A DNA stretch of 64,000 nucleotides, taken from positions 1-64,000 of the forward strand of contig CAVUWD010000011.1 in the NCBI GenBank assembly GCA_963745025.1, given 5' to 3'. The notes beneath the pieces were generated by a model, which worked only from the letters and a program-made list of their open reading frames with translations, had not been told where the DNA came from and did not search any database. Of the stretch, positions 1 to 64,000 are shown one piece after another. The position numbers were made by a program, and so were the translations under genes. Origin of the DNA: an uncultured delta proteobacterium (GTDB lineage Bacteria; Desulfobacterota; Binatia; JACPRU01). The first letter of the stretch is position 1; every line of letters starts with the position of its first letter.

Positions 1-45
1 GATATTGCGTATCTTCCTCGCTCCAAGCTGTCCGTCAGCCGTCAC

Positions 46-861
46 ATGTCCGAACGCCCCGGCCACCTCGCCGAGTCCGAATTCGCTTCCCCTGCCGGCA
101 CGTCCGACGGCGGGAAATACGTCTACTGCATCGTCCGCAGCGATCGCCAGCGCGACTTCGGCTCGATCGGCATCGGCGGCGGCCAGCGGGTGTTCACCGT
201 CGCCTACCGGGACCTCGCCGCCGTGGTGAGCGACACGCCGATCGTCATCTACGACCCGACGCGCGAGAACGTCCTCGCCCACGAGTTCGTCAACGAGACG
301 GTGATGCGCGAGTTCACGGTCATCCCGATGTCGCTTCGGCACCGTGTTCCGGTCCGAGGACGACGTCACGGAGCTGCTGCGCTCGACGTATCAGGCGTTC
401 AGCGACGTGCTGGACAAGATGCAGGACAAGATCGAGTTCGGGCTCAAGGTGCTGTGGGACCGCGAGAAGGTCATCGCGAACCTCGAGCGGGAGAACGACG
501 AGATCCGCCGGCTCAAGGACGAGATCAGCCGGCACACGACGAGCTCGACGTACTTCGCGCGGATGCAGCTCGGCCGGCTGATCGAGTCGGCGCTCGAGGA
601 CATGAGCGCGCGGTACGTGGCCGACATCCACGAGGCGCTCAAGCCGGTCGCCGTCGCGAGCCGCTCGAACAAGCCGATCGGCGACCGGATGATCCTGAAC
701 GCCGCCTTCCTCGTCGATCGCGCGCAGGAGCAGGCGTTCGACGAACGGGTGAAGGAGACGAGCCGGCAAGTACGAGGACGTGCTGACGCTTCAAGTACTC
801 GGGGCCGTGGCCGCCGTACAACTTCGTGAATATCAAGTTGAAGCTGGAGAAGGCGGACTGA
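46..861 (+). CDS. gvpF: Gas vesicle protein GvpF (GvpL/GvpF family), broken by apparent sequencing frameshifts
   Basis: Stitched from ORFs 46..786 and 344..829: KYVYCIV, ENVLAHEFVNETVM, IPMS-GTVF, MILNAAFLV and C-terminal GPWPPYNFVNIKL, stop TGA at 859-861; directly upstream of gvpG. Confidence 0.88.
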
Positions 862-917
862 CGGGGACGGATGCGGGCGCGGGTATCAGCCAAGCCGCAG
901 CCGCCGGCCGATAGCCG

Positions 918-1229
918 ATGAGCAACCGAACCCACCAAGCTCCTCTTCTTCCCGGTCACCGGTCCCGTCGCCGGGATCAGGTGGTCGCTTGGGCAAGGTG
1001 CAGAACGTCGTCGAGGAAGAGCTGCACCGACGATGCGCCGGTGAAGCAGGACCTCATGGAGCTGCAGATGCAGCTCGAGCTCGGCGACATCGACGACGCC
1101 GAATACGTCGAGCGCGAAGCCGCGCTGATGACGCGCCTGCGCGAGGTGCGCGCCTGGCGCGAGCGACTCGGCAAAGGCGACGAGCGGCGGACCAGTGCGC
1201 GTCGCGCGCGACGACAGCGCGAGGAGTGA
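918..1229 (+). CDS. gvpG: Gas vesicle protein GvpG (frameshifted near the 5' end)
   Basis: Stitched reading gives KLLFFPVTGPVAGIRWSLGKVQNVVEEEL-DDAPVKQDLMELQMQLELGDIDDAEYVEREAALM, the GvpG pattern. Confidence 0.85.
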   Translation: MSNRTHQAPLLPGHRSRRRDQVVAWARCRTSSRKSCTDDAPVKQDLMELQMQLELGDIDDAEYVEREAALMTRLREVRAWRERLGKGDERRTSARRARRQREE

Positions 1230-3140
1230 GCGCGCTCGACGCGCTGCTCGCAGTCGCTCCCCGCGCACGTCGCTCGTCGTCGGCAAAGGCGGCGTCGGAA
1301 AGACGACGTGCGCCGTCGGCATCGCTGCCGCGTTCGCGCGGCGCGGCGAACGAACGCTACTCGTCTCGACCGATCCCGCCGCGGCGCTCGCCGAGGTGAT
1401 CGGCGCGCCCGTCGTCGACGCACGCCGATCCCGTCGCGGGCAACAGCCGACCTCGACGCGCGCCAGCTCTCGGCGCCGGAGCTGCGCGCGCGAGTTTCTC
1501 GGCGGTGGCGCGATGACGATCGCCGAGATCATCGATCGCGGCACGTATCTCGATCGCGACGACGTCGACGGCCTGGTCGACGCGGCGCTCCCGGGCGTCG
1601 ACGAGATCTTCGCGCTGCTCGCGCTCGCCGAGCTCTCGCGATCCGCGTCGGCGCAGTACGCGCGCATCGTCGTCGACACCGCGCCGACGGGACACACGCT
1701 TCGTCTGCTCGCGCTGCCCGGAGACGTTTCGCGCGCTGCTTGTCGATGCTCGACGCTGATGCAGGACAAGCATCGCTTCATGGTCCGCGCGCTCACGCAT
1801 CGCTATCGCCGCGACCGGGCCGACGACTTTCTCGACGACATGCGCGTCGCGCATCGACGCGCTTCGCGCCGCGCTCGCCGACGCGCGAGTCGGTCGCCGC
1901 GGTCGTCGTCACGCGCGCGGAGCCGGTCGTCGCCGCCGAGACGCGCGCGCTACCTCGAGCGCTCGCCGCGCTCGCGTGCGCGTCGCCGCGATCGATCGTC
2001 AACGCGGCCGATGGCGAACCGGTAGCCGATGGACCGCTCGACCCGTCGGCTCCGCGTTATCGCCTCCCGCGCGCGGAAGCCGTCCGAGTCGGCAGTCAAG
2101 GAAGTCGTCCCGATGCTGCTCGGAGCGCTGAGCGACAGACGACCGAACGCTCGGCGCCAGCAACGCTGAGCGACCGGATCCAGCGTTCCACGTTCACGCG
2201 CGACGCCCACCGTTCGCGACCAGCGATCACCGGACCACCGCTCAGGACCGCTCACGATCGTCGGCGGCAAAGGCGGCGTCGGCAAGAGCACGGTGGCGTG
2301 CGCGCTCGCCATCGCGGCGACGGAGCGCACGGCGGCACTCACGCTGCTCGTCTCGACCGATCCCGCGCCGTCGATCGCCGACGCGCTCGGGCGAGCGACG
2401 CGGCGTGGGCGCGCGCCGACATCGAAGTCGAGCTCGACGACGCGCCAGGTCTCGTCGTCGCGACAGATGGACGCGACCGCCGCGTTCGCGCGCGTGCGCG
2501 ACACGTATCAGCACGCGCATCGACGCGCTGTTCGACGGCGCTCGTCGGCCGCGGCGTCGACGTCGAGCGGGATCGCGCCATTCTGCGCGATCTTCTTGCG
2601 CTCGCGCCACCGGGCATCGACGAGGTGTTCGCGCTCTCGATCCTTGGCGACGCGCTCGCCGAGCGTCGCTTTCGCCGCATCATCGTCGATCCCGCGCCGA
2701 CGGGACATCTGCTACGGCTGCTCGAGATGCCGGCGATCGCGCTCGATTGGTCGCACCGGCATCATGCGTCTGATGCTCAAGTACCGCGACGTCGTCGCGC
2801 TCGGCGAGACGCGCGCAGGAGCTGCTCGATTTCGCGAAGCGCACGCGCGCGCTCGACGACGCTGCTGCACGATCACGGCGCAATGCGGACTCGTCCTCGT
2901 CTCGCTCGACGAACCGGTCGTGCGCGCCGAACCGATGCGACTCGCAGCCGCGGTGCGCGCGCGCGGCATCGACGTGACGCCGCGATCATCTGGAATCGCG
3001 TCGACGACTCGCTCCGCCCTCTTCCTGCAACCGTTGCCGCGCGCCAGTTTTGCGCCGAGGAAGTTCAGCCACCGCCAATCGGCGCGCGAGCAATCCGCGA
3101 GTGGTCGCTTTCGTGGCGAATCGGGCTCCCGAATTCCTGA
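1226..3140 (+). CDS. Two-domain ArsA/GET3-family P-loop ATPase inside the gvp operon (several frameshifts)
   Basis: Two sets of motifs: GKGGVGKTT/STDPA/PGVDE/DTAPTGHTLRLL and GKGGVGKST/STDPAPS/PGIDE/DPAPTGHLLRLL; GTG start overlaps the gvpG stop (GTGA). Confidence 0.88.
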
Positions 3141-3150
3141 TCGATCGTCC

Positions 3151-3975
3151 ATGGGTTCATCGACGTCGAACGCGATCTGGTACGTGTACGGCATCGTGCC
3201 GGCGAGCTTCTCGCCCGCGACGCTGCCGGCCGGCCTGGACGACACCGACGTCGCGCTCGAGCGAGGCGACGCACGTCGCCGCGTTGGTGTCGGCGCTTCC
3301 GGCGCTCGCAGTACGCAGCCGCCGACGCTCGAGGCGAACAGCGGCGACGTCGAGTGGCTGAGTCCTCGCGCCGTGGCGCACGATCGCGTGCTCACATGGG
3401 CGAGCGATCTTGGGCCGGTCGTTCCGCTGCCGATGTTCTCGCTGTTCAGCGGACGGCCCGCGGTGCGCGCGATGCTTCGCGACCGCGAGGCGGAGTTGGT
3501 GGCGACGCTCGGGCGCCTCGCCGAGGGGCGCGAGTACGCGTTGCGCGTGTACCGTGTCGACAGCGAGCTGCTGTCGGCGATCTCGACTCTCAGCCCGCGG
3601 CTCGCGGAGCTGGCGGCCACCGCTGCGGCGGCGTCGCCGGGGCAGCGCTACCTGCTCGAGCGAAAGCTCGATGCCGAGAAGAGGAACGAGATGCGAGCCG
3701 TGACGCAGCGTCTCGTCGACGAGATCGCGTCCGCGCTCGGCGCGGCGTCGCTGCAGTCGGTTCGGGTGGCCATTCCGCGCGCCGACGGTGACAGCGCGGC
3801 CCGCGGCGTGATGATTCTCAACGCGGCGTTCCTCGTCGCGCCGGCACGCTTGGAGTACTTTCAGCAAACGCTCACGTCGCTCGTCGAATGCCACGCCGCG
3901 CACGGGCTGCGGTTCGACTTTACCGGGCCTTGGCCACCGTATCATTTCGCGAGCGAGGCCGATCGTGGCGCCTGA
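3151..3975 (+). CDS. gvpL: Gas vesicle protein, GvpL/GvpF family (probably GvpL)
   Basis: WYVYGIV, WLSPRAVAHDRVL, SPGQRYLL, MILNAAFLV, FTGPWPPYHF. Confidence 0.85.
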   Translation: MGSSTSNAIWYVYGIVPASFSPATLPAGLDDTDVALERGDARRRVGVGASGARSTQPPTLEANSGDVEWLSPRAVAHDRVLTWASDLGPVVPLPMFSLFSGRPAVRAMLRDREAELVATLGRLAEGREYALRVYRVDSELLSAISTLSPRLAELAATAAAASPGQRYLLERKLDAEKRNEMRAVTQRLVDEIASALGAASLQSVRVAIPRADGDSAARGVMILNAAFLVAPARLEYFQQTLTSLVECHAAHGLRFDFTGPWPPYHFASEADRGA

Positions 3976-4195
3976 CGACGACGCTGGCATCGACGAGGAG
4001 CAGCTCGTCCTCGGCGATCTGCTCAACCACGTGCTCGACAAGGGTGTCGTGATCACGGGAACGGTCACGATCTCCGTCGCTGATATAGATCTACTCATGC
4101 TCGACCTTCGCCTGTTGCTGACGTCGATCGAGACCGCGATTCGACAACGGCGTCAACCCAACGCTGACACAGCTCGCCTCGCCGCCGGACGGACG
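3965..4195 (+). CDS. GvpA/GvpJ/GvpS-family gas vesicle protein
   Basis: LGDLLNHVLDKGVVITGTVTISVADIDLLMLDLRLLLTSIET is the GvpA-family signature; the 3' end is uncertain because the frame reads through into the next gene. Confidence 0.85.
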
Positions 4196-4562
4196 ATGAC
4201 GACTCATTTGTACTGCGTACTTCCAGATGACACGGGCGACGCGATCCCGCCGGGGTTGAGCGGGCTCGCCGGCGCCCGGGTACGCGCCCTGCCCGTGGAT
4301 GGCCTCGTGGCCTGGGTCAGCGACGTCGCGCGCGACGTCCCGGTCTCGATCGACGAGGTGCGCGCGCACGATGCGGTCGTCGAGGCGGCGCTGGAGACCG
4401 GTTCGACACCCGTGCCGGCGCGCTACGGCCAGCGCTTCGACGACGACGACGCCTGCCGCGCCGCGCTCGCCAATCGCGCCGACTCCGTCGAGTCGCTCGT
4501 CGCCGACATGCAGGGTTTCGTCGAGATGACGCTGATCGTCACGCCGTCGACGCGCCGAGCGA
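4196..4562 (+). CDS. Third GvpL/GvpF-family protein, truncated at a chimeric junction
   Basis: MTTHLYCVL, VRAHDAVVEAAL, PVPARYGQRF, GFVEMTL; similarity stops at ~4560 with no GPWPPY C-terminus. Confidence 0.78.
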
Positions 4563-4586
4563 TCTGCTTCAGACGTTGGTCTTGCT
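4563..4586. other. Chimeric junction 1 with adapter-like remnant
   Basis: The gvp gene and the EamA gene are both cut here; TTCAGACGTTGGTCTTGCT resembles the nanopore adapter end TTCAGTTACGTATTGCT. Confidence 0.6.
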
Positions 4587-5294
4587 CAGCAGATAGGCCA
4601 GCGGCGCCATCGACGCGACCAGCAGCGCATGCCGCCACTGCGCACGTGCCGCCTGCACGAAGGCCGGCAGGTCGTGCAAGGCGGCCGGCATGTGCATGGG
4701 CAGGCGCACTAGGTTGCACAGGCAGACGAAGAGCACCGGCTGGATCGCCAGCACCTTGATGGCATACCCGTCGATGAGCGTGTAGGTGGCGATGCTGAGC
4801 CCGGTGGCCGCGCCCCAACCCAGCCCGGCGAGCACGCGCCGGCGCTGTGCGGCGTCGTGGCTGCGCGCCCAGACCGCCGTGCCACCGGCCACGAGGAAGA
4901 TGCCGGCGACCACCAGCATCAGACCGGCCCCGCCGAGCCAGCTCATGGTTTCGCCCAGCAGCACGAGGGCCCCGAGCGAAGCCAGCAGAGGGCCGGTGCC
5001 GCGCGCCACCGGGTAGACCACGGTGAGGTCGCTCTGCGCATAACCGCGCAGCAAGGTGTGGAAGTAGACGAGGTTGGCCGCGGCACTCGCCACGATGGTG
5101 CACCACTCGCGCCAGCTCCAGCGCGGCACCGTCTCCCAGCCCAGCCACAGACCGAGTGGCGGCGCCAGCACCACCTGGAAGGCCGTGAGCAGCAGCGAGA
5201 AGCGGGCGTCGCCACCGGCCTTCTTCGCAACCACGTTCCAGAGCGCATGCAGCAGCGCCGCGGCAATGACGAGGGCCAGGGCCGGCAGCGACAT
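4587..5294 (-). CDS. EamA/DMT family transporter, 3'-truncated at the junction
   Basis: MSLPALALVIAAALLHALWNVVAKK, DLTVVYPVARGTGP, YTLIDGYAIK; the last helices are missing. Confidence 0.85.
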
Positions 5295-5298
5295 GTGC

Positions 5299-6195
5299 TC
5301 AGCCCAGCGCCAGGCCAGCCACGCCGAGCGGCGATGCACGCCGCGCCGACGATGCGCAGCCCGCGGTCGCCCTCGCCCAGCAGGCGCCCGCCGAGCAGCG
5401 CGGCGAACAGCATCGACACCTCGCGCGCCGGCGCCACGTGCGACAGCGGCGCCATCGTGCACCGCATACAGCACCAGCACGTAGGCCAGCGGGCTGATCG
5501 CCGCGATGCAGCAGCGCGTGCCTCCACTGCGCGCGCCAGGCCTCGGCGCAAGCCGGCGCGGTCGCGCAGCGCGGCCGGCAGCATGAACGGGATGCGCAGC
5601 AGGTTGCCGAAGTAGTCGACCAGCACCGGGCGAGATCAGCAGCACCTTGACCGCGTAGCCGTCGATGACGCGTGTAGCCGGCGATCAGCGCGCCGGTGAG
5701 CGCGCCCCAGCGCAGGCCGGCCAGCGTGCGCTGACGTTGCGCGGCGTCGTGCGACTTGCGCCCACAGGCCGGGCCGCCGGCGATCAGGAACACGCCGCCG
5801 TGCAAACCGCGATCACGCCAGCGGCGCCCAGCGCCGACAGCCGCTCGCCCAGCAGCAGCACCGCCGCGACCGCGGCCAGCAACGGGCCCGCGTGCCGCGC
5901 GCCACCGGGTAGACCACGCGTGAGGTCGGCCTCGCGGTAGCCGCGTCAGCAGCACGGTGAAGTACAGCAGGTGAATGACGGCGCTGCACGAGCAGCCGGC
6001 CCACTCGCGCACGCCCCAGCGCAGCCACTGCGTGCAGACCGAACCACAGCGCGACCGGCGCCCACAGCACGCAGGTGATCAGCACGCTCCATCAGCGCGA
6101 AGTGGTGGTTGCCGCCAGCCTTCTTGGCGGCGACGTTCCACAACGCATGCAGCATCGCGGCAACGAGCACGAGGCTCAGGGCGAAAGGCAGACAT
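5299..6195 (-). CDS. EamA/DMT family transporter (tandem paralog, frameshifted)
   Basis: LHALWNVAAKKAGG, VVYPVARGT, APLSHVAPAREVSMLFAALLGGRLLGE spread across several frames. Confidence 0.85.
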
Positions 6196-6262
6196 GAAGC
6201 CGGCGATTGTGCCGGGTGCGGTCGAGGCCTAGACTGGCTGCAGCTCACTGGACGGAAGCCTC

Positions 6263-6664
6263 ATGCGTGCACTGCTGATCTCGCTGCTGCTGATCTTGGC
6301 CCACACAACGGCCGTGGCCGCGTGCAGCTGCTTCCCGCCCGAAGTGCAGGCGAAGACGGCGCAGGAAGCCCTGCAAAAGGCGCAGGTCGCCGTCTACGGC
6401 CGGGTGCTCACGGTCGATGCGCTCGGCAAGGCCCAGGTGCTGGTGCTGGAGTCGGTTCAAGGGGCCACGCACCGGCGCCACCTTCGCGGCCGACCCGGGC
6501 GCGGGCACCTGCGAGACCCACCCACGTTCACGGTGGGCGAAGAAGCCCTGCTGCTATCGTTCACCGCACCGCTCACGGCCTGCGACAAGCTGCCGCCCGA
6601 CCACTACCTGCTCGACGCCTTCCGCAGCCAGCCGGCCACGCCCGGGCTGGCGATCCAGCGCTAG
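6263..6664 (+). CDS. Secreted protein with N-terminal Cys-Ser-Cys (TIMP/NTR-like)
   Basis: Signal peptide ending AVA-A followed by CSC; VAVYGRV; FTVGEEALL; further Cys residues; a probable compensating frameshift in the middle. Confidence 0.6.
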   Translation: MRALLISLLLILAHTTAVAACSCFPPEVQAKTAQEALQKAQVAVYGRVLTVDALGKAQVLVLESVQGATHRRHLRGRPGRGHLRDPPTFTVGEEALLLSFTAPLTACDKLPPDHYLLDAFRSQPATPGLAIQR

Positions 6665-6695
6665 GCGATATGCACAACCTTGTTCAGGAGACCCC

Positions 6696-7075
6696 ATGTT
6701 CGACCACGTCAAATTCGGCGTCAGCGACTACGCCAGGAGCAAGGCGTTCTTCCTCGAGGCACTCGCGCCTCTCGGGGTGACGGTCGTCTCCGAAGGGTCG
6801 CCGACCTACGGCGTCGAGCTGTGCCAACCCCAGGGCAAGTCTTCGTTGTGCCTGTTCCAGACCGAGGAGAAACCGGCGCACCTTCACGTGGCTTTCGTGG
6901 CCGAGCGCCGCGAGCAGGTCGACGCGTTCCACCACGCGGCGCTGGCGGCAGGCGGCCAGGACCATGGCGCACCCGGTGCCGCGACCCGCACTACCACCCC
7001 AACTACTACGCGGCTTTTGTCCTGGGCCCCGATGGGCACAACATCGAGGTGGTCTGCCACCAGCCCGAGGCCTGA
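6696..7075 (+). CDS. VOC (glyoxalase/bleomycin resistance) family protein, one frameshift
   Basis: MFDHVKFGVSDYARSKAFF, HLHVAFVAE, HYHPNYYAAFVLGPDGHNIEVVCH; AGGAG RBS. Confidence 0.88.
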
Positions 7076-7164
7076 TCTCGGGCCTGCGGAATTCCATGGT
7101 CACCTCGCAGGCATGGCACAGGCCCATACTGAGCCTCACCTACCTCGAACAGGGATCTCACGAA

Positions 7165-7527
7165 GTGCCGACCGTTCTTGCCCTGGGTCTTGACCCTGCC
7201 TGCGTCGAATTGCCCGATGCCCCAAACCTCACGCCACAACTCGTTCAAGCGTTCATCGACAGCCAGCTCGATCGATTGCGTGCGCTGGGCTATGAGGTTC
7301 ACAGTTGTCTGGTTGCCCCCGATCGAGCCGCCGAGGACCTGACCTCTCGCCTGCTTCAGGAGCGCTCATTCGACTGCGTGATGTTCGGCGCCGGCCTTCG
7401 AGCGCCGGCACAACTGCTGCTGTTTGAAAGGCTGCTGAATGTGGTGCACACACAAGCCCCGAACGCAAGACTCTGCTTCAACACGACCCCGGCCGATACC
7501 GCGGAAGCGGTGCAACGCTGGGTCTGA
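7165..7527 (+). CDS. Conserved hypothetical protein
   Basis: Plausible globular sequence with FDCVMFGAGLR, LFERLLNVVH and CFNTTPADTAEAVQRW. Confidence 0.7.
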   Translation: MPTVLALGLDPACVELPDAPNLTPQLVQAFIDSQLDRLRALGYEVHSCLVAPDRAAEDLTSRLLQERSFDCVMFGAGLRAPAQLLLFERLLNVVHTQAPNARLCFNTTPADTAEAVQRWV

Positions 7528-7555
7528 CACGACCGTGGTGCGCCGGTCGAGCGCA

Positions 7556-8605
7556 ATGCCGAAAACGATGAACAGCCCCCTGCTGGTTGAAGTGCTGCGC
7601 GGCACGGCCGTCGAATCGCGCCACACCGGCGCGCTGGCCGTGGTCGATGCCGAGGGCGCCCTGTTGCTGCACCTGGGCGATGTGGACCGGCCCGTCTTTC
7701 CGCGTTCGCCGTGAAGCTGCTGCAGGCCCTGCCACTGGTGGCCAGCGGTGCTGCCGCGCGCCTGGCCTGACCGACGCCGAGATGGCGCTGGCCTGCGCAT
7801 CGCACAACGGCGAGCCGGCCCATGTGCAAACGGCTGCCGGAATGCTGGCCAAGGCCGGGCTCGACGTGCACGCGCTCGAGTGCGGCGTGCACTGGCCGTA
7901 TCACGAAGGCTCGGTGCGTGCGCTCGCGCGCGACGGTGCATCGCCCAGCGCCTTGCACAACAACTGCTCGGGCAAGCATGCGGGCTTCGTGTGCCTCGCC
8001 TGCGCCATGGCCAGCGGGCAAGACGCGCAGGCCTTCGCCCGCGGCTACGTGCAACCCGAGCACCCGGTGATGCGCGAGGTGGGCGCGGCCCTGCAGGCCG
8101 CCACCGGCTTCGACCTCGACACCACGGTGCGTGCCGTCGACGGCTGCTCCATCCCGACCTACGCCATCCCGCTGCGCCGCCTGGCGCTGGCCTTTGCGCG
8201 CGTAGCCACCGGCGTCGGCCTCTCGCCTGAGCATGCACGCGCCGCACGGCGCCTGCGCGAGCCATCGCACGCGAGCCCTTCATGGTGGCCGGCAGCGGCC
8301 GCTTCGACACCCGCGTGATGGAGCGCCTGCGCGAGCGCACCTGCGTGAAGGTGGGCGCCGAGGGCGTCTATTGCGCGGCCTTGCCCGAGCGGGGGCTGGG
8401 CATCGCCATCAAGGTCGACGACGGCAACACCGCGCGCGCCGCCGAGGTGGTGATGGCGTCGCTCATCGAAGCGCTGCTGCCGCTGGACGATGCCGACGCC
8501 ACGTTCATGCGCAGCCTGAGCGAGCCGCGGCTGCGCAACTGGAAGGGGCTGGACGTGGGTGGGCTGCGGCCGGCCGCGGCGCTGCGTGACCTGCACCTCG
8601 TCTGA
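7556..8605 (+). CDS. L-asparaginase II (Rhizobium AnsA-type), frameshifted
   Basis: VESRHTG, FPRS, ACASHNGEP, HNNCSGKHAGF, DGCSIPT, KVGAEGV, KVDDGNTARA. Confidence 0.88.
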
Positions 8606-8753
8606 GCAGCAGGCGCCGCGACGCCATCACCAGCCAGCCGGCCAGGCCGCGCCAGGCGTCGTCGAACGCCTCGTCGCGCAGCGCCACCGCGCGCCGCCTG
8701 GCGGCGTCCATCACCTCGGCATGCACGTGGGGTGAGAGCGGGTGGTGGATCAT
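8505..8753 (-). CDS. Small hypothetical protein divergent from the LysR gene
   Basis: MIHHP...ARRRAVALRDEAFDDAWRG with AGGAGA RBS; the 3' end overlaps the asparaginase gene, so the end is uncertain. Confidence 0.4.
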   Translation of the reverse strand: MIHHPLSPHVHAEVMDAARRRAVALRDEAFDDAWRGLAGWLVMASRRLLLRRGAGHAAPRPAAAHPRPAPSSCAAAARSGCA

Positions 8754-8872
8754 GGCGGGTCTCCTGCAATGGGGTGACTGCACTCTAGGCAGCCCGGCCC
8801 CCGGGCGGACGGCAGCCAGCAGAAATGGGTGTTGCACCGCGCGCAAAGCCATCGCGCCTACCATCGCGCCCC

Positions 8873-9771
8873 ATGAACGGCCTGACCTTCGACGACCTCA
8901 AGCTCTTCGCCCGCGTGGCCGCCCTGGGCACGCTGTCGGCCGTCGGCGCGCGAGCGCGACGTGCCGGTGAGCCAGGTGTCGCGAGCGCTCGCCCGCATCG
9001 AGAAGACCTCGGGGGTGAAGCTCGTGCACCGCTCCACCCATGCACTCGCCCTGACGCCGCGAGGGGCAGACCTTTCTCGACTACTGCCACCGCATCACCG
9101 GCTCGCTCGACGAGCTCGAAGGCGAGTTCAGCGCCAAGTCACGCGAGCCCAGCGGCCTGGTGCGCGTGGCGGCGAGCACGGTGATGGCGCAGTACCGCAT
9201 CGTGCCCAGCCTGCCCGGCCTGCACCAGCGCCACCCGCGCGTGCAGGTTCGAGCTGGAGGTGAGCGACCGCCTGAGCGACATCACGCGCGACGGCATCGA
9301 CATCGCCATCCGCACCACCAGCACCCTGCCCGACACGCTGGTGGCTCGGCCGCATCGGCACGCACGGCCGTGCGCTCTACGCCACACCGGCCTACTGGCC
9401 CGTGCCGGCACGCCGCAGCACCCCGACGACCTGCGGCAGCACCCGCTCATCACCAACAGCGCCGCCACCGCACCTCAACACCTGGCCCTTCATCGTCGAC
9501 GGCGAGCCGCATACGCTCGTCGGTCGAGGGTGCTCTGGCGTGCCAACGACACCCGGTCATCGCCAACATGGTGCTGATGGGGTTGGGCATCGGGCGCCTC
9601 TCGACCATCGCCGCCGAGCCACTGGTGCGCGACCAGTTGCTCGTGCCCGTGCTGCCCGAGCTGGTGGACCTGCAGCCGGACCCGGTCTACGCCGTGACGG
9701 CCGGCACGCGGCACCGCCTGCCCAAGATCAAGGCCTGCATCGACTACTGGGTCGAGTGGTTCGCGGGCTGA
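8873..9771 (+). CDS. LysR family transcriptional regulator (frameshifted)
   Basis: HTH region DLKLFARVAALGTLSA..VSQVSRALARIE..GVKLVHRSTHALALT, then DGIDIAIR and LPKIKACIDY. Confidence 0.9.
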
Positions 9772-10733
9772 AGGGTGGCAGGCTGCACGCTGCGCGCGTA
9801 CGCGGTCACATGGCTTTGCGTCAACGCACGCACGGTCGCCTGCTCGACCGCGATCACCAGATGCCCGCCGCGCTCGAAGCGCACCAGCGTTGATCCCGCG
9901 ATGTCCGATCGCGGCGACTCGGCGTTGTCGGGGAGCTGCCAGCGATCATCGCCGGCGTTGAAGATCAGGTCGGGCCTGCACCGCCGAGATCCGCTCGTTC
10001 GGCAGGGCCGCCCGTTGTCGAACGCCAGCCGGCGGATCGCAGTGACACCGGGTTGATGAATCGATCACCGGTCGACCAGCTGACGCTGCGCGGGTGCCAG
10101 GGCCGGCGATCACCTGCTCGTCGGCGCCCATCAGGCGCGTCGACTTCTTCTGTACAGCGTCGCGACGGCCCAGTAGAACGCATCGTGGCGGAGCACCGCC
10201 TTCAGCATGTCGCCCTCTGGTTCGCCTGCGTCTCGCGCGCGTCGCCGGACGACGCCACGCCGGCCGAGATGAGCGTGAGCGACGAGACCGGCTCTCGGTC
10301 CAGCACGGCGAACAGCAGCGCTGAGGGCCCGCCATGCGACAGCGCCACGACGGCCACACCCGCTGCAGGCCCAGGTGGTCGAGCAGGCGGGCGTAGGCAC
10401 ATGCGCCTGCTCGTCGAAGGTGGCACTTGCGGGCAGGGCGGAGCGCAGGTAGCCGAAGCGCGACGGCGCGATCCAGTGGAACCCGTCTCCCAGCACCGCC
10501 TGCGCGATCAGTTCGCCCTGGTCGTAGCCGCCGCCACTGCCGTGGATCACCAGCACCGGCACGCCGGCGCCGCCTTCGGTGTACTCGATGTCGCCCTGGG
10601 GCGAGGCGAACACGGTGCCGCGCTCGCGAACGTGCTCGTAGGCCCGGTTCATGTCGCGCATGAACATCGCGGCTGCGAACAACAGCACCGCGAGCACCGC
10701 CAGCGCCATCCACCCCAGGATCGTCTTCGACAT
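9744..10733 (-). CDS. Alpha/beta hydrolase with N-terminal membrane anchor (frameshifted)
   Basis: PVLVIHGSGGGYDQG, APSRFGYL, nucleophile elbow ALSHGGPSAL, C-terminal FERGGHL. Confidence 0.8.
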
Positions 10734-10798
10734 GCCCCGCTCCTACCCCTGAGCAACTCAGCGCGCAGGCGAACTTGCGCCGCCGCCGACAAAACCCC

Positions 10799-10829
10799 TT
10801 GACCTAGAGTGCACTCGAGTTCCTAGCAT
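10799..10829 (+). promoter_or_regulatory. MerR-type sigma70 promoter with operator dyad
   Basis: TTGACC, 19-bp spacer, TAGCAT; the spacer holds the perfect palindrome GAGTGCACTC (extended CTAGAGTGCACTCGAG). Confidence 0.75.
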
Positions 10830-10871
10830 GTCTCCATCACGCCGGCACCGTGCCGGCAGACAGGAGCCTCC

Positions 10872-11372
10872 ATGCACCCGAACCCCTCTTCACTCTCGCT
10901 GCACATCAACGGCCGGCGGCACGAGGTCAAGGACCCCGGCACGGCCACGCTGCTCGATCTCCTGCACGGCCCACTGGCGCTGCGCGGCACCAAGCGCGGC
11001 TGCGACGCCGGCACCTGCGGTGCGTGCACGGTGCTCGTCGACGGGCTGCGTGTCAACGCCTGCCTCACGCTCGCTGCATTGATCGACGGTGCCGAGGTGA
11101 CCACCATCGAAGGGCTCGCGCAGGGCGACGCCTTGCACCCGCTGCAGCAGGCTTTCATCGCCTGCGATGCGCTGCAGTGCGGCTACTGCACGCCGGGGCA
11201 GATCATGTCGGCCGCAGGCTTGCTGGCCGAAGGCGGGGCCACCTCGCCCGAGGCCATCCGCGAGGGCATGAGCGGCAATCTCTGCCGTTGTGGCGCCTAC
11301 CCGATGATCGGCACGGCCATCGAGCAGGTTGCGGCCGAGAGCGGGGCTCGCCAGTCTGGAGGTGCAGCATGA
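10872..11372 (+). CDS. 2Fe-2S subunit of a xanthine dehydrogenase/aldehyde oxidoreductase family enzyme (YagT/PaoA/CoxS-like)
   Basis: GTKRGCDAGTCGACTVL, QCGYCTPGQIMS, GNLCRCGAY. Confidence 0.93.
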   Translation: MHPNPSSLSLHINGRRHEVKDPGTATLLDLLHGPLALRGTKRGCDAGTCGACTVLVDGLRVNACLTLAALIDGAEVTTIEGLAQGDALHPLQQAFIACDALQCGYCTPGQIMSAAGLLAEGGATSPEAIREGMSGNLCRCGAYPMIGTAIEQVAAESGARQSGGAA

Positions 11373-11540
11373 GCGCCGGCCTGCAGGTTCATCGCCCGGC
11401 CACGCTCGCGCAGGCGCTCGCCGTGCTGCACGAGCAGCCGCAGGCAAGGCCCGTGGGCGGCGGCACGGAACTGGTCACGCTCATGCGCAGCGGCCTGGCG
11501 CCCCACACCACGCTCGTGACAATGGCAACGGCGGGCCTGG
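11369..11540 (+). CDS. FAD-binding subunit (YagS/CoxM-like), truncated at junction 2
   Basis: [23 protein letters not shown]; ATGA overlap with the upstream gene; similarity ends at ~11540. Confidence 0.75.
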
Positions 11541-12344
11541 GCGTCGAGATGCTCGGCGCTGTGCTCCCCGCACGAAGCAATCCCCGCCGGTAATCGCGCC
11601 GGCGACGAGGAATGTCCCCGCCTCGATCCGGTCACCGATCACCTCGTGCTCGACGCCATGAAGCTCGGCCACACCCTCGATGCGGATGATCGACGAGCCG
11701 GCGCCGTCGATGCGCGCGCCCATCTTGCCGAGCGCCGCGGCAAGATCCTCGATCTCGGGCTCGCGCGCCGCGTTTTCGATCTCGGTGGTTCCCTTCGCGA
11801 GCGCCGCCGCCATCATCAAGTTCTCGGTGGCGCCCACCGAGGCGATGTCGAGCGCGATCCGCGCTCCGTGAAGCCGGCGGCCGCTCGGCCCGAGCGGCGC
11901 CTCGGCCTCGACGTAGCCGTGGACGATCTCGAGCCGCGCACCCATCTTCTCGAATCCGGCGAGATGGAGATTCACCGGGCGGGCGCCGATCGCGCACCCG
12001 CCAGGCGTGGAAACCCGCGCGCGGCCCTCGCGCGCGAGCAGGGGACCGAGCGTGAGAAACGACGCACGCATGGTTTTCACGAGCTCGTAGGGTGCCTCGC
12101 GGCTGGCGAGATCACGCGCCCGAAGCGTGACGAGGGGACCCTCGGTTTCGCAGCGCTCGACGCCGAGATCCTGAAGCAAGCGCACGGTCGTGCGAATGTC
12201 GGCCAGCGCGGGAACGTTGCGGAACCGGCAGGTTTCGCGTGTGAGCAAGGACGCGAACAAGAGCGGCAGCGCAGAGTTCTTGGAGCCGCTGATCGCGACC
12301 TCGCCCCTCAACCGCCTCCCCCCGCGAACCACGATCCTATCCAC
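11541..12344 (-). CDS. murA: UDP-N-acetylglucosamine 1-carboxyvinyltransferase, 3'-truncated at junction 2
   Basis: [46 protein letters not shown]; about the last third is absent. Confidence 0.93.
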
Positions 12345-13191
12345 GCCCGTTCCGCTCCCGTTCGATCGTCAGAACCCGCTCGATGCCTGCCAGATCCCGG
12401 TCGGTCTTCGAAATGCGATAGCCTGCCGAAGCGAAGAGCGCCCCGACCGCCTCGCGCTGCCCAAAGCCGATCTCTACGGCGACCACGCCGTCTCGTCGCA
12501 GCGCTGCGTCGACCGACCCCGCGAGCCGCCGGTAGACCTCGAGGCCGTCGGCGCCGCCATCGAGAGCAGCGCGGGGCTCGTGATCGCGCACCTCTGGAGC
12601 GAGCGCGGCGATCTCCCCACTCGGCACGTACGGCGGATTCGACACGATCAGGTCAAAGCGCTCTCCGGCGAAGGGAGCAAAGAGGTCGCCGCAGCGAAAC
12701 TCGACTGCCGCCGCGAGCCTCCGTGCGTTGGCGCGGCTCACGTCGATCGCCACCGGCGAGACGTCGGTCGCGAACACCCGTGCATCCGGGAGCTCGAGAG
12801 CGAGTGTGATGGCGATCGCTCCCGATCCCGCGCCGACGTCGAGGATCCACGGCGCGTCGATCCTGCGTGCCCGAGCCAGCACCGCATCGACCAGCGTCTC
12901 GGTCTCCGCCCGCGGGATCAGCACGGGCGCGTCGACCCCGAACTCGCGCGAAAAGAATTCCTGCTTGCCACGGATCCGCTGCAGCGGCTCGCGCCTGCCC
13001 CGCCGCCGAATCCGCTCGCCGAAGCGAACCCACTCGGCGTCTCCGAGCTCGCGGTCGCGCTCGACGTAGAGGCGACTGCGTTCGACGCCGAGGACGTCGG
13101 CGAGCAGCACCTCTGCATCGAGCCGCGGATTGTCGACTCCACGCTCGGCGAGAAAAGCACTCGCGCGCTCGAGCCCGCTCGCCATGCTCAT
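12337..13191 (-). CDS. prmC: Release factor glutamine methyltransferase
   Basis: [32 protein letters not shown]; downstream of prfA. Confidence 0.95.
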
Positions 13192-14267
13192 GCTCTTACG
13201 TCCGCCCCGTTGGCCTTCAGAGCCTCGGCCTGGTTCGACGTGACGAGCGCATCGATGACCGAATCGAGCTCGCCGTCGAGAAACCGGTCGAGCGTGTAGA
13301 TCGTCAGGTTGATGCGGTGATCGCTGACGCGGCCTTGCGGGAAATTGTAGGTGCGAATTCGCTCCGAGCGATCGCCGCTACCGACCATCCCTTTCCGCGC
13401 CGCGGCGATCTCCGAGCGCTGGGTCTCTTCGGCTCGCTCGAGCAGGCGCGCGCGCAGGATCTTCAGCGCCTTGGCCTTGTTCTTGTGCTGGGATTTCTCG
13501 TCGCGGCAATGCACGACGATCGCGGACGGGATGTGCGTGATGCGCACCGCCGAGTCCGTCGTATTGACGCTTTGTCCGCCGGGGCCCGAGGCGCGCATGA
13601 CCTCGATGCGCAGGTCCTTGTCGACGATGTCGACTTCGACTTCGTCGGCCTCGGGAAGCACCGCCACCGTCACCGCCGAGGTATGAATCCGGCCCGATGC
13701 CTCGGTCACCGGTACGCGCTGCACTCGATGGACGCCGCTTTCGAACTTCAAGCGGCTGAAGGCGCCCTTGCCCTCGATGAGCGCGATGATCTCCTTGAAG
13801 CCGCCGAGGCCCGTCGCGTTCGAGCTCATCGTCTCGACCTTCCAACCCCGCCGCTCGGCGTATCGCGAGTACATCCGGAAGAGATCGGCGGCAAAGAGGC
13901 TCGCCTCGTCGCCGCCAGTCCCGGCGCGGATCTCGAGCAGAACGTTGCGCCCGTCTCGCGGGTCCCTCGGCAGCAGCAGCCGCCTGAGCTCCACCTCGAG
14001 CGCCTGCGCGAGCTCGCGGAGCTCCGCGAGCTCCGAACGTGCGAGCTCGCGGAGATCCGGGTCCGTATCCCGGGCGAGCGTCTCGGCTTCCGCGACGTCT
14101 TGCTGCAGGCGCTTCCACTCGCGAAACCGCGTGACCGTCTCCTCGAGTCCCGAGCGCTCCTTGGCGAGACGCGCGAACTCGCGGCGGTCCTGGGCGGTCT
14201 CTTGCCGGGAGAGCAGGCTCTCGAGATCGTCGTAGCGCTTGGCGAGGCTTTCCAGCCGCTCGAACAT
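13188..14267 (-). CDS. prfA: Peptide chain release factor 1
   Basis: [21 protein letters not shown] (PxT motif), [22 protein letters not shown]. Confidence 0.97.
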
Positions 14268-14340
14268 GACTCAGACGTCCTCGCGACCGACGAGGGCTCG
14301 CCACGTTTCTACGCGGAATAGGGATGACGCAAAAGAGCTG

Positions 14341-14547
14341 CTAAGCGGTCTTCTTGGCGTACCTGCGCTTGAAGCGCTCGACACGGCCCGCGGTGTCGAT
14401 GATCTTCTGCTTGCCGGTGTACAGCGGATGGCAGTTGGAGCAAATCTCGACATGGATTTCGGGGCGCGTGGAGCGTGTCTCGATCCTGAAGCCGCAGGCG
14501 CACACGATCGTGCACTTTTGGTACGCTGGATGAATGCCTTCTTTCAT
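14341..14547 (-). CDS. rpmE: 50S ribosomal protein L31 (Zn-binding type)
   Basis: [35 protein letters not shown]. Confidence 0.97.
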
Positions 14548-14574
14548 GACGCTGTCTCGATCAAGAATCCGAAA

Positions 14575-14603
14575 TTTATAGCATCGGCCAAACGGCGAAG
14601 CAA
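14575..14603 (-). promoter_or_regulatory. Sigma70 promoter of the rpmE-prfA-prmC-murA operon
   Basis: Minus strand TTGCTT-N17-TATAAA with an extended -10 TG. Confidence 0.6.
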
Positions 14604-14604
14604 T

Positions 14605-15450
14605 TCATCCCATCGCCGCAAGCCGGGCCTCCAGCCAGCGCTCGAGATCGGCGAAAACACGCTCCCTGTCGGTCTCGTTGAAGAGCTCGTGGAAGAATCC
14701 GGTGTAGAGCTGGAACTCGTTCGTCGCGCTGCCCAGCTTCTGCGCAAAGAATTCCGTCGCGCGGGCGTCGACCAGCCGATCGTCGCCGGCCTGCAGAACG
14801 AGGATGGGTAGAACGACTTCCGCGGCGCGTTCGTGCGCGTTGCGCATCGCCCGCTTGAATTCGGTGAAGAAGCGCGCGGTCGCGCGTCGATGGACGAGCG
14901 GATCCGCCGCATAGGCGCTCCCGACGGAAGGGTCTCGACTGAGGAATTCCGGCACGACGTTGCCTTGAAACGAGGTTCGGGGAGCGATCCGAGAGAGAAT
15001 GCGTGCGACCCACTGCAAGAGCCGCGACGGCTCGTTGGCGATTCCGAGCGCAGGCGAGGAGAGGATCGTCCCGGCCACGCCGGAAGCGTGGCTCAACAGG
15101 TAGCGCACGGCGATCAATCCGCCCATGCTGTGGCCGAGCAGGAAAAGCGGCTTCCCCCGCTGCTCTTCCTCCACGCGCACCCGCAACGCGTGGAGATCGG
15201 AAACGAACTCGGGGAATCGGCCGACGTGCCCCCGGGGTCCCTCCGAGCGGCCGTGCCCGCGGTGATCGAGCGCGTAGAGCGCGAAGCCGCGCGGAACCAC
15301 CTCCTCCACCAGATTCCCGTAGCGGCCGCCGTGCTCGCCATAGCCATGGGCCACTAGAATTACGGCGCGCACCTCGCCTTCGGGAAGCCACGCTTGCCAG
15401 TAGAGCCGTAGACCCCCGTGGCCTGCGAAGTCACCTTCTTTGTGGATCAT
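14605..15450 (-). CDS. Lysophospholipase/monoacylglycerol lipase (alpha/beta hydrolase)
   Basis: HGYGEHGGRY, DHRGHGRS, GHSMGG, QAGDDRLV, FHELFNE; downstream of glpK. Confidence 0.9.
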   Translation of the reverse strand: MIHKEGDFAGHGGLRLYWQAWLPEGEVRAVILVAHGYGEHGGRYGNLVEEVVPRGFALYALDHRGHGRSEGPRGHVGRFPEFVSDLHALRVRVEEEQRGKPLFLLGHSMGGLIAVRYLLSHASGVAGTILSSPALGIANEPSRLLQWVARILSRIAPRTSFQGNVVPEFLSRDPSVGSAYAADPLVHRRATARFFTEFKRAMRNAHERAAEVVLPILVLQAGDDRLVDARATEFFAQKLGSATNEFQLYTGFFHELFNETDRERVFADLERWLEARLAAMG

Positions 15451-15456
15451 AAGGGA

Positions 15457-15516
15457 GGCTACCGGCGACCGCAAAAAAAACCGCGGTCTTTACCGGCAGC
15501 CGGAAGCCGGGGGCCG
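15457..15516. repeat. Heptamer-built intergenic inverted repeat, copy 1
   Basis: GGCTACC GGCGACC, a spacer, then CGGCAGC CGGAAGC CGGGGGC; between glpK and the lipase gene. Confidence 0.65.
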
Positions 15517-15520
15517 TGTT

Positions 15521-17014
15521 TCACTGCGTCCGCACCATCGCGACGGCTCGCTTCCATCCCGCATAGCGGCGTTCACGCTCCTCACGCTCCCCTTTCGGCC
15601 GGAAGATCCGATCGACTTTGCGCACGTGATCGAGCTCGGACGTCGATTTCCAGAATCCGGCGCCGAGGCCCGCGAGGAATGCCGCCCCGGTGGCCGTGGT
15701 CTCGACGATCTTCGGGCGCTCGACCGCGGCATCGAGCAGATCCGCCTGGAACTGCATGAGGAAATCGTTTTGGCTCGCGCCGCCGTCGGCGCGCAGGCTC
15801 TTCAGCGGCCTTTCCGCATCCGCCACCATCGTATCGACCACGTCACGCGTCTGGTAGGCGAGCGACTCCAGAGTGGCGCGGATGATGTGCTCGCGTTTCA
15901 CGCCGCGCGTGAGCCCGACGATCGCGCCCCGAGCGTCGGGATCCCAGTAGGGCGCGCCGAGACCGACGAAGGCGGGCACGACATAGACGCCGAGCGTGTC
16001 CGGCGTCTTGCGTGCGATCGACTCGGTCTCGGCGGCTGTCTTGATCCACCCGAGCCCGTCACGCAGCCACTGCACGGCGGCGCCCGCGATGAAGACCGCG
16101 CCCTCGAGCGCATAGACCGGCTGGCCCTCCGCCCCACACCCGAGCGTCGTGAGCAGCCCTCGTGTCGAGGATACGGCCTTCGACCCCGTCGACATCAGCA
16201 GAAAACATCCCGTGCCATACGTATTCTTCACCATCCCCGGCTCGAAGCAACCTTGACCGAAGAGTGCCGCCTGCTGATCTCCGGCGATGCCGGCGATCGG
16301 CACGGCGTGGCCGCCGAGAAGCTTCGCATCCGTCTCGCCGAGCACCCCCGAGGAGTGCACCACGCGCGGAAGCATCGCTTGGGGCACGCGGAAGATGCCG
16401 AGCAGATCGTCGTCCCAGCTCTTGTCGTGAATGTTGAAGAGCAGCGTGCGCGAGGCGTTCGTGTAATCCGTCGCGTGCACCTTTCCGCCCGAGAGCTTCC
16501 AAACGAGCCAGGCATCGATCGTTCCGAAGCAGAGATCTCCCTCCTCCGCTCGCGTCTGCGCTCCCTTCACGTTGTCGAGAAGCCAACGAATCTTGCTTGC
16601 GGAAAAATAGGGATCGATCACCAAACCCGTTTTGTGGCGGAACATCTCGATCAAACCGCGGCTCTTGAGCTCCGCGCAGAGCGGGGCCGTACGGCGATCC
16701 TGCCAGACGATCGCGCGCGCGATCGGTTTGCCGGTCCTGCGGCTCCACACGAGGGTCGTCTCGCGCTGGTTCGTGATACCGATCGCCGCGAGCTTGCGAG
16801 AGGGGATCCGCCCGCTGCGCAGGGCCCGCTTCATGACCGCCAGCGTGACCTGCCAAATTTCCTCGGGATCGTGCTCGACCCAGCCGGGATTCGGGTAGTA
16901 CTGGCGAAACTCAGAATAAGCGCGGCTGACGACCCTACCACCTCGATCGTAGACGAGGACCGTGCTGCCGGTCGTCCCTTGGTCGATGGCAAGCACGTAA
17001 CTCGGCCTCAACAC
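15521..17014 (-). CDS. glpK: Glycerol kinase
   Basis: AIDQGTTGS, GITNQRET, IVWQDRRT, DPYFSASK, GDQQAALFGQ, KNTYGTGCF, GAPYWD. Confidence 0.97.
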   Translation of the reverse strand: MLRPSYVLAIDQGTTGSTVLVYDRGGRVVSRAYSEFRQYYPNPGWVEHDPEEIWQVTLAVMKRALRSGRIPSRKLAAIGITNQRETTLVWSRRTGKPIARAIVWQDRRTAPLCAELKSRGLIEMFRHKTGLVIDPYFSASKIRWLLDNVKGAQTRAEEGDLCFGTIDAWLVWKLSGGKVHATDYTNASRTLLFNIHDKSWDDDLLGIFRVPQAMLPRVVHSSGVLGETDAKLLGGHAVPIAGIAGDQQAALFGQGCFEPGMVKNTYGTGCFLLMSTGSKAVSSTRGLLTTLGCGAEGQPVYALEGAVFIAGAAVQWLRDGLGWIKTAAETESIARKTPDTLGVYVVPAFVGLGAPYWDPDARGAIVGLTRGVKREHIIRATLESLAYQTRDVVDTMVADAERPLKSLRADGGASQNDFLMQFQADLLDAAVERPKIVETTATGAAFLAGLGAGFWKSTSELDHVRKVDRIFRPKGEREERERRYAGWKRAVAMVRTQ

Positions 17015-17202
17015 GTTCCCCCCGCACGGAATCCCGGCGCGGGCGCTTATACGCGGCCGCTCCCGGCCTCTGCAAGCGAGAAGGGCTTGGAAAACAGAAT
17101 GACCGTCATTCCTCAGAGGCGAAATTGAGCCAGCGTTTGTAACTGGCTGGGAGACCGTGTATTGGGAGGTGGCCGAATAGCGGCGGCCCGGAGAGGATTC
17201 GT

Positions 17203-18369
17203 TTGACGATCAAGAAAGCGAAGCGAATTCAAGAGCTTTCACCGTATCTATTCGCGGAAATCGACAAGAAGAAGAACGCGCTAAAGGCGCGGGGCGTCGA
17301 CATCATCAGCCTCGGCATCGGCGATCCCGATCTCCCTACCCCACCCCACATCGTAGAACGCCTTCGCCAGGCGGCGGGCGATCCGGCCAACCATCGTTAT
17401 CCCGATTACGAGGGTTTGCCCGCATTCCGCCGAGCGGCTGCGGATTGGTACCAGGCGCGCTTCGGCGTCACGCTCGATTCCGACCAGGAGGTGGTATCGC
17501 TGATCGGATCGAAAGAAGGCATCGCCCACATGCCGATCGCCTTCGTCGATCCCGGCGACGTCGTGCTCTGCCCCGATCCCGGTTACCCCGTTTACGCAGT
17601 CGGCGCCGGTTTCTGTGGGGGCACCGTCTACCGCATGCCGCTCCGGAAGGAGAACGACTTCTTCCCCGATCTCGAATCGATCCCGCAGACTGTCGCGCGG
17701 GCCGCGAAGCTCATATGGCTCTGCTATCCGAACAACCCAACGTCGGCGACCGCCACGCGGAAATTTTTCCGTGAGGCGATCGAGTTTGCCGAGCGCCATG
17801 ACGTGATTCTCTGTCACGACGCGGCCTATTCCGAGATCTATTTCGACGGCGAACGGCCGATCTCAGTGCTCGAGCTCGACGGTGCGCGCGAGGTCGCCAT
17901 CGAGTTTCATTCGTTGTCCAAAACCTACAACATGACCGGCTGGCGAATCGGCTTCGCGGTCGGCAATTCGGAGCTGATCGGCGGTCTTGGCAAGGTCAAG
18001 ACGAACGTCGACTCGGGAGTTTTTCAGGCAGTGCAGGAAGCGGGCATCGCCGCGCTCTCCGGGGACCAAAGCTGCGTGGCGGAGGCACGCCAAATCTACC
18101 AGAGCCGCCGCGACCTGGTCGTGAAAGCACTCGGCCACGCGGGACTTCGCGCGATACGCCCGCGAGCCACCTTCTACGTGTGGGTCGAGACTCCCAAAGG
18201 GTACACGTCGGCGGACTTCGCGACCAAGGTCCTCGAAGAAACCGGCGTCGTCATCACGCCGGGCACCGGGTTCGGACCGAGCGGGGAAGGCTACGTCCGC
18301 CTGAGCCTCACGGTGAACGGGGACCGCCTGGCGGAGGCCGTCCAGCGGATGGAGAGGCTCAGTCTCTAG
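17203..18369 (+). CDS. dapL: LL-diaminopimelate aminotransferase (class I/II PLP enzyme)
   Basis: PYLFAEID, LGIGDPD, GSKEGIAH, YPNNPT, HDAAYSE, SLSKTYNMTGWRIG. Confidence 0.88.
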   Translation: MTIKKAKRIQELSPYLFAEIDKKKNALKARGVDIISLGIGDPDLPTPPHIVERLRQAAGDPANHRYPDYEGLPAFRRAAADWYQARFGVTLDSDQEVVSLIGSKEGIAHMPIAFVDPGDVVLCPDPGYPVYAVGAGFCGGTVYRMPLRKENDFFPDLESIPQTVARAAKLIWLCYPNNPTSATATRKFFREAIEFAERHDVILCHDAAYSEIYFDGERPISVLELDGAREVAIEFHSLSKTYNMTGWRIGFAVGNSELIGGLGKVKTNVDSGVFQAVQEAGIAALSGDQSCVAEARQIYQSRRDLVVKALGHAGLRAIRPRATFYVWVETPKGYTSADFATKVLEETGVVITPGTGFGPSGEGYVRLSLTVNGDRLAEAVQRMERLSL

Positions 18370-18374
18370 CGCTC

Positions 18375-18875
18375 ATGCCCGCCGGCGTCTTCATCGGACT
18401 CGGGTCGAATCTGGGAGATCGCCGCGCCAACATCCGCGAAGCCCTCGACCGCATCCGCAAGCAGCCCGACACCCGCATCCTCAAGGAGTCGTCACTCTAC
18501 GAGAGCGAGCCGCATGGGGATGCCAAGACCTGGTTCGTGAACGGCGTGATCGAGATCGAGACGGAGCTGACGCCGGAAAATTTGCTGAAGAAGCTCAAGG
18601 GAATCGAGAGCGCCATGGGCCGTAAGCGGGTCAAGGGGAAGCGCTGGGGAAGCCGCATCATCGATCTCGACATCCTGTTTTACGGCTCGCTCGTCTTGCG
18701 CAAGCGTGCGCTCAAGCTCCCCCACTCTGAACTCGCCAACCGTCGGTTCGTGCTGCTGCCGCTCTCCGAGCTCGCCCCGCAGCTCGTCCATCCGGTGCTG
18801 CAGGTGACGGTCTCGGATCTGCTCACCTCGGTAAAAGACCCCAAGAAAGTCCAGCTCATGCCGCTTCGCGGTTGA
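18375..18875 (+). CDS. folK: 2-amino-4-hydroxy-6-hydroxymethyldihydropteridine diphosphokinase
   Basis: IGLGSNLGDR, SSLYESEP, RWGSRIIDLDILFY, LPH, RRFVLLPL. Confidence 0.95.
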   Translation: MPAGVFIGLGSNLGDRRANIREALDRIRKQPDTRILKESSLYESEPHGDAKTWFVNGVIEIETELTPENLLKKLKGIESAMGRKRVKGKRWGSRIIDLDILFYGSLVLRKRALKLPHSELANRRFVLLPLSELAPQLVHPVLQVTVSDLLTSVKDPKKVQLMPLRG

Positions 18876-18937
18876 GTTGTCGCCCGTGGTGGATTAAGCT
18901 GGAAATTTAAGCCAGAGCACGGGCCGTCTCTGCAGCG

Positions 18938-20017
18938 ATGGCGACGCTTCCGAAAATCTACCTCGAGCATCTCGCCGAGATCTCAACGGACATCATCATC
19001 GCCGTCGACCGTAGCGGCAGCATCGCCTTCTACAACGACGGGGCACGCCGCACGCTGGGATACTCGCCGGAGGAAGTCCTCGGCAAGCAGGTCACGATCG
19101 TCTACGGGGATCTGGCTGAAGCGAGGCGTCTGATGACCGCCATGCGCAGCGCCGACCGCGATACCGCCGGCAAGACCCACAATTTCGAGACCGTCCTGAT
19201 CGACAAATCGGGGAATCGCATTCCTGTGGCGATCTCGGGATCGATCATCAAAGATGCGTCGGGCGCCGAGGTGGGATCGATCGGCTTCGCCAAGGACCTG
19301 CGCGAAATTCGCAAGCGACAGCGCTTGGCGACGCTCGGTGAGATCGCCGTGTCGATCGCTCACGAAGTCAACAACCCGCTCGCGGCGATCACCAACCAAA
19401 TCGAGCTCGTCGCCAAGTTCCTCGCGCAGAAGTGCAGCGACGAGGAGTTCGTCGTGGAGGGCGAGCGGCTCGAAGCCATCCACCGCGAGCTCGACAAGAT
19501 CCGCGATACCGTCGGCCGCATCCAGCAAGCCGCGGGCGATACCGAATACGATACGCGCGAATACCTTCCCGGCCGGCTGATGACCGATCTCGCGCAGCGC
19601 CCGAACGGCGCGACCGGCGAGAGTCCTCTCAAGGGAGTGCGGGTGCTCGTAGTCGACGACGATACCGGCGTGTGCAACTCGCTCCGCGACGTGCTTCGCG
19701 AGGAGCACTGTAAGGTCTTCACCGCCAGCGGCGGCATCGAAGCGCTCAAAGTGATCGCCGAGGAGCAAGTCGACGTCGTTCTCTCCGACGTCGTCATGCC
19801 CGACATGGACGGCTACGATCTCTACATGGAGCTGAAGGAACGACGGCCGCAGACGCCGGTCGTGCTGATGACCGCGTACTACTACGACAAAGACCACGTG
19901 ATTAAGCGCTCGCGCCTCGAGGGTCTCAATCAGGTCATCTTCAAGAAGCCGATCGACCCCAAGCGATTGAAGGCGATCCTTCAGCAGATCTCCAAATGTT
20001 CGGAGGTACCACAATGA
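18938..20017 (+). CDS. PAS-HisKA-receiver signalling protein with no kinase (HATPase) domain
   Basis: PAS domain, H-box IAHEVNNPLAAI, short linker EYLPGRLMTDL, then REC (VLVVDDD, DVVMPDMDG, KP); no N/G1/F/G2 boxes. Confidence 0.85.
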   Translation: MATLPKIYLEHLAEISTDIIIAVDRSGSIAFYNDGARRTLGYSPEEVLGKQVTIVYGDLAEARRLMTAMRSADRDTAGKTHNFETVLIDKSGNRIPVAISGSIIKDASGAEVGSIGFAKDLREIRKRQRLATLGEIAVSIAHEVNNPLAAITNQIELVAKFLAQKCSDEEFVVEGERLEAIHRELDKIRDTVGRIQQAAGDTEYDTREYLPGRLMTDLAQRPNGATGESPLKGVRVLVVDDDTGVCNSLRDVLREEHCKVFTASGGIEALKVIAEEQVDVVLSDVVMPDMDGYDLYMELKERRPQTPVVLMTAYYYDKDHVIKRSRLEGLNQVIFKKPIDPKRLKAILQQISKCSEVPQ

Positions 20018-20430
20018 TTCCGCAGCTCTCTCCAGACGAAGCCGCCGAGATCCTGCGGCGGCGCCCGGACGCAGTCTATCTGGACGTCCGCTCCGAAGCG
20101 GAGTTCTCCAGTGGTCATCCGGCGGGCGCGTACAACATCCCCGTGATGTTCTTCGACGCCGCTCGCCGGCCAGTTGCCAACGCCGATTTCGCGCGCGTGG
20201 TGCAGGCGACATTGCCACGCGAGACGAGCGTGCTCGTCGGCTGCCAGTCGGGAGTTCGCTCGCAGCATGCGGCGGAGATCCTGCGCTCGCTCGGCCTTCG
20301 CGACGTGTCGAACGTGGTCGGTGGCTTTGGCGGTTCGCCGGCGGCGCGGGGATGGCGGGACTCGGGCCTGCCGGTCGAGACCGGCAACCCTAGCGGGCGA
20401 GCGTACGAGGACCTGAAGAAGGTGAGCTGA
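20014..20430 (+). CDS. Rhodanese-like domain protein
   Basis: YLDVRSEAEFSSGHPAGAYNIP, GCQSGVRS, WRDSGLP. Confidence 0.9.
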   Translation: MIPQLSPDEAAEILRRRPDAVYLDVRSEAEFSSGHPAGAYNIPVMFFDAARRPVANADFARVVQATLPRETSVLVGCQSGVRSQHAAEILRSLGLRDVSNVVGGFGGSPAARGWRDSGLPVETGNPSGRAYEDLKKVS

Positions 20431-21041
20431 TGGCGATCCGCATCACCAGGGTCTACACGCGCACGGGAGATCAAGGTGAAACGGCGCTCGTCGGCGGGCG
20501 CCGCGTCGCCAAGGACTCACAGCGAATCGTGGCCTACGGTGCGATCGACGAGCTCAACTCCGTGCTCGGCATCGTTCGCGCGCTGGCGACGAAGGAATCG
20601 AGCAAGGCGGCGGCGCGACTGATCGAGCTCCTGAAGCGGCTGCAGAACGAGCTCTTCGACCTCGGCAGCGAGCTCGCCACGCCGCCGGACATGGATTACG
20701 AAGGCATGTGGCGCGCCTCCGAAGGCGAAGTCCTCGAGCTCGAGCGTACGATCGACGAGTGTCAGAAGAGCCTCGAGCCGCTGAAGTCGTTCATCCTTCC
20801 CGGCGGCGGCGCAGCCGGGGCATTCCTGCACCAGGCGCGCACCGTCTGCCGCCGCGCGGAGGTGGAGACTTTTCGCTTGTCGCGCACGGAAGCCGTGAAC
20901 CCGTTCGTTCTCCGATACCTGAATCGCCTCTCCGATCTGCTGTTCGTCCTGGCGCGCTGGATCGCCAAGAAAGACGGCGCACCGGAGTACCTGTGGGAAC
21001 GGGGCTTGCGTCTGCCGACCAAGCGAGCGAAGGGGAAATAA
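20430..21041 (+). CDS. PduO-type ATP:cob(I)alamin adenosyltransferase
   Basis: VYTRTGDQGET, YGAIDELNS, QNELFDLGSELA, FILPGG, RTVCRRAE, YLNRLSDLLFVLAR. Confidence 0.95.
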   Translation: MAIRITRVYTRTGDQGETALVGGRRVAKDSQRIVAYGAIDELNSVLGIVRALATKESSKAAARLIELLKRLQNELFDLGSELATPPDMDYEGMWRASEGEVLELERTIDECQKSLEPLKSFILPGGGAAGAFLHQARTVCRRAEVETFRLSRTEAVNPFVLRYLNRLSDLLFVLARWIAKKDGAPEYLWERGLRLPTKRAKGK

Positions 21042-21108
21042 CGGCTACCGGCTACCGACTACCGACTACCGGAAAGGCAGTTGAGTCTTTACCGGCAGCC
21101 GGTAGCCC
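21042..21108. repeat. Heptamer-built intergenic inverted repeat, copy 2
   Basis: (CGGCTAC)2(CGACTAC)2, a spacer, then CGGCAGC CGGTAGC. Confidence 0.8.
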
Positions 21109-21118
21109 AGGAGACGAA

Positions 21119-21799
21119 ATGTCGAAGATCTTTTTCAAGCAGCTCCAGCTCGGCCCGATGCAGAACTTCGTTTACTTGGTGGGTGACCCGGCAACCCGTT
21201 CGCTGGCGGTCGTCGACCCCGCTTGGGAGATCGAGACCATCCTCGAGGAGGCGCGGCGCCACGACATGGAGATCACGCACCTGCTCGTGACCCATTTCCA
21301 TCCGGACCATCTCGGCGGCCGGATGATGGGTATGAGCGTTCGCGGCGCCACGGAGCTCCTCGCCGCGGGTGTCAAGGCGAAGGTCTACATCCACAAACAG
21401 GAAGCGCCGTACGTGAATCGCGTGACGGATCTGTCGGCCTCGGACCTTCAAACGGTCGAGGGCGGCGACGTGGTGAACGTCGGACAGGTCCCCGTCACGT
21501 TCATTCACACACCGGGGCACACTCCCGGATCCCAGTGCTTCCTCGTCGGCGATGCGCTCGTCTCCGGGGATACGCTGTTCATCGGCTCGTGCGGGCGGGT
21601 CGACCTACCGGGGAGCGATCCGAAGAAGCTCTACGAGAGCCTGCAGACGCTTGGCGAGCTACCCGAAGCCACGCGCCTCTATCCCGGTCACAACTACGCG
21701 AACGCACCCTCCTCGACGATCGGCGAGCAGAAGCGCCGAAACCCGTTCATGCGCTTCGACAGCGTGCAGAACTTTCTGTCGATGATGGGGTACGGGTGA
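21119..21799 (+). CDS. MBL-fold metallo-hydrolase (glyoxalase II-like)
   Basis: THFHPDHLGG, HTPGHTPGS, SGDTLFIGSCGRVDL, YPGHNY. Confidence 0.92.
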   Translation: MSKIFFKQLQLGPMQNFVYLVGDPATRSLAVVDPAWEIETILEEARRHDMEITHLLVTHFHPDHLGGRMMGMSVRGATELLAAGVKAKVYIHKQEAPYVNRVTDLSASDLQTVEGGDVVNVGQVPVTFIHTPGHTPGSQCFLVGDALVSGDTLFIGSCGRVDLPGSDPKKLYESLQTLGELPEATRLYPGHNYANAPSSTIGEQKRRNPFMRFDSVQNFLSMMGYG

Positions 21800-21803
21800 A
21801 GAG

Positions 21804-21884
21804 CGGCTTCCGGCTACCGGCTACCGGCTTTTGCAAGAGACTTCGGGTGCCGTTGCAGTAGCCGGGAGTCGGTAGCCGGTGGCC
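21804..21884. repeat. Heptamer-built intergenic inverted repeat, copy 3
   Basis: CGGCTTC (CGGCTAC)2 CGGCTT, a spacer, then GTAGCCG GGAGTCG GTAGCCG GTGGCC. Confidence 0.8.
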
Positions 21885-21898
21885 TCTCGAAGGCTGTC

Positions 21899-22462
21899 AT
21901 GGTCCCGAATCTGCGACGGGGCGACGCGCTCCTCATCGTCGACGTCCAAAACGACTTCTGCCCCGGAGGTTCCCTGGCAGTCCCGGAAGGGGATCGCGTC
22001 GTACCGGTGCTCAATCGGTGGATCGCCGCTGCAGTCGCGGCGGGCATCCCGGTGTACGCTTCGCGGTGCTGGCACCCGCGCGGCCACGTGAGCTTCCACG
22101 AGCGCGGCGGGCCGTGGCCCCCGCACTGCGTGCAGAATAGCCTCGGCGCGGCGTTTCATCCGGGGCTCCAGCTGCCCCCCGGCGCGCCGATCATCACCAA
22201 AGGCGCCGACCTCGACCACGACAGCTACTCCGACTTCTGCGAGACCGACCTGGCCGAGCAGCTGCGCCAAAACGGCGTGCGACGGATCTTCGTTGGCGGG
22301 CTCGCGCTCGATTATTGCGTGCGCGCCACCGTCCTCGACGGCCTGAAAGAAGGCTTCGAGGTTCATCTCATCCGAGCGGGCACCCGTGCGGTCGAGGTCG
22401 AGCCCGAAGACGGCGCCCGCGCGCTGGCGGAGGTCCGCGCGGCCGGCGCGGTGATCGAATGA
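21899..22462 (+). CDS. pncA: Nicotinamidase/pyrazinamidase
   Basis: VDVQNDFCPGGSL, WHPRGHVSF, WPPHCVQ, TKG, GLALDYCV. Confidence 0.92.
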   Translation: MVPNLRRGDALLIVDVQNDFCPGGSLAVPEGDRVVPVLNRWIAAAVAAGIPVYASRCWHPRGHVSFHERGGPWPPHCVQNSLGAAFHPGLQLPPGAPIITKGADLDHDSYSDFCETDLAEQLRQNGVRRIFVGGLALDYCVRATVLDGLKEGFEVHLIRAGTRAVEVEPEDGARALAEVRAAGAVIE

Positions 22463-22584
22463 CCTGGGCGGACGACTCGAAAGCGTCGCTGCTCGCCGAT
22501 CTCGACCAGCTCAAGATGCTCCAAGCCTACTTCGAGGAAGGAATGGACGAGCGCGCGACGTCGGAGGACTCCTCTATTCATTGA
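22459..22584 (+). pseudogene. pncB: N-terminal remnant of nicotinate phosphoribosyltransferase
   Basis: SLLADLDQLKMLQAYFEEGMDERATSE resembles the PncB start (LLTDLYQLTMLQAY..GM..A.FE); ATGA overlap with pncA; stops after 41 codons. Confidence 0.7.
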
Positions 22585-22621
22585 TCGCGAGATCCGTGTT
22601 GCCCTCCTCGAGTCGTGTTGC

Positions 22622-23014
22622 TCAGGGGCGCGTCTGCAATTTCGCGCGCGCCTCCAGCGAGCCGCTGCAGTTGGGACAGACGAACCGCAGAGCTGCCGCG
22701 CACTCGTCGCAGAAGGTGCACTGGAACGAGCAGGCATGACCGTCGCTCGCTAGCGACAGCGCCTTGCCACACTTCTCGCAGCCGTCCTTCGGCGTGCTCA
22801 TCGACCGAAGGAGCCCGCCGTTTCGCTCCTCGTCCTCGGCGGCCTTGAGGAATGCTTCCCGCGCCTTGACGTTCGCTTCGTCGGCCGCGAGCGCTCGGTA
22901 GAGTCCACCGCCCGCGGCTTCGAGGCGCCCGAGGAGCGCGATGCGCTCGAGACGGGTCAATCCCTCGAAAAGAGCTGCCATCGCCTGCTCCGGTTCTACG
23001 GCTCTGCGATTCAC
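22622..23014 (-). CDS. Half ferritin/rubrerythrin-like helical hairpin fused to a DUF1272-like Cys-rich domain
   Basis: LEAAGGGLYRALA..AEDEERN followed by CEKC..CSFQCTFCDEC..CPNCSGSL; GGGAGG RBS before the GTG at 23014. Confidence 0.7.
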   Translation of the reverse strand: MNRRAVEPEQAMAALFEGLTRLERIALLGRLEAAGGGLYRALAADEANVKAREAFLKAAEDEERNGGLLRSMSTPKDGCEKCGKALSLASDGHACSFQCTFCDECAAALRFVCPNCSGSLEARAKLQTRP

Positions 23015-23334
23015 GATCTCTCCCTCCCATGCTCTGCGGCGATTCGAACCATCGCGCCGCTCTGCCGCGTATTCCGATCGACTCGCGCCAATTGCATTGA
23101 TGACGATACTGGTGGTTCTGCCATAGGGCCACCTTATTCTCATCTAGTAGAGCCGTCATTCTGGAGAAACCCGGCGTACGGGAGGACCGAGCTTTTCTTC
23201 GTTCTGACTGCGTGTTCGAAGACGCAACCGGAGGTTCGAGCAGGAGAGCCGCGGCGCAGGATGCTCGAGCGAGGCAGCGCGCCGCTGCCGCCAGCTCGAT
23301 CCGCGCTGCCGCAAGGGTCGGAGCCGAACCGGCG

Positions 23335-24207
23335 TTACGAGATCTTGTACTCGATCGCCGGACCGTCGGGCCGGCCGAGCGAGATTTCTCCGCTGCCGTC
23401 GAGCATGAACTCTTCCCGGTGGAGGTGCCGCGGCTTGCCGACCTGCGGGCGCACGTACGTCCCGTTGGTCGAGTGATCGATCAGGTAGATGGTGCCCTTC
23501 CGGCGAACGAACTCGGCGTGCTCGCGCGACACGGCACCGTCGTCGACGACGAGATCGTTGCCCGAGATCCGCCCCACCGTCAGCCGAGCCTGCGCCGCAC
23601 CCATCTCCGCCACCGTGCCTTGGAAGAACACGGCGAGCAGCGCCTCTTCGCGCAGCGCCGAGCGCGTGAACAGCACCGTCGCCCCTTCGAGCTTCCACAT
23701 GACCTCGTAGAGCTCGACCTCGTCTTCCTTCCCGCGCAGCGGGAACAAGCCCACGCGGCGAATCTGCGCCTGCGTGCCGGGCGGCAGATTGTCGATGACT
23801 TCCTTCGTCACGTAGACTTGATCCGGACCGGCCACGTGCTGCACGCGCGCCGCCACGTTGACCGTGTCGCCGAAGACGTCGCCGTCGCCGCGCACGACGA
23901 CCGGCCCGACGCTGACTCCCGAGTGGATGCGCACGCGGGCGCCTTCGGGACGCGTCGCGTTGTCATCCGCGAGCGAGGTGTGCACGGCGGCCGCCGCGTC
24001 GACCGCGTCAACCGGGCCTTCGAACACGGCGAGGAAACCATCCCCCATGTACTTCACGATCCGCCCGCGGCGCTTTTCGACCTCGGGGACGATGACCTTG
24101 AAGCAACGCTCGACCATCGCGTGACCCGCGACTTCGCCGTAGCGGTCGAAGAAGGCCGTACTTCCGCTGACGTCGACGAACAGTACGGCTACCTTCTTCG
24201 GGTCCAT
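23335..24207 (-). CDS. Class III adenylate cyclase with C-terminal FHA domain
   Basis: LFVDVSGST, VKYMGDG, DVFGDTVNVAARV; FHA motifs VGR, VSREHA, STNGTY. Confidence 0.92.
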   Translation of the reverse strand: MDPKKVAVLFVDVSGSTAFFDRYGEVAGHAMVERCFKVIVPEVEKRRGRIVKYMGDGFLAVFEGPVDAVDAAAAVHTSLADDNATRPEGARVRIHSGVSVGPVVVRGDGDVFGDTVNVAARVQHVAGPDQVYVTKEVIDNLPPGTQAQIRRVGLFPLRGKEDEVELYEVMWKLEGATVLFTRSALREEALLAVFFQGTVAEMGAAQARLTVGRISGNDLVVDDGAVSREHAEFVRRKGTIYLIDHSTNGTYVRPQVGKPRHLHREEFMLDGSGEISLGRPDGPAIEYKIS

Positions 24208-24221
24208 CTCCCAGGCGGAGG

Positions 24222-25872
24222 TTACTCGCTGAGCAGGCCGCGGGCAATCACCTTGAGCTCGAGGATCGGCTTCACGCCCTCGAAGATCGGCAGCACCAGC
24301 GAGTCGACGACGTAGCGACAGATCGAGAACTCTTCGGCGAAGCCCCACCCTCCGTGCAGGAGCTGTCCTTCCTGGGTCACGCGCTGGGCCACGTCGGAAG
24401 CGAAGAGCTTCGCCATGGCCGCCTCGAGCGTCGCCGATTCCGACTCGTCCATGATGCGCGCGGCGGCGTAGGTCAGCTGACGTGCGGCGGCGATGTCCAC
24501 CGCCATCTGCCCGAGCTTCCACTGCGTGAGTTGGAAGTCGCCGATCGGTCGGCCGAACTGCTTTCGCTCGGTCACGTAGGCGGCGGTCTTCTCGAGCGCC
24601 GCCTGCGCGACGCCCGAAGCGCGACCGCCCGTCTGCAGCCGCCCGGCGGCAAAGCCGGCCATCTGCAGGTAGAAGCCCCTGCCCTTCCCCGCGTCACCGC
24701 CGATCAGGTTCTCGGCGGGAACGAAATAGTTCTCGAAGCCGAGCGTATAGGAATGCATGCCTCGATAACCGGGTGTGTGATCGGCCTTGCCGTGAATGGC
24801 TCCGCCGCTCGGCTGAAGCATCTCGAACTCGTGTCCGGTGAAGGGATCCTTTTCGACGATGAGGAGCGAAAGGCCGCGGGCGCCGCTCGATGGATTCGGA
24901 TCGGTGCGCGCGAGCAGTGCGATCACGTCCGCGCGGCCCGCGAACGTGCACCATGCCTTCGCGCCCGTTGATGATCCAGCCCTTCCGCCCGCCGACCTCC
25001 GCAGGCTCGGCGCGGCACTTCACGGAAGCCACGTCGGAGCCGGTGTCGGGCTCGGTAACCGAGATCGCCACCATGAGCTCGCCCGAGGCGATGCGCGGAA
25101 GCCAGGCCTTCTTCTGCTCCGGGGTACCGCCCTGGAGCAGCGCTTTGGTGAGGATCTCTGGCCGCGTAATGAGGCTCCCGGCCGCGGCGAGCGAAGCGGC
25201 GGACAGCTCCTCGGTGGTGATGATCATCACCAGGTTGCCCATGCCGCCCCCGCCGTACTCCTCGGGCACCGACATCCCGAAGTAGCCGAGCTCGGCCATT
25301 TTTCGGATCAGCTCCTCGGGGACGAGTTCGTCCTGCTGGTGAATTCGCTGCGCGATCGGCTCGACCTCGGTCTTGGCAAAGTTGCGCACCGACTCACGGG
25401 ACAGGCGCTCCAACTCTCCGGGCAGCCAGCATTGATTGACCCCGCCGGCGGCGATCACCCGACGGCCGAGCGCCCGCACGCGTTCCTCCGACGCGGCGGC
25501 GCGAACGAGCGCGCGCACCTCGACCGAGTCGAGCGTGTCGTCGAGGAACGCTTCCTTGAAGCCGAAGGTTTCGAGATGCGTCGACACCTGCGCGCGACAG
25601 CGCGCCACCACGTTGGCGGCGAAGATTCCCGCCGCCTCGGCGCCGAGCGGGTCGTCGGCGCCTTCGCCCGCCACGGCGGCCGCGTAATCGGCGAGTGCCT
25701 TGGCGGCGCGGAGCTCGGTCGCGAGATAGCTCACGCGCTCGCTGTGCACCTGATGGTCGTCGATCGCCTTGCCATGGTCGGTCGTCTTGCGGGCGTTTTC
25801 GAGAGCGGCGTCAACGACGCGCTCGAGGGCCGAGATCAGCGTGGTGGCTTCGGAGTGCGGTCGATCCTTCAT
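24222..25872 (-). CDS. mcd: Acyl-CoA dehydrogenase, probably (2S)-methylsuccinyl-CoA dehydrogenase (one frameshift near 24960)
   Basis: About 550 aa with the Mcd-like N-terminal extension (HQ..SYLATEL), GSLITRPEI, TEPDTGSD, LLARTDP, GYRGMHSY, RLQTGGRA; ecm and mcl are nearby. Confidence 0.78.
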
Positions 25873-26101
25873 CGGCTTCCCTTGGCGGCAGAGAGCTGGA
25901 AAGGAGAGGCTTCTACCAGCAAGGAGGAGTCAAGAAAAGCGCGCTCGCCGCCGTCTCGCGGTAGTGCGGCGAGTCGCTCGACCGGAAGGACCCCGCAGCG
26001 GCTGAGAGGGGCGCCCAGCGAGCCGCGGCGCGGGCTACGACGACGAGAGGAACCCGCGTGAATTTCGGATCGAAGGGGTATCGGGGGAATTTCGAATCGG
26101 A

Positions 26102-26950
26102 CTAAGCTGCGGGCGGAGCGAAATTTCGGCTCTTCAGCGTATCCCGGACATCGGGTGAGCTCGCGTAGTCGATGAACGCCTTCGCCTGCTTCTCCGGCTC
26201 ACTCTTCGTGAGCAGCGATACGTCATAGAGAATCGGCACCTTGCCAGCGGCGACGTTCTCTACCGTAGGGTCGATTCCGCCGAAGCCGATCAGCTTGACC
26301 GGCTTGCCGTCGGCCTTCGCGCCGAGCGCCACCGCGATGGAGGTGTACGTCACCGCTTCGGGCTTGCTCGACAGACGCTTCACGGCCTCGGCATCGCTGC
26401 TGATCACGATGTCGGCGTATTTGATGTCGCTGGTCGAGAGCTTCAGGTACTCGACGAAGAGGCCGAGCGTGGTCCGAACCTCGGCGTGGTTGATGACGGT
26501 GATCGGCGCATCTTTGCCGCCGACGTCCTTCCAGTTTGTGATCTTGCCCGTGAAGATCCCGGCGATCTGTGCGTCGCTGAGAGCGCTCACGGGATTCTCC
26601 GCGTGGACGATCATCGTGAGGCCGTCGCGTGCGATCGGCCGGGCAACGAGATTCTCCTCGGGCGAGGGGCGTCGCGTCGACACTCCCACGTCCACCGTAC
26701 CTTGGCGGGTGTAGTTGATCGCAAACAGCGAGCTGCTCTCCTCGAGATCCACGGACACCCCGGGTTGTTTTCGGCGGAACGTGTCGGCAATCGGTGCGAC
26801 GATCAGCATCCCAGTCTCGTCGCCGAAAACCTTGAGACGTCCGGCGAGCGCCGGCTCTCCCCCGCCGCCGTGGCAGCCGACGAGCGTGAGAACGACCGCC
26901 GAGATCGAGAGAAGACGATGATTCAGGTGCCCGTGCAAGGTGGCCGACAC
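26102..26950 (-). CDS. PstS-like periplasmic binding lipoprotein (orphan)
   Basis: Lipobox LVGC, DVGVSTR, IARDGLTMIVH, IFTGKITNWKDVGG; no pstCAB nearby. Confidence 0.8.
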   Translation of the reverse strand: MSATLHGHLNHRLLSISAVVLTLVGCHGGGGEPALAGRLKVFGDETGMLIVAPIADTFRRKQPGVSVDLEESSSLFAINYTRQGTVDVGVSTRRPSPEENLVARPIARDGLTMIVHAENPVSALSDAQIAGIFTGKITNWKDVGGKDAPITVINHAEVRTTLGLFVEYLKLSTSDIKYADIVISSDAEAVKRLSSKPEAVTYTSIAVALGAKADGKPVKLIGFGGIDPTVENVAAGKVPILYDVSLLTKSEPEKQAKAFIDYASSPDVRDTLKSRNFAPPAA

Positions 26951-27048
26951 TTGCCTCCCCCGAGCGAACGCTCACGCGGAATTACATCGGAGGGCGGGTG
27001 GAAGTCAAAGCGCTGCGTGGTGTCCGCGGAGTGCGGTACGAGCGAGGG

Positions 27049-28119
27049 CTACCGCCTGGCTTCGCCCTGGTCGAACTCGTATGCCCGCGCGAGCTCCGGA
27101 TCCTCCTCCGCTAGCCGCTTGGCGAGGTCGACCATGACACGGCACTGTTTGAACGTCGCGTCGTCCTGCATCTTGCCGTCGAGCATCACCGCACCCGTGC
27201 CGTCGCCCATCGCGGCGATCACCTTCTTCGCCCACAGCACCTCGGCGGCCGGCGGGCTGAAGACCCGCTTGGCGATCCCGATCTGCACCGGGTGTAGGCT
27301 CCAGGCGCCGACGCAGCCCATCAGGAACGCGTTGCGGAACTGGTCCTCGCACGCCACCGTGTCTTGGATGTCTCCGAAGGGACCGTAGTAGGGCAGGATG
27401 CCGTTCGCCGTGCACGCATCCACCATGCGCGCCATCGTGTAGTGCCAGAGATCTTGCTGGGCGGTCGGTCGGGGCCTGCTGGGGTCGTCGGGATCCGGAT
27501 CGGTGCGAACCACATATCCGGGATGCCCGCCGCCCACCCTCGTCGTCTTCATGCGCCTCGATGCGGCGAGATCGGCGGGCCCGAGCGACAGGCCCTGCAT
27601 GCGCGGGCTCGCCGCGCAGATCTCTTCCACGTTGGCAACACCGGTCGGCGTTTCCAGGATCGCGTGCAGCAGCAGCGGCTTCTTCAAGCGGGCCTTGGCT
27701 TCGAGCTGCGCCAGCAAGCGGTCGACGTAGTGAATGTCGGCGGCGCCCTCGACCTTGGGGATCATCACCACCTCGAGCTTGTCGCCGATCTCGGTGACGA
27801 TGCGGATGATGTCGTCCAGCATCCAGGGCGAGTCGAGGCTGTTCACGCGCGTCCAAAGCTGGCACTTGCCGAAGCTCACCTCCCGGGCGATGCGCACCAG
27901 CCCCTCGCGAGCCTCCACCTTCTTGTCCGCGGCGATCGCATCCTCCAAGTTGCCGAGTAGGACGTCGCACTGCCGGGCGAGCTCCGGCACCTTGGACACC
28001 ATCTTGGGGTTGCTGGGATCGAAGAAGTGGATCATCCGTGACGGTCGGAACGGGATCTCCCGCAGCGGTTCGGGTGCTCCGATGGCCAGGGGCTTGAAGA
28101 AATCCTTCGCACTGCGCAT
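27049..28119 (-). CDS. mcl: L-malyl-CoA/beta-methylmalyl-CoA lyase, Chloroflexus type
   Basis: [73 protein letters not shown] closely follow Chloroflexus aurantiacus Mcl as recalled. Confidence 0.88.
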
Positions 28120-28162
28120 GGGTTGACTCCTCGTAGGTCTAGCGGGCGGCGAGGACAATACC

Positions 28163-29017
28163 ATGGCGACAGAGAACGTCGAGCCGAGGCCTTCGCGGCG
28201 TTCGCTGCTGTTCGTTCCCGGTGCCGAGCCCCGCAAGCTCGAGCGCGCGGCCGAAGCAGGCGCGGATGCTCTGGTGCTCGATCTGGAGGACTCGGTCGCG
28301 CCTGAGCAGAAGCCCGAGGCGCGCCGGCTCGTCGCCGACGCGTTGCGCACGCGCCGCTTCGCCGACGTAGAGGTCGTCGTGCGCGTCAATGCTCCGGGGA
28401 CTGCCGACTTCGAGGCGGACCTCGAAGCGGTGATCGGCGCCGGCGGGCGGCGGATCATGCTGCCGAAATGCGAGAGCCCCGAACCGATGCGCGCGCTGCC
28501 CGACGGCGTAATGGTTCTCGCCCTCGTGGAAACCCCCGCCGGGATCGTCAACGCCGTCGCGATCGCGGGGGCGACGCCGAGAATCGAGGCGCTCTGCTTT
28601 GGTCCCGCGGACTTCGCGTTCGAGATGGGCCTGCGCGAGACCGATGCCTCGCGCGGGATCCTCTATCATGCACGCTGCATGCTCGTGATCGCCGCCAAGG
28701 CGTCGTCCGTCGCGCCCATCGACAGCGTGCATCTCGCCGTGAAGGACGAGAAGGCCTTTCGTGAGGATGCCGAGGTCGGCCTTCGGCTCGGCTTCGAGGG
28801 CAAGCTCTGCATCCATCCGCGGCAGGTCGAGATCGTCAACCAGGTCTACACGCCGACCGCCGAGGAGATGGATCACGCCGCGCGGATCCTGGAGGCCGCC
28901 GAGCGCGCCCGGGCGGAGGGCCGCGGCGTCTTCACGCTCGACGGCAAGATGATCGACGCTCCCGCAATCGCCGCCGCGCGGCGAACCCTCGGACGCACGC
29001 GGAGCGGTCTGTTGTAA
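28163..29017 (+). CDS. CitE-family CoA ester lyase/thioesterase (possibly malyl-CoA thioesterase)
   Basis: [56 protein letters not shown]. Confidence 0.88.
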
Positions 29018-29048
29018 TTCGTCTCGGAGAAACGCTAGAGGAGCGCCC

Positions 29049-30248
29049 ATGCATTTCTACGAATTCGAGGCGAAACGGGTTCTGGCCAAGCACGGCATCC
29101 CGATCCCGCAGAGCGCATCGGCCGAGACGCCCGCGGAGGTCGAGCGCGCGGCGTCCGAGATCGGCTTTCCCGTCGTTCTGAAAGCCCAGGTCCTCTCCCG
29201 CGGCCTCGCCCAAACCAGCGGCGTGAAGCCGGTCGCAGGTCCTGCCGAGGCACGTCAGGCGGCGGAGGCGCTCCTCCAGCTCGACGACGGACGTCGCAAG
29301 CCGAAGAGCATTCTCGTCGAGAAGAGAATCGCCGGCTCGAAGGAATACTCGCTGGCGGTCACCTACGACGGCGCCCGCAAGCTGCCGGTGATGGCCGCGG
29401 CCGATCGGGGCGGCAGCATCGACGAGATCGCGGAGAAGCATCCGGATCGTGTCGCCAGACGCCACTTCTCGGCTCTCCTGCCCTTTTCCGACTACCTCGC
29501 GAAGGAGCTCGTGCACGCGCTCGGCCTGAAGGGCGCCGACCTCACCGCCGTGACGGCGATCGTTTCGCGACTCGCGCAGCTCTTTCTCAAGTACGACCTC
29601 ACACAGGCCGACATCCCGTCACTCGTGAAGCTCGACGACGGCAAGTTCGTCGCCGTCGACTGCTATCTCGACATGGAAGTGGAAGGGCGAAGACGGCAGA
29701 AGGCGATCCTCGACGAGCTCGGCATTCGGGCCGACGACGCGCGCGCGGTACGCGAACCGACTCCGTTCGAGCTCGAGGCGGCGAAGATCGATGCCGAGGA
29801 TCCGCGGGGCGTCGCGGGCCCGGTGGTCGAGTTCGACGGCAACATCGGTTTGGTGATCGGCGCCGGCGGCGGATCGCTCACGCTCACCGACGCCGTGCGC
29901 AAGCACGGAGGCCGGCCGGCAAATTACGCCGCGCTCGGCGGCAACCCGAGCGTGAAGAAGGCCGAACGCCTGACCAAGCTCATTCTCTCGAAGCCGGGCG
30001 TCGAGAAGATCGCGGTGATGTCGAACGTGGTGTCGAACACGCGCGCGGATCTCGTCGCCCGCGGCGTCATCAAGGGAGTCATCGAGTCGGGCCGCGACCC
30101 CGCCAAGACGATCGCCATCTTTCGAGTCCCCGGAGCGTGGGAAGCGGACGCTCTCAAGATCCTGAAGAAATACGGCGTCGAGTACTGCGATCGCACCGTG
30201 TCGATCAGCGAGGCGGCCAAACGAGCGGTCGAGAAGATCGGGCGCTGA
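29049..30248 (+). CDS. Divergent ADP-forming acyl-CoA ligase beta subunit (SucC/MtkA-like)
   Basis: EFEAKRVLAKHGIP, VVLKAQV, DGNIGL, PANY..LGG; several ATP-grasp motifs are non-canonical. Confidence 0.82.
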   Translation: MHFYEFEAKRVLAKHGIPIPQSASAETPAEVERAASEIGFPVVLKAQVLSRGLAQTSGVKPVAGPAEARQAAEALLQLDDGRRKPKSILVEKRIAGSKEYSLAVTYDGARKLPVMAAADRGGSIDEIAEKHPDRVARRHFSALLPFSDYLAKELVHALGLKGADLTAVTAIVSRLAQLFLKYDLTQADIPSLVKLDDGKFVAVDCYLDMEVEGRRRQKAILDELGIRADDARAVREPTPFELEAAKIDAEDPRGVAGPVVEFDGNIGLVIGAGGGSLTLTDAVRKHGGRPANYAALGGNPSVKKAERLTKLILSKPGVEKIAVMSNVVSNTRADLVARGVIKGVIESGRDPAKTIAIFRVPGAWEADALKILKKYGVEYCDRTVSISEAAKRAVEKIGR

Positions 30249-30259
30249 GGGATTCCGAT

Positions 30260-31177
30260 ATGGGCGTCATCGTTCACAAGGATTTCACGTTCATCGTGCA
30301 GGGGATCACCGGCCGAGAGGCGCTCAACTTCACGCGCGAATGCCTGCAGTACGGGTCGAAGATCGTCGGCGGCGTCACGCCCGGCAGAGGCGGCCGGGAA
30401 GTCTACGGGGTCCCCGTCTACGACACGGTTCGGGAGATCACTTCGAGCCGGAAGGTGGACGGCGCGGTCGTCACCGTGCCGCTTGCCTTCGCGCCCGATG
30501 CCGCGTTCGAGGCGATCGACGCGGGCATCAAGGAGATCGTCATCATCACCGAGGGGATTCCGCGCAGAGACGCATCGCAGATCATGGAGTACGCGAACCT
30601 GCGCGGGGCCCGGGTCATCGGGCCCAACTGCCTCGGCGTCATCACGCCGGACGTCTGTCGCTTCGGCAGCCTCGGCGGACCCGCCGTCGACTGCCGCAAG
30701 GCATTCAAGCCGGGCATCGTCGGCGTCATGTCGCGCTCGGGAGGAATGACGACGGAGATCTGTAATGCGCTCTCGGCGGCCGGCCTCGGCGAGAGCACCG
30801 CGATCTCGATCGGCGGCGACCCGGTGATCGGCTCCACCTACGCCGAGCTCATGCCGCTGTTCGAGGCGGACCCGGACACCAAGGCGATCGTGATCTACTC
30901 CGAGCCGGGCGGAACCGCGGAAGCGGAGCTCGCGCGCTGGGCGAAGGAGAACGAGAGCCGCCTGCCGATCGTCGCGTTCGTCGCGGGCCGCTTCATGGAC
31001 GAGATGCCGGGGATGAGCTTCGGTCACGCCGGCACCGTGGTCGAGAAGAAAGTCGATTCGCCGGCCGACAAGATCCGGCGCATGAGGGAAGCCGGAATCT
31101 CCGTTGCCGAAGAGATCGGCGACATTCCCCGACTCGTGAAGGAGCGTCTGAACGGCGCCCGCCCGGCAGGAGCTTGA
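30260..31177 (+). CDS. ADP-forming acyl-CoA ligase alpha subunit (SucD/MtkB-like)
   Basis: VQGITGRE, GGVTPGRGG, ITEGIP, IGPNCLG, SRSGG, IGGDP and phospho-His motif FGHAG. Confidence 0.9.
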   Translation: MGVIVHKDFTFIVQGITGREALNFTRECLQYGSKIVGGVTPGRGGREVYGVPVYDTVREITSSRKVDGAVVTVPLAFAPDAAFEAIDAGIKEIVIITEGIPRRDASQIMEYANLRGARVIGPNCLGVITPDVCRFGSLGGPAVDCRKAFKPGIVGVMSRSGGMTTEICNALSAAGLGESTAISIGGDPVIGSTYAELMPLFEADPDTKAIVIYSEPGGTAEAELARWAKENESRLPIVAFVAGRFMDEMPGMSFGHAGTVVEKKVDSPADKIRRMREAGISVAEEIGDIPRLVKERLNGARPAGA

Positions 31178-31179
31178 CC

Positions 31180-31404
31180 ATGGCGATGTTCATTCGCGTC
31201 GATATCGATCAAAGTCTCGTCGCAAAGACGCCTGGCCTCGCGAAGAAGCTCGTCGAGGCGTGCCCGGTGAAGATCTTCGCCCTCGGCCGCGAGGAGAACG
31301 CAGTGACGATCGTCGAGAACAACCTCGACGAATGCACCCTCTGCGACCTCTGCATGCAGGCCTCCCCGGACGGCGTGAAGGTCGTCAAGCTTTACGAGTC
31401 GTAA
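31180..31404 (+). CDS. Small 4Fe-4S ferredoxin
   Basis: ACPVKIF and ECTLCDLCMQASP; only one complete cluster motif. Confidence 0.8.
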   Translation: MAMFIRVDIDQSLVAKTPGLAKKLVEACPVKIFALGREENAVTIVENNLDECTLCDLCMQASPDGVKVVKLYES

Positions 31405-31405
31405 T

Positions 31406-31537
31406 CGTCTGGGGCCGAGGACGGCTCGCGGCGCATTAGACGCGCTCCGCGGGGTCCGCGCCGCCGTCCTGGCAGGCGCGAGAGGCGCAACGACCTCACG
31501 CGTCTGCAGCGCCGCGAGCCGTCCTCGGCCCCAGACG
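31406..31537. repeat. 132-bp palindromic element (MITE/REPIN-like)
   Basis: Arms are reverse complements over 39 bp: 29 bp perfect (CGTCTGGGGCCGAGGACGGCTCGCGGCGC), 3 mismatches, then AGACGCG. Confidence 0.85.
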
Positions 31538-31598
31538 GTCACAGTGGCGCCCGTGCCGCGTTGCGTAGAACTTGCCGGTGAGCCAGTATTGGCCGCGC

Positions 31599-33593
31599 AT
31601 GGCAGAGGGATCGCCGAAGAAGCGCGAGCGCCCATGGCTCATGCGCACCTACTCGGGCCACACCTCGGCCCGTGCCTCCAACGAGCTCTATCGGAAGAAT
31701 CTCGCCAAGGGCCAGACCGGCTTGTCGATCGCCTTCGATCTGCCGACTCAAACCGGCTACGACTCGGACCACCCGTTGGCGCGCGGCGAGGTCGGCAAGG
31801 TCGGCGTGCCGATCTCGTCGATCGAGGACATGGCGGCGTTGCTCGAGGGCATTCCCCTCGAAGAGATGAACACCTCGATGACGATCAACGCGACGGCGGC
31901 GTGGCTCCTCTCGCTCTACGTCGCGCTCGCCAAGCGCCGAGGCGTCGATGCGAAGCTCCTCGAGGGCACGACCCAGAACGACATCATCAAGGAGTACCTC
32001 TCGCGCGGCACGCACATCTTCCCGCCAAAGCCTTCGCTGCGCTTGATCGGCGACATGGTGAGCTACACCGTCCAGCACATCCCCAAATGGAACCCGATCA
32101 ACATCTGCAGCTATCACCTGCAGGAAGCCGGGGCGACACCCGTCCAGGAGTTGGCGTTCGCGCTCGCCGACGCGATCTGCGTGCTCGACACCGTGCGTGC
32201 CGCCGGGGCGGTGTCGGCCGACGAGTTTCCACGGGTGTTCGGCCGCATCAGCTTCTTCGTCAATGCCGGCGTCCGCTTCGTCGAAGAGATGTGCAAGATG
32301 CGGGCGTTCACCGAGCTCTGGGACGAGATCGGGCGCGAGCGCTACGGCGTCGCCGACGAGAAGCTGCGCCGCTTCCGCTACGGCGTCCAGGTGAACTCGC
32401 TCGGCCTGACGGAGGCGCAGCCCGAGAACAACGTGCAGCGGATCGTGCTCGAGATGCTCGCGGTCGTGCTTTCGAGGAACGCGCGCGCCCGCTCCGTGCA
32501 GCTTCCGGCCTGGAACGAAGCGCTCGGCCTGCCGCGGCCGTGGGACCAGCAGTGGTCGTTGCGCATCCAGCAGGTCATCGCCTACGAGAGCGATCTCCTC
32601 GAGCACGAGGATCTCTTCGACGGGTCCCCGGTCGTGACCCGCAGGGTCGAAGAGCTGAAGGAGGGCGCGCGCGCAGAGCTCGAGAAGGTCGACGCCATGG
32701 GAGGAGCGCTCGCCGCCGTCGAGAACGCGTATCTGAAGCAGCAGCTCGTCGCGTCGAACGCGCGGCGCCTGCGCCGCATCGAATCCGGCGAGCAGATCGT
32801 GGTCGGCGTGAACCGGTTCACGGAGACCGAGCCGAATCCGCTGCTCGCCGCGGGCGTCGAGCAGATCCTGAGAGTCGATCCCGCCGCCGAGCGCGAGCAG
32901 GTCGAACGGCTTCGCGCCTTCCGCGCTCGGCGGAGCGAGGGGGAAGTCAAGTCTCGGCTTCGCCAGCTGCGGGGTGCGGCCGAGAACGGGCAGAACATCA
33001 TGCCCGCATCGATCGCCTGCGCCGAGGCCGGCGCGACCACCGGCGAGTGGGCCGGCGAGCTGCGGACGGTCTTCGGAGAGTTTCGCGCCCCGACCGGAAT
33101 CGGCGCGGTGGTGGCGATGGCCGGCGGCGCCGATCGCATCGCCGCGATTCGCGAGAAGCTCGCGGAAACCGAGCGCGAGCTCGGCCGCAAGCTCCGCATG
33201 CTGGTCGGCAAGCCGGGCCTCGACGGGCACTCGAACGGCGCCGAACAGATCGCGCTCATGGGCCGCGACGTCGGCTTCGAGGTCATCTACGAGGGCATCC
33301 GCTCCACTCCCGAGCAGATCGCGCGGGTAGCGGCCGACGAGGACGTGAGCATCGTCGGCTTGTCGATCCTCTCCGGCTCCCACCTCGAGCTCGTCGCGGA
33401 GACGATGCGGCTTCTCCGCGAGCGCCGCGGCGGCGAGGTGCCGGTCGTGGTCGGTGGCATCATCCCGGCCGAAGACCGCGAGCGCTTGCTCGCCTCCGGG
33501 GTCAAGCGCGTCTACACGCCGAAAGATTTCGAGCTCGGCGCGATCCTTTCCGACATCGTCGACGTGCTGCGCGAGGTCAACGGCCTCGCGTAG
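31599..33593 (+). CDS. ecm: Ethylmalonyl-CoA mutase (MeaA/Ecm), B12-dependent
   Basis: PWLMRTYSGH, NLAKGQTGLSIAFDLPTQTGYD, SYHLQEAG, LPAWNEALGLP, KPGLDGHSNGAEQIA. Confidence 0.93.
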   Translation: MAEGSPKKRERPWLMRTYSGHTSARASNELYRKNLAKGQTGLSIAFDLPTQTGYDSDHPLARGEVGKVGVPISSIEDMAALLEGIPLEEMNTSMTINATAAWLLSLYVALAKRRGVDAKLLEGTTQNDIIKEYLSRGTHIFPPKPSLRLIGDMVSYTVQHIPKWNPINICSYHLQEAGATPVQELAFALADAICVLDTVRAAGAVSADEFPRVFGRISFFVNAGVRFVEEMCKMRAFTELWDEIGRERYGVADEKLRRFRYGVQVNSLGLTEAQPENNVQRIVLEMLAVVLSRNARARSVQLPAWNEALGLPRPWDQQWSLRIQQVIAYESDLLEHEDLFDGSPVVTRRVEELKEGARAELEKVDAMGGALAAVENAYLKQQLVASNARRLRRIESGEQIVVGVNRFTETEPNPLLAAGVEQILRVDPAAEREQVERLRAFRARRSEGEVKSRLRQLRGAAENGQNIMPASIACAEAGATTGEWAGELRTVFGEFRAPTGIGAVVAMAGGADRIAAIREKLAETERELGRKLRMLVGKPGLDGHSNGAEQIALMGRDVGFEVIYEGIRSTPEQIARVAADEDVSIVGLSILSGSHLELVAETMRLLRERRGGEVPVVVGGIIPAEDRERLLASGVKRVYTPKDFELGAILSDIVDVLREVNGLA

Positions 33594-33667
33594 CCGGTCT
33601 AACCTATTGGCGCGGTCGAGGCCGGATCTCGCGGCGCAGGCGACAGCGTCATCATGGAGGAGCCGTC

Positions 33668-34036
33668 ATGGCCATCTTTCATCGCAACGAGGAGCAGGAG
33701 TTCTTCCTCGAGGGCAATCACATGGCAGGACTTGCGACGCCCACCCGCCACGCCGAGCAAGTCGAAGTCTGGAGAGCCCGCATGGATGCCGGCTCCGCCA
33801 CGCCGCCGCACCAGCATGATTGCGAGGAAGTCGTGGTCGTGCTGAGCGGCCGAGGCCGGGCGCGGATCGGTGACGAGGAAGTGACCTTTGCGGCGGGCGA
33901 CACGCTGATTCTCCCCGCCGGCAAGGTTCATCAGATCTTCTCCGAGACGGCGAGCGAGTCGATCGCGGCGATGCCGCGGCGCTCGACGATCCGCACGGCC
34001 TCGGGCGAGGTGATGGATCTCCCTTGGCGCCACTGA
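33668..34036 (+). CDS. Cupin domain protein
   Basis: TPPHQHDCEEVVVVLSG, GDTLILPAGKVHQ; GGAGGAG RBS. Confidence 0.88.
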   Translation: MAIFHRNEEQEFFLEGNHMAGLATPTRHAEQVEVWRARMDAGSATPPHQHDCEEVVVVLSGRGRARIGDEEVTFAAGDTLILPAGKVHQIFSETASESIAAMPRRSTIRTASGEVMDLPWRH

Positions 34037-34094
34037 GGCCATTCGTTTCCGCGACGTTGAATCGCCGCGAGGCGGACGATAGTTTCTTCGCCAC

Positions 34095-35474
34095 GTGGCG
34101 AAGAAACCGAACGCGCGAAGCCTGAGGACCGGCCGCATCGAGCGTCTGGCGAGCGTCGGCTCGGTGACCGGACGCGTTGGCGCTTCCTATCTCTGGTCTG
34201 CGCTCAAGCGCCCGTTTCAAAGCGAGGAGAAGCGCGAGACCGCGCGTCTCGACACGCACCTCAAGAACGCCCTGCGCATCGTCGAGAGCTCGAAGCAGCT
34301 CCGCGGCGCGTTCATGAAGATGACGCAGCTCCTGTCGATGCGCGACGATCTCTTCCCGACCGAGGCGATCGACGTGCTGTCCGTCGTCCAGTCGAGCGTT
34401 CCGGCGATGGACTACCGGCTGATCCGAAAGCGGATCGTCGACGAGCTCGGCGCGGAGCCGGAGAGGATCTTCGCATCGTTCGATCCGGAGGCCTTCGCCG
34501 CCGCCTCGCTCGGCCAGGTGCATCGCGCTCGACTTCATTCCGGCGAGGAGGTCGTCGTCAAGATCCAGTATCCGGGCGTCGAGAAGACCGTGAAGAGCGA
34601 CCTGCAGAATGCCAAGGCGCTCATCCAGACCCTGAAGCTCGTCGCGCGCGACGTCATGCGCAATCGTGACATGGACTATCGCGGCGTCTACGAGGAGATG
34701 AAGAGCCGCATGGAGGAGGAGCTCGACTACGAGCTCGAGGCCGCGAACATCGAGCTCTTCCGGAAGCTCTACGCGGACGATCCCGAGATCGTGATCCCGC
34801 GGGTGATTCACGAACGGACCACCCGGCGTGTCATCACGCTCGGCTACATCGACGGCTACAAGATCCGCGACATCCTCGCGCCCGGCGTCGATCAGTCACT
34901 GAAGGACTGGGTGATGCTCAAGCTCTACAACATCACCTGGGAGCAGCTCCTCTGCTTCGGGGTCTTGCACGTCGATCCGCATCCGGGAAACTACCTCGTC
35001 ACCCACCATCCGAAGCTCGGCATTCTCGACTTCGGCTGCATCCGCATCCTGCCGCCCGGTCTCCGCGATGCATACCGCGACCTCAATCGCGCGCTCCTAG
35101 AGGACGACGAGCCGCTCTTCCGCGATGCGCTTCTCCGGCTCGAGTTCCTGAACCCGGAGGACGATCACCGGCCCATGCGCGACATCCTGCGGCGGCTGTT
35201 CGCCCCCCTGCTCGTCGACCGCAAGGTCGATCCGCGCGAATACAAGTCGATGGAAGAGCTCTCCGCGGCCGTGCAGCGCGGCCTCGCGGCGGGCTACTGG
35301 AAGGCGCCGCCGCACCGAGTGTTTCTCGATCGCGTATTGCTCGGCATCGACGGCTACCTGAAGCTCGCCGGAACCGTTGCCAACTGGCACAGAATCTATA
35401 AGAAGTGGGTCTACTGCGAGCCGCGTGACGTCTCGGCTCTCGTCAAGACGCGGGCCAAGCACCTACGGCACTGA
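34095..35474 (+). CDS. ABC1/UbiB atypical protein kinase
   Basis: LRGAFMK, AAASLGQVHRA, VVVKIQYPG, EELDY..EA, HVDPHPGN, LDFGC. Confidence 0.92.
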   Translation: MAKKPNARSLRTGRIERLASVGSVTGRVGASYLWSALKRPFQSEEKRETARLDTHLKNALRIVESSKQLRGAFMKMTQLLSMRDDLFPTEAIDVLSVVQSSVPAMDYRLIRKRIVDELGAEPERIFASFDPEAFAAASLGQVHRARLHSGEEVVVKIQYPGVEKTVKSDLQNAKALIQTLKLVARDVMRNRDMDYRGVYEEMKSRMEEELDYELEAANIELFRKLYADDPEIVIPRVIHERTTRRVITLGYIDGYKIRDILAPGVDQSLKDWVMLKLYNITWEQLLCFGVLHVDPHPGNYLVTHHPKLGILDFGCIRILPPGLRDAYRDLNRALLEDDEPLFRDALLRLEFLNPEDDHRPMRDILRRLFAPLLVDRKVDPREYKSMEELSAAVQRGLAAGYWKAPPHRVFLDRVLLGIDGYLKLAGTVANWHRIYKKWVYCEPRDVSALVKTRAKHLRH

Positions 35475-35478
35475 AACA

Positions 35479-35880
35479 ATGCTAAAGAGGATCCACCACG
35501 TCGGGATCGTGGTTCGCAGTCTCGAGGAGGCGTACCGATTCTACCGCGACGTTCTCGGGCTTCACGTCCACAAGACGGCCGAGGTACGTGACCAGGGCGT
35601 GCGGGCCGCGCTGCTCACCGTCGGCCATTCGGAGATCGAGCTCCTCGAGCCGATCGATCCCAAGGGCACGGTGGCGCGGTTTCTCGACAAGCGCGGCGAA
35701 GGCATGCACCACGTCTGCTTCGAGACCGACGACGTCGCGCGCGAGCTCGCGGCGGCGAAACAGGCGGGTATTCCGCTGATCGACGAGGCGCCCCGCCTGG
35801 GGCTTGCCGGCAAGATCTGCTTTCTGCACCCGAAGGGCACGGCAGGAATTCTGATCGAATTTGCCGAGCCGATCGGCTGA
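35479..35880 (+). CDS. mce: Methylmalonyl/ethylmalonyl-CoA epimerase
   Basis: IHHVGIVV, EIELLEP, FLDKRGEGMHHVCF, FLHPKGTAGILIE. Confidence 0.9.
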   Translation: MLKRIHHVGIVVRSLEEAYRFYRDVLGLHVHKTAEVRDQGVRAALLTVGHSEIELLEPIDPKGTVARFLDKRGEGMHHVCFETDDVARELAAAKQAGIPLIDEAPRLGLAGKICFLHPKGTAGILIEFAEPIG

Positions 35881-35947
35881 ACCGGGAACGGGTGAAACGG
35901 GTCGATGACCCTGGGAAACCCCTTTACCGAAGGCACGGAGGTGACGC

Positions 35948-37483
35948 ATGGCGTTCGCGGCTGAGACTCTCGAATCCACGCCCGCCCGCTCGATGATCGT
36001 CGTCACGAGCCCCGCCACCCTGCAAAAGGTGGCAGAGATCCCCGTGACGACCGCCGACGAGCTGGCGGCCGCCGAGCAGCGGGGGCGCGCTGCGCAGCGA
36101 GACTGGGCGAAGCGTTCCTTCTCCGAGCGGGCCCGCGCGCTCTACCGGTTTCGCGACGCGCTACTGGACGACGCCGAGCGCTTCGCCGACGTGCTGACGT
36201 CGGAGACCGGCAAGCCACGCGGCGACGCCTACGGTGTCGAGTTGATCTACGTGTGCGACGCGATCTCGTACTGGGGGAAGAACGCCGAGACGTTTCTCCG
36301 CGACGAGCGGGTGTGGCCTCATCTCCTCAAGAACAAGGCCGCGTACTCGACGTACGCGCCGGTCGGCCTGGTCGGCATCATCGGCCCGTGGAACTTCCCG
36401 TTCGTGCTGACGATCGGCGACGCGTTGCCCGCGCTCATGGCGGGAAACGCGGTGATCATCAAGCCTTCCGAGGTGACGCCGGGCACGGCGATGTTCGGCG
36501 CCGAGGTCTGGCGGCGGGCCGGCCTGCCCGCGGACGTCCTGCAAGTGGTCCCGGGCTACGGCGACGTCGGCGCGAAGCTCGTCGATCGCGTCGACATGAT
36601 CCTCTTCACCGGCAGCGTGGCCACCGGCCGCAAGGTCGCGGTGCGCGCGGCGGAGCGGCTGATCCCCTGCTCGCTCGAGCTCGGCGGCAAGGATCCGATG
36701 ATCGTTCTCAAGGACGCGGACCTCGATCGAGCGGCGAACGCCTGCGTGTGGGGTGGCCTGGTGAACTCCGGTCAGGTCTGCCTCTCGGTCGAGCGCGTCT
36801 ACGTGGAAGCGCCGGTCTACGAGCCGTTCGTCAGGCTCGTCGAAGAGAAGATCAAGAAGGTGAAGCAGGGCCCTTCGGCCGAAGCCGTCGACATCGGGTC
36901 GATGACCTTTCCGCCGCAGCTCGAGAAGGTCGAGCGGCACGTCGCAGACGCCGTCGCCAAGGGAGCGAAGGTGCTCGCCGGCGGACGGCGCAATCCGGCG
37001 CATCCCGGTCTCTACTACGAGCCGACGCTACTGACCGACGTGACCCACGAGATGGAGGTCATGCGCGACGAGACCTTCGGTCCGGTGATCCCGATCATGA
37101 AGGTCGCCGACGAAGAAGAGGCGATCCGGCTGGCGAACGACTCGCCGTACGGCCTCGGCGCGAGCGTCTTCACGCGCGACGCCGAGAAGGGGCGCGCGAT
37201 CGCCCGGCGCATCGAGGCCGGCGGCATCTGCGTCAACGACGCGATCGTCCACTTCGCCGTAACCGACGTACCGATGGGCGGTGTCAAAGAGAGCGGCTCC
37301 GGCCGGCGCCACGCCGCGGAGGGCATCCGCAAGTTTTGCTATCAAAAAAGCGTGGTCGTGGACCGCTTCGGCTTGAAGAGCGAGTTCAACTGGTTCCCTA
37401 ACACGCCGGGAAAGCTGAAGGGGCTCAAGCGGGTGATGAACCTCCTCTACCGCTCGGGCTGGCGGAAGAGGCTCTTCGGCTGA
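35948..37483 (+). CDS. NAD(P)-dependent aldehyde dehydrogenase
   Basis: IGPWNFP, KPSEVTP, FTGSVATG, LELGGKDP, NSGQVCLS, ETFGPV. Confidence 0.93.
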   Translation: MAFAAETLESTPARSMIVVTSPATLQKVAEIPVTTADELAAAEQRGRAAQRDWAKRSFSERARALYRFRDALLDDAERFADVLTSETGKPRGDAYGVELIYVCDAISYWGKNAETFLRDERVWPHLLKNKAAYSTYAPVGLVGIIGPWNFPFVLTIGDALPALMAGNAVIIKPSEVTPGTAMFGAEVWRRAGLPADVLQVVPGYGDVGAKLVDRVDMILFTGSVATGRKVAVRAAERLIPCSLELGGKDPMIVLKDADLDRAANACVWGGLVNSGQVCLSVERVYVEAPVYEPFVRLVEEKIKKVKQGPSAEAVDIGSMTFPPQLEKVERHVADAVAKGAKVLAGGRRNPAHPGLYYEPTLLTDVTHEMEVMRDETFGPVIPIMKVADEEEAIRLANDSPYGLGASVFTRDAEKGRAIARRIEAGGICVNDAIVHFAVTDVPMGGVKESGSGRRHAAEGIRKFCYQKSVVVDRFGLKSEFNWFPNTPGKLKGLKRVMNLLYRSGWRKRLFG

Positions 37484-38445
37484 GCGTCCGCCCGTAGGGC
37501 CGCCTTCTCGAACAAGCGATCGGCGAGGCGTTCGATGAAGGATGCGCCCTTCGGCCCATCTTCGAGCCCGGCGCGCCAGCGAGCCGGAATCGCCGAGCGC
37601 CCGTGATACGCGCCGGCGATCGCCCCGGTCATGGCGCCGATCGAGTCGGTCTCGCCGCCGAGGGCGACCGCGAACACGACCGCCGCCTCGAAGCTTTCGG
37701 CCTGCGACAGGAAGCAGTAGAGCGCCGTCGGCACCGAGCCGAGCGCCGTGGCGTTGGCGCCGAGCCGGTCCCGGACCACGCTCGGCGGGACTCGTCGCTC
37801 CAGACATTCCTCGACCGCGCGAAGCTTCTGGCGAAATTCGATCGAGCGCGCGGTCGAGCGAAGCTCCACGACGAAGGAAAGCGGATCGAGCGGCTCGTCG
37901 CGCCGACCGAGCGCGAGCGCGATTTGTCGTGCTTGCAGGACCGCTCCGGCGATGCCGAGCGGATGACCGTGGGTGACGGCCGCGCACGTCTCCACGACGC
38001 GCTCGAGCGCCTCACGGTCGCGATGGTGGGCGAGCGCGCACGGCGCGATCCTCGCGGCGGCCCCGTTTCCGAACGAGCCGCGGGCGAAGACGTGCTCGGC
38101 GGCGGTCTCCCAGCCCTCGCCGCCGCGCAAGCGTCGCAGAAAATCCGTCGTCGTCCGTCCATAGTGCCGGTCGGGGTCGTGCTCTCGCTGAATGCGCTCG
38201 GCGAAGCTTCCGCCATCTAGCACGCCGTCGTCGAGCACCCACTCCGCGACGGCGATCATCATCTGCGTATCCTCGGTATAGCGGCCGCGAGGATGACCGA
38301 GCATGTCGCGAACCTCGCCGTGCTCGCGGGCGATGCGTGCCGCGCTCCACCCCTTCACCGGCCGCCCGAGGGCATCGCCGACCGCCGTGCCGAGCAGGGC
38401 GCCGCGAAACGCATCGCGCAAACCTTCCGAGCTCGCGTCGGCCAT
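37447..38445 (-). CDS. ADP-ribosylglycohydrolase family protein
   Basis: GTAVGDALG, YTEDTQM, SFGNGAAARIAP, VTHGHP, GGETDSIGAMTGAIAGA. Confidence 0.9.
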   Translation of the reverse strand: MADASSEGLRDAFRGALLGTAVGDALGRPVKGWSAARIAREHGEVRDMLGHPRGRYTEDTQMMIAVAEWVLDDGVLDGGSFAERIQREHDPDRHYGRTTTDFLRRLRGGEGWETAAEHVFARGSFGNGAAARIAPCALAHHRDREALERVVETCAAVTHGHPLGIAGAVLQARQIALALGRRDEPLDPLSFVVELRSTARSIEFRQKLRAVEECLERRVPPSVVRDRLGANATALGSVPTALYCFLSQAESFEAAVVFAVALGGETDSIGAMTGAIAGAYHGRSAIPARWRAGLEDGPKGASFIERLADRLFEKAALRADAQPKSLFRQPER

Positions 38446-38557
38446 CCCGCTTCTTTAGCGGGCCGGCCCCGACGAGGCCAGCCGGGCCCCCCTCGCATTT
38501 TTCGCGGACTTGCTGCAAAATCGGCTGCTTGATGGCAAGCACCACAAGGAGCTCCCG

Positions 38558-40411
38558 ATGACGGCGATCGTGAAGACTGCCCCCGCCCCCCGCCACCCCC
38601 TGGCGGGCAAAGAGATGACCTGTGCGGAGATGATCGTCCAGGTCCTCGCCGACGAGGGCGTCGACACGATCTTCGGCTACAGCGGCGGCGCGATCCTGCC
38701 GACCTACGACGCCGTCTTCCGCTACAACGCGGACCACTCCAAGTCCGAAGAGATCCGGCTGATCGTGCCGGCCACCGAGCAGGGCGCCGGCTTCATGGCC
38801 GCGGGCTACGCGCGCTCGAGCCGGCAAGGTCGGCGTGTTCCTCGTCACCTCGGGCCCGGGCGCGACCAACTCGGTGACGCCGATCCGCGACTGCCAGGCC
38901 GACTCGGTTCCGGTGGTGCTCATCTGCGGCCAGGTGCCGCGCGCCGCGATGGGCACCGACGCGTTCCAGGAGGCGCCCGTCTTCAACATCATGGCGCGTG
39001 CGCGAAGCACGTCTTCCTCGTCACCGACGAGACCAAGCTCGAGGCGACGATGCGGACCGCCTTCGACATCGCGCGCAGCGGGCCGTCCCGGGCCGGTCGT
39101 CGTCGACATCCCGAAGGACGTGCAGCTCGCCGTCGGCGCGTTCCAGGGCGCCGGCCTCCTGACGCTGCGCGGCTACGACGAGCGGCTCGAGGCGCTCGAA
39201 GGACGCGTCGCTCTCGGCGCGGCGACGCGCAAGGCGTTCTTCCGGCTGCTCGCCAAGTCGCGAGCGACCGCTCATCTACGCCGGCGGCGGCGTCATCAAC
39301 GGCGACGCCGCCGACGAGCTGCGCGCCTTCGCGGAGCGCTTCGGCATCCCGGTCGTGACGACGCTGATGGGCATCGGCGCGATCGACACCACGAGCGACC
39401 TCTCGCTGCACATGCTCGGCATGCACGGCACCGCGTACGCCAACTACGCGGTCGAGGACTGCGACTTCCTCTTCGCCGTCGGCTCGCGCTTCGACGACCG
39501 CGTCGCGCGGCAAGGTGAAGGAGTTCGCGCCGCAGCGCGAAGATCGCGCACCTCGACATCGACGCCTCCGAGATCGGCAAGGTGAAGAAGCGTCGACTGG
39601 GCGCACGTCTCCGACGCCAAGCGCCGGCCTGCGCAGCTCCTCGACGCGGGCCGGCAAGGACTTCAAGAAGGACTTCGGCCCGCTGGCGCGCGCACGTCGC
39701 GAGCTGAAGGCGCGGCACGCCGCTCGAACTACAATCGCGACGTCGCCGCTCCTGCAGCCGAGTACGTGCTGCGAGACGCTGAACGAGATCACGCGCGGCG
39801 AGGCGATCGTCACGACCGGCGTCGGCCAGCACCAGATGTGGGCGGCGCAGTACCTCGACTTCAAGCATCCGCGCGCACTTCCTCACCTCGGGCAGCATGG
39901 GCACGATGGGCTTCGGCCTGCCGGCCGCGATCGGCGCGCAGCTCGCCAACCCGGGCAAGCTCGTCATCGACGTCGACGGCGACGGCCGCATCCGCATGAA
40001 CCTCGGCGAGCTCGAGACGCTGACCACCTACGACATCCCGGTGAAGGTGCTGCTGCTCAACAACCTCGGCGACGGCATGGTCCGCCAGTGGCAGGACCTG
40101 TTCTACGCCGAACCGCTACTCGGGCTCCGACAAGACGCTGCACAAGAAGGACTTCGTCAAGGCCGCCGAGGCCGACGGCTTCGGGTTCGCGCGACGCGTC
40201 ACCAAGAACGAGGAAGTGCGGGCGGTGCTCGAGGCGTTCGTCGCATCGCGGGTCCGGCGTTCCTCGAGGTCATGGTCGACCAGAAGGCCGCACGTCTACC
40301 CGATGGTCGGCCGGCATGGGCTACAAGGACATGATCACCGGACCGTACATCGGCCCGCGCGAAGTCGTGCGGCCGGATCCGAAGAAGATCGATCCGAGCA
40401 GCATGTTCTGA
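38558..40411 (+). CDS. ilvB: Acetolactate synthase large subunit (many frameshifts)
   Basis: [76 protein letters not shown]. Confidence 0.9.
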
Positions 40412-40476
40412 GAGGCCTCGGGCTACAGGCTACGGGCAAGGACTCCGCGATACCTTTCCCGTAGCCCGTAGCCTCT
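40412..40476. repeat. Heptamer-built intergenic inverted repeat, copy 4
   Basis: GGCTACA GGCTACG GG, spacer CAAGGACTCCGCG, then CCCGTAG CCCGTAG CCTCT. Confidence 0.8.
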
Positions 40477-40479
40477 TCG

Positions 40480-41403
40480 GTGGGTGACGTGGAAAAGCTT
40501 CTCATCACCGGAATCTCCGGCGGCCAGGGTCGGCTGCTCGCCAGCCGCGTGGCCGACGCCTACGAGGTGGTCGGAACCGACCCCGTGCCGTGGGAGGGCC
40601 GCCCGAAGAACATCAAGGTCTACATCGTCGACGTGCTCAAGAAGAAGTTCGAGGACGTCTTTCGCCACGAGCGGCCACAGGCCGTGGTTCATCTCGGCCA
40701 GATCCGCCATTTCCGCGCCGACCCCGAGCTGCGCCACGAGGTGAACGTTGTCGGTACTCGGCGCTTGCTCGAGTTCTGCGCCAAGTACGACGTCAAGCAG
40801 CTGGTGGTGGTGTCGAGCTCCTACGTGTACGGCGCGCTCCCCGAGAACCCGTACTTCCTGGACGAGGAGGCGCCGCTCAATTCGAGCCGCACCTATCCCG
40901 AGATCCGCGATCTGGTGGAGATGGACACGCTCACCACGGCGCATCTCTGGAAGTACCCGAGCATGGCGACGACGATTCTCCGGCCGGTGAATACGCTCGG
41001 CACGCACGTCCACTCTTCGATCGTCACGTACTTGAAGCTCGGTTACGTGCCGACGATCCTCGGCTTCGACCCGATGACGCAGTGCATCCACGAAGAGGAC
41101 CTGACCGAGGCGATCGCGCTCACGCTCGAAAAGAAGCTGCGCGGCGTGTTCAACGTCACCGGGCCCGGCGAGGTGCCGCTGCGGGTCGCCATCCACGCGA
41201 CGGGCGGGACGGCGGTGCCGCTTCCCGAGTTCGTGGCGCGCATACTGTTCGGCGGCCTCTTCCAGGTCGGTCTCTTCCACACGCCGCCCGGCGCCATCGA
41301 CTTCATCAAGTACCCGTGCACGGTCTCGGGAAAGCGCTTTGTCGAGGCGACCGGATTCAAGCCGCTGTTCGCGCTCGACGAGACGTTCGCGAGCATCCGG
41401 TAG
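40480..41403 (+). CDS. NAD-dependent epimerase/dehydratase (extended SDR)
   Basis: LLITGISGGQG, VVHLG, NVVGT, SSSYVYGA, QCIHEED, GVFNVTG. Confidence 0.88.
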   Translation: MGDVEKLLITGISGGQGRLLASRVADAYEVVGTDPVPWEGRPKNIKVYIVDVLKKKFEDVFRHERPQAVVHLGQIRHFRADPELRHEVNVVGTRRLLEFCAKYDVKQLVVVSSSYVYGALPENPYFLDEEAPLNSSRTYPEIRDLVEMDTLTTAHLWKYPSMATTILRPVNTLGTHVHSSIVTYLKLGYVPTILGFDPMTQCIHEEDLTEAIALTLEKKLRGVFNVTGPGEVPLRVAIHATGGTAVPLPEFVARILFGGLFQVGLFHTPPGAIDFIKYPCTVSGKRFVEATGFKPLFALDETFASIR

Positions 41404-41500
41404 GCGGAATGGGTGTTCCGCAGGCCGATGGGCAGGGAACGCAGACGCGCCGGGTACCTGAAATTGCACCCGGCGCGTCCGTAATCGGATCGCTGACTGC

Positions 41501-43779
41501 CTACCTCTCGCAGCCGAGCCCCGTAGCTTTCCGACAGGTGTCGACACCCAAACCCCCGTCAACGGTGTCCGTTCCCGCTCCGCCGTTCAAGCGGTCGTTG
41601 CCGCCGCCGCCGAGAAGGAGATCGTTGCCGTCGCCGCCACAAATCGTGTCGTTGCCACCCAGCCCCTCGATGGTGTCGCTTCCGAGGCCGCCTGCGAGGA
41701 CGTCGTCACCGTCCGTGCCGAAGATCACGTCGTCGCCGGCAGTGCAGAACACGTAGGTGAGGGGCGTAGAATTACAGGTGAGCGGTGTGCCTCTCACGCA
41801 CTTGTGGTTGGTCGTATTGCAAGTCTCGGTACCGTTGCAAACGTTCTTGTCGATGCAGTCTCTATTGCGACGGCAGCAGTCGCGAACCCCCGTGCCTTGG
41901 CAGTTCCCCTTCTTGCAGACGTCGTTAGCCGTGCAGGCGACGCCGTCGTCGCACGAACTGCCGTCCGCGAGAACGGTGTCGCATTCGCCCGATTCGGGGT
42001 TACAGGCCGTGCAGGAATTGGCGCAGACGACCGGATTGCCGCCCGTGCAGGTTCCGCCTTGGCACGTGTCGGTCTGCGTGCAGGCATCGTTGTCGTCACA
42101 CGCCGTACCGTCTGGCTTTGCCGGCCCCGAGCATTCTCCGGTGGACGGGTTGCAAACTCCTCCGTCGTGGCATTGATCGCTGGCCGTGCAGACGACGGGA
42201 TTGGAGCCGCTGCAGCTCCCGCTCTGGCAGGTGTCGGTCTGCGTGCAGGCGTTGCCGTCGTTGCAGGCGGCGCCGTTGGCCTTGGCGGGATTCGAGCACG
42301 CGCCCGTTGCCGGATTGCAGGTCCCCGCATCGTGGCACTGATCGCTGGCCGTGCAGACCACGGGGTTGGCGCCGGTGCACGCGCCCGCTCTGGCAGGTGT
42401 CGGTCTGCGTGCAGGCGTTGCCGTCGTTGCAGGAGACGCCGTCCGCCTTGGCGGGATTCGAGCAGACGCCGGTTCCGGAGTCGCAGGTCCCCGCGTCGTG
42501 GCACTGATCGCTGGCGCGTGCAGACCACGGGGTTGGCGCCGGTGCAGCGTGCCCGCTCTGGCAGGTGTCGGTCTGCGTGCAGGCGTTGCCGTCGTTGCAG
42601 GCGGCGCCGTTCGCCTTGGCGGGGTTCGAGCACACGCCGGTTCCGGAGTCGCACGTCCCCGCGTCGTGGCACTGGTCGCTGGCCGTGCAGACGACCGGGT
42701 TGGCGCCGCTGCAGCTCCCGCTCTGGCAGGTGTCGGTCTGCGTGCAGGCGTTGCCGTCGTTGCACGCGTCGCCGTTGGCCTTGGCGGGATTCGAGCACAC
42801 GCCGGTTCCGGGTCGCACGTCCCCGCGTCGTGGCACTGGTCGCTGGCCGTGCAGACGACGGGGTTGGCGCCGCTGCAGCTCCCGCTCTGGCAGGTGTCGG
42901 TCTGCGTGCAGGCGTTGCCGTCGTTGCAGCACGTCGCCGTTGGCCTTGGCGGGATTCGAGCAGACGCCGGTTCCGGAATCGCAGGTGCCCGCGTCGTGGC
43001 ACTGATCGCTGGCGGTGCAGACGACGGGGTTGGCGCCGGTGCAGCTCCCGCCTGGCAGGTGTCGGTCTGCGTGCAGGCGTTGCCGTCGTTGCAGCAAGTC
43101 GCCGTCGGCCTTGGCGGGATTCGAGCACACGCCGGTTCCGGATCGCAGGTGCCCGCGTCGTGGCACTGGTCGCTGGCGGTGCAGACGACGGGGTTGGCGC
43201 CGGTGCAGCTCCCGCCTGGCAGGTGTCGGTCTGCGTGCAGGCGTTGCCGTCGTTGCAGCGAGTCGCCGTCGGCCTTGGCGGGATTCGAGCACACGCCGGT
43301 TCCGGGTCGCAGGTGCCCGCGTCGTGGCACTGGTCGCTGGCGGTGCAGACGACGGGGTTGGAGCCGGTGCAGGCGCCCGCTCTGGCAGGTGTCGGTCTGC
43401 GTGCAGGCGTTGCCGTCGTTGCACGCCGCGCCGTTCGCCTTGGCGGGATTCGAGCACGCGCCGTCGCAGGGTTGCACGTCCCGGCGTCGTGGCACTGGTC
43501 GCTCGCCGTGCAGACGACCGGATTGGCGCCGGTGCAGACGCCGGCCTGGCAGGTGTCGGTCTGCGTGCAGGCGTTGCCGTCGTTACACGACGTTCCGTTC
43601 GGAGCCGCTGTGTAGTGGCAGTGTCCGGCTGCAGGAGGCAAGTATCGATCGTGCACGGGTCGCCATCGTTGCACTGCGAGTCCGCGGTGCATGATGCCGG
43701 GGGCGCCGCATGAACACTCGGTGCACACCCCGAGCAAGATGACTGATGTGAAGAGAATCGTTCCAAGAAGCTTCCGCAT
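41501..43779 (-). CDS. Secreted Cys-rich tandem-repeat protein with C-terminal RTX Ca2+-binding repeats (frameshifted within the repeats)
   Basis: Signal peptide [10 protein letters not shown]; about 10 units of [53 protein letters not shown]; GGxGxD nonapeptides at the C-terminus. Confidence 0.85.
42030..43600. repeat. Coding tandem repeat, ~165-bp unit, about 10 copies
   Basis: GGCAGGTGTCGGTCTGCGTGCAGGCGTTGCCGTCGTT recurs at intervals of about 165 bp, matching a 55-aa unit. Confidence 0.92.
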
Positions 43780-43956
43780 GATCTCGCCTCCGGAGCGCTC
43801 GGTATGCAAGGCTGTGCCAAGTTAAGTGACCCTTGAATTAGCCTGAGATTCTGGAGAAGACGTGGCGTGCAAAAAATGACGGTCTTTGACGACAGTGGCA
43901 AAATTCTGCCTTGCTTTAGCCTGCCGAGCTTTCCCTACACTTCGTTGCCCGAGCGG

Positions 43957-44389
43957 ATGCCGATTGCCGATCAAATCCCCTCCGACGTGCGTGACTTGGC
44001 TCCGTCACTCGCGGCACGCGCCGCCGGGATCGAGGCGGAGCGCCGCCTTCCAGCCGGCACTCGTCGAGGAGTTCAGGAGGCTGGGCTCTTCCGCATGCTA
44101 GTGCCGAAGAGCCCGGCGGCCTCGCAATCGAGTTTTTGGCGAGCGTCGACATCTTGGCCGCGCTCGCGGCGGGGGATGGCGCAACGGGGTGGACGGCGAT
44201 GATCGGCTGCGAGACGCCGCAGCTCTTCTCGCTCTTGCCGCGGGAGGCAGCGCGCTCTACAACAAGTCGCCGCTTCAGGGGCGCCTGCGCGACATCCACA
44301 CTCTCACCCAGCATGCGTCGGTCCAGGAGAACGTCTTCGTGAACGCCGGCGCCGAGAAGCTCGGCAAGCCCGGGTCGTTCGGGCCCTGA
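43957..44389 (+). pseudogene. Internally deleted acyl-CoA dehydrogenase-like flavin monooxygenase (HsaA/HpaH-like)
   Basis: N-terminus IEAERRLP..GLFRMLVP..DGATGWTAMI is joined near 44240 directly to C-terminus AGGSALYNKSPLQGRLRDIHTLTQH. Confidence 0.72.
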
Positions 44390-44440
44390 TCTCGGAGCCG
44401 GGAGCTTGCGTCATGAATAGGTTACCGTAGTCGCTCGGAG

Positions 44441-44830
44441 ATGGCGGTTCACGTGGTGCGTCTCGGCTCTCCTCGCGGCAAGCGCGACGGTTTGCGCCTC
44501 GGAACGGTGCGGCGACCGCCGCGGGGTGTCGCGAAACGGGACTACGCGAGACTCGACTACTTCGATCTCTGGCTGCCGGATCTCGCGCCGAGCGCGCCGC
44601 TCGTGTCTTATGCGCTGTCCGAGCCGTTCACCCCGCAGCGCTGGAAGCGCTACGTGCGTCGCTACCGGCGCGAGATGTCCGATCCGGCCCGACGGCGCCT
44701 GATTGCGCTGCTCGCGGCACTTTCGGCGCGGGCGGATTTCTCGATCGGCTGTTATTGCGCCGACGAGTCACGTTGCCACCGCTCGCTGCTGACAGAGCTA
44801 CTGGTCGAACAGGGTGCGGTCGTGGTTTAG
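44441..44830 (+). CDS. DUF488 family protein
   Basis: RRPPRGVAK, WLPDLAPSA, YRREM, CYCADESRCHRSLL. Confidence 0.88.
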   Translation: MAVHVVRLGSPRGKRDGLRLGTVRRPPRGVAKRDYARLDYFDLWLPDLAPSAPLVSYALSEPFTPQRWKRYVRRYRREMSDPARRRLIALLAALSARADFSIGCYCADESRCHRSLLTELLVEQGAVVV

Positions 44831-44849
44831 GGACGCCTGGAGATTGGTG

Positions 44850-46112
44850 ATGCGAACGATCCGCGAGCCTTCGCGCGAGACGCCGGTCCTCGCGGAGACT
44901 CAGGTGCTCGTCGTGGGTGGCGGCTCTGCGGGCGTCGCCGCGGCCGTCGCGGCGGCCCGCGAAGGAGCCGAGGTGATGCTCGTCGAGCGCTATGGCCAGC
45001 TCGGCGGGCTCGCGACCGGCGGGCTCATCATTCTGCTGCTCACGCTCGATGACGGCGCAGGGCGCCAGGTCATCGGCGGCCTCTGCCAGGAACTGATCGA
45101 TCGCTTGCAGACGCGCGGCGCCGCGGTCGCCCCGCCACGCGATCAGTGGAACTCGCCCGACTCCGCATTGGTGAAGCACTACGAGCGCTGGGGGCTCGTC
45201 TGGGGAAAGGGGCCACACCGGGTTCGCTACTCCGTCGCCTACGACGCCGAAGAGGCGAAGTTCGCGCTCGCGCAGATGATCGCCGATGCCAAGGCCCGTT
45301 TGCTGCTCCACGCGTGGGCGTGCGATCCGCTGCTCGACGGCACGCGGCTTCGCGGCGTCGCCTTTCAAGGGAAATCGGGACGCTTCGCGGTCCTCGCCGA
45401 CGTGGTCATCGACACCACGGGCGACGGCGACCTCTACGCGCTCGCCGGAGCGCCTTACGAGAGCGAGAAGGTCTTTCCCTGGCTCTGGTTTCGAATGGGC
45501 GGGGTCGACGACGTCGAGGCCGCCATCACCGCGAAGGGGTGGTTCTTCCACACCCCGGGTGACGGGCGCGTTCTCCTGCCGTGGGGATCGACGGGGCGCA
45601 TCGACCGGCAGATCGACGCGACCAATCCGGAAGATCTCACCTACGCCGAGATCGAGTGCCGCAAGATGGTGATGGCAGAGGTCGATCACTTGCGCCGTGA
45701 GCTGCCGGCGTTCGCCCGCGCCCACGTCTGCGATATCGCCACGCAGCTCGGCGTGACCGAGAGCCGACGGCTCGCCGGCGAGTACGTGCTCGCGCGCGAC
45801 GACGCCGACAAGACGTTTCCCGACACCATCGCCGTGACCGGCAACTGGACGAAGTACGAGACGATCTACTCGATCCCCTACCGGTCCCTGCTGCCGCGCG
45901 GCCTCGACAACCTGATCGCCGCGGGCCGCTGCATCTCCGTCGACCACCGCGTGCATCATTCGACCAAGGAGATCCCGCCCTGCATGGCGACCGGCGAGGC
46001 CGCGGGCGTGGCCGCCACGATGGCGGCGGGCGGCGCGGCGGCGCGGGACGTTCCGGTCGACGCGCTGCGGGCGAGGCTCCGCGCCCGCGGCGCGATCGTC
46101 GATCGCCCCTGA
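44850..46112 (+). CDS. FAD-dependent oxidoreductase (HdrA/FAD_oxidored-like family)
   Basis: VVGGGSAGVAAA, LGGLATGG, IDTTGDGD, GVTESRRL, IPYRSLLP, AGRCIS, CMATGEAAG. Confidence 0.88.
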   Translation: MRTIREPSRETPVLAETQVLVVGGGSAGVAAAVAAAREGAEVMLVERYGQLGGLATGGLIILLLTLDDGAGRQVIGGLCQELIDRLQTRGAAVAPPRDQWNSPDSALVKHYERWGLVWGKGPHRVRYSVAYDAEEAKFALAQMIADAKARLLLHAWACDPLLDGTRLRGVAFQGKSGRFAVLADVVIDTTGDGDLYALAGAPYESEKVFPWLWFRMGGVDDVEAAITAKGWFFHTPGDGRVLLPWGSTGRIDRQIDATNPEDLTYAEIECRKMVMAEVDHLRRELPAFARAHVCDIATQLGVTESRRLAGEYVLARDDADKTFPDTIAVTGNWTKYETIYSIPYRSLLPRGLDNLIAAGRCISVDHRVHHSTKEIPPCMATGEAAGVAATMAAGGAAARDVPVDALRARLRARGAIVDRP

Positions 46113-46288
46113 TGATGTCCCTTTCCAAGGGTGGCTCGGAGACGTTGGCACGACGAATCCTCTCCCGCAGGAGAGAACCGTGACATGGACGGGTTGCTGA
46201 AGAAGATTTTCGGCAACTGCTGTCACCCGTTCCCGATCTCCCGAGCGTAAGACGTGTCATTGAAACCGACACGCAGCCAGGAGGATCG

Positions 46289-46495
46289 TTGACCATGGAA
46301 GCGATCACGCACATCGCTGGACTCATCCCAGGTTTCCTCACCTCTCCGGCCGACCTGACCGTAGTGGAGCAGCTCGCTGCTCTAGGCGCGCTCGCCTGGA
46401 ACGTCGGCATTCTCGTCTTGGTCCGGGCGCTGGCGAGCCGCCGGCCGGCGGTTCGAGAGCGCGACCGCGGCGGCGAATACGACGAGGCGGCATGA
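46289..46495 (+). CDS. Small single-pass membrane protein at the head of the ECF operon
   Basis: AGGAGG RBS, hydrophobic stretch LAALGALAWNVGILVLV, ATGA overlap with the sigma gene. Confidence 0.55.
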   Translation: MTMEAITHIAGLIPGFLTSPADLTVVEQLAALGALAWNVGILVLVRALASRRPAVRERDRGGEYDEAA

Positions 46496-47043
46496 GTCAG
46501 GGCACGTCGACCATGGTCGCCCGCACCAGACGAAGCGAGACGGACGATCGCGAGCTGCTCGCGCGCGTCGCAGCCGGCGGCGAAGACGCGTTCATCGAGC
46601 TCGTTCGGCGCTATCAGCGCCGCTTCTACGGAATCGCGCGGCGCATGCTCGGCGATGATCGGGACGCGGAGGACGCGGTGCAGACGGCGTTCCTCCGCAT
46701 TCACCGCCACGCCGCCGCGTATCGCGAGGAGTGGAGCGGCGCGACGTGGCTCTACCGAATCCTCACCAACGTCGTGATCGATCACTGGCGCAAGCGCCGC
46801 CGGCTCGGTGAGGTCCCGCTGTCCGCGACCGACGTCGTCGGCACGGCGGGCAACGCGGAGCGAGTGGACGTCGACCGCGCGCTCGCCAAGCTTCCCGCCG
46901 AGGCACGCGCGATTCTCCTTCTCTGCTACGTCGAGGAGCTTCCCTATGCGGAGATCGCGCGCGCCCGGGGAATTTCCATCAACACGGTGAAGACACAGCT
47001 TCTGCGAGCCAAAGGGCTCATGAGGCGATACTTGAAGAGGTGA
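46492..47043 (+). CDS. ECF RNA polymerase sigma factor
   Basis: Region 2 (AFIELVRRY, DAEDAVQTAFL, TWLYRILTN) and region 4 (ALAKLP, YAEIA, INTVKTQLLRA). Confidence 0.94.
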   Translation: MSQGTSTMVARTRRSETDDRELLARVAAGGEDAFIELVRRYQRRFYGIARRMLGDDRDAEDAVQTAFLRIHRHAAAYREEWSGATWLYRILTNVVIDHWRKRRRLGEVPLSATDVVGTAGNAERVDVDRALAKLPAEARAILLLCYVEELPYAEIARARGISINTVKTQLLRAKGLMRRYLKR

Positions 47044-47047
47044 GACC

Positions 47048-47761
47048 ATGATCCATGGAACACACGACCACGACTTCCGCTCCGTGCTCGCTCCGCCGGC
47101 CGCGCCCGCGGGTCTTGCCGAGCGGGTGCTGCAAGCGGCGCGGGAGCGTCGCGAAACAGGCGCGCTGGCGCTACGCTTCGACATCGCGGCTTCCGAGCGC
47201 GGCGTGGCGCGGCTTCACCCGGGCAAGGGCGAGATCCGCGCGGAATCGCGCCGCGCGCGTACGCTCGCCGAGCGCGCCCGCGAGGAGCTCGGCGAGTACC
47301 TCGAGGGTTTGCGCAGCTACTTCACAGTCCCGATCGATCTTGGCGCAACCGCCGGCTTTCAACGCGCGGTCCTGGAGGCGGCTCGCGCGATTCCGTTCGG
47401 CGAGGTGCGATCCTACGGCTGGGTCGCCGAGCACATCGGCAAACCGCGTGCCGTCCGCGCGGTCGGCACGGCGCTCGGGCGAAATCCCGTTCCACTCGTC
47501 GTTCCCTGCCACCGCGTGCTGCGCTCCGACGGCAGTCTCGGCGGCTACGGCCTCGGCCTCGACCTGAAGAGCCGCCTCCTCTCGCTCGAGCGCGAGACGC
47601 CGGCAATCGTCGGATCCGATACGACCCGCATCGTCTGCCGCCACGGCTGCGCGAACGAGCAACGCATCGCCGAGCGGCACCGGGTGGTGTTCGCGACGAT
47701 CGCCGAGGCCCGGCAAGCGGGCTACCGCCGCTGCCGCCGCTGCCTGCCGGCCGACCACTGA
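47048..47761 (+). CDS. O6-methylguanine-DNA methyltransferase with N-terminal anti-sigma-like helix and C-terminal Ada-type Zn domain
   Basis: IPFGEVRSY, AVRAVGTALGRNP and active site PCHRV; C-terminal TTRIVCRHGC..AGYRRCRRC; N-terminal PAAPAGLAERVL. Confidence 0.88.
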   Translation: MIHGTHDHDFRSVLAPPAAPAGLAERVLQAARERRETGALALRFDIAASERGVARLHPGKGEIRAESRRARTLAERAREELGEYLEGLRSYFTVPIDLGATAGFQRAVLEAARAIPFGEVRSYGWVAEHIGKPRAVRAVGTALGRNPVPLVVPCHRVLRSDGSLGGYGLGLDLKSRLLSLERETPAIVGSDTTRIVCRHGCANEQRIAERHRVVFATIAEARQAGYRRCRRCLPADH

Positions 47762-47864
47762 GTCGTTTGGGTGGGGCTCGCGTTCCATATCTTTCGGTGG
47801 ATCCGATCGGCGGCGGCTTTCCGGGCACGGTGGAAATTGCTAATCGAACGGCGCACCAGGTCGC

Positions 47865-49472
47865 ATGGACCGCATCGAATCCAAGATCCGCCCCGCTTCG
47901 CCCGAGTTCCAGGAGAACTTCGCGCACAACCGCGCGCTCGCCGAAGACCTGCAGAAGCGCCTCGATCACGCCCGCCGCGGCGGGTCCGAGGAGCACCGCC
48001 GAAGGCACAAGAAGCGCGGCAAGATGCTGCCGCGCGAACGGATCGACGCGCTGCTCGATCCGGAAACCCCGTTCCTCGAGCTGTCACCGCTCGCGGCCAA
48101 CGATCTGTACAAGGGCGAGGCGCCCTCCGCGGGGGTGGTCACGGGGGTCGGCCGCATCTCCGGCCGCGAAGCGCTGGTCATCGCCAACGACGCGACCGTG
48201 AAGGGCGGCACGTACTATCCAATGACGGTCAAGAAGCATCTTCGCGCGCAGGAGGTCGCTCTCGAGAACCGCCTCCCCTGCGTCTATCTGGTGGATTCCG
48301 GCGGCGCCTTCCTACCGCTCCAGGCCGACGTGTTCCCCGATCGCGAGCACTTCGGACGCATCTTCTACAACCAGGCACGCATGTCGGCGGCCGGCATCCC
48401 GCAAGTCGCGGTGGTGATGGGCTCGTGCACCGCGGGCGGAGCCTACGTGCCTGCGATGAGCGACGAAGCGGTCATCGTCAAGCAGCAGGGAACGATCTTC
48501 CTCGCGGGGCCGCCGCTCGTGAAGGCGGCAACCGGCGAGGAGGTGACCGCGGAGGAGCTCGGCGGCGGAGACGTGCACACGCGGATCTCCGGAGTCGCGG
48601 ACCATCTCGCCGAGGACGACGCCCACGCGATCGAGATCACCCGCTCGATCTTCGAGAACCTGCCGACGCGGGCCGAACCCGACGTCGAGCGCCTCGCGCC
48701 GGAGCCACCGGCATACGATCCCAAGGAGATCTACGGAATCGTTCCCAAGAACCCGCGCCGGCCGCTCGACATCGTCGAGGTCGTCGCTCGCCTAGTCGAC
48801 GGCAGCCGGCTCCACGAGTTCAAGGCGCGTTACGGCTCCACGCTCGTGACCGGCTTCGCGCACATCCACGGTTACCCGGTCGGCATTCTCGCCAACAACG
48901 GAGTGCTCTTCTCCGAATCCTCACTCAAGGCGGCGCACTTCGTCGAGCTCTGCTGTCAGCGCAGCGTGCCGATCCTCTATCTGCAGAACATCACTGGCTA
49001 CATCGTCGGCCGGCAGTACGAGCAGGGTGGCATCGCCAAGGACGGAGCGAAGATGGTGCACGCCACGGCGAACGCGGCGGTGCCGAAGATCACGGTGATC
49101 GTCGGCGCCTCTTATGGCGCCGGCAACTACGGCATGTGCGGCCGCGCCTATCAGCCGCGCTTCCTCTTCATGTGGCCGAACGCGCGGATCTCGGTGATGG
49201 GCGGCGAGCAGGCGGCGCAGACTCTCGTCACCGTCAAGGTTCAGCAGCTCGCGGAGAGGGGCGAGACGCTCGACGATGCCGGCCAGAAAGAGATCGCCGA
49301 GCCGATCCTCTCGAAGTTCGAGCACGAAGGCAGTCCCTACTTCTCGACATCGCGACTGTGGGACGACGGAGTCCTCGATCCCGTGGAGACGCGCGATACG
49401 CTCGGCCTGGCGATCGCAATCGCGCTCGGCGCGCCGATGTCGGCGACGCGGTTTGGGGTGTTTCGAATGTGA
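47865..49472 (+). CDS. liuB: 3-methylcrotonyl-CoA carboxylase, carboxyltransferase subunit
   Basis: [63 protein letters not shown]. Confidence 0.9.
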
Positions 49473-49479
49473 GGAAGGA

Positions 49480-49561
49480 GGCTACCGGTTACGGGCTACC
49501 GGCTTCCGGCAAAGACACCGCGAAGTTTCCGCGGTAGCCGGTAGTCGGTAGCCGCTAGCCG
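49480..49561. repeat. Heptamer-built intergenic inverted repeat, copy 5
   Basis: GGCTACC GGTTACG GGCTACC GGCTTCC, spacer GGCAAAGACACCGCG, then GGTAGCC GGTAGTC GGTAGCC GCTAGCC. Confidence 0.85.
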
Positions 49562-49568
49562 AATCGCG

Positions 49569-51077
49569 ATGTTCAGAAAAGTCCTCATCGCCAACCGCGG
49601 CGAGATCGCGGTACGTGTGATCCGCGCCTGTCGCGAGATGGGAATTTCGACCGTCGCCGTCTACTCCGAGGCCGACCGCGACGCGCTTCACGTGCAGATG
49701 GCCGACGCCAGCGTCGTCATCGGACCGCCTGCGGCTCGCGAGAGCTACCTCGCGATCGACAAGATCATCTCGGCGGCGCACGACACGAAGGCGGACGCCA
49801 TCCATCCGGGCTACGGATTCTTGTCGGAGAATCCGGCCTTCGCCCGAGCTTGCGCCGACGCGGGTGTCACGTTCATCGGTCCGAGCGCGGAGACGCTGGA
49901 GGCCTCCGGCGACAAGGTGCGGGCCCGAAAGATGGCGGCCAAAGGCGGAGCGCCGGTGCTGCCCGCCCTCGAGTCGGTGTCCTCCGGCTCCCGGGAGGCA
50001 CAGCAAGCAGTGAAGACGCTCGGCTTGCCCCTGCTCGTCAAGGCGGCGGCCGGCGGCGGGGGCAAGGGGATGCGAGTCGTTCGCGAAGCCGGCGAGCTGG
50101 CCGCGGCCCTGGCCGCCGCAGAACGCGAGGCGACGGCTGCGTTCGGCGACGGCCGCGTCTTTCTCGAGCGGCTCGTCGACCGTCCACGCCACGTCGAGGT
50201 GCAGATTCTCGCCGACCGCCACGGCCATCGCATCCACCTCGGCGAGCGCGAGTGCTCGCTGCAGCGCCGGCACCAGAAGATCGTCGAAGAAGCGCCGTCC
50301 GCGGTCGTCGACGAAGCCCTTCGCCGGCAGATCACCGATGCGGCGCTCGTCGTCGCCCGCGCCGTGGACTATTCGAACGCCGGAACGGTCGAGTTCCTGC
50401 TCGCGCCCGATCGGACCTTCTACTTCCTGGAGATCAATCCCCGACTTCAGGTCGAGCACCCGGTGACCGAGATGGTGACCGGGATCGACCTCGTCCAGCA
50501 GCAGATCCGCATCGCGGCGGGCGAGCGGCTGTCGATCCGCCAAGAGGATGTCGTGCTTCGCGGTCACGCGATCGAGTGCCGGCTCTACGCGGAGGATCCT
50601 GCGAATCGATTTCTACCGCAGGCGGGCGAAATCGTCGCCGTGTCGTTACCCTCCGGTCCCGGCATTCGCGTGGATTCGGCTCTGTGGGCAGGCGCACAGG
50701 TGACGATCGACTACGATCCGATGCTCGCCAAGGTAATCGCTCATGCCGCCGACCGCGACAGCGCTCGGCGGCGTATGATCGCCGCGCTCGAAGATTTTCT
50801 GATCATTGGACCGCCGAACAATCTGCCATTCCTGCGCGACCTGATGGAGCTCGACGAGTTCCGCGATGCGGCGATCGACACGCAGCTGATCGATCGACGG
50901 GGAGGAGATCTCGTCGTCGAGCCTCGGCACCGGGAGCTGGCCGCGCAGATCACCGCGTACCTCCTTGCGGCGGGTCCGCGCCCGACTGCGGCGGCCGGCG
51001 CGGCGACGAGCGCGGTCGCGAGTCCCTGGGAGACTCTCGGAGCCTGGCGGCCGGGCATGGGAGGGCGTTCGTCGTGA
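49569..51077 (+). CDS. Biotin carboxylase subunit (MCC alpha, BC domain)
   Basis: [47 protein letters not shown]. Confidence 0.93.
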   Translation: MFRKVLIANRGEIAVRVIRACREMGISTVAVYSEADRDALHVQMADASVVIGPPAARESYLAIDKIISAAHDTKADAIHPGYGFLSENPAFARACADAGVTFIGPSAETLEASGDKVRARKMAAKGGAPVLPALESVSSGSREAQQAVKTLGLPLLVKAAAGGGGKGMRVVREAGELAAALAAAEREATAAFGDGRVFLERLVDRPRHVEVQILADRHGHRIHLGERECSLQRRHQKIVEEAPSAVVDEALRRQITDAALVVARAVDYSNAGTVEFLLAPDRTFYFLEINPRLQVEHPVTEMVTGIDLVQQQIRIAAGERLSIRQEDVVLRGHAIECRLYAEDPANRFLPQAGEIVAVSLPSGPGIRVDSALWAGAQVTIDYDPMLAKVIAHAADRDSARRRMIAALEDFLIIGPPNNLPFLRDLMELDEFRDAAIDTQLIDRRGGDLVVEPRHRELAAQITAYLLAAGPRPTAAAGAATSAVASPWETLGAWRPGMGGRSS

Positions 51078-51565
51078 AGCTCCGGCTCTTCCATCGCGGC
51101 GAAGCGATCGAGGTCGAGGTCGACGGCACGGGTGACGTGCGCGCCGTGCATCTCGGCGAGACTCGGACGGAAATCGTGCCCGTCACGCTCTCCGGCGCGA
51201 GCGGAACCGTGCGCGTCGATGGCCGGCCCGCGCATTTCCTCTACGCGCGCAGCGCAAATCGCGTACGCGTCGCGGTCGGCGGCGAGTGCTTCACGTTCGA
51301 TCTCAGCGAGATCAAATCGAAGCGCACGGCGGGAGTGCACGGCAATCCCGAAACCCACGCGCCCATGCCGGGCAAAGTGCTTGAAGTGAGCGCCGAGGCC
51401 GGGCGCGAGGTAAGCCCGGGCGACCCGTTGCTGATCCTCGAAGCAATGAAGATGGAAAACGTTCTTGTGGCGGAGATTGCGGGTACCGTCAAAGAAGTTC
51501 ACGTAAAGGTAGGCGACATGGTAGAGCCCGGCAAGCTTCTCGTCCTGGTCACTCCGAAGCAGTAA
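51074..51565 (+). CDS. Biotin carboxyl carrier protein (BT plus BCCP part)
   Basis: APMPGKV and EAMKME; GTGA overlap with the upstream gene. Confidence 0.9.
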   Translation: MKLRLFHRGEAIEVEVDGTGDVRAVHLGETRTEIVPVTLSGASGTVRVDGRPAHFLYARSANRVRVAVGGECFTFDLSEIKSKRTAGVHGNPETHAPMPGKVLEVSAEAGREVSPGDPLLILEAMKMENVLVAEIAGTVKEVHVKVGDMVEPGKLLVLVTPKQ

Positions 51566-51649
51566 CCCGAAGCTTTCAGCAAACATCGTTTCTCACGTTT
51601 TCCAAATGATTCCGGCGACATGACCGGCCGCCGGCCGCTGCGATTTTCG

Positions 51650-51715
51650 TTCAATAACTCATTGAATTGCTGCAAAAATCCCAGGTTTGACAGATTCTGG
51701 ATAAGGCTCTAGCAT
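51650..51715 (+). promoter_or_regulatory. Sigma70 promoter of the IclR gene plus upstream dyad
   Basis: TTGACA(51687)-N17-TAGCAT(51710); inverted repeat TTCAAT-N5-ATTGAA at 51650-51666. Confidence 0.7.
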
Positions 51716-51752
51716 TGAGCGGTTTTCCAGCGGTGACCTCCGGGGGTGAAGC

Positions 51753-52533
51753 GTGCAGCGAGAAAAAACAAACTACGTCATCCAGTCCGTCGCACACGCT
51801 CTGGACGTTCTCGAACAGTTTTATGGAGAGCTCGACGAGCTCGGCGTGACGGAGCTCAGCAAGCGTCTCAAGCTCCACAAGAACAACGTCTTTCGCCTGC
51901 TCGCGACCCTCGAGTCACGCGGCTACATCGAACAGAACAAGGCGACCGAGAACTACCGCCTCGGGATCCGCTGCCTGCAGCTCGGCCAGACGTACGTGAA
52001 CCAGATGGGGCTGCTCCGCCAGGCACGGCCCATCCTCGAGGACGTGTCTCGCCAGAGCTGCGAAAATGACGTACGTGGCGGTGGCTCGTCGTCAGGCAGT
52101 CGTACCACTCGCCGTCGTCGAAGTCGAAGCTGCCGGTACGTATCGATCTCGAACGTCGGCGAAGCTCTACCGCTTCACTGCGACTGCCGTCGGCAAGGTC
52201 TTCCTCGCCTACGAGTCCGAGGAAGGACTGCGCCACGTTCTCGGCAGCAATCTCGAGAAATTCACCGACAAGACGTTCAATGCGATTCCGGCGCTCAGCG
52301 AGCACCTGAAGGGCGTGGCGGAGCGCGGCGTTGCCGTCGACAACGGCGAGTATCTCGTCGACGTGCGCGCCGTGGCTGCACCGGTGCGTGATTACACCCG
52401 CAACGTCGTCGGCGCGCTCGCGGTCGCGGGGCCGGCCTACCGACTGAGCGCCGATCGCATCGAGAAGGAGATCGTGCCGCTCGTCCAGAAGGCCGGCAAA
52501 GACCTCTCGAGCCGCCTCGGCTTCCACGAATGA
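51753..52533 (+). CDS. IclR family transcriptional regulator (frameshifted)
   Basis: IQSVAHALDVLE, GVTELSKRL, VFRLLATLESRGYI, LPLHC, GKVFLAY, AVAAPVRD. Confidence 0.9.
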
Positions 52534-52590
52534 GAAAAAGACCCGGCCCCTTTCTGCGCGAACGAGAAAGCGGCCCTGATCGCTTTTTTC
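52534..52590 (+). terminator. Possible intrinsic terminator after the IclR gene
   Basis: Imperfect stem GGCC-CTTTCT..AGAAAG-GGCC flanked by an A-run and a T-run. Confidence 0.35.
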
Positions 52591-52688
52591 ATGCGGTTGA
52601 TTCGACCCTCGAAACGCGGTAACCACAACCGATTTTGCCGCGCAGGCGCTCTGCCGGCGCCAATTCGCCAACAGGAGGTAGCGACGAG

Positions 52689-53446
52689 GTGAAGATCCTT
52701 GTCCCCGCAAAACGGGTTCCTGATCCAGACTCGATCATCAAGGTGAAGCCGGACGGCTCGGGTATCGTCACCGACAACGTCAAGTGGGTGATCAACCCAT
52801 TCGACGAGATCGCCGTCGAGGAAGCGCCTGCGCATCAAGGAGAAGGTCGCGCGGCACCGAGGTCGTGCTCGTGGCGATCGGCGCCAAGACGTCGCCCAGG
52901 AGCAGCTGCGCACGGGGCTCGCCATGGGCGCCGACCGCGCGATCCTGGTGCTCACCGAGGAACCGCTCGATCCGCTCGCCGTGGCCCGCGTCCTGCAGAA
53001 GCTCGTCGACGACGAGAAGCCCGATCTCGTGCTCATGGGCAAGCAGGCGATCGACGACGACTCGAACTGCGCCGGCCAGATGCTCGCCGAGCTGCTCGGC
53101 TGGCCGCAGGCCACCTTCGCGTCGAAGGTCGAGCTCGCGGCGACCAGAAGAGCGCAGGTCACGCGCGAGGTCGACGGCGGTCTCGAAGACGCTGTCGATG
53201 CCGCTTCCCGCCGTGGTCACCGCGGATCTACGACTGAACGAGCCGCGCTACGCTTCGCTGCCCGGCATCATGAAGGCCCGTAAGAAGGAGCTGAAGGAGA
53301 TCCCCGTCGCCGACCTCGGAGTCGACACCGCGCCGCGGCTCAAGGTGCTGAAGCTGGAGGCGCCGCCGAAGCGGCAAGGCGGCCGCAAGGTCGAGACCGT
53401 GCAGGAGCTGGTGCAGGCGCTCCACTCCGAAGCCAAGGTGATCTGA
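52689..53446 (+). CDS. etfB: Electron transfer flavoprotein beta subunit (frameshifted)
   Basis: [48 protein letters not shown]. Confidence 0.93.
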
Positions 53447-53469
53447 GCCCTTCCGACAGGGGGAATCCC

Positions 53470-54446
53470 ATGGGCAACGTTCTAGTCTTCGCCGAGCATG
53501 TCAACGGCAAGTTCCCGAAGACCACGCTCGTCGGCGATCGCGGCCGGCCGTCAGGCGGCGAGCCGAATCGGTGGGGCGTGTCACGCGGTCGTTCTCGGCA
53601 AGGGCATCGACGCGCGTCGGCGGCGAGGTCGCGGGCTACGGCGTGAAGAAGGTGTTCGTGGTCGACGAACGACGCTCTCGAGCACTACGTCGCCGACGCC
53701 TACACCGAGGCGCTCGCGCAGGTGGTGAAGGACAAGGCGTCGAGCTGCGTGGTCGCCACGGCGACGGCGGTCGGCAAGGACCTGCTGCCGCGCGTCGCTG
53801 CGCGGCTCGGCGCGGGGATGGCGTCGGAGGTCGTCCATCTTCAACGACGCGACGGCACTCTCACGCGCCCGATGTACGCCGGCAACGTGATCGCCACCGT
53901 CAAGCTCGAAGGCTCGCCGCGCGTGGTCGTCGGTGCGCGCAACCGCCTTCGACGCCGCCAAGAAGGACGGCGGCGGCAAGGTGGAGAAGGTCGCGGTCAG
54001 TCTGGATGCGGCGAAGCTCAAGGCCAAGTTCGTGGCGTTCAACGAGACCAAGTCCGATCGCCCGGTGCTGACCGAGGCTTCGATCGTCGGTTTCGGGCGG
54101 ACGCGGCCTCAAGAACGGCGAGAACTTCACCACCTATCTCGAGCCGCTCTGTGACGCGCTCGGCGCCGCCATGGGAGCGAGCCGCGCGGCGGTCGACGCC
54201 GGCTTCGTGCCGAACGATCTTCAGGTCGGCCAGACCGGCAAGGTGGTCGCGCCGACGCTCTACATCGCCGTCGGCATCTCCGGCGCGATCCAGCACCTGG
54301 CCGGCATGAAGGACTCGAAGATGATCGTCGCCATCAACAAGGACGCGGAAGCGCCGATCTTCCAGGTTGCCGACTACGGCCTCGTCGCCGACCTCTTCAA
54401 AGCCGTTCCGGAGCTGACCGAGGAGATCAAGAAGCTGAAGCATTAG
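53470..54446 (+). CDS. etfA: Electron transfer flavoprotein alpha subunit (frameshifted)
   Basis: [51 protein letters not shown]. Confidence 0.93.
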
Positions 54447-54449
54447 TAA

Positions 54450-54541
54450 GAGGCTACGGGCTACAGGCTTCAGGCTTCAGGCTTCAGGCTACGGGAAGGG
54501 CGCGAAGAAGGCTTTTCCCGTAGCCCGTAGCCGGTAGCCTC
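54450..54541. repeat. Heptamer-built intergenic inverted repeat, copy 6
   Basis: GGCTACG GGCTACA (GGCTTCA)3 GGCTACG, a spacer, then CCCGTAG CCCGTAG CCGGTAG CCTC. Confidence 0.85.
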
Positions 54542-54566
54542 CTTCTTGATCCCAGGAGGTGGGGCG

Positions 54567-55349
54567 ATGTCCGAAGTCCTGCTCGTCGAAAAGAGCGAGT
54601 CGATCGCGACCGTCACGCTGAATCGGCCGCGGGCGATGAACGCGCTGTCCCGGGAGCTCCGCCGTGCGTTCGTCGATGCATTCGCCGCGGTCGCGCGCGA
54701 CGATGAGGTCGAGGCGGTCATCCTGACCGGCGCGGGGAGAGCCTTCTGTGCTGGGCTCGACCTCAAGGAGCTCGGCGGAGAGAGCGGACAGGATTCGCGG
54801 CCCGGCGAGGCGATCGCCACTGGCGGCGACCTGATCGGCGCCATGGAGGCGTGCGCGAAGCCGATCATCGGTGCGGTCAACGGTGTGGCCATCACCGGAG
54901 GCTTCGAGATCGCGCTCGCCTGCGACGTGCTCGTCGCATCGCGCGCAACGCGCTTCGCCGACACGCACGCGAGGGTCGGGATCCTTCCCGGCTGGGGGCT
55001 CAGCCAGAAGCTGCCCCGGTTGATCGGCATCTTTCGCGCCAAGGAGCTCTCGCTCACCGGAAATTTCTTGAGCGCCGAGCTGGCGGCTGAGTGGGGTCTC
55101 GTGAATCGGGTCGTCGACCCGGCAGAGCTGCTTTCGACGTGCCGCGCGCTGGCGCGCGACATGATGTCGTGCCATCCCCAGACGATGCGCGCCTACAAGG
55201 CGCTGATCGACCGGGGCTTCGGGATGCCCTTCGCGGATGCGATCCGGCTCGAGCGCGAGACGAGCCTCGAGCACGCCAAACGAGTCCGTCCCGAGGAGAT
55301 CGCAGCCCGCCGCGGTGCCATCCAGAAGCGCGGCCGCCGGCAGAGATGA
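54567..55349 (+). CDS. Enoyl-CoA hydratase/isomerase family protein
   Basis: LNRPRAMNAL, AFCAGLDL, KPIIGAVNGVAITGGFEIALACD, DTHARVGILPGWG. Confidence 0.92.
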   Translation: MSEVLLVEKSESIATVTLNRPRAMNALSRELRRAFVDAFAAVARDDEVEAVILTGAGRAFCAGLDLKELGGESGQDSRPGEAIATGGDLIGAMEACAKPIIGAVNGVAITGGFEIALACDVLVASRATRFADTHARVGILPGWGLSQKLPRLIGIFRAKELSLTGNFLSAELAAEWGLVNRVVDPAELLSTCRALARDMMSCHPQTMRAYKALIDRGFGMPFADAIRLERETSLEHAKRVRPEEIAARRGAIQKRGRRQR

Positions 55350-55512
55350 CCGAGAAGCCGATCTCCACCCGCTTCCGGACGTCGCGGCCGGTTTCGGCCA
55401 TCGCAAGCGGTCGGCGGCGCTCATGCGCTCGCGATAACCCGCGCTCGCTGAGAGCGGGCGCGCAGGGAACGCGTCTTGCTCCATCGCTCGGTCGTCTACG
55501 AGGTGACCGACG

Positions 55513-56532
55513 ATGGAGAGCCGAACGATCTGCACGCTTCAACTGCTGCCCGTAATCCTCGCGCTCGGCGCGATGCTCCCCGGAATCGCCGCCGCCGAGC
55601 GAAAGCCCACACCCACTCCGAAGGCGACGCCGAGCGCGACCGCCACATCAACGCCGCCCGCCTCTCCGACACCCACCCCTCCCCCGGCGGGAGGTCTCAG
55701 CGTCACGATCACCAACCCCGCTCCGGGTGAAACCATCGGCGCCGACCGCTACAACGTTCGCGGTATCTTCCAGGGACCGCCGAATACCGGGCTCACGGTG
55801 AACAACCTGATCGCGTACACCGACGCCGGTCGCTTCATCGCCGACAACGTACCGCTTGCGCCCGATGAAAACACGATCACCGTCGTGGCCACGGCCCCCG
55901 ACGGCACCTCGACGACGGCCGCGGTCACGATCACCGCCTCTGGGGTGCCGCCGAACCCGGCTCTCACCGTGGACGCCTCGAAGGGATTCGCTCCGCTCTC
56001 GGTCACGTTCAACTACACGTTCAGCTCGCCCATCGGGTTCAAGAAGGTGGCCTTGGACTTCGACGGGGACGGCCGCGATGATTTCCGCACGACGAACCCT
56101 GCAGGCCCGTCGGGATCCGTTCAGAATACCTACTCAAGGCCGGGTCTCTATTTGGCCGTGCTCACAATCACCGATAATCAGGGCCACATCCACAAAGCCG
56201 ACATCGGCATTCAGGTCACGACGTTCGACGCCTTGGACGCTCTGTTCCTGAGCGTCTGGAACCGAATGAACGATGCGCTCGTGCGCGGAGACCTCAACGG
56301 GGCGCTCGCGTGTTTGAATTCTCGCGCCCAGGAGAAGTACGCTCGCGTCTTCAACGAACTACTCGTCGACATGCCCGCGATCGTCGGCTCCTATTCGAGT
56401 CCGCAGCGCGTTTCGACCGGAGACAACTACTTCGAGTACGCCATCAATCGCACGATCGATGGCGAGAACCAGATCTTCTTCGCGTACTTGCTGCGGGATG
56501 CCGATGGCGTGTGGCGGATCGACGGCCTGTGA
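55513..56532 (+). CDS. Secreted protein: PT-rich linker, Ig-like domain, PKD domain and C-terminal NTF2-like domain
   Basis: Signal peptide, PTPTP linker, VTITNPAPG..VPLAPDENTITVVAT, GFAPLSVTF..DFDGDG..YSRPGLY, and WNRMNDALVRGDLNGAL..RDADGVWRIDGL. Confidence 0.72.
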   Translation: MESRTICTLQLLPVILALGAMLPGIAAAERKPTPTPKATPSATATSTPPASPTPTPPPAGGLSVTITNPAPGETIGADRYNVRGIFQGPPNTGLTVNNLIAYTDAGRFIADNVPLAPDENTITVVATAPDGTSTTAAVTITASGVPPNPALTVDASKGFAPLSVTFNYTFSSPIGFKKVALDFDGDGRDDFRTTNPAGPSGSVQNTYSRPGLYLAVLTITDNQGHIHKADIGIQVTTFDALDALFLSVWNRMNDALVRGDLNGALACLNSRAQEKYARVFNELLVDMPAIVGSYSSPQRVSTGDNYFEYAINRTIDGENQIFFAYLLRDADGVWRIDGL

Positions 56533-56537
56533 GGGAC

Positions 56538-57146
56538 ATGAAGCGCTGGACGATTACCGGTTTGGTGATTCTCGTGCTCGTTCTAATCGGCTTCTCCACG
56601 TGCGTCTGGGCGCCGCCGGTCTACTGGGGCGAGGCGATACACGGCCGCGTGGTGGACGCCGATACGGGGGGGCCGCTGGAAGGGGTGGTGGTCGTCGCCG
56701 ACTGGAAGCTGCTCGCTGGCGGTTACGGCCACAGTGGACACCTCACTTCCTTGGTCGTTCAGGAAACAGTCACCGACAAGAACGGTGAGTTCGCGTTGCC
56801 GGAATGGGGGCCGAAGATGCGGCCGAGCTTCACGATGCTCGACAAGGCCCCGTGGCTGATTCTGTTCAAGAGTAGCTACGAGCATGGGGCGCTGTGGAAT
56901 GAACAAAGCAGCAATGGATTCGTCAGGCGGTCGGACTGGGACGCTCAGACGGTCAAGTTGAAGCGATTTTCGGGAACTGCGCAGAGGCGGCTCCAAATTC
57001 TGAACCTAGTCTTGTCGCTTTCCGCGTTGCAACCATTGGCCTTACACGAAGTTCTCCGCGAAAGATCTCTCTATTATCGCCTTGACCCCGCGTTGTTTGA
57101 CCATATCGAGCGCCTGCTCAACGAGCCAGAAAGGAGAGAGCCATGA
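56538..57146 (+). CDS. Exported protein with carboxypeptidase-regulatory-like (transthyretin-like) domain; candidate immunity protein
   Basis: Hydrophobic N-terminus, IHGRVVDADTGGPLEGVVVVADW, ETVTDKNGEFALP, LFKSSYE. Confidence 0.72.
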   Translation: MKRWTITGLVILVLVLIGFSTCVWAPPVYWGEAIHGRVVDADTGGPLEGVVVVADWKLLAGGYGHSGHLTSLVVQETVTDKNGEFALPEWGPKMRPSFTMLDKAPWLILFKSSYEHGALWNEQSSNGFVRRSDWDAQTVKLKRFSGTAQRRLQILNLVLSLSALQPLALHEVLRERSLYYRLDPALFDHIERLLNEPERREP

Positions 57147-59224
57147 TCGATAAATGGGTCGTCCTGACGATAGCTCTCGCTATCACTTGCGCCACCCCCT
57201 TGCTGGCATACGATCTAGAAACTCACGCACGCCTTTCGGAAGCGGCCGCAGATGTTTCTTCGCTCAGCACGGCTCTCACGAACCTTCAACTCGGGAGCAA
57301 GTCGCCATTCAGCGTCACTGACATCACTCGACCGAGAGTCAACAAGGGATCGGCCCTCGGCTGGATCTTGGAAGGCGCCGTTCGAGAAGACGGCGAAACG
57401 GAATGCGACGACCGTGTCCGGAATCACTTCTACAATCCATTGAACAACATGGGCTACTCGTTCGGCGCTCTCACAGGGATTTCTTCTCCGCTGTGGGGTC
57501 TCGAGGACCAGCCGGCTGCTCGCCTTCAGGATTTCTCGTACAATGACGCGCGAGAGTACTTCTGGAACGCGCTGCAGGCACGCACGGAGACCGAGCATCA
57601 GCGAAACCTGGCCTTGACCTTCCGTAGCCTCGGCCAGATCATCCATGTGGTGCAGGATGCCGCTCAGCCGCAGCACACCCGCAACGACTCCCACGCCGGC
57701 GTCACCTGCCCGTACACGTTCGGCCTATTGGGTCCGGCAAGCCTCTACGAGGAATACGTGGAAGGCAAGGCGATCGCGGGGAAGCTCAACTATTCGGGCT
57801 ATCCGACCGTGGACCTGCCCAAGCCGCGGGACTTCTGGGACACCGAGGACGGACGCGGCGTGGCCGAGTTCAGCAACCGAAGCTTCGTGACCGTCCGCAC
57901 AAATTTCACCGGCACACCTAACGACGTTCAGCCAGCTCCGGGATTCCCATCTCCCAACGCCGGCGGCGCACGGCTATTCAAGGAGGATGTCCAAACGCTG
58001 ATGCCCGGAACGACGCTCACGGGCGTCATGACGTTCATCGGAACACCGTGGAGCGACAGTTACACGGGCGCCGGCGGCTACAACACACGGACGAGCACGT
58101 ACTCGCTGTTCGCGAGCGATCTCGGCAGGCGGGGATCACCCGTCGAGTACAGCCTGAACACGTTCAATTACGAGAACGCTCAGCAGATCTTGATCCCCCG
58201 CGCGGTCGGCTACAGCGCTGGGCTCCTCAATCATTTCTTTCGCGGCACGCTCGAGATCGCCGCGCCCGACCGGTACGCATACCTCGTAAGTCCGTACTCC
58301 AATAGCGAGGGCAGCTTCACGAAGTTGATGCTGAAGGTGCGCAATACGACGTCCGAGGCGGAGACGGGCACCGGGACGCTTCTGGCGATCGTCCGCTACC
58401 GGGCTGCGAGCGCCTCGAGCCCCTTGCTCTATCCGGGATACGCCATCCTGCGCGAGCCTTCCTACGCGATTTCGGCTCCGCAATCGGGTTCCCTCACGCG
58501 GGATTTTCAGCCGCTGACGTTCGACTTCGCTGCGAGCCCGATCCCAGTCGACGTCGCCGATGTCTCGGTCATGGTGGCATTCCGAGGTCCGCTCTCAAGC
58601 TCCGAATACACGGAGAATGACGCCATCGTATTCGGCGGAAAGGACGTCTACGAGCCGCAGCTGATCAATTTCGGCGACTCGAGCGACTACGACTGCTATC
58701 AAGATGCGCTCTACTACGTCGTGGATCGGCCCTCCTCGCAGCGCGATCTGAACCAGGACGGCCGCCAGGACCTATTCGGCCCGGTCCAGGAAATCGGCGC
58801 CTACGTGCGCCTGCAACCCTATGGTCCGTCGCCGGTCCCGCTCGGTGCTCAAACGGCAAACTACGTCGTCCCCGGCCTCTTCTGGGCGCAGTACGGAAGC
58901 TTCGTCAGCGTCCAGGACCAGGATGGCTACCGCTTCGAGTACGCCTCGCCGGACACTGTGGACGCCTCCACCGGAGGGCACAGGTCGTTCTTCACTGCGG
59001 TAAACTTGCCTCGAAGCATCAATCGCATCGTCGAGCGGGACGGTCAGACGGTCCACGAAGTCGGCGCCTACTCCGCCGTGTCTTATCGCGGCAGCTCTGC
59101 CCCTTTTCACATCAACATGGTCAACGACAACGTCATTCGCAGCCAAACCTGCATCAACGGGCTGCCCTATGTATCTCTGGCGTTCACGGAGGTTGCGGGC
59201 AGCGTCCCCGACACGGCCAACTGA
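57143..59224 (+). CDS. Secreted protein with Zn-dependent phospholipase C/P1-nuclease-like N-terminal domain
   Basis: After the signal peptide: YDLETH, GAVRED, RNHFYNP, LGQIIHVVQDAAQPQH, DSH, SLYEEY, matching the spacing of trinuclear Zn ligands; beta-rich C-terminal half. Confidence 0.7.
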   Translation: MIDKWVVLTIALAITCATPLLAYDLETHARLSEAAADVSSLSTALTNLQLGSKSPFSVTDITRPRVNKGSALGWILEGAVREDGETECDDRVRNHFYNPLNNMGYSFGALTGISSPLWGLEDQPAARLQDFSYNDAREYFWNALQARTETEHQRNLALTFRSLGQIIHVVQDAAQPQHTRNDSHAGVTCPYTFGLLGPASLYEEYVEGKAIAGKLNYSGYPTVDLPKPRDFWDTEDGRGVAEFSNRSFVTVRTNFTGTPNDVQPAPGFPSPNAGGARLFKEDVQTLMPGTTLTGVMTFIGTPWSDSYTGAGGYNTRTSTYSLFASDLGRRGSPVEYSLNTFNYENAQQILIPRAVGYSAGLLNHFFRGTLEIAAPDRYAYLVSPYSNSEGSFTKLMLKVRNTTSEAETGTGTLLAIVRYRAASASSPLLYPGYAILREPSYAISAPQSGSLTRDFQPLTFDFAASPIPVDVADVSVMVAFRGPLSSSEYTENDAIVFGGKDVYEPQLINFGDSSDYDCYQDALYYVVDRPSSQRDLNQDGRQDLFGPVQEIGAYVRLQPYGPSPVPLGAQTANYVVPGLFWAQYGSFVSVQDQDGYRFEYASPDTVDASTGGHRSFFTAVNLPRSINRIVERDGQTVHEVGAYSAVSYRGSSAPFHINMVNDNVIRSQTCINGLPYVSLAFTEVAGSVPDTAN

Positions 59225-59233
59225 GGTGACGAC

Positions 59234-59596
59234 ATGAACTCACGAGCTCTCCAACTAATGGCTCTCGCCCTTTGTGCGGCCGCTGCGGGCGACGCCCGAG
59301 CCCGCCTCTCCTACGTCGGTCCCGGACGGGCCACCGCCACGGCCGTGATCGACGACTCGGAGCGCGGCATGCGGGAGATTCGCCCCGGCGACGTGCTGCC
59401 GGACGTCGGCGAGCTACGCGAAATCGACGAACACGAGATCGTCTTCGACCGTCCGCTGAGCGACGAAGAGCGAGAGCGATGGCGGGCAGCCGGCGGTATC
59501 GTACCGGACATCCAACGCTTGCACCTCTACCGCCGCCCCACACCCGAAAACGAATCGACCCCCGGCTCCGGCGCGGCGGCGATCACCGCCGACTGA
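59234..59596 (+). CDS. Small exported protein resembling the GspC-HR/PilP beta-fold
   Basis: Signal peptide, TAVIDD..GMREIRPGDVLPDVGELREIDEHEIVF; GAGGTG RBS. Confidence 0.55.
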   Translation: MNSRALQLMALALCAAAAGDARARLSYVGPGRATATAVIDDSERGMREIRPGDVLPDVGELREIDEHEIVFDRPLSDEERERWRAAGGIVPDIQRLHLYRRPTPENESTPGSGAAAITAD

Positions 59597-59610
59597 ACCC
59601 GACGTTCGCC

Positions 59611-61711
59611 TCACGTCGACTTCGCCGTCGTCACCCGATCGACGATCTCCATGACGTCGAGCGTCTGGACCTTCTCCTCGAGGTCCTTCGCCTTGATGCC
59701 GTCGGAGAGCATCGTCATGCAGAACGGGACACGAGACGGCGATCGACCTCGGGATCGGTCTCCAGCGCCTGGTCGGTGCGCAGGAGGTTCACGCGCTTGT
59801 CGGGATCCTCCTCGATCCACATGCGGCCGCCGCCGGCGCCGCAGCACATGCCGAAGTGCTTGTGGCGCTGCATCTCCGCCACGCTCGGCGCCCGGCCTTC
59901 GCCAGCACGTCGCGCGGCTCGTCGTACACGTCGTTGAAGCGGCCGTAGTAGCAGGAGTCGTGGTACGCGGTCCGCTTCCCGAACTCGCCGGTCGACGCTC
60001 GAGCCTGCCGCGGTCGATCAGCTGCTGCACGAGCTCGGCCGCGTGGATCACCTCGTAGTCGCCGCCGAACTGCGGGAACTCGTTCTTGATCGTGTTGAAG
60101 CAGTGCGGGCAGTTGACGATGATCTTCTTCACGCTGTAGCCGTTGAAGCGTCTCGACGCACGTCTGCGCCATCGTCTGGTAGAGGTACTCGTTGCCGAGG
60201 CGGCGCGCCGTCTCGCCGTTGCACGGCTCCTCCTTGGCGAGGCAGGCGAAGTCGACGCCCGCCTTCTGGAGGATCTCGCGCGAACGCCTGCGTGGTCTTC
60301 TTGTTGCGGTCGTCGAAGGCGCCCGCGCAGCCGACGTAGTAGAGGTACTCGGCGTCCGGCTTGTCGGCGAGCGTCGGGATGTCGAGGCCCTCGGCCCAGT
60401 CGAAGCGCTTCTCGGCGCCGATGCCCCACGGGTTCGACTGCGTCTCCATGCCCTTGAAGACGCGCGTCGAGCTCGCTCGGGAAGCGCGCCTCCTCCTGCA
60501 CGAGGTGACGGCGCATGTCGACGATCTTGTCGACGTACTCGATCATCACCGGGCACGCCTCCTCGCAGGCGCGGCACACGTTGCAGGACCAGAGCGACCT
60601 CGTCCTCGATCGACCGGGCCGACGATGTTCTCGCCCACCTCGGGCGGCTCGGCGCCGTCGCCGTTGCCCTTCCAGCCGACCCGCTTCTCGATGACCTCGT
60701 CCTGGTGCTCGTAGAGGTAGTCGCGCAGATCGAGGAGCAGCTGGCGCGGCGCGAGCGGCTTGCCCGGTCGCGGTCGCCGGGCATTGCGACGAGCAGCGGC
60801 CGCACTCGGTGCAGCTGAACATGTCGAGCACCTGCTTCCAGGTGAACTGGTCGATGTGCGAGGTGCCGAAGCGCGTGGCGTTCTCGAGGTCCTGCTTCGA
60901 GAGCTGCGCCGATCGGCTCGAGCTTCTTGAAGAACACGTTCGGGAGCGAGGTGATGATGTGGAAGTGCTTCGACGAGCGGCAGGAGGTTCAGGAACATCA
61001 GGATGCACGCAGGTTGTGCACCCACCACGCCACGCCGCCGAGCGTAACGCGCCGCCGAGGCACCGAGCAGCGAAGCGAGAGTCGACCCGACGAGGTGCGA
61101 CACCGGCTCCCACGCGGCCTCGGCGAGGACGCTCGGATCCTCTCCGTGGGCGACGATGCGACCGCCGTCGTAGACGAGCCCGCCGACCATGATCGTCCCG
61201 ATGAAGGAGAGGATCAGATAGGCCTCCCAGTGGGACTGCCCTCGCAGTCGGTGCTCCGGCGGCTCGTATCCATAGAGGCGCGCCGGATGGGTGATGCCCC
61301 AGCGCACCAGCGCAACGGCGATCCCTGACGAAGACGAGCACCTCCATCGATGTCGCGTAGCAGCATGTAGGGGCCGCCGAGGAGCCCGGGAGAGAACAGC
61401 GGCACGTAGAAATGGTCACTGTAGGCGCGCCCGAACATCGTGACGACCTGCAGGCCGAGAATCGTGAAGCCCCAGAAGATGAAGAAGTGCATCCATCCCG
61501 CCGTTTGCTCGCTGACGATCGCCGCCTCGGGTCGTATGAACTTCTTCTGTCCGAATGCGTAAACCAGCATGGCTTGGATGCGCTCGGCGATGCGGTCGAA
61601 GCGCTCCGCCGGCGCCGCGGCCCGGAGAACCTTGAAACGGCCCCAGAGCTGATAGACAAAGAGACCGAGGGCGGCGACGACGCAGGAGCTGAATACGATC
61701 GAAGTGAGCAT
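59611..61711 (-). CDS. Membrane-bound Fe-S oxidoreductase with CCG domains (FadF/EtfD/HdrD-like), frameshifted
   Basis: Membrane part MHFFIFWGF..HII, CTECGRCSSQCP, CNVCRACEEACP, NPWG, YYVGCAG, CPHC, YHDSCYYGRFN, CCGAGGG. Confidence 0.85.
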
Positions 61712-61723
61712 AGGTCCTCCGAA

Positions 61724-64000: not shown

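Follow-up and report, generated by a model that had tools for sequence, protein, structure and literature searches.

We analysed a 64,000-nt stretch of DNA (the window) from contig CAVUWD010000011.1 of an uncultured member of the Binatia. On its forward strand lie a small membrane ORF, a gene for an ECF-type sigma factor and a gene for a protein that combines an O6-alkylguanine-DNA alkyltransferase (Ogt) core with an Ada-type zinc domain, here called the Ogt-AdaZn protein (Table 1). The succession of an ECF sigma gene and, 4 nt after its stop codon, a methyltransferase gene had been proposed in a sequence-only reading of this DNA and is confirmed by the Pfam matches and the gene coordinates. 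The small ORF has a ribosome-binding site, AGGAGGA, at 46279-46285, and its stop codon overlaps the start codon of the sigma gene (ATGA).

Table 1. Genes, protein segments and candidate regulatory region at the sigma-Ogt locus of the window.
Feature	Position	Strand	Description
Small membrane ORF	46295..46495	+	66 aa from ATG, the best reading of the start; translation could also begin at TTG (46289)
ECF-type sigma factor	46492..47043	+	183 aa; Sigma70_r2 and Sigma70_r4_2
Ogt-AdaZn protein	47048..47761	+	237 aa; begins 4 nt past the sigma stop
N-terminal extension of the Ogt-AdaZn protein	47048..47167	+	Residues 1-40; candidate sigma-contact segment
O6-alkylguanine-DNA alkyltransferase core, two domains	47168..47593	+	Residues 41-182
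Active-site PCHRV	47504-47518	+	Residues 153-157; the Cys is C154
Ada-type Zn(Cys)4 domain, C-terminal	47606..47749	+	Residues 187-234; C197, C201, C229, C232
Candidate regulatory/promoter region 5' of the operon	46222..46253	+	GTCAC (46222-46226), 19 nt, CGTAAGAC (46246-46253)

The sigma factor of the window is a standard ECF sigma factor. It consists of sigma-70 regions 2 and 4 only, in about 180 aa, with matches to Sigma70_r2 (E = 1.9e-18), Sigma70_r4_2 (E = 1.9e-17) and also Sigma70_ECF in the Pfam scan, and it scores 94.4 bits against the sigma70-ECF model TIGR02937, which has a cutoff of 42.9. All 61 aligned sigma factors contain both Sigma70_r2 and Sigma70_r4_2. In the sigma tree, the window sequence clusters with those from Binatia L001 (60% identity) and Methylomirabilota L002 with an SH-aLRT value of 97.

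The partner protein matched DNA_binding_1 (PF01035) at residues 104-182 (E = 1.3e-32) and TIGR00589 with 103 bits, in agreement with the earlier recognition of a PCHRV O6-alkylguanine site. The match to Ada_Zn_binding (PF02805) at residues 187-234 (E = 8.3e-9) covers positions 18-64 of the 65 in the profile, so that the first 17 are missing; relatives likewise cover part of the profile, starting at positions 10-26 and ending at 60-65. The Pfam scan gave no match to HTH_AraC, HTH_18 or Methyltransf_1N in this protein. The canonical Ada protein at locus L066 is ordered Ada_Zn (17-81), HTH_18 (113-190) and DNA_binding_1 (280-360), and comparison with it upholds the description of the window protein as having a C-terminal four-Cys Ada domain in reversed order and no AraC HTH.

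There are exactly five cysteines in the window protein, that of the active site (C154) and the four of the zinc site. All 15 close relatives compared have the latter four unchanged, and across 61 sequences their conservation is at least 90%; the Zn(Cys)4 domain is present in 56 of the 60 sigma-coupled proteins scanned. Residues Y123, R137, N146, C154, H155, R156, Y167 and E181 are invariant in all 61 sequences; the conserved Tyr, Arg finger, Asn, His and Glu are residues of the alkyltransferase pocket. In Foldseek comparisons, the modelled core aligned with solved OGT structures over 164 columns (target TM-score 0.70, E = 2.7e-12), and the modelled zinc domain aligned with the N-Ada structures 1u8b, 1wpk, 1zgw and 1adn over 49-67 columns at a probability of at least 0.99. 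The window protein retains a complete O6-alkylguanine transferase fold and all residues required for transfer, together with an Ada-type Zn(Cys)4 centre.

The pairing of the two genes was surveyed at the 80 closest loci in contigs taken from one genome per species, 71 of which were assessable. An ECF sigma gene lies directly upstream on the same strand at 66 of the 80 loci (63 of the assessable 71), as had been expected if the pair is a conserved one, and the sigma stop and Ogt start overlap by 4 nt (ATGA) at 59 loci. The pairing is therefore not due to chance. It is spread over about nine phylum-level groups as judged from record titles, the carriers including Chloroflexota, Actinomycetota, Binatia, Methylomirabilota, Dormibacterota and Acidobacteriota. 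No sigma gene is present at any of the seven assessable loci whose proteins have neither a C-terminal Ada_Zn domain nor the N-terminal extension, which encode plain Ogt proteins or, as at L066, canonical Ada. The closest protein by identity over the aligned stretch (L003; 66%, residues 80-230) has the Ada_Zn form and no sigma gene. Conversely, the ECF122-type loci L076, L078 and L079, and also L064, have the sigma gene and the extension but no zinc domain. Downstream genes are variable, with EamA (18), the PF09859 oxygenase (3) and LigD (2) among 56 downstream ORFs.

The sigma and Ogt trees yield the same three clades. The Ogt gene is placed as an anti-sigma gene would be, in that it adjoins the sigma gene and is co-translated and co-inherited with it (63 of 71 loci, 59 overlaps, congruent trees). 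Judged from gene order and phylogeny, the sigma and Ogt-AdaZn genes form a conserved two-gene cassette that is co-inherited and translationally coupled in many phyla. The agreement in clades between the two trees is equally expected from the vertical descent of an operon. Among 11 longer relatives, none had sigma domains that would indicate a sigma-Ogt fusion, which is weak evidence, and the two inspected, the top two, were frameshift read-throughs into a downstream oxygenase gene. At L024, an in-frame ORF joins sigma region 4 to Ogt; we attribute it to a frameshift in a long-read bin and discarded it as a natural fusion.

The small membrane ORF had been described as the first member of a tightly coupled trio. 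It is a real ORF, with a stop codon that overlaps the sigma start, but it has only four relatives (66-69 aa, 65-83% identical in BLASTP) and no conserved small membrane ORF was found upstream of the sigma gene in the 80 loci. Since it is confined to a narrow clade, we place it outside the conserved module. It contains one hydrophobic helix, with a Kyte-Doolittle maximum of 1.86 over residues 29-47, and had no match in Pfam or NCBIfam.

A conserved N-terminal extension of about 25-40 aa distinguishes the sigma-coupled proteins from plain Ogt proteins, in which it is lacking. In 62 coupled proteins, the median position of the PCHR motif is 165; the motif is at 153 in the window protein and at about 126-132 in plain Ogt proteins, a range for which the start of L058 was moved to the first internal Met because the called start runs into the upstream gene. 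The extension contains a motif common to several clades, in which L14 and P20 are nearly invariant, and the AlphaFold2 model places a short helix at residues 10-13 and another at 23-36 (block pLDDT 56/75/82/65). Residues 17-28, which had been likened to the last helix of anti-sigma domains, are present and conserved, but this likeness was not recovered in Pfam or PDB. With a profile of 56 extensions, none of the members matched an anti-sigma family in Pfam at E values up to 10, none contained a recognisable domain of the zf-HC2, RskA or similar type, and the best match in PDB, to an unrelated chain, had an E value of 0.36. Class I anti-sigma domains are longer than an extension of this size.

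A search of 1.84 billion representatives with the extension profile returned 200 proteins at E values up to 0.001, and the nine inspected all belonged to the same family or were frameshifted copies of it. The domain scan covered 55 matches of at least 140 aa; a further 95 listed matches were shorter. Of the scanned proteins, 23 had DNA_binding_1 and/or Ada_Zn_binding, one had Sigma70_r2 (a read-through), two had EamA, three were unrelated or of low complexity (P0137, P0248, P0250) and 26 were domain-free; eight of the last (P0141, P0148, P0154, P0159, P0164, P0168, P0186, P0230) were inspected and were frameshifted copies of the same gene. Among these 55 matches, nothing indicated that other sensor domains make use of the extension. 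The extension is the candidate segment for contact with the sigma factor.

In the largest clade, a conserved ECF-type promoter precedes the sigma gene by about 36 nt. The motif GCAAC-N14-18-GTT[CT] occurs at 36 of 62 loci, whereas its background frequency is 0.056 per kb and strand, and is situated 28-44 nt ahead of the called sigma start in 25 sequences. It was not found in the window, L001 or L002, and the promoter evidence for autoregulation is therefore confined to the largest clade. The upstream comparison within this clade, based on three sequences and a poor MAFFT alignment, revealed one common block and a GTCAC...CGTA pattern, and nothing more. The block, at 46226-46242 in the window, is common to Methylomirabilota L002, with about 16 of 18 positions matching. 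The candidate promoter of the window, obtained as a regular-expression match, has the form GTCAC-N19-CGTAAGAC, as compared with a spacing of 17 nt in the ECF122 motif of L076 and L078.

The pairing suggests that the using up of the repair protein may turn on the sigma factor. We hold it to be a serious possibility, if one slightly short of even, that the sigma and Ogt-AdaZn genes constitute a regulatory cassette for alkylation damage, in which the repair protein holds the sigma factor and methylation frees it. The repair protein would be the cognate regulator, binding the sigma factor by its short N-terminal extension. Irreversible methylation, either of C154 with O6-alkylguanine as the donor or, if Ada is a guide, of C197 with a methylphosphotriester as the donor, would alter or destabilise the protein and release the sigma factor, which would then transcribe its own operon so that the consumed repair protein is replaced; fresh, unalkylated protein would turn the sigma factor off again. 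The net effect would be an adaptive response with the consumption of a suicide enzyme as input and, where Ada has its AraC domain, a sigma factor as output. The model would need a route by which methylation of the core or zinc domain reaches the N-terminal helix. It is plausible that a DNA-repair protein consumed by its own reaction serves at the same time as an anti-sigma factor. The fuller proposal, to which we subscribe more tentatively, is that irreversible alkylation rather than a reversible ligand or a proteolytic cascade frees the sigma factor, that consumption sets resynthesis, and that the cassette is a widespread alternative to Ada/AraC.

The same gene order could arise from co-transcription only, if the sigma factor drives an operon that includes the repair gene while the repair protein never touches it, the signal being received elsewhere, by an anti-sigma factor that is not linked to the locus or by a different regulator that controls transcription of the sigma gene. 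We consider this rather unlikely, given that no other conserved gene lies beside the pair, that the N-terminal extension is restricted to sigma-coupled forms, that the 4-nt overlap at 59 loci suits the stoichiometric co-production typical of sigma/anti-sigma pairs and that, from what is generally known of ECF systems, an autoregulated promoter without an inhibitor would run away. It does, on the other hand, agree with the lack of a detectable anti-sigma domain in the extension in Pfam and PDB and with the existence of the repair protein without a sigma gene at L003. Published accounts lean the same way, in that ECF122 has no putative anti-sigma factor, the regulator proposed for ECF203 is TetR and not the methyltransferase (PMC7826278 and its supplement), and ECF203 is filed under transcriptional regulation (PMC8999054).

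Two further arrangements assign the repair protein another role. It might ride on the sigma factor by way of the extension and, on methylation of a zinc-bound Cys, acquire affinity for DNA, like methylated Ada, and aid the holoenzyme at the promoter. The zinc domain is what switches on activation in E. coli Ada, and all but four of the 60 coupled proteins scanned retain Zn(Cys)4; the repair protein has no sequence-specific HTH, as fits a helper of this kind, and promoter specificity would therefore have to come from the sigma factor. However, since L076, L078, L079 and L064 combine the sigma gene and the extension with no zinc domain, that domain is not essential to coupling, and we know of no ECF sigma factor that needs such a co-activating helper, so that we regard this arrangement as improbable. 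It is very improbable that, in the lineage of the window, anti-sigma activity resides in the small membrane ORF (46295-46495) and that the methyltransferase gene is a mere target. The ORF is found neither in L001 and L002 nor at any other locus that retains the sigma-Ogt pair, no protein family matches it, and, judged from its sequence, only about 20 of its residues would be cytoplasmic with the Arg-rich tail placed inside. In its favour, it overlaps the sigma start, its ribosome-binding site is strong, four relatives conserve it, and some small single-pass anti-sigma factors, of the CnrY type, are likewise encoded upstream of the sigma gene.

Since the reclassification of 2021, the catalogue of ECF sigma factors has included groups with a conserved methyltransferase gene at +1, for which the mechanism is still given as unknown. 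Our analysis adds that the pair extends far past the Actinobacteria, that the Ogt-Ada_Zn fusion is the common form, that all coupled forms have a private N-terminal extension and that the promoter is sharply conserved in the largest clade. With the wide spread, the fusion form, the extension and the promoter taken together, what was an entry in a catalogue becomes a model, open to test, of a damage sensor based on covalent chemistry. If the repair protein does hold the sigma factor until it is methylated, sigma/anti-sigma switches would gain a new input logic, and bacteria would have a second widespread design for the adaptive response to alkylation. Cultured carriers, such as Nonomuraea species and Actinokineospora, make bench testing possible.

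In concept, the proposed switch is analogous to the zinc anti-sigma factors of the RsrA/ChrR type, in which chemistry at a zinc-bound Cys of a cytoplasmic partner, encoded adjacent to the ECF sigma factor, frees the latter. Unlike these, the window protein has no match to zf-HC2 or any other anti-sigma domain, its zinc site is an Ada-type DNA repair centre, and the proposed trigger is an irreversible alkylation rather than a reversible oxidation. With E. coli Ada it shares the presence of a Zn(Cys)4 domain of the methylphosphotriester type and a PCHRV transferase in one polypeptide. It differs from Ada in that the order is reversed, the AraC HTH is absent and the zinc domain lacks the first 17 profile positions, and transcription would be activated through a separate sigma factor.

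A literature search for experimental studies of the pair yielded just a review and a classification paper. Two groups with an O6-methylguanine methyltransferase at +1, ECF122 and ECF203, have already been catalogued for Actinobacteria (Casas-Pastor 2021 supplement, PMC7826278), and both are listed as "unknown mechanism" in PMC8999054. The neighbourhood reported for ECF203 includes, besides the methyltransferase, Ada_Zn_binding, TetR and MFS (PMC7826278 supplement). The window resembles this group in having a sigma gene followed by a methyltransferase gene, with an Ada zinc domain in the neighbourhood, but it is not actinobacterial and no TetR or MFS gene lies beside the pair, in a comparison of gene neighbourhood and lineage. 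An assignment of the Nonomuraea loci to ECF203 through TetR and MFS neighbours was unsupported, neither gene being found beside the pair in L005. ECF122, reported as 100% actinobacterial (PMC7826278 supplement), resembles the window in having an MGMT-family protein at +1 of the ECF sigma gene and no recognisable anti-sigma factor. Three of our loci (L076, L078, L079) fit ECF122 in having Methyltransf_1N and DNA_binding_1, and L076 and L078 also have the published promoter type CTCAC...CGTCTAC 35 nt before the sigma gene. In contrast, the nearest relatives of the window are from the Binatia and Methylomirabilota, its protein has a C-terminal Ada_Zn domain and no Pfam match to Methyltransf_1N, and, in the sigma tree, its sigma factor falls in a clade apart from those of the three loci; its candidate promoter is spaced by N19, compared with N17 in L076 and L078. 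With ECF122 and ECF203 on record for Actinobacteria, the window represents a new form of a known pairing in a new, Binatia/Methylomirabilota-like lineage.

The window carries three head-to-tail ORFs on the + strand, encoding a small protein, an ECF sigma factor and a methyltransferase, and the surrounding genes (DUF488 and an FAD oxidoreductase 5' of the trio, acyl-CoA carboxylase subunits 3' of it) are unrelated to them. Domain scans confirmed the sequence-only reading of the second gene as an ECF sigma factor, with TIGR02937 above its cutoff, and of its neighbour, starting 4 nt past the sigma stop, as a methyltransferase with a PCHRV site, a C-terminal four-cysteine Ada-type domain and no AraC-type HTH. 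This protein has five cysteines in all: C154 and, forming the Zn set, C197, C201, C229 and C232.

Features of the three window genes and of the encoded methyltransferase
Feature	Position	Strand	Details
Small ORF	46295 (ATG start; best reading)	+	66 aa; AGGAGGA at 46279-46285; stop overlaps sigma ATG
ECF sigma	46492-47043	+	183 aa; Sigma70_r2, Sigma70_r4_2; TIGR02937 over cutoff
Methyltransferase	47048-47761	+	237 aa; start 4 nt past sigma stop; GAGGTG within sigma 3' end
DNA_binding_1	residues 104-182 of 237-aa protein		E 1.3e-32
Ada_Zn_binding	residues 187-234 of 237-aa protein		E 8.3e-9; profile positions 18-64 of 65
PCHRV	residues 153-157 of 237-aa protein		

Elsewhere in the window, the - strand at 41501-43901 encodes a long Cys-rich repeat protein whose start resembles a signal peptide and whose C-terminus has a run of GG.G.D calcium-binding-type repeats. 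Its repeat unit occurs in three overlapping reading frames, so either the gene has been frameshifted several times or the repeats are mis-assembled.

An AlphaFold2 model of the methyltransferase, built on 61 sequences, had a mean pLDDT of 89.5 and was confident at residues 41-237; residues 1-40 were weaker (block means 56, 75, 82 and 65) and contained two helices, a short one at 10-13 and one of 14 residues at 23-36. In a Foldseek comparison, 164 columns aligned with solved OGT structures of the two-domain type (target TM-score 0.70), which indicates that the protein has the ribonuclease-like domain at its N-terminus although the Pfam model Methyltransf_1N gave no score, and the C-terminus matched N-Ada structures with a probability of at least 0.99. 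Since the alkyltransferase pocket residues were also invariant in all 61 sequences, the protein looks, from fold and sequence, catalytically competent in both centres.

A word-indexed protein search returned 4941 proteins at E <=0.001. Among the best 120 matches listed, 118 contained both PF01035 and PF02805, most were 217-257 aa long, and the few with a source name were labelled Deltaproteobacteria, Binatia, NC10 or Methylomirabilota. For the analysis of gene neighbourhoods, we scanned one genome per species with two conserved peptides of alignment A1 and kept the best 80 of 588 relatives, a sample that is consequently skewed to the nearest kin of the query. The window sigma served as the phmmer query for locating sigma ORFs, and methyltransferase starts were set relative to the sigma stop. 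An ECF sigma gene lay directly upstream on the same strand in 66 of these 80 loci, at a spacing of -4 (ATGA) in 59 loci, of -8, +1 and +4 in single loci, and at larger distances in four (L024, L033, L049 and L071), where one or more of the genes are frameshifted. Upstream sequence was too short for a call in nine loci; the 71 assessable ones comprised 57 with both sigma and a C-terminal Ada_Zn domain, 6 with sigma only, 7 with neither (plain Ogt, or a canonical Ada in L066) and 1 (L003) with Ada_Zn only. The pairing is thus conserved (sigma in 63/71 assessable loci), and set against the approximately 10 ECFs per genome given in PMC7826278, these counts exclude chance adjacency.

Pfam identified Sigma70_r2 and r4_2 in 61/61 sigmas. 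Of 60 coupled methyltransferases scanned (those with sigma directly upstream), 56 had DNA_binding_1 with Ada_Zn_binding, the exceptions being L064, which lacked the second domain, and L076, L078 and L079, which had Methyltransf_1N. Judged by record titles, carriers include Chloroflexota, Actinomycetota (among them cultured Nonomuraea and Actinokineospora), Dormibacterota, Acidobacteriota, Binatia, Methylomirabilota, Entotheonella, an Eremiobacterota bin and one Gammaproteobacteria bin. Frameshifted copies were common in long-read bins and metagenome proteins (L003 3765-4507, L024 3401-4471, P0121, P0122, P0141-P0186) and generate false 'fusions' and domain-less proteins. The L003 gene (3765-4507) has neither a sigma neighbour nor the N-terminal helix.

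Quick maximum-likelihood trees of the sigmas (outgroup, three uncoupled ECFs from the loci) and of the methyltransferases (outgroup, eight uncoupled Ogt) recovered the same three groups as each other: the window with L001 (Binatia) and L002 (Methylomirabilota), with SH-aLRT of 97 and 92, respectively; L076, L078 and L079; and a large clade of 54-55 sequences. Sub-clades also agreed between the trees. This shows that the two genes are co-inherited as a unit, a congruence that fits co-evolution and plain vertical descent alike. In both trees (SH-aLRT 99 and 100), the pair from the Gammaproteobacteria-labelled bin was sister to an Acidimicrobiia pair (the two loci are L017 and L021), which points to whole-cassette transfer or mis-binning.

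All coupled proteins contained a short segment before the canonical Ogt N-domain. In the Ada_Zn forms it follows the pattern L..L..L...AP..L...VL...GL.D.Y, with the positions of L14 and P20 (window numbering) near-invariant; forms resembling ECF122, a catalogued actinobacterial group, have a different amphipathic helix at this position. The median PCHR position was 165 in 62 coupled proteins (range 135-215; window 153), as compared to about 126-132 in plain Ogt after correction of the start of L058, which as called runs into the upstream der gene. The extension thus tracks the sigma rather than the Zn domain. None of 56 members matched a Pfam family at the extension and its profile matched no PDB chain, so the likeness to an anti-sigma helix noted in the sequence-only reading, which was otherwise sound in its observations, remains an impression. 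Among 1.84 billion representatives searched, the profile recovered this methyltransferase family only, among the matches checked, and sequence comparison supports a family-specific, sigma-linked module.

Nothing else was consistently conserved around the pair at the loci examined. The 56 downstream ORFs included 18 EamA transporters (in Chloroflexota), 3 PF09859, 3 transketolases, 2 LigD and one second Ogt-AdaZn copy, the remainder being varied or without assignment. The PF09859 oxygenase, annotated for damaged DNA, lies directly 3' of the methyltransferase in three distant lineages (L002 4639-5379, L019 4715-5914, L078 4330-5064), a hint that some carriers have a small operon for alkylation repair. 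The second Ogt-AdaZn copy, in a Ktedonobacteria bin (L048), forms a tandem (3527-4453 and 4432-5358) behind a single sigma; this sigma and the first copy are both on long branches. The Nonomuraea loci have another ECF sigma, of the ordinary kind and accompanied by a zf-HC2 anti-sigma factor (L005 2-1060, L004 14-571), about 3 kb upstream of the pair, with thioredoxin, rhodanese and DUF1416 genes between.

Upstream of the large-clade operons, a two-block word search identified TGCAAC plus GTTC in 27/60 regions; 20 shuffles gave 14 at most. GCAAC-N14-18-GTT[CT] was present in 36/62 coupled loci (620 nt searched), with a background rate of 0.056 per kb (all loci, both strands), and TGCAAC-N16/17-G(G/T)GTTCT was sharply conserved across several phyla among L004-L065 (e.g. 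L020, L046, L052). The motif precedes the called sigma start, typically ...GTGATGGA, by 28-44 nt in 25 sequences, implying a very short sigma mRNA leader, or almost none. Since the motif is not sigma-70-like, the natural reading is that the ECF would transcribe its own operon in this clade. Neither this motif nor an ECF122-type one was found upstream in the window, L001 or L002. The window (46226-46242) and L002 (~3365-3385) share a block of ~17 nt 5' of the operon, CCCGTTyC.CGATCTCCC, then CGTA; the reverse complement of the block has a GGAAC-like word.

According to the sequence-only reading, the suicide repair protein may hold the sigma factor and free it on methylation. The methyltransferase would bind sigma via its N-extension, alkyl transfer would alter or destabilise the methyltransferase and thereby release sigma, and the freed sigma would re-express the operon. 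Alkylated forms of alkyltransferases are destabilised, and solved methylated structures (e.g. 1eh7, 4zyg) were among the Foldseek matches. Against release stand the lack of anti-sigma homology of the extension in Pfam and PDB, the failure to find fusion forms, the sigma-less L003 and the missing promoter motif in the window clade, and we consider the whole model plausible while somewhat short of probable. Co-transcription without contact between sigma and methyltransferase appears rather unlikely. A methylation-dependent co-activator role, in a protein with an intact Zn set and no HTH of the AraC type, is improbable.

The small ORF might instead be a local anti-sigma, which is very improbable. 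As a conserved unit, the coupled trio of the sequence-only reading held for sigma and methyltransferase and not for the small membrane ORF, as none was found upstream of sigma at other loci (the preceding gene is a P450 in L001 and a transaldolase in L002). With four relatives of 66-69 aa, 65-83% identical by BLASTP, it is probably a real but lineage-restricted gene. The proposed release of sigma by the methyltransferase is directly testable.

A full-text literature search retrieved no study that addressed a sigma-Ogt interaction by experiment. The PMC7826278 supplement lists ECF122 as 100% Actinobacteria, with no anti-sigma factor and an MGMT at +1 in all subgroups, and the actinobacterial ECF203 with a +1 methyltransferase, Ada_Zn_binding, TetR and MFS; these are the groups found with such neighbours, and others in that supplement could mention them too. 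The CTCAC-N17-CGT(C/T)... element at -35 nt in L076 and L078 agrees with the ECF122 motif given there. Sigma and methyltransferase thus form a truly conserved system, already catalogued for Actinobacteria but not explained, and the window adds a new variant that belongs to another lineage and to a distinct sigma clade.

Follow-up and report, generated by a model that had tools for sequence, protein, structure and literature searches.

Within the window (the entire 64-kb stretch of DNA that we analyzed), four closely spaced genes, here called g1 to g4, lie on the + strand, and all four are real, with the following coordinates: g1, 55513 to 56532 (an open reading frame [ORF] of 339 amino acids [aa]); g2, 56538 to 57146 (202 aa); g3, 57143 to 59224 (693 aa); and g4, 59234 to 59596 (120 aa). 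Direct reading of the sequence bore out the co-oriented, compact layout given in the preliminary description: g1 and g2 are separated by 5 nt (TGA-gggac-ATG), the stop codon of g2 overlaps the start of g3 in an ATGA, and g3 and g4 are separated by 9 nt (TGA-ggtgacgac-ATG). The longest ORF for g2 begins at a GTG at 56310; the ATG at 56538 is the start that agrees with homologues. A purine-rich, Shine-Dalgarno-like stretch lies 5' of every start. Export signals had been proposed for all four products, and each N terminus indeed carries 1 or 2 basic residues followed by the most hydrophobic 12-residue stretch of the protein (Kyte-Doolittle values of 2.2 to 3.4, compared to no more than 1.8 elsewhere), from which signal peptide cleavage sites can be inferred. 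The reported etfBA-ech neighborhood is present upstream as an enoyl-CoA hydratase gene (ECH_1, E = 7.5e-53) and ETF fragments, and a 770-aa ORF with 4Fe-4S motifs lies downstream on the - strand. The middle genes had been described as A/T richer than their surroundings, and the base composition confirms this: GC content is 0.588 for g2, 0.613 for g3, and 0.634 for g1, compared to 0.666 for the window, and GC3 is 0.74 to 0.81 in these genes, compared to 0.82 to 0.89 in four flanking metabolic genes. The shift is real but modest.

The g3 product has a predicted signal peptide (residues 1 to 22; nt 57143 to 57208, + strand, as for all features below), followed in the AlphaFold2 model (pLDDT, 92.2; pTM, 0.89) by a helical catalytic domain like that of Zn-dependent phospholipases C (residues 23 to ~375; nt 57209 to 58267) and two beta-sandwich domains (residues ~376 to 693; nt 58268 to 59221). 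Searches against Pfam returned no family at E values up to 1, including the Zn-dependent phospholipase C family (PF00882) and the S1/P1 nucleases (PF02265), and neither Pfam Het-C nor any NCBIfam model matched. Foldseek comparison of the model with the PDB matched Clostridium perfringens alpha-toxin, Bacillus cereus PC-PLC, and Listeria PlcB at a probability of 1.00 (1kho, 1olp, 2wxt, 1ca1, 2ffz, 8cqm, and 1ah7), and the C-terminal half was similar to transglutaminase beta-barrel domains. The model has the all-helical fold common to these phospholipases, with a beta-sandwich following the catalytic domain as in alpha-toxin. A profile of the g3 family found PlcB (E = 1.2e-5) and PC-PLC (E of ~1e-3) in the PDB, and 1 of 68 relatives matched PF00882 (E = 3.6e-4). 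Relatives with C-terminal domains other than those of g3 occur, and propeller or Ig binding modules are found among the relatives. Within the Zn-phospholipase C/P1 nuclease fold, the family that includes g3 is very large (4115 clusters) and lacks annotation.

The ligand pattern noted earlier (TH..ED..NHFY..HxxQDxxxPxH..H..YE) is represented in g3 by T27-H28, E82-D83, N94-H95-F96-Y97, H168..Q171-D172..P176..H178, H184, and Y202-E203 and is near-invariant, being conserved in 61 to 67 of the 68 relatives. H28 is found in 63 of 63 nongap rows of the 68-row alignment and H168 in 67 of 67, while D83, H95, D172, H178, H184, and E203 are each found in 67 of 68. Together with the confident model and the Foldseek matches, this conserved site upholds the assignment of a phospholipase C-type structure. 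Canonical phospholipases C have nine zinc ligands (residue 1, five His, two Asp, and one Glu), the ninth being a His that precedes the Glu by four residues. Eight conserved residues of g3 align with or adjoin these ligands. In the profile alignment, HFYNP, H168/D172/H178, and E203 of g3 correspond to the motifs HFY[ND]P, H...D.....H, and YE that PlcB and PC-PLC carry; this covers H95, H168, D172, H178, and E203, and H28 and D83 are putative ligands, invariant at the expected places. At the ninth position g3 has Ala199 and no aligned His; the invariant H184 might conceivably replace it. Several Arg residues, including R91 and R180, are also invariant in the family. Position 23, the predicted first residue of mature g3, is Tyr in 61 and Phe in 2 of 63 nongap rows, and the predicted signal peptides of the relatives end in Ala directly before Y[DE]xxTH; g3 is predicted to begin, after maturation, with an aromatic residue, Tyr where the phospholipases have Trp. 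According to PMC10576769, the positioning of W1 is crucial, a W1F substitution is tolerated, and one additional N-terminal residue abolishes activity.

The products of the two upstream genes have domain structures of their own. A hydrophobicity-predicted signal peptide (residues ~1 to 28) and a Pro/Thr-rich linker (residues ~29 to 60) in g1 precede an Ig-like domain (residues 64 to 142; nt 55702 to 55938; Glucodextran_B, E = 6.2e-7, 29.7 bits, over the cutoff of 27), a PKD domain (residues 157 to 228; nt 55981 to 56196; PKD_4, E = 4.5e-4, 20.7 bits, under the cutoff of 27), and a conserved C-terminal domain of ~105 aa (residues 232 to 339; nt 56206 to 56529). In the PDB, a profile of 49 homologues matched the PKD domains of ColH at E = 1.4e-7 and, in addition, glucodextranase at E = 7.4e-6. 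The Pfam and profile results support the Ig-plus-PKD protein originally described. For the C-terminal domain, an ESM Atlas match (score, 0.83) provides only a lead to an NTF2-like fold. The N-terminal Ig part varies among relatives, by 0 to >1500 extra residues, and the last ~285 residues are always retained at the C terminus. The g2 product begins with a hydrophobic export or anchor segment that includes Cys22, continues with a carboxypeptidase-regulatory (transthyretin-like) beta-sandwich (residues 34 to 89; nt 56637 to 56804), and is helical in its C-terminal part. The match to CarboxypepD_reg is weak (E = 4.1e-5, 24.3 bits, under the cutoff of 32.3), as it is in 31 of 48 homologues (E up to 0.01; best, 3e-6), and no sequence relative was found in the PDB. 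A relaxed lipobox occurs in 22 of the 48 homologues and a strict one in 12; the F-S-T-C of g2 in the window is noncanonical.

We identified 80 related loci, all in metagenome-assembled genomes from several phyla, whose record titles indicate free-living soil, groundwater, and sediment bacteria. Among the 65 loci with at least 1,700 nt of upstream sequence, to which the synteny count was restricted, g1 was present in all and g2 in 59, with order and strand kept: 58 loci carry both genes in that order, g1 alone is found in 6, and 1 (L004) has both genes but a frameshifted g1. The unit that is widely conserved is the trio g1-g2-g3, which is near-universal at related loci; it occurs in many uncultured bacteria and has no described function. 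The expectation that the same quartet would recur failed, as only the 4 loci closest to the window (L001 to L004), out of 80, also have g4 beside the trio. Antisense artifacts aside, no other gene cluster recurred near the cassette in more than 5 loci. The tight translational coupling of g2 and g3 suggested by the ATGA extends to the relatives, with a 4-nt overlap at 44 of 64 junctions. Pairwise distances for g2 track those of the g3 catalytic domain (r = 0.85, compared to 0.64 for g1 and g3; 31 loci, 465 pairs), in 6 loci g2 and g3 have been duplicated together as a pair, and 5 loci have several g2 genes in tandem (GGGP in L030 and L033) or extra copies of g2 after g3. Both g1 and g2 are retained by relatives with different g3 C-terminal domains. 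Across 57 loci, g1, g2, and g3 all show the same median identity to the window, 33%. In the six loci without g2 at the site, the catalytic residues of g3 are kept at all 10 checked positions (L003, L031, L047, and L067) or at 8 of 10 aligned positions (L054 and L062), and in L002 g2 is truncated to 128 aa. With g2 missing from six loci, a complex of g2 with g3 cannot be a requirement in all cases.

The restriction of g4 to the closest loci marks it as a lineage-specific addition to the trio. Its family has 42 members, all of ~120 aa and all without a name or Pfam domain. The AlphaFold2 model (pLDDT of 77 overall and ~90 over residues 31 to 100) places a small beta-sandwich core (residues 25 to 100; nt 59306 to 59533) between a predicted N-terminal signal peptide and a disordered tail. 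The resemblance to the PilP/GspC-HR fold proposed previously is seen in this model: the best Foldseek matches are PilP domains (probability, 1.00; E = 5.5e-3 to 0.2; TM score, 0.43 to 0.65), the top six and the ninth all being PilP chains (probability, 0.98 to 1.00; TM score to the target, 0.37 to 0.65), and GspC (3oss_C) follows more weakly at a probability of 0.72, with no match at an E value of 0.001 or below. The proposed role as a secretion adaptor found no support. No Pfam family, including PilP (PF04351) and GspC (PF11356), matched g4 at E values up to 1; its profile retrieved nothing relevant from the PDB; and hhalign gave a probability of 0.6% against the PilP of L028, a genuine reference (Pfam PilP, E = 1.3e-52). 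Unlike PilP, the g4 orthologues have no conserved anchor or lipobox (the leader Cys is not conserved) and no transmembrane segment beyond the signal peptide, and the 64-kb window contains no secretin, type II secretion (gsp), or type IV pilus (pil) gene, pilMNOQ included.

We tentatively favor, as the likeliest of the explanations considered, a chromosomal operon that encodes an extracytoplasmic metallo-phosphodiesterase (g3) with dedicated envelope partners. Sec export and signal peptide cleavage would leave Tyr23 as residue 1 of g3, and the metal site would then be completed by the free amino group of this Tyr, a part played by Trp1 in known enzymes; if so, g3 would be active only outside the cytoplasm. 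The C-terminal beta-sandwiches, in whose place relatives have propellers, may target the substrate or a surface. The g2 protein, often a predicted lipoprotein, may bind the g3 catalytic domain as an anchor or a self-protecting inhibitor; g1, whose Ig stalk varies while its C-terminal head stays constant, may be a scaffold; and g4, with its PilP-like fold, may be an accessory particular to this clade. As the substrate, a phospholipid head group ester is more probable than nucleic acid. The likeness to Zn-dependent phospholipases C has limits: their catalytic domain is ~245 aa, whereas that of g3 is ~350 aa with inserted beta-hairpins, and g3 has an additional invariant HTRNDSH motif and two conserved partner genes. 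The hosts also differ, g3 being found in diderm environmental bacteria, while PMC10576769 states that homologues had to date been found in no genera other than Bacillus and Clostridium.

An alternative to these envelope roles, which we judge clearly less probable, is that g3 damages membranes as an effector aimed at bacteria or eukaryotes, against which g2 would be the cognate immunity protein in the periplasm; this keeps the core of the preliminary description but drops mobility. The adjacent, cotranscribed arrangement of g2, a putatively exported protein and often a predicted lipoprotein, directly upstream of g3 fits such a pair, as do its covariation with the catalytic domain, the coduplications, and tandem g2 copies resembling immunity arrays. 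Among the solved folds nearest to g3 is that of a cytolytic toxin, and an enzyme activated by signal peptide removal would have to be neutralized in the periplasm. However, 6 of 65 loci keep the catalytic residues without g2 at the site, g2 is truncated in L002, and g2 is not hypervariable, its median identity equaling those of g1 and g3. Delivery genes, whether T6SS, Rhs, CDI, or of another kind, do not recur in the vicinity of the cassette, PADLOC and Pfam revealed no toxin or immunity family (one weak Tli3 match, to another domain, in 1 of 68 relatives), and the invariant partner g1 is left without a role. An immunity function for g2 is possible, with covariation and coduplication speaking for it and the six g2-less intact loci against it. 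An exported hydrolase beside a small exported partner on one transcript is also seen for the secreted zinc enzyme serralysin AprA with its operon-encoded periplasmic inhibitor AprI/Inh and for Pseudomonas aeruginosa PlcH with its operon-encoded chaperone PlcR, although these protein families are unrelated to g3 and g2, whose binding is putative. Het-C/Tox-HET-C, like g3, is a divergent branch, for which Zhang et al. 2012 (PMC3482391) predicted both the fold and the active site of the PLC/S1-P1 enzymes and which occurs in secreted toxin contexts; the motif given there is HxxxDxxxH, whereas g3 has HxxxDxxxxxH, as in phospholipase C, and the polymorphic-toxin architecture is absent at g3.

Still less probable is a scavenging role, in which g3 would be an S1/P1-like nuclease or phosphodiesterase that supplies phosphate or carbon while held at the cell surface by g1 and g2. 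S1/P1 nucleases, which are tri-metal enzymes, share with g3 the superfamily fold and the logic of the putative metal site. In P1 nuclease the first His follows residue 1 at the W1-H6 spacing, which is longer in PC-PLC; the predicted Y23-H28 spacing of g3 equals that of the nuclease. The invariant Arg residues could bind phosphates, the hosts are free-living, and the propeller and Ig modules of relatives are typical of surface enzymes. Nevertheless, the Foldseek matches listed (ranks up to 50, with gaps) and the g3 profile hits at E values up to 10 include phospholipases C and no S1/P1 nuclease, PF02265 does not match, and no phosphate regulon gene recurs beside the cassette.

The preliminary description had suggested a mobile toxin module, a claim that the flanks do not support: the same flanking genes occur in relatives at 39 to 58% identity, with downstream Fe-S, DUF192, carboxyltransferase, and biotin carboxylase genes common to L001 to L004 and the upstream hydratase also common to L001 and L003, and no tRNA, meaningful flanking repeat, or mobility gene was found in the 64-kb window. 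The window groups with L001 to L003 in the tree (SH-aLRT, 99). The operon is vertically inherited in this lineage and is no recently acquired island. Over longer times, horizontal spread is likely, because transposase or integrase genes flank the cassette in five loci (L009, L042, L057, L059, and L070; 93 flanking ORFs checked) and some neighbors in the tree are cross-phylum. That all four genes travel together from genome to genome, with g4 docking g3 to a secretin, is very unlikely: the PilP-like fold of g4, these mobility genes, and a GC content that is lower in the cassette than in its flanks (48 of 54 loci; mean, -4.4 points) would agree with it, but g4 is confined to one clade, has no sequence kinship to PilP and no anchor, and sits between conserved flanks in a window without a secretin gene. 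Also in favor of this model, a degraded copy of the cassette adjoins a phage-integrase-like gene on a small Pseudolysobacter record, and in L018 and L039 the cassette is divergent to gspG-F-E; these two genomes are near-identical, so the loci count as one observation.

The preliminary description had placed four co-oriented genes at this site, and inspection of the sequence bore this out. All four open reading frames (ORFs) lie on the plus strand: g1, encoding an Ig/PKD protein, at 55513-56532 (339 aa); g2, encoding a small, putatively exported protein coupled to g3, at 56538-57146 (202 aa); g3, encoding a Zn-phospholipase C-like enzyme, at 57143-59224 (693 aa); and g4, encoding a small PilP/GspC-like protein, at 59234-59596 (120 aa). 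The spacings read from the sequence were also those described earlier, with TGA-5 nt-ATG between g1 and g2, an ATGA overlap of g2 and g3, and TGA-9 nt-ATG between g3 and g4. A purine-rich stretch is found upstream of each start codon. At the N terminus of each protein, one or two basic residues precede the most hydrophobic segment of the whole sequence, from which we infer that all four proteins are exported and where they would be cleaved. The middle genes had been described as A/T richer, and their GC contents (0.588 for g2 and 0.613 for g3) are indeed below that of the window (0.666); their GC3 values were 0.74 to 0.77, compared to 0.82 to 0.89 in four flanking metabolic genes. Upstream of the cassette lie an enoyl-CoA hydratase gene and pieces of ETF genes; on its downstream side, a 770-aa ORF with 4Fe-4S motifs is encoded on the opposite strand. 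All four cassette genes are full length compared to their orthologues. A promoter and terminator scan of positions 55200-59800 gave counts at the chance level.

Searched as a single protein, g3 matched no Pfam family, NCBIfam family, or PDB sequence. A word-indexed search returned 285 relatives at E ≤0.001 among the candidates scored, and all names shown among the 120 listed were “hypothetical protein.” An exhaustive search enlarged the family to 4115 representative clusters at E ≤0.001 (820 at E ≤1e-30), for which the database copies searched held no Pfam or NCBIfam model. The relatives have in common the ~375 N-terminal residues of g3, while their C-terminal modules vary (BNR/sortilin, NHL, or RCC1 propellers, or none). 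An AlphaFold2 model built from 68 relatives (pLDDT, 92.2; pTM, 0.89) consists of an N-terminal helical domain followed by two beta-sandwiches. Foldseek matched this model to the alpha-toxins of C. perfringens and C. absonum, B. cereus PC-PLC, and Listeria PlcB in the PDB, each with a probability of 1.00, in agreement with the phospholipase C-like assignment made previously; the C-terminal half resembled transglutaminase beta-barrel domains. The family profile also detected PlcB (E, 1.2e-5) and PC-PLC (E, about 1e-3) among PDB sequences, aligning HFYNP, H168...D172.....H178, and the Y202-E203 pair with the counterpart motifs of these enzymes. The Pfam Zn-dependent phospholipase C family (PF00882) was matched by only 1 of the 68 relatives (E, 3.6e-4). 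Because the fold and motifs are shared and yet PF00882 goes unmatched in all but this one relative, we regard g3 as Zn-phospholipase C-like by predicted fold and by motif but as lying outside the curated family.

The putative metal site is strongly conserved. In the 68-sequence g3 alignment, H28 is kept in 63 of 63 rows and H168 in 67 of 67, while D83, H95, D172, H178, H184, and E203 are each kept in 67 of 68. By tblastn, all eight putative ligand residues were retained in 58 of the 65 loci in which all eight positions were aligned; the remaining seven loci may reflect alignment slips. Ala199 of g3 aligns with a His located four residues before the Glu, a canonical zinc ligand in the reference enzymes. 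H184, which lies in an invariant HTRNDSH motif, may substitute for this unmatched ligand. In known Zn-phospholipases C, the first mature residue belongs to the active site. Ala is the last residue of the predicted signal peptides in g3 and its relatives, and Y-[DE]-x-x-T-H comes directly after it; the aromatic position is Y23 in 61 of 63 nongap rows and F in the other 2. The PlcB structure paper reports that the positioning of W1 is crucial, that a W1F variant is still active, and that one extra N-terminal residue abolishes activity (PMC10576769). A conserved aromatic residue right after the leader of g3 fits an enzyme of this kind, and we infer by analogy that a g3-type enzyme would gain competence only once exported.

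We scanned species-representative genomes, which gave 255 g3 relatives, and kept the best 80 loci. All 80 came from metagenome-assembled genomes, spanning Binatia, Rokubacteria, Nitrospirota, Acidobacteriota, Myxococcota, Methylomirabilota, and many Proteobacteria. Using profile searches of the translated loci, we assessed gene order in the 65 loci where g3 has 1700 nt or more of upstream sequence. The order g1, g2, g3 on one strand was found in 58 of these; six carried g1 and g3 without g2, and in L004 all three were present with g1 frameshifted. Among the 80 loci, g4 was found only in L001 to L004. Clustering of ORFs across loci revealed nothing recurrent beyond the trio except antisense ORFs of g1 and g3, and the Pfam content of 93 flanking ORFs was heterogeneous (12 ORFs of >1000 aa were left out). 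With g4 restricted to L001 to L004 and g1-g2-g3 present in 58 of 65 loci, the conserved unit is the trio, and the quartet is clade specific. The earlier proposal of a four-gene cassette thus did not hold outside this clade; it is the trio that is widespread instead.

The g4 family is narrow, comprising 42 proteins of about 120 aa each. The preliminary description had likened g4 to GspC/PilP, and this stood at the level of fold: the model (core pLDDT, about 90) was nearest to PilP domains (Foldseek probability, 1.00; TM, 0.43 to 0.65; E, 5.5e-3 and weaker), with GspC next (probability, 0.72). It did not stand in the other comparisons, since g4 had no Pfam match, its family profile had no match in the PDB, and hhalign of the g4 profile against genuine PilP gave a probability of 0.6%. 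The Cys within the g4 leader is not conserved among orthologues. A link to type II secretion as a general feature was rejected, as gspG-F-E genes adjoin the cassette only in L018 and L039, whose genomes are near-identical; with proteins 91 to 95% identical, this adjacency represents one lineage only. The gspG-gspF-gspE set is divergent to the cassette (positions 1-3099 of L018 and 337-3676 of L039), and in L018 a gene with a cohesin domain lies in between. As a single case, L028 (532-6114) carries a complete pilM-N-O-P-Q operon and aroK, followed by the cassette.

The Ig/PKD makeup attributed to g1 was confirmed by a Glucodextran_B Ig-like domain scoring above the Pfam cutoff and by a 49-sequence profile that matched the ColH PKD domain in the PDB (E, 1.4e-7). 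The C-terminal domain of g1 (~105 aa) had no PDB or Pfam relative; an NTF2-like fold is no more than a lead from the ESM Atlas (best scores, 0.83 to 0.85). Among g1 relatives, the N-terminal Ig part expands to >1500 residues, and the last ~285 residues are constant.

Less can be read from g2 itself, which has a hydrophobic segment at its N terminus. A carboxypeptidase-regulatory-like beta-sandwich signal was weak (31 of 48 homologues, all below the cutoff), and the ESM Atlas placed g2 among clusters without names, one of which has CarboxypepD_reg on 18% of its members. Neither g2 nor g4 matched the PDB by sequence, as single proteins or as profiles. A lipobox was found in 22 of 48 g2 homologues under a relaxed pattern and in 12 under a strict one; the corresponding site in the window, F-S-T-C, is noncanonical. 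The relation of g2 to g3 was more informative. Start and stop codons overlap at 44 of 64 g2-g3 junctions, the pair is duplicated as a unit in six loci, and over 31 loci the pairwise-distance correlation was highest for g2-g3 (r, 0.85, versus 0.67 for g1-g2 and 0.64 for g1-g3), all three values being inflated by shared ancestry. This coupling, correlation, and paired duplication favor a specific partnership of the two proteins. At least two g2 copies occur in 17 of 62 g2-bearing loci, two of which probably contain split genes. Tandem g2-g3 pairs (GPGP and GPGPGP, where G is g2 and P is g3) after a single g1 occur among L008, L009, L041, L042, L065, and L075, and g2 alone is repeated two or three times ahead of g3, again with a single g1, among L030, L033, L050, and L072. 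In L009, the first g3 copy encodes nothing but a catalytic domain (439 aa).

We ranked four readings by the evidence for and against the possible roles of g2. An exported phospholipase C-like enzyme with dedicated envelope partners came first, and we hold it tentatively, at a little short of even confidence. A true toxin-immunity module came second and seems unlikely; tandem g2 arrays and additional g2 copies downstream of g3 would suit immunity, but g2 is missing in six loci whose g3 catalytic residues remain and is truncated in L002, both of which speak against an obligatory role. In addition, g2 has diverged from the window to the same extent as g1 and g3 (median, 33% each), and no delivery system recurs near the cassette. 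A nuclease-like scavenger, ranked third, is quite improbable; no S1/P1 nuclease appeared among the listed Foldseek matches of g3. The full mobile-adaptor model of the preliminary description ranked last and is very unlikely indeed.

The mobility that it suggested was not supported in the window's own lineage. A shared set of genes (Fe-S protein, DUF192, carboxyltransferase, and biotin carboxylase) follows the cassette in L001 to L004, where g3 identity is 39 to 58%; the upstream hydratase is common to L001 and L003 as well, and in the tree the window clusters with L001 to L003 (SH-aLRT, 99). The window contains no tRNA gene and no detected mobility gene, and around the cassette there are only short, imperfect matches and no meaningful flanking repeat. 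This evidence speaks against recent mobility in this lineage. Over the longer term, spread of the cassette is favored by GC content, lower in the cassette than around it in 48 of 54 loci (mean difference, -4.4 points), by transposase or integrase neighbors in five loci (93 flanking ORFs), by a few cross-phylum neighbors in the tree, for which binning errors are an alternative cause, and by a copy in Pseudolysobacter. This copy (L081; positions 3607-7639 of NZ_CP035703.1, a 17-kb record of Pseudolysobacter antarcticus) was the one, fragmentary match among plasmid records; phage records gave no match, and PADLOC identified no defense family. The Pseudolysobacter copy is degraded, with g1, g2, and g3 fragments in the usual order in several pieces annotated as hypothetical proteins, adjoins a phage-integrase-like gene, and is the only match in a cultured organism in the collections searched. 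In L047, L049, L051, and L067, cassette GC is 9 to 16 points under that of the flanks (e.g., 0.461 versus 0.611 in L047), a drop far exceeding that in the window. The catalytic domains of L011 and L012, from Acidobacteriota and Methylomirabilis bins, are near-identical (branches, 0.12 and 0.20), and a bin labeled Halobacteria archaeon and a Hyalangium bin (L075 and L031) nest among Proteobacteria; these placements could reflect recent transfer or misbinning.

Zn-phospholipases C are textbook virulence factors of Gram-positive bacteria, and to our knowledge their fold has so far been characterized almost only in Gram-positive toxins. A 2023 structural paper states that homologues had been known only from Bacillus and Clostridium (PMC10576769). 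The g3 proteins form a distant branch of this fold, a very large family across many diderm phyla, and no paper on the family or the trio was found within the limited full-text collection searched. Taken at its broadest, the trio may be a three-component envelope system that is widespread in uncultured diderms, has not been described before, and is built on a new Zn-phospholipase C-fold family, a proposal that we consider possible but doubtful. Under this proposal, the enzyme would be switched on by signal peptide removal, the coevolving lipoprotein would then restrain it or keep it in place, and the Ig-repeat stalk would display it; depending on the substrate, the whole would be a new surface machine harvesting phospholipids or phosphodiesters or a new Sec-dependent toxin-immunity system. 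If the partners do regulate or anchor the enzyme, three “hypothetical” gene families would gain a function, and the trio would also show how diderms handle a membrane-active enzyme during export. Being compact, self-contained, and only three genes long, it could be expressed heterologously.

Elsewhere in the window, several ordinary genes are split or out of order (7587-8605, 11481-12344, 24694-25872, 51753-52533, and 52635-54309). Asparaginase II extends across two ORFs, EPSP synthase covers only 1-261 of 417 profile positions, an acyl-CoA dehydrogenase is likewise disrupted, ETF is in pieces, and the HTH and C-terminal parts of an IclR protein lie in different frames, which suggests assembly indel errors or pseudogenes. 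A gas-vesicle gene cluster occupies positions 344-4759, with three GvpL/GvpF genes, GvpG, a GvpA-like domain, and an ArsA-like ATPase. The 770-aa Fe-S ORF (59611-61923, minus strand) has unusual codon-position GC (GC1, 0.64; GC2, 0.69; GC3, 0.66), and plus-strand ORFs within the same interval show coding-like GC3. Nevertheless, a minus-strand ORF of 691 to 693 aa is conserved in L001 to L003.
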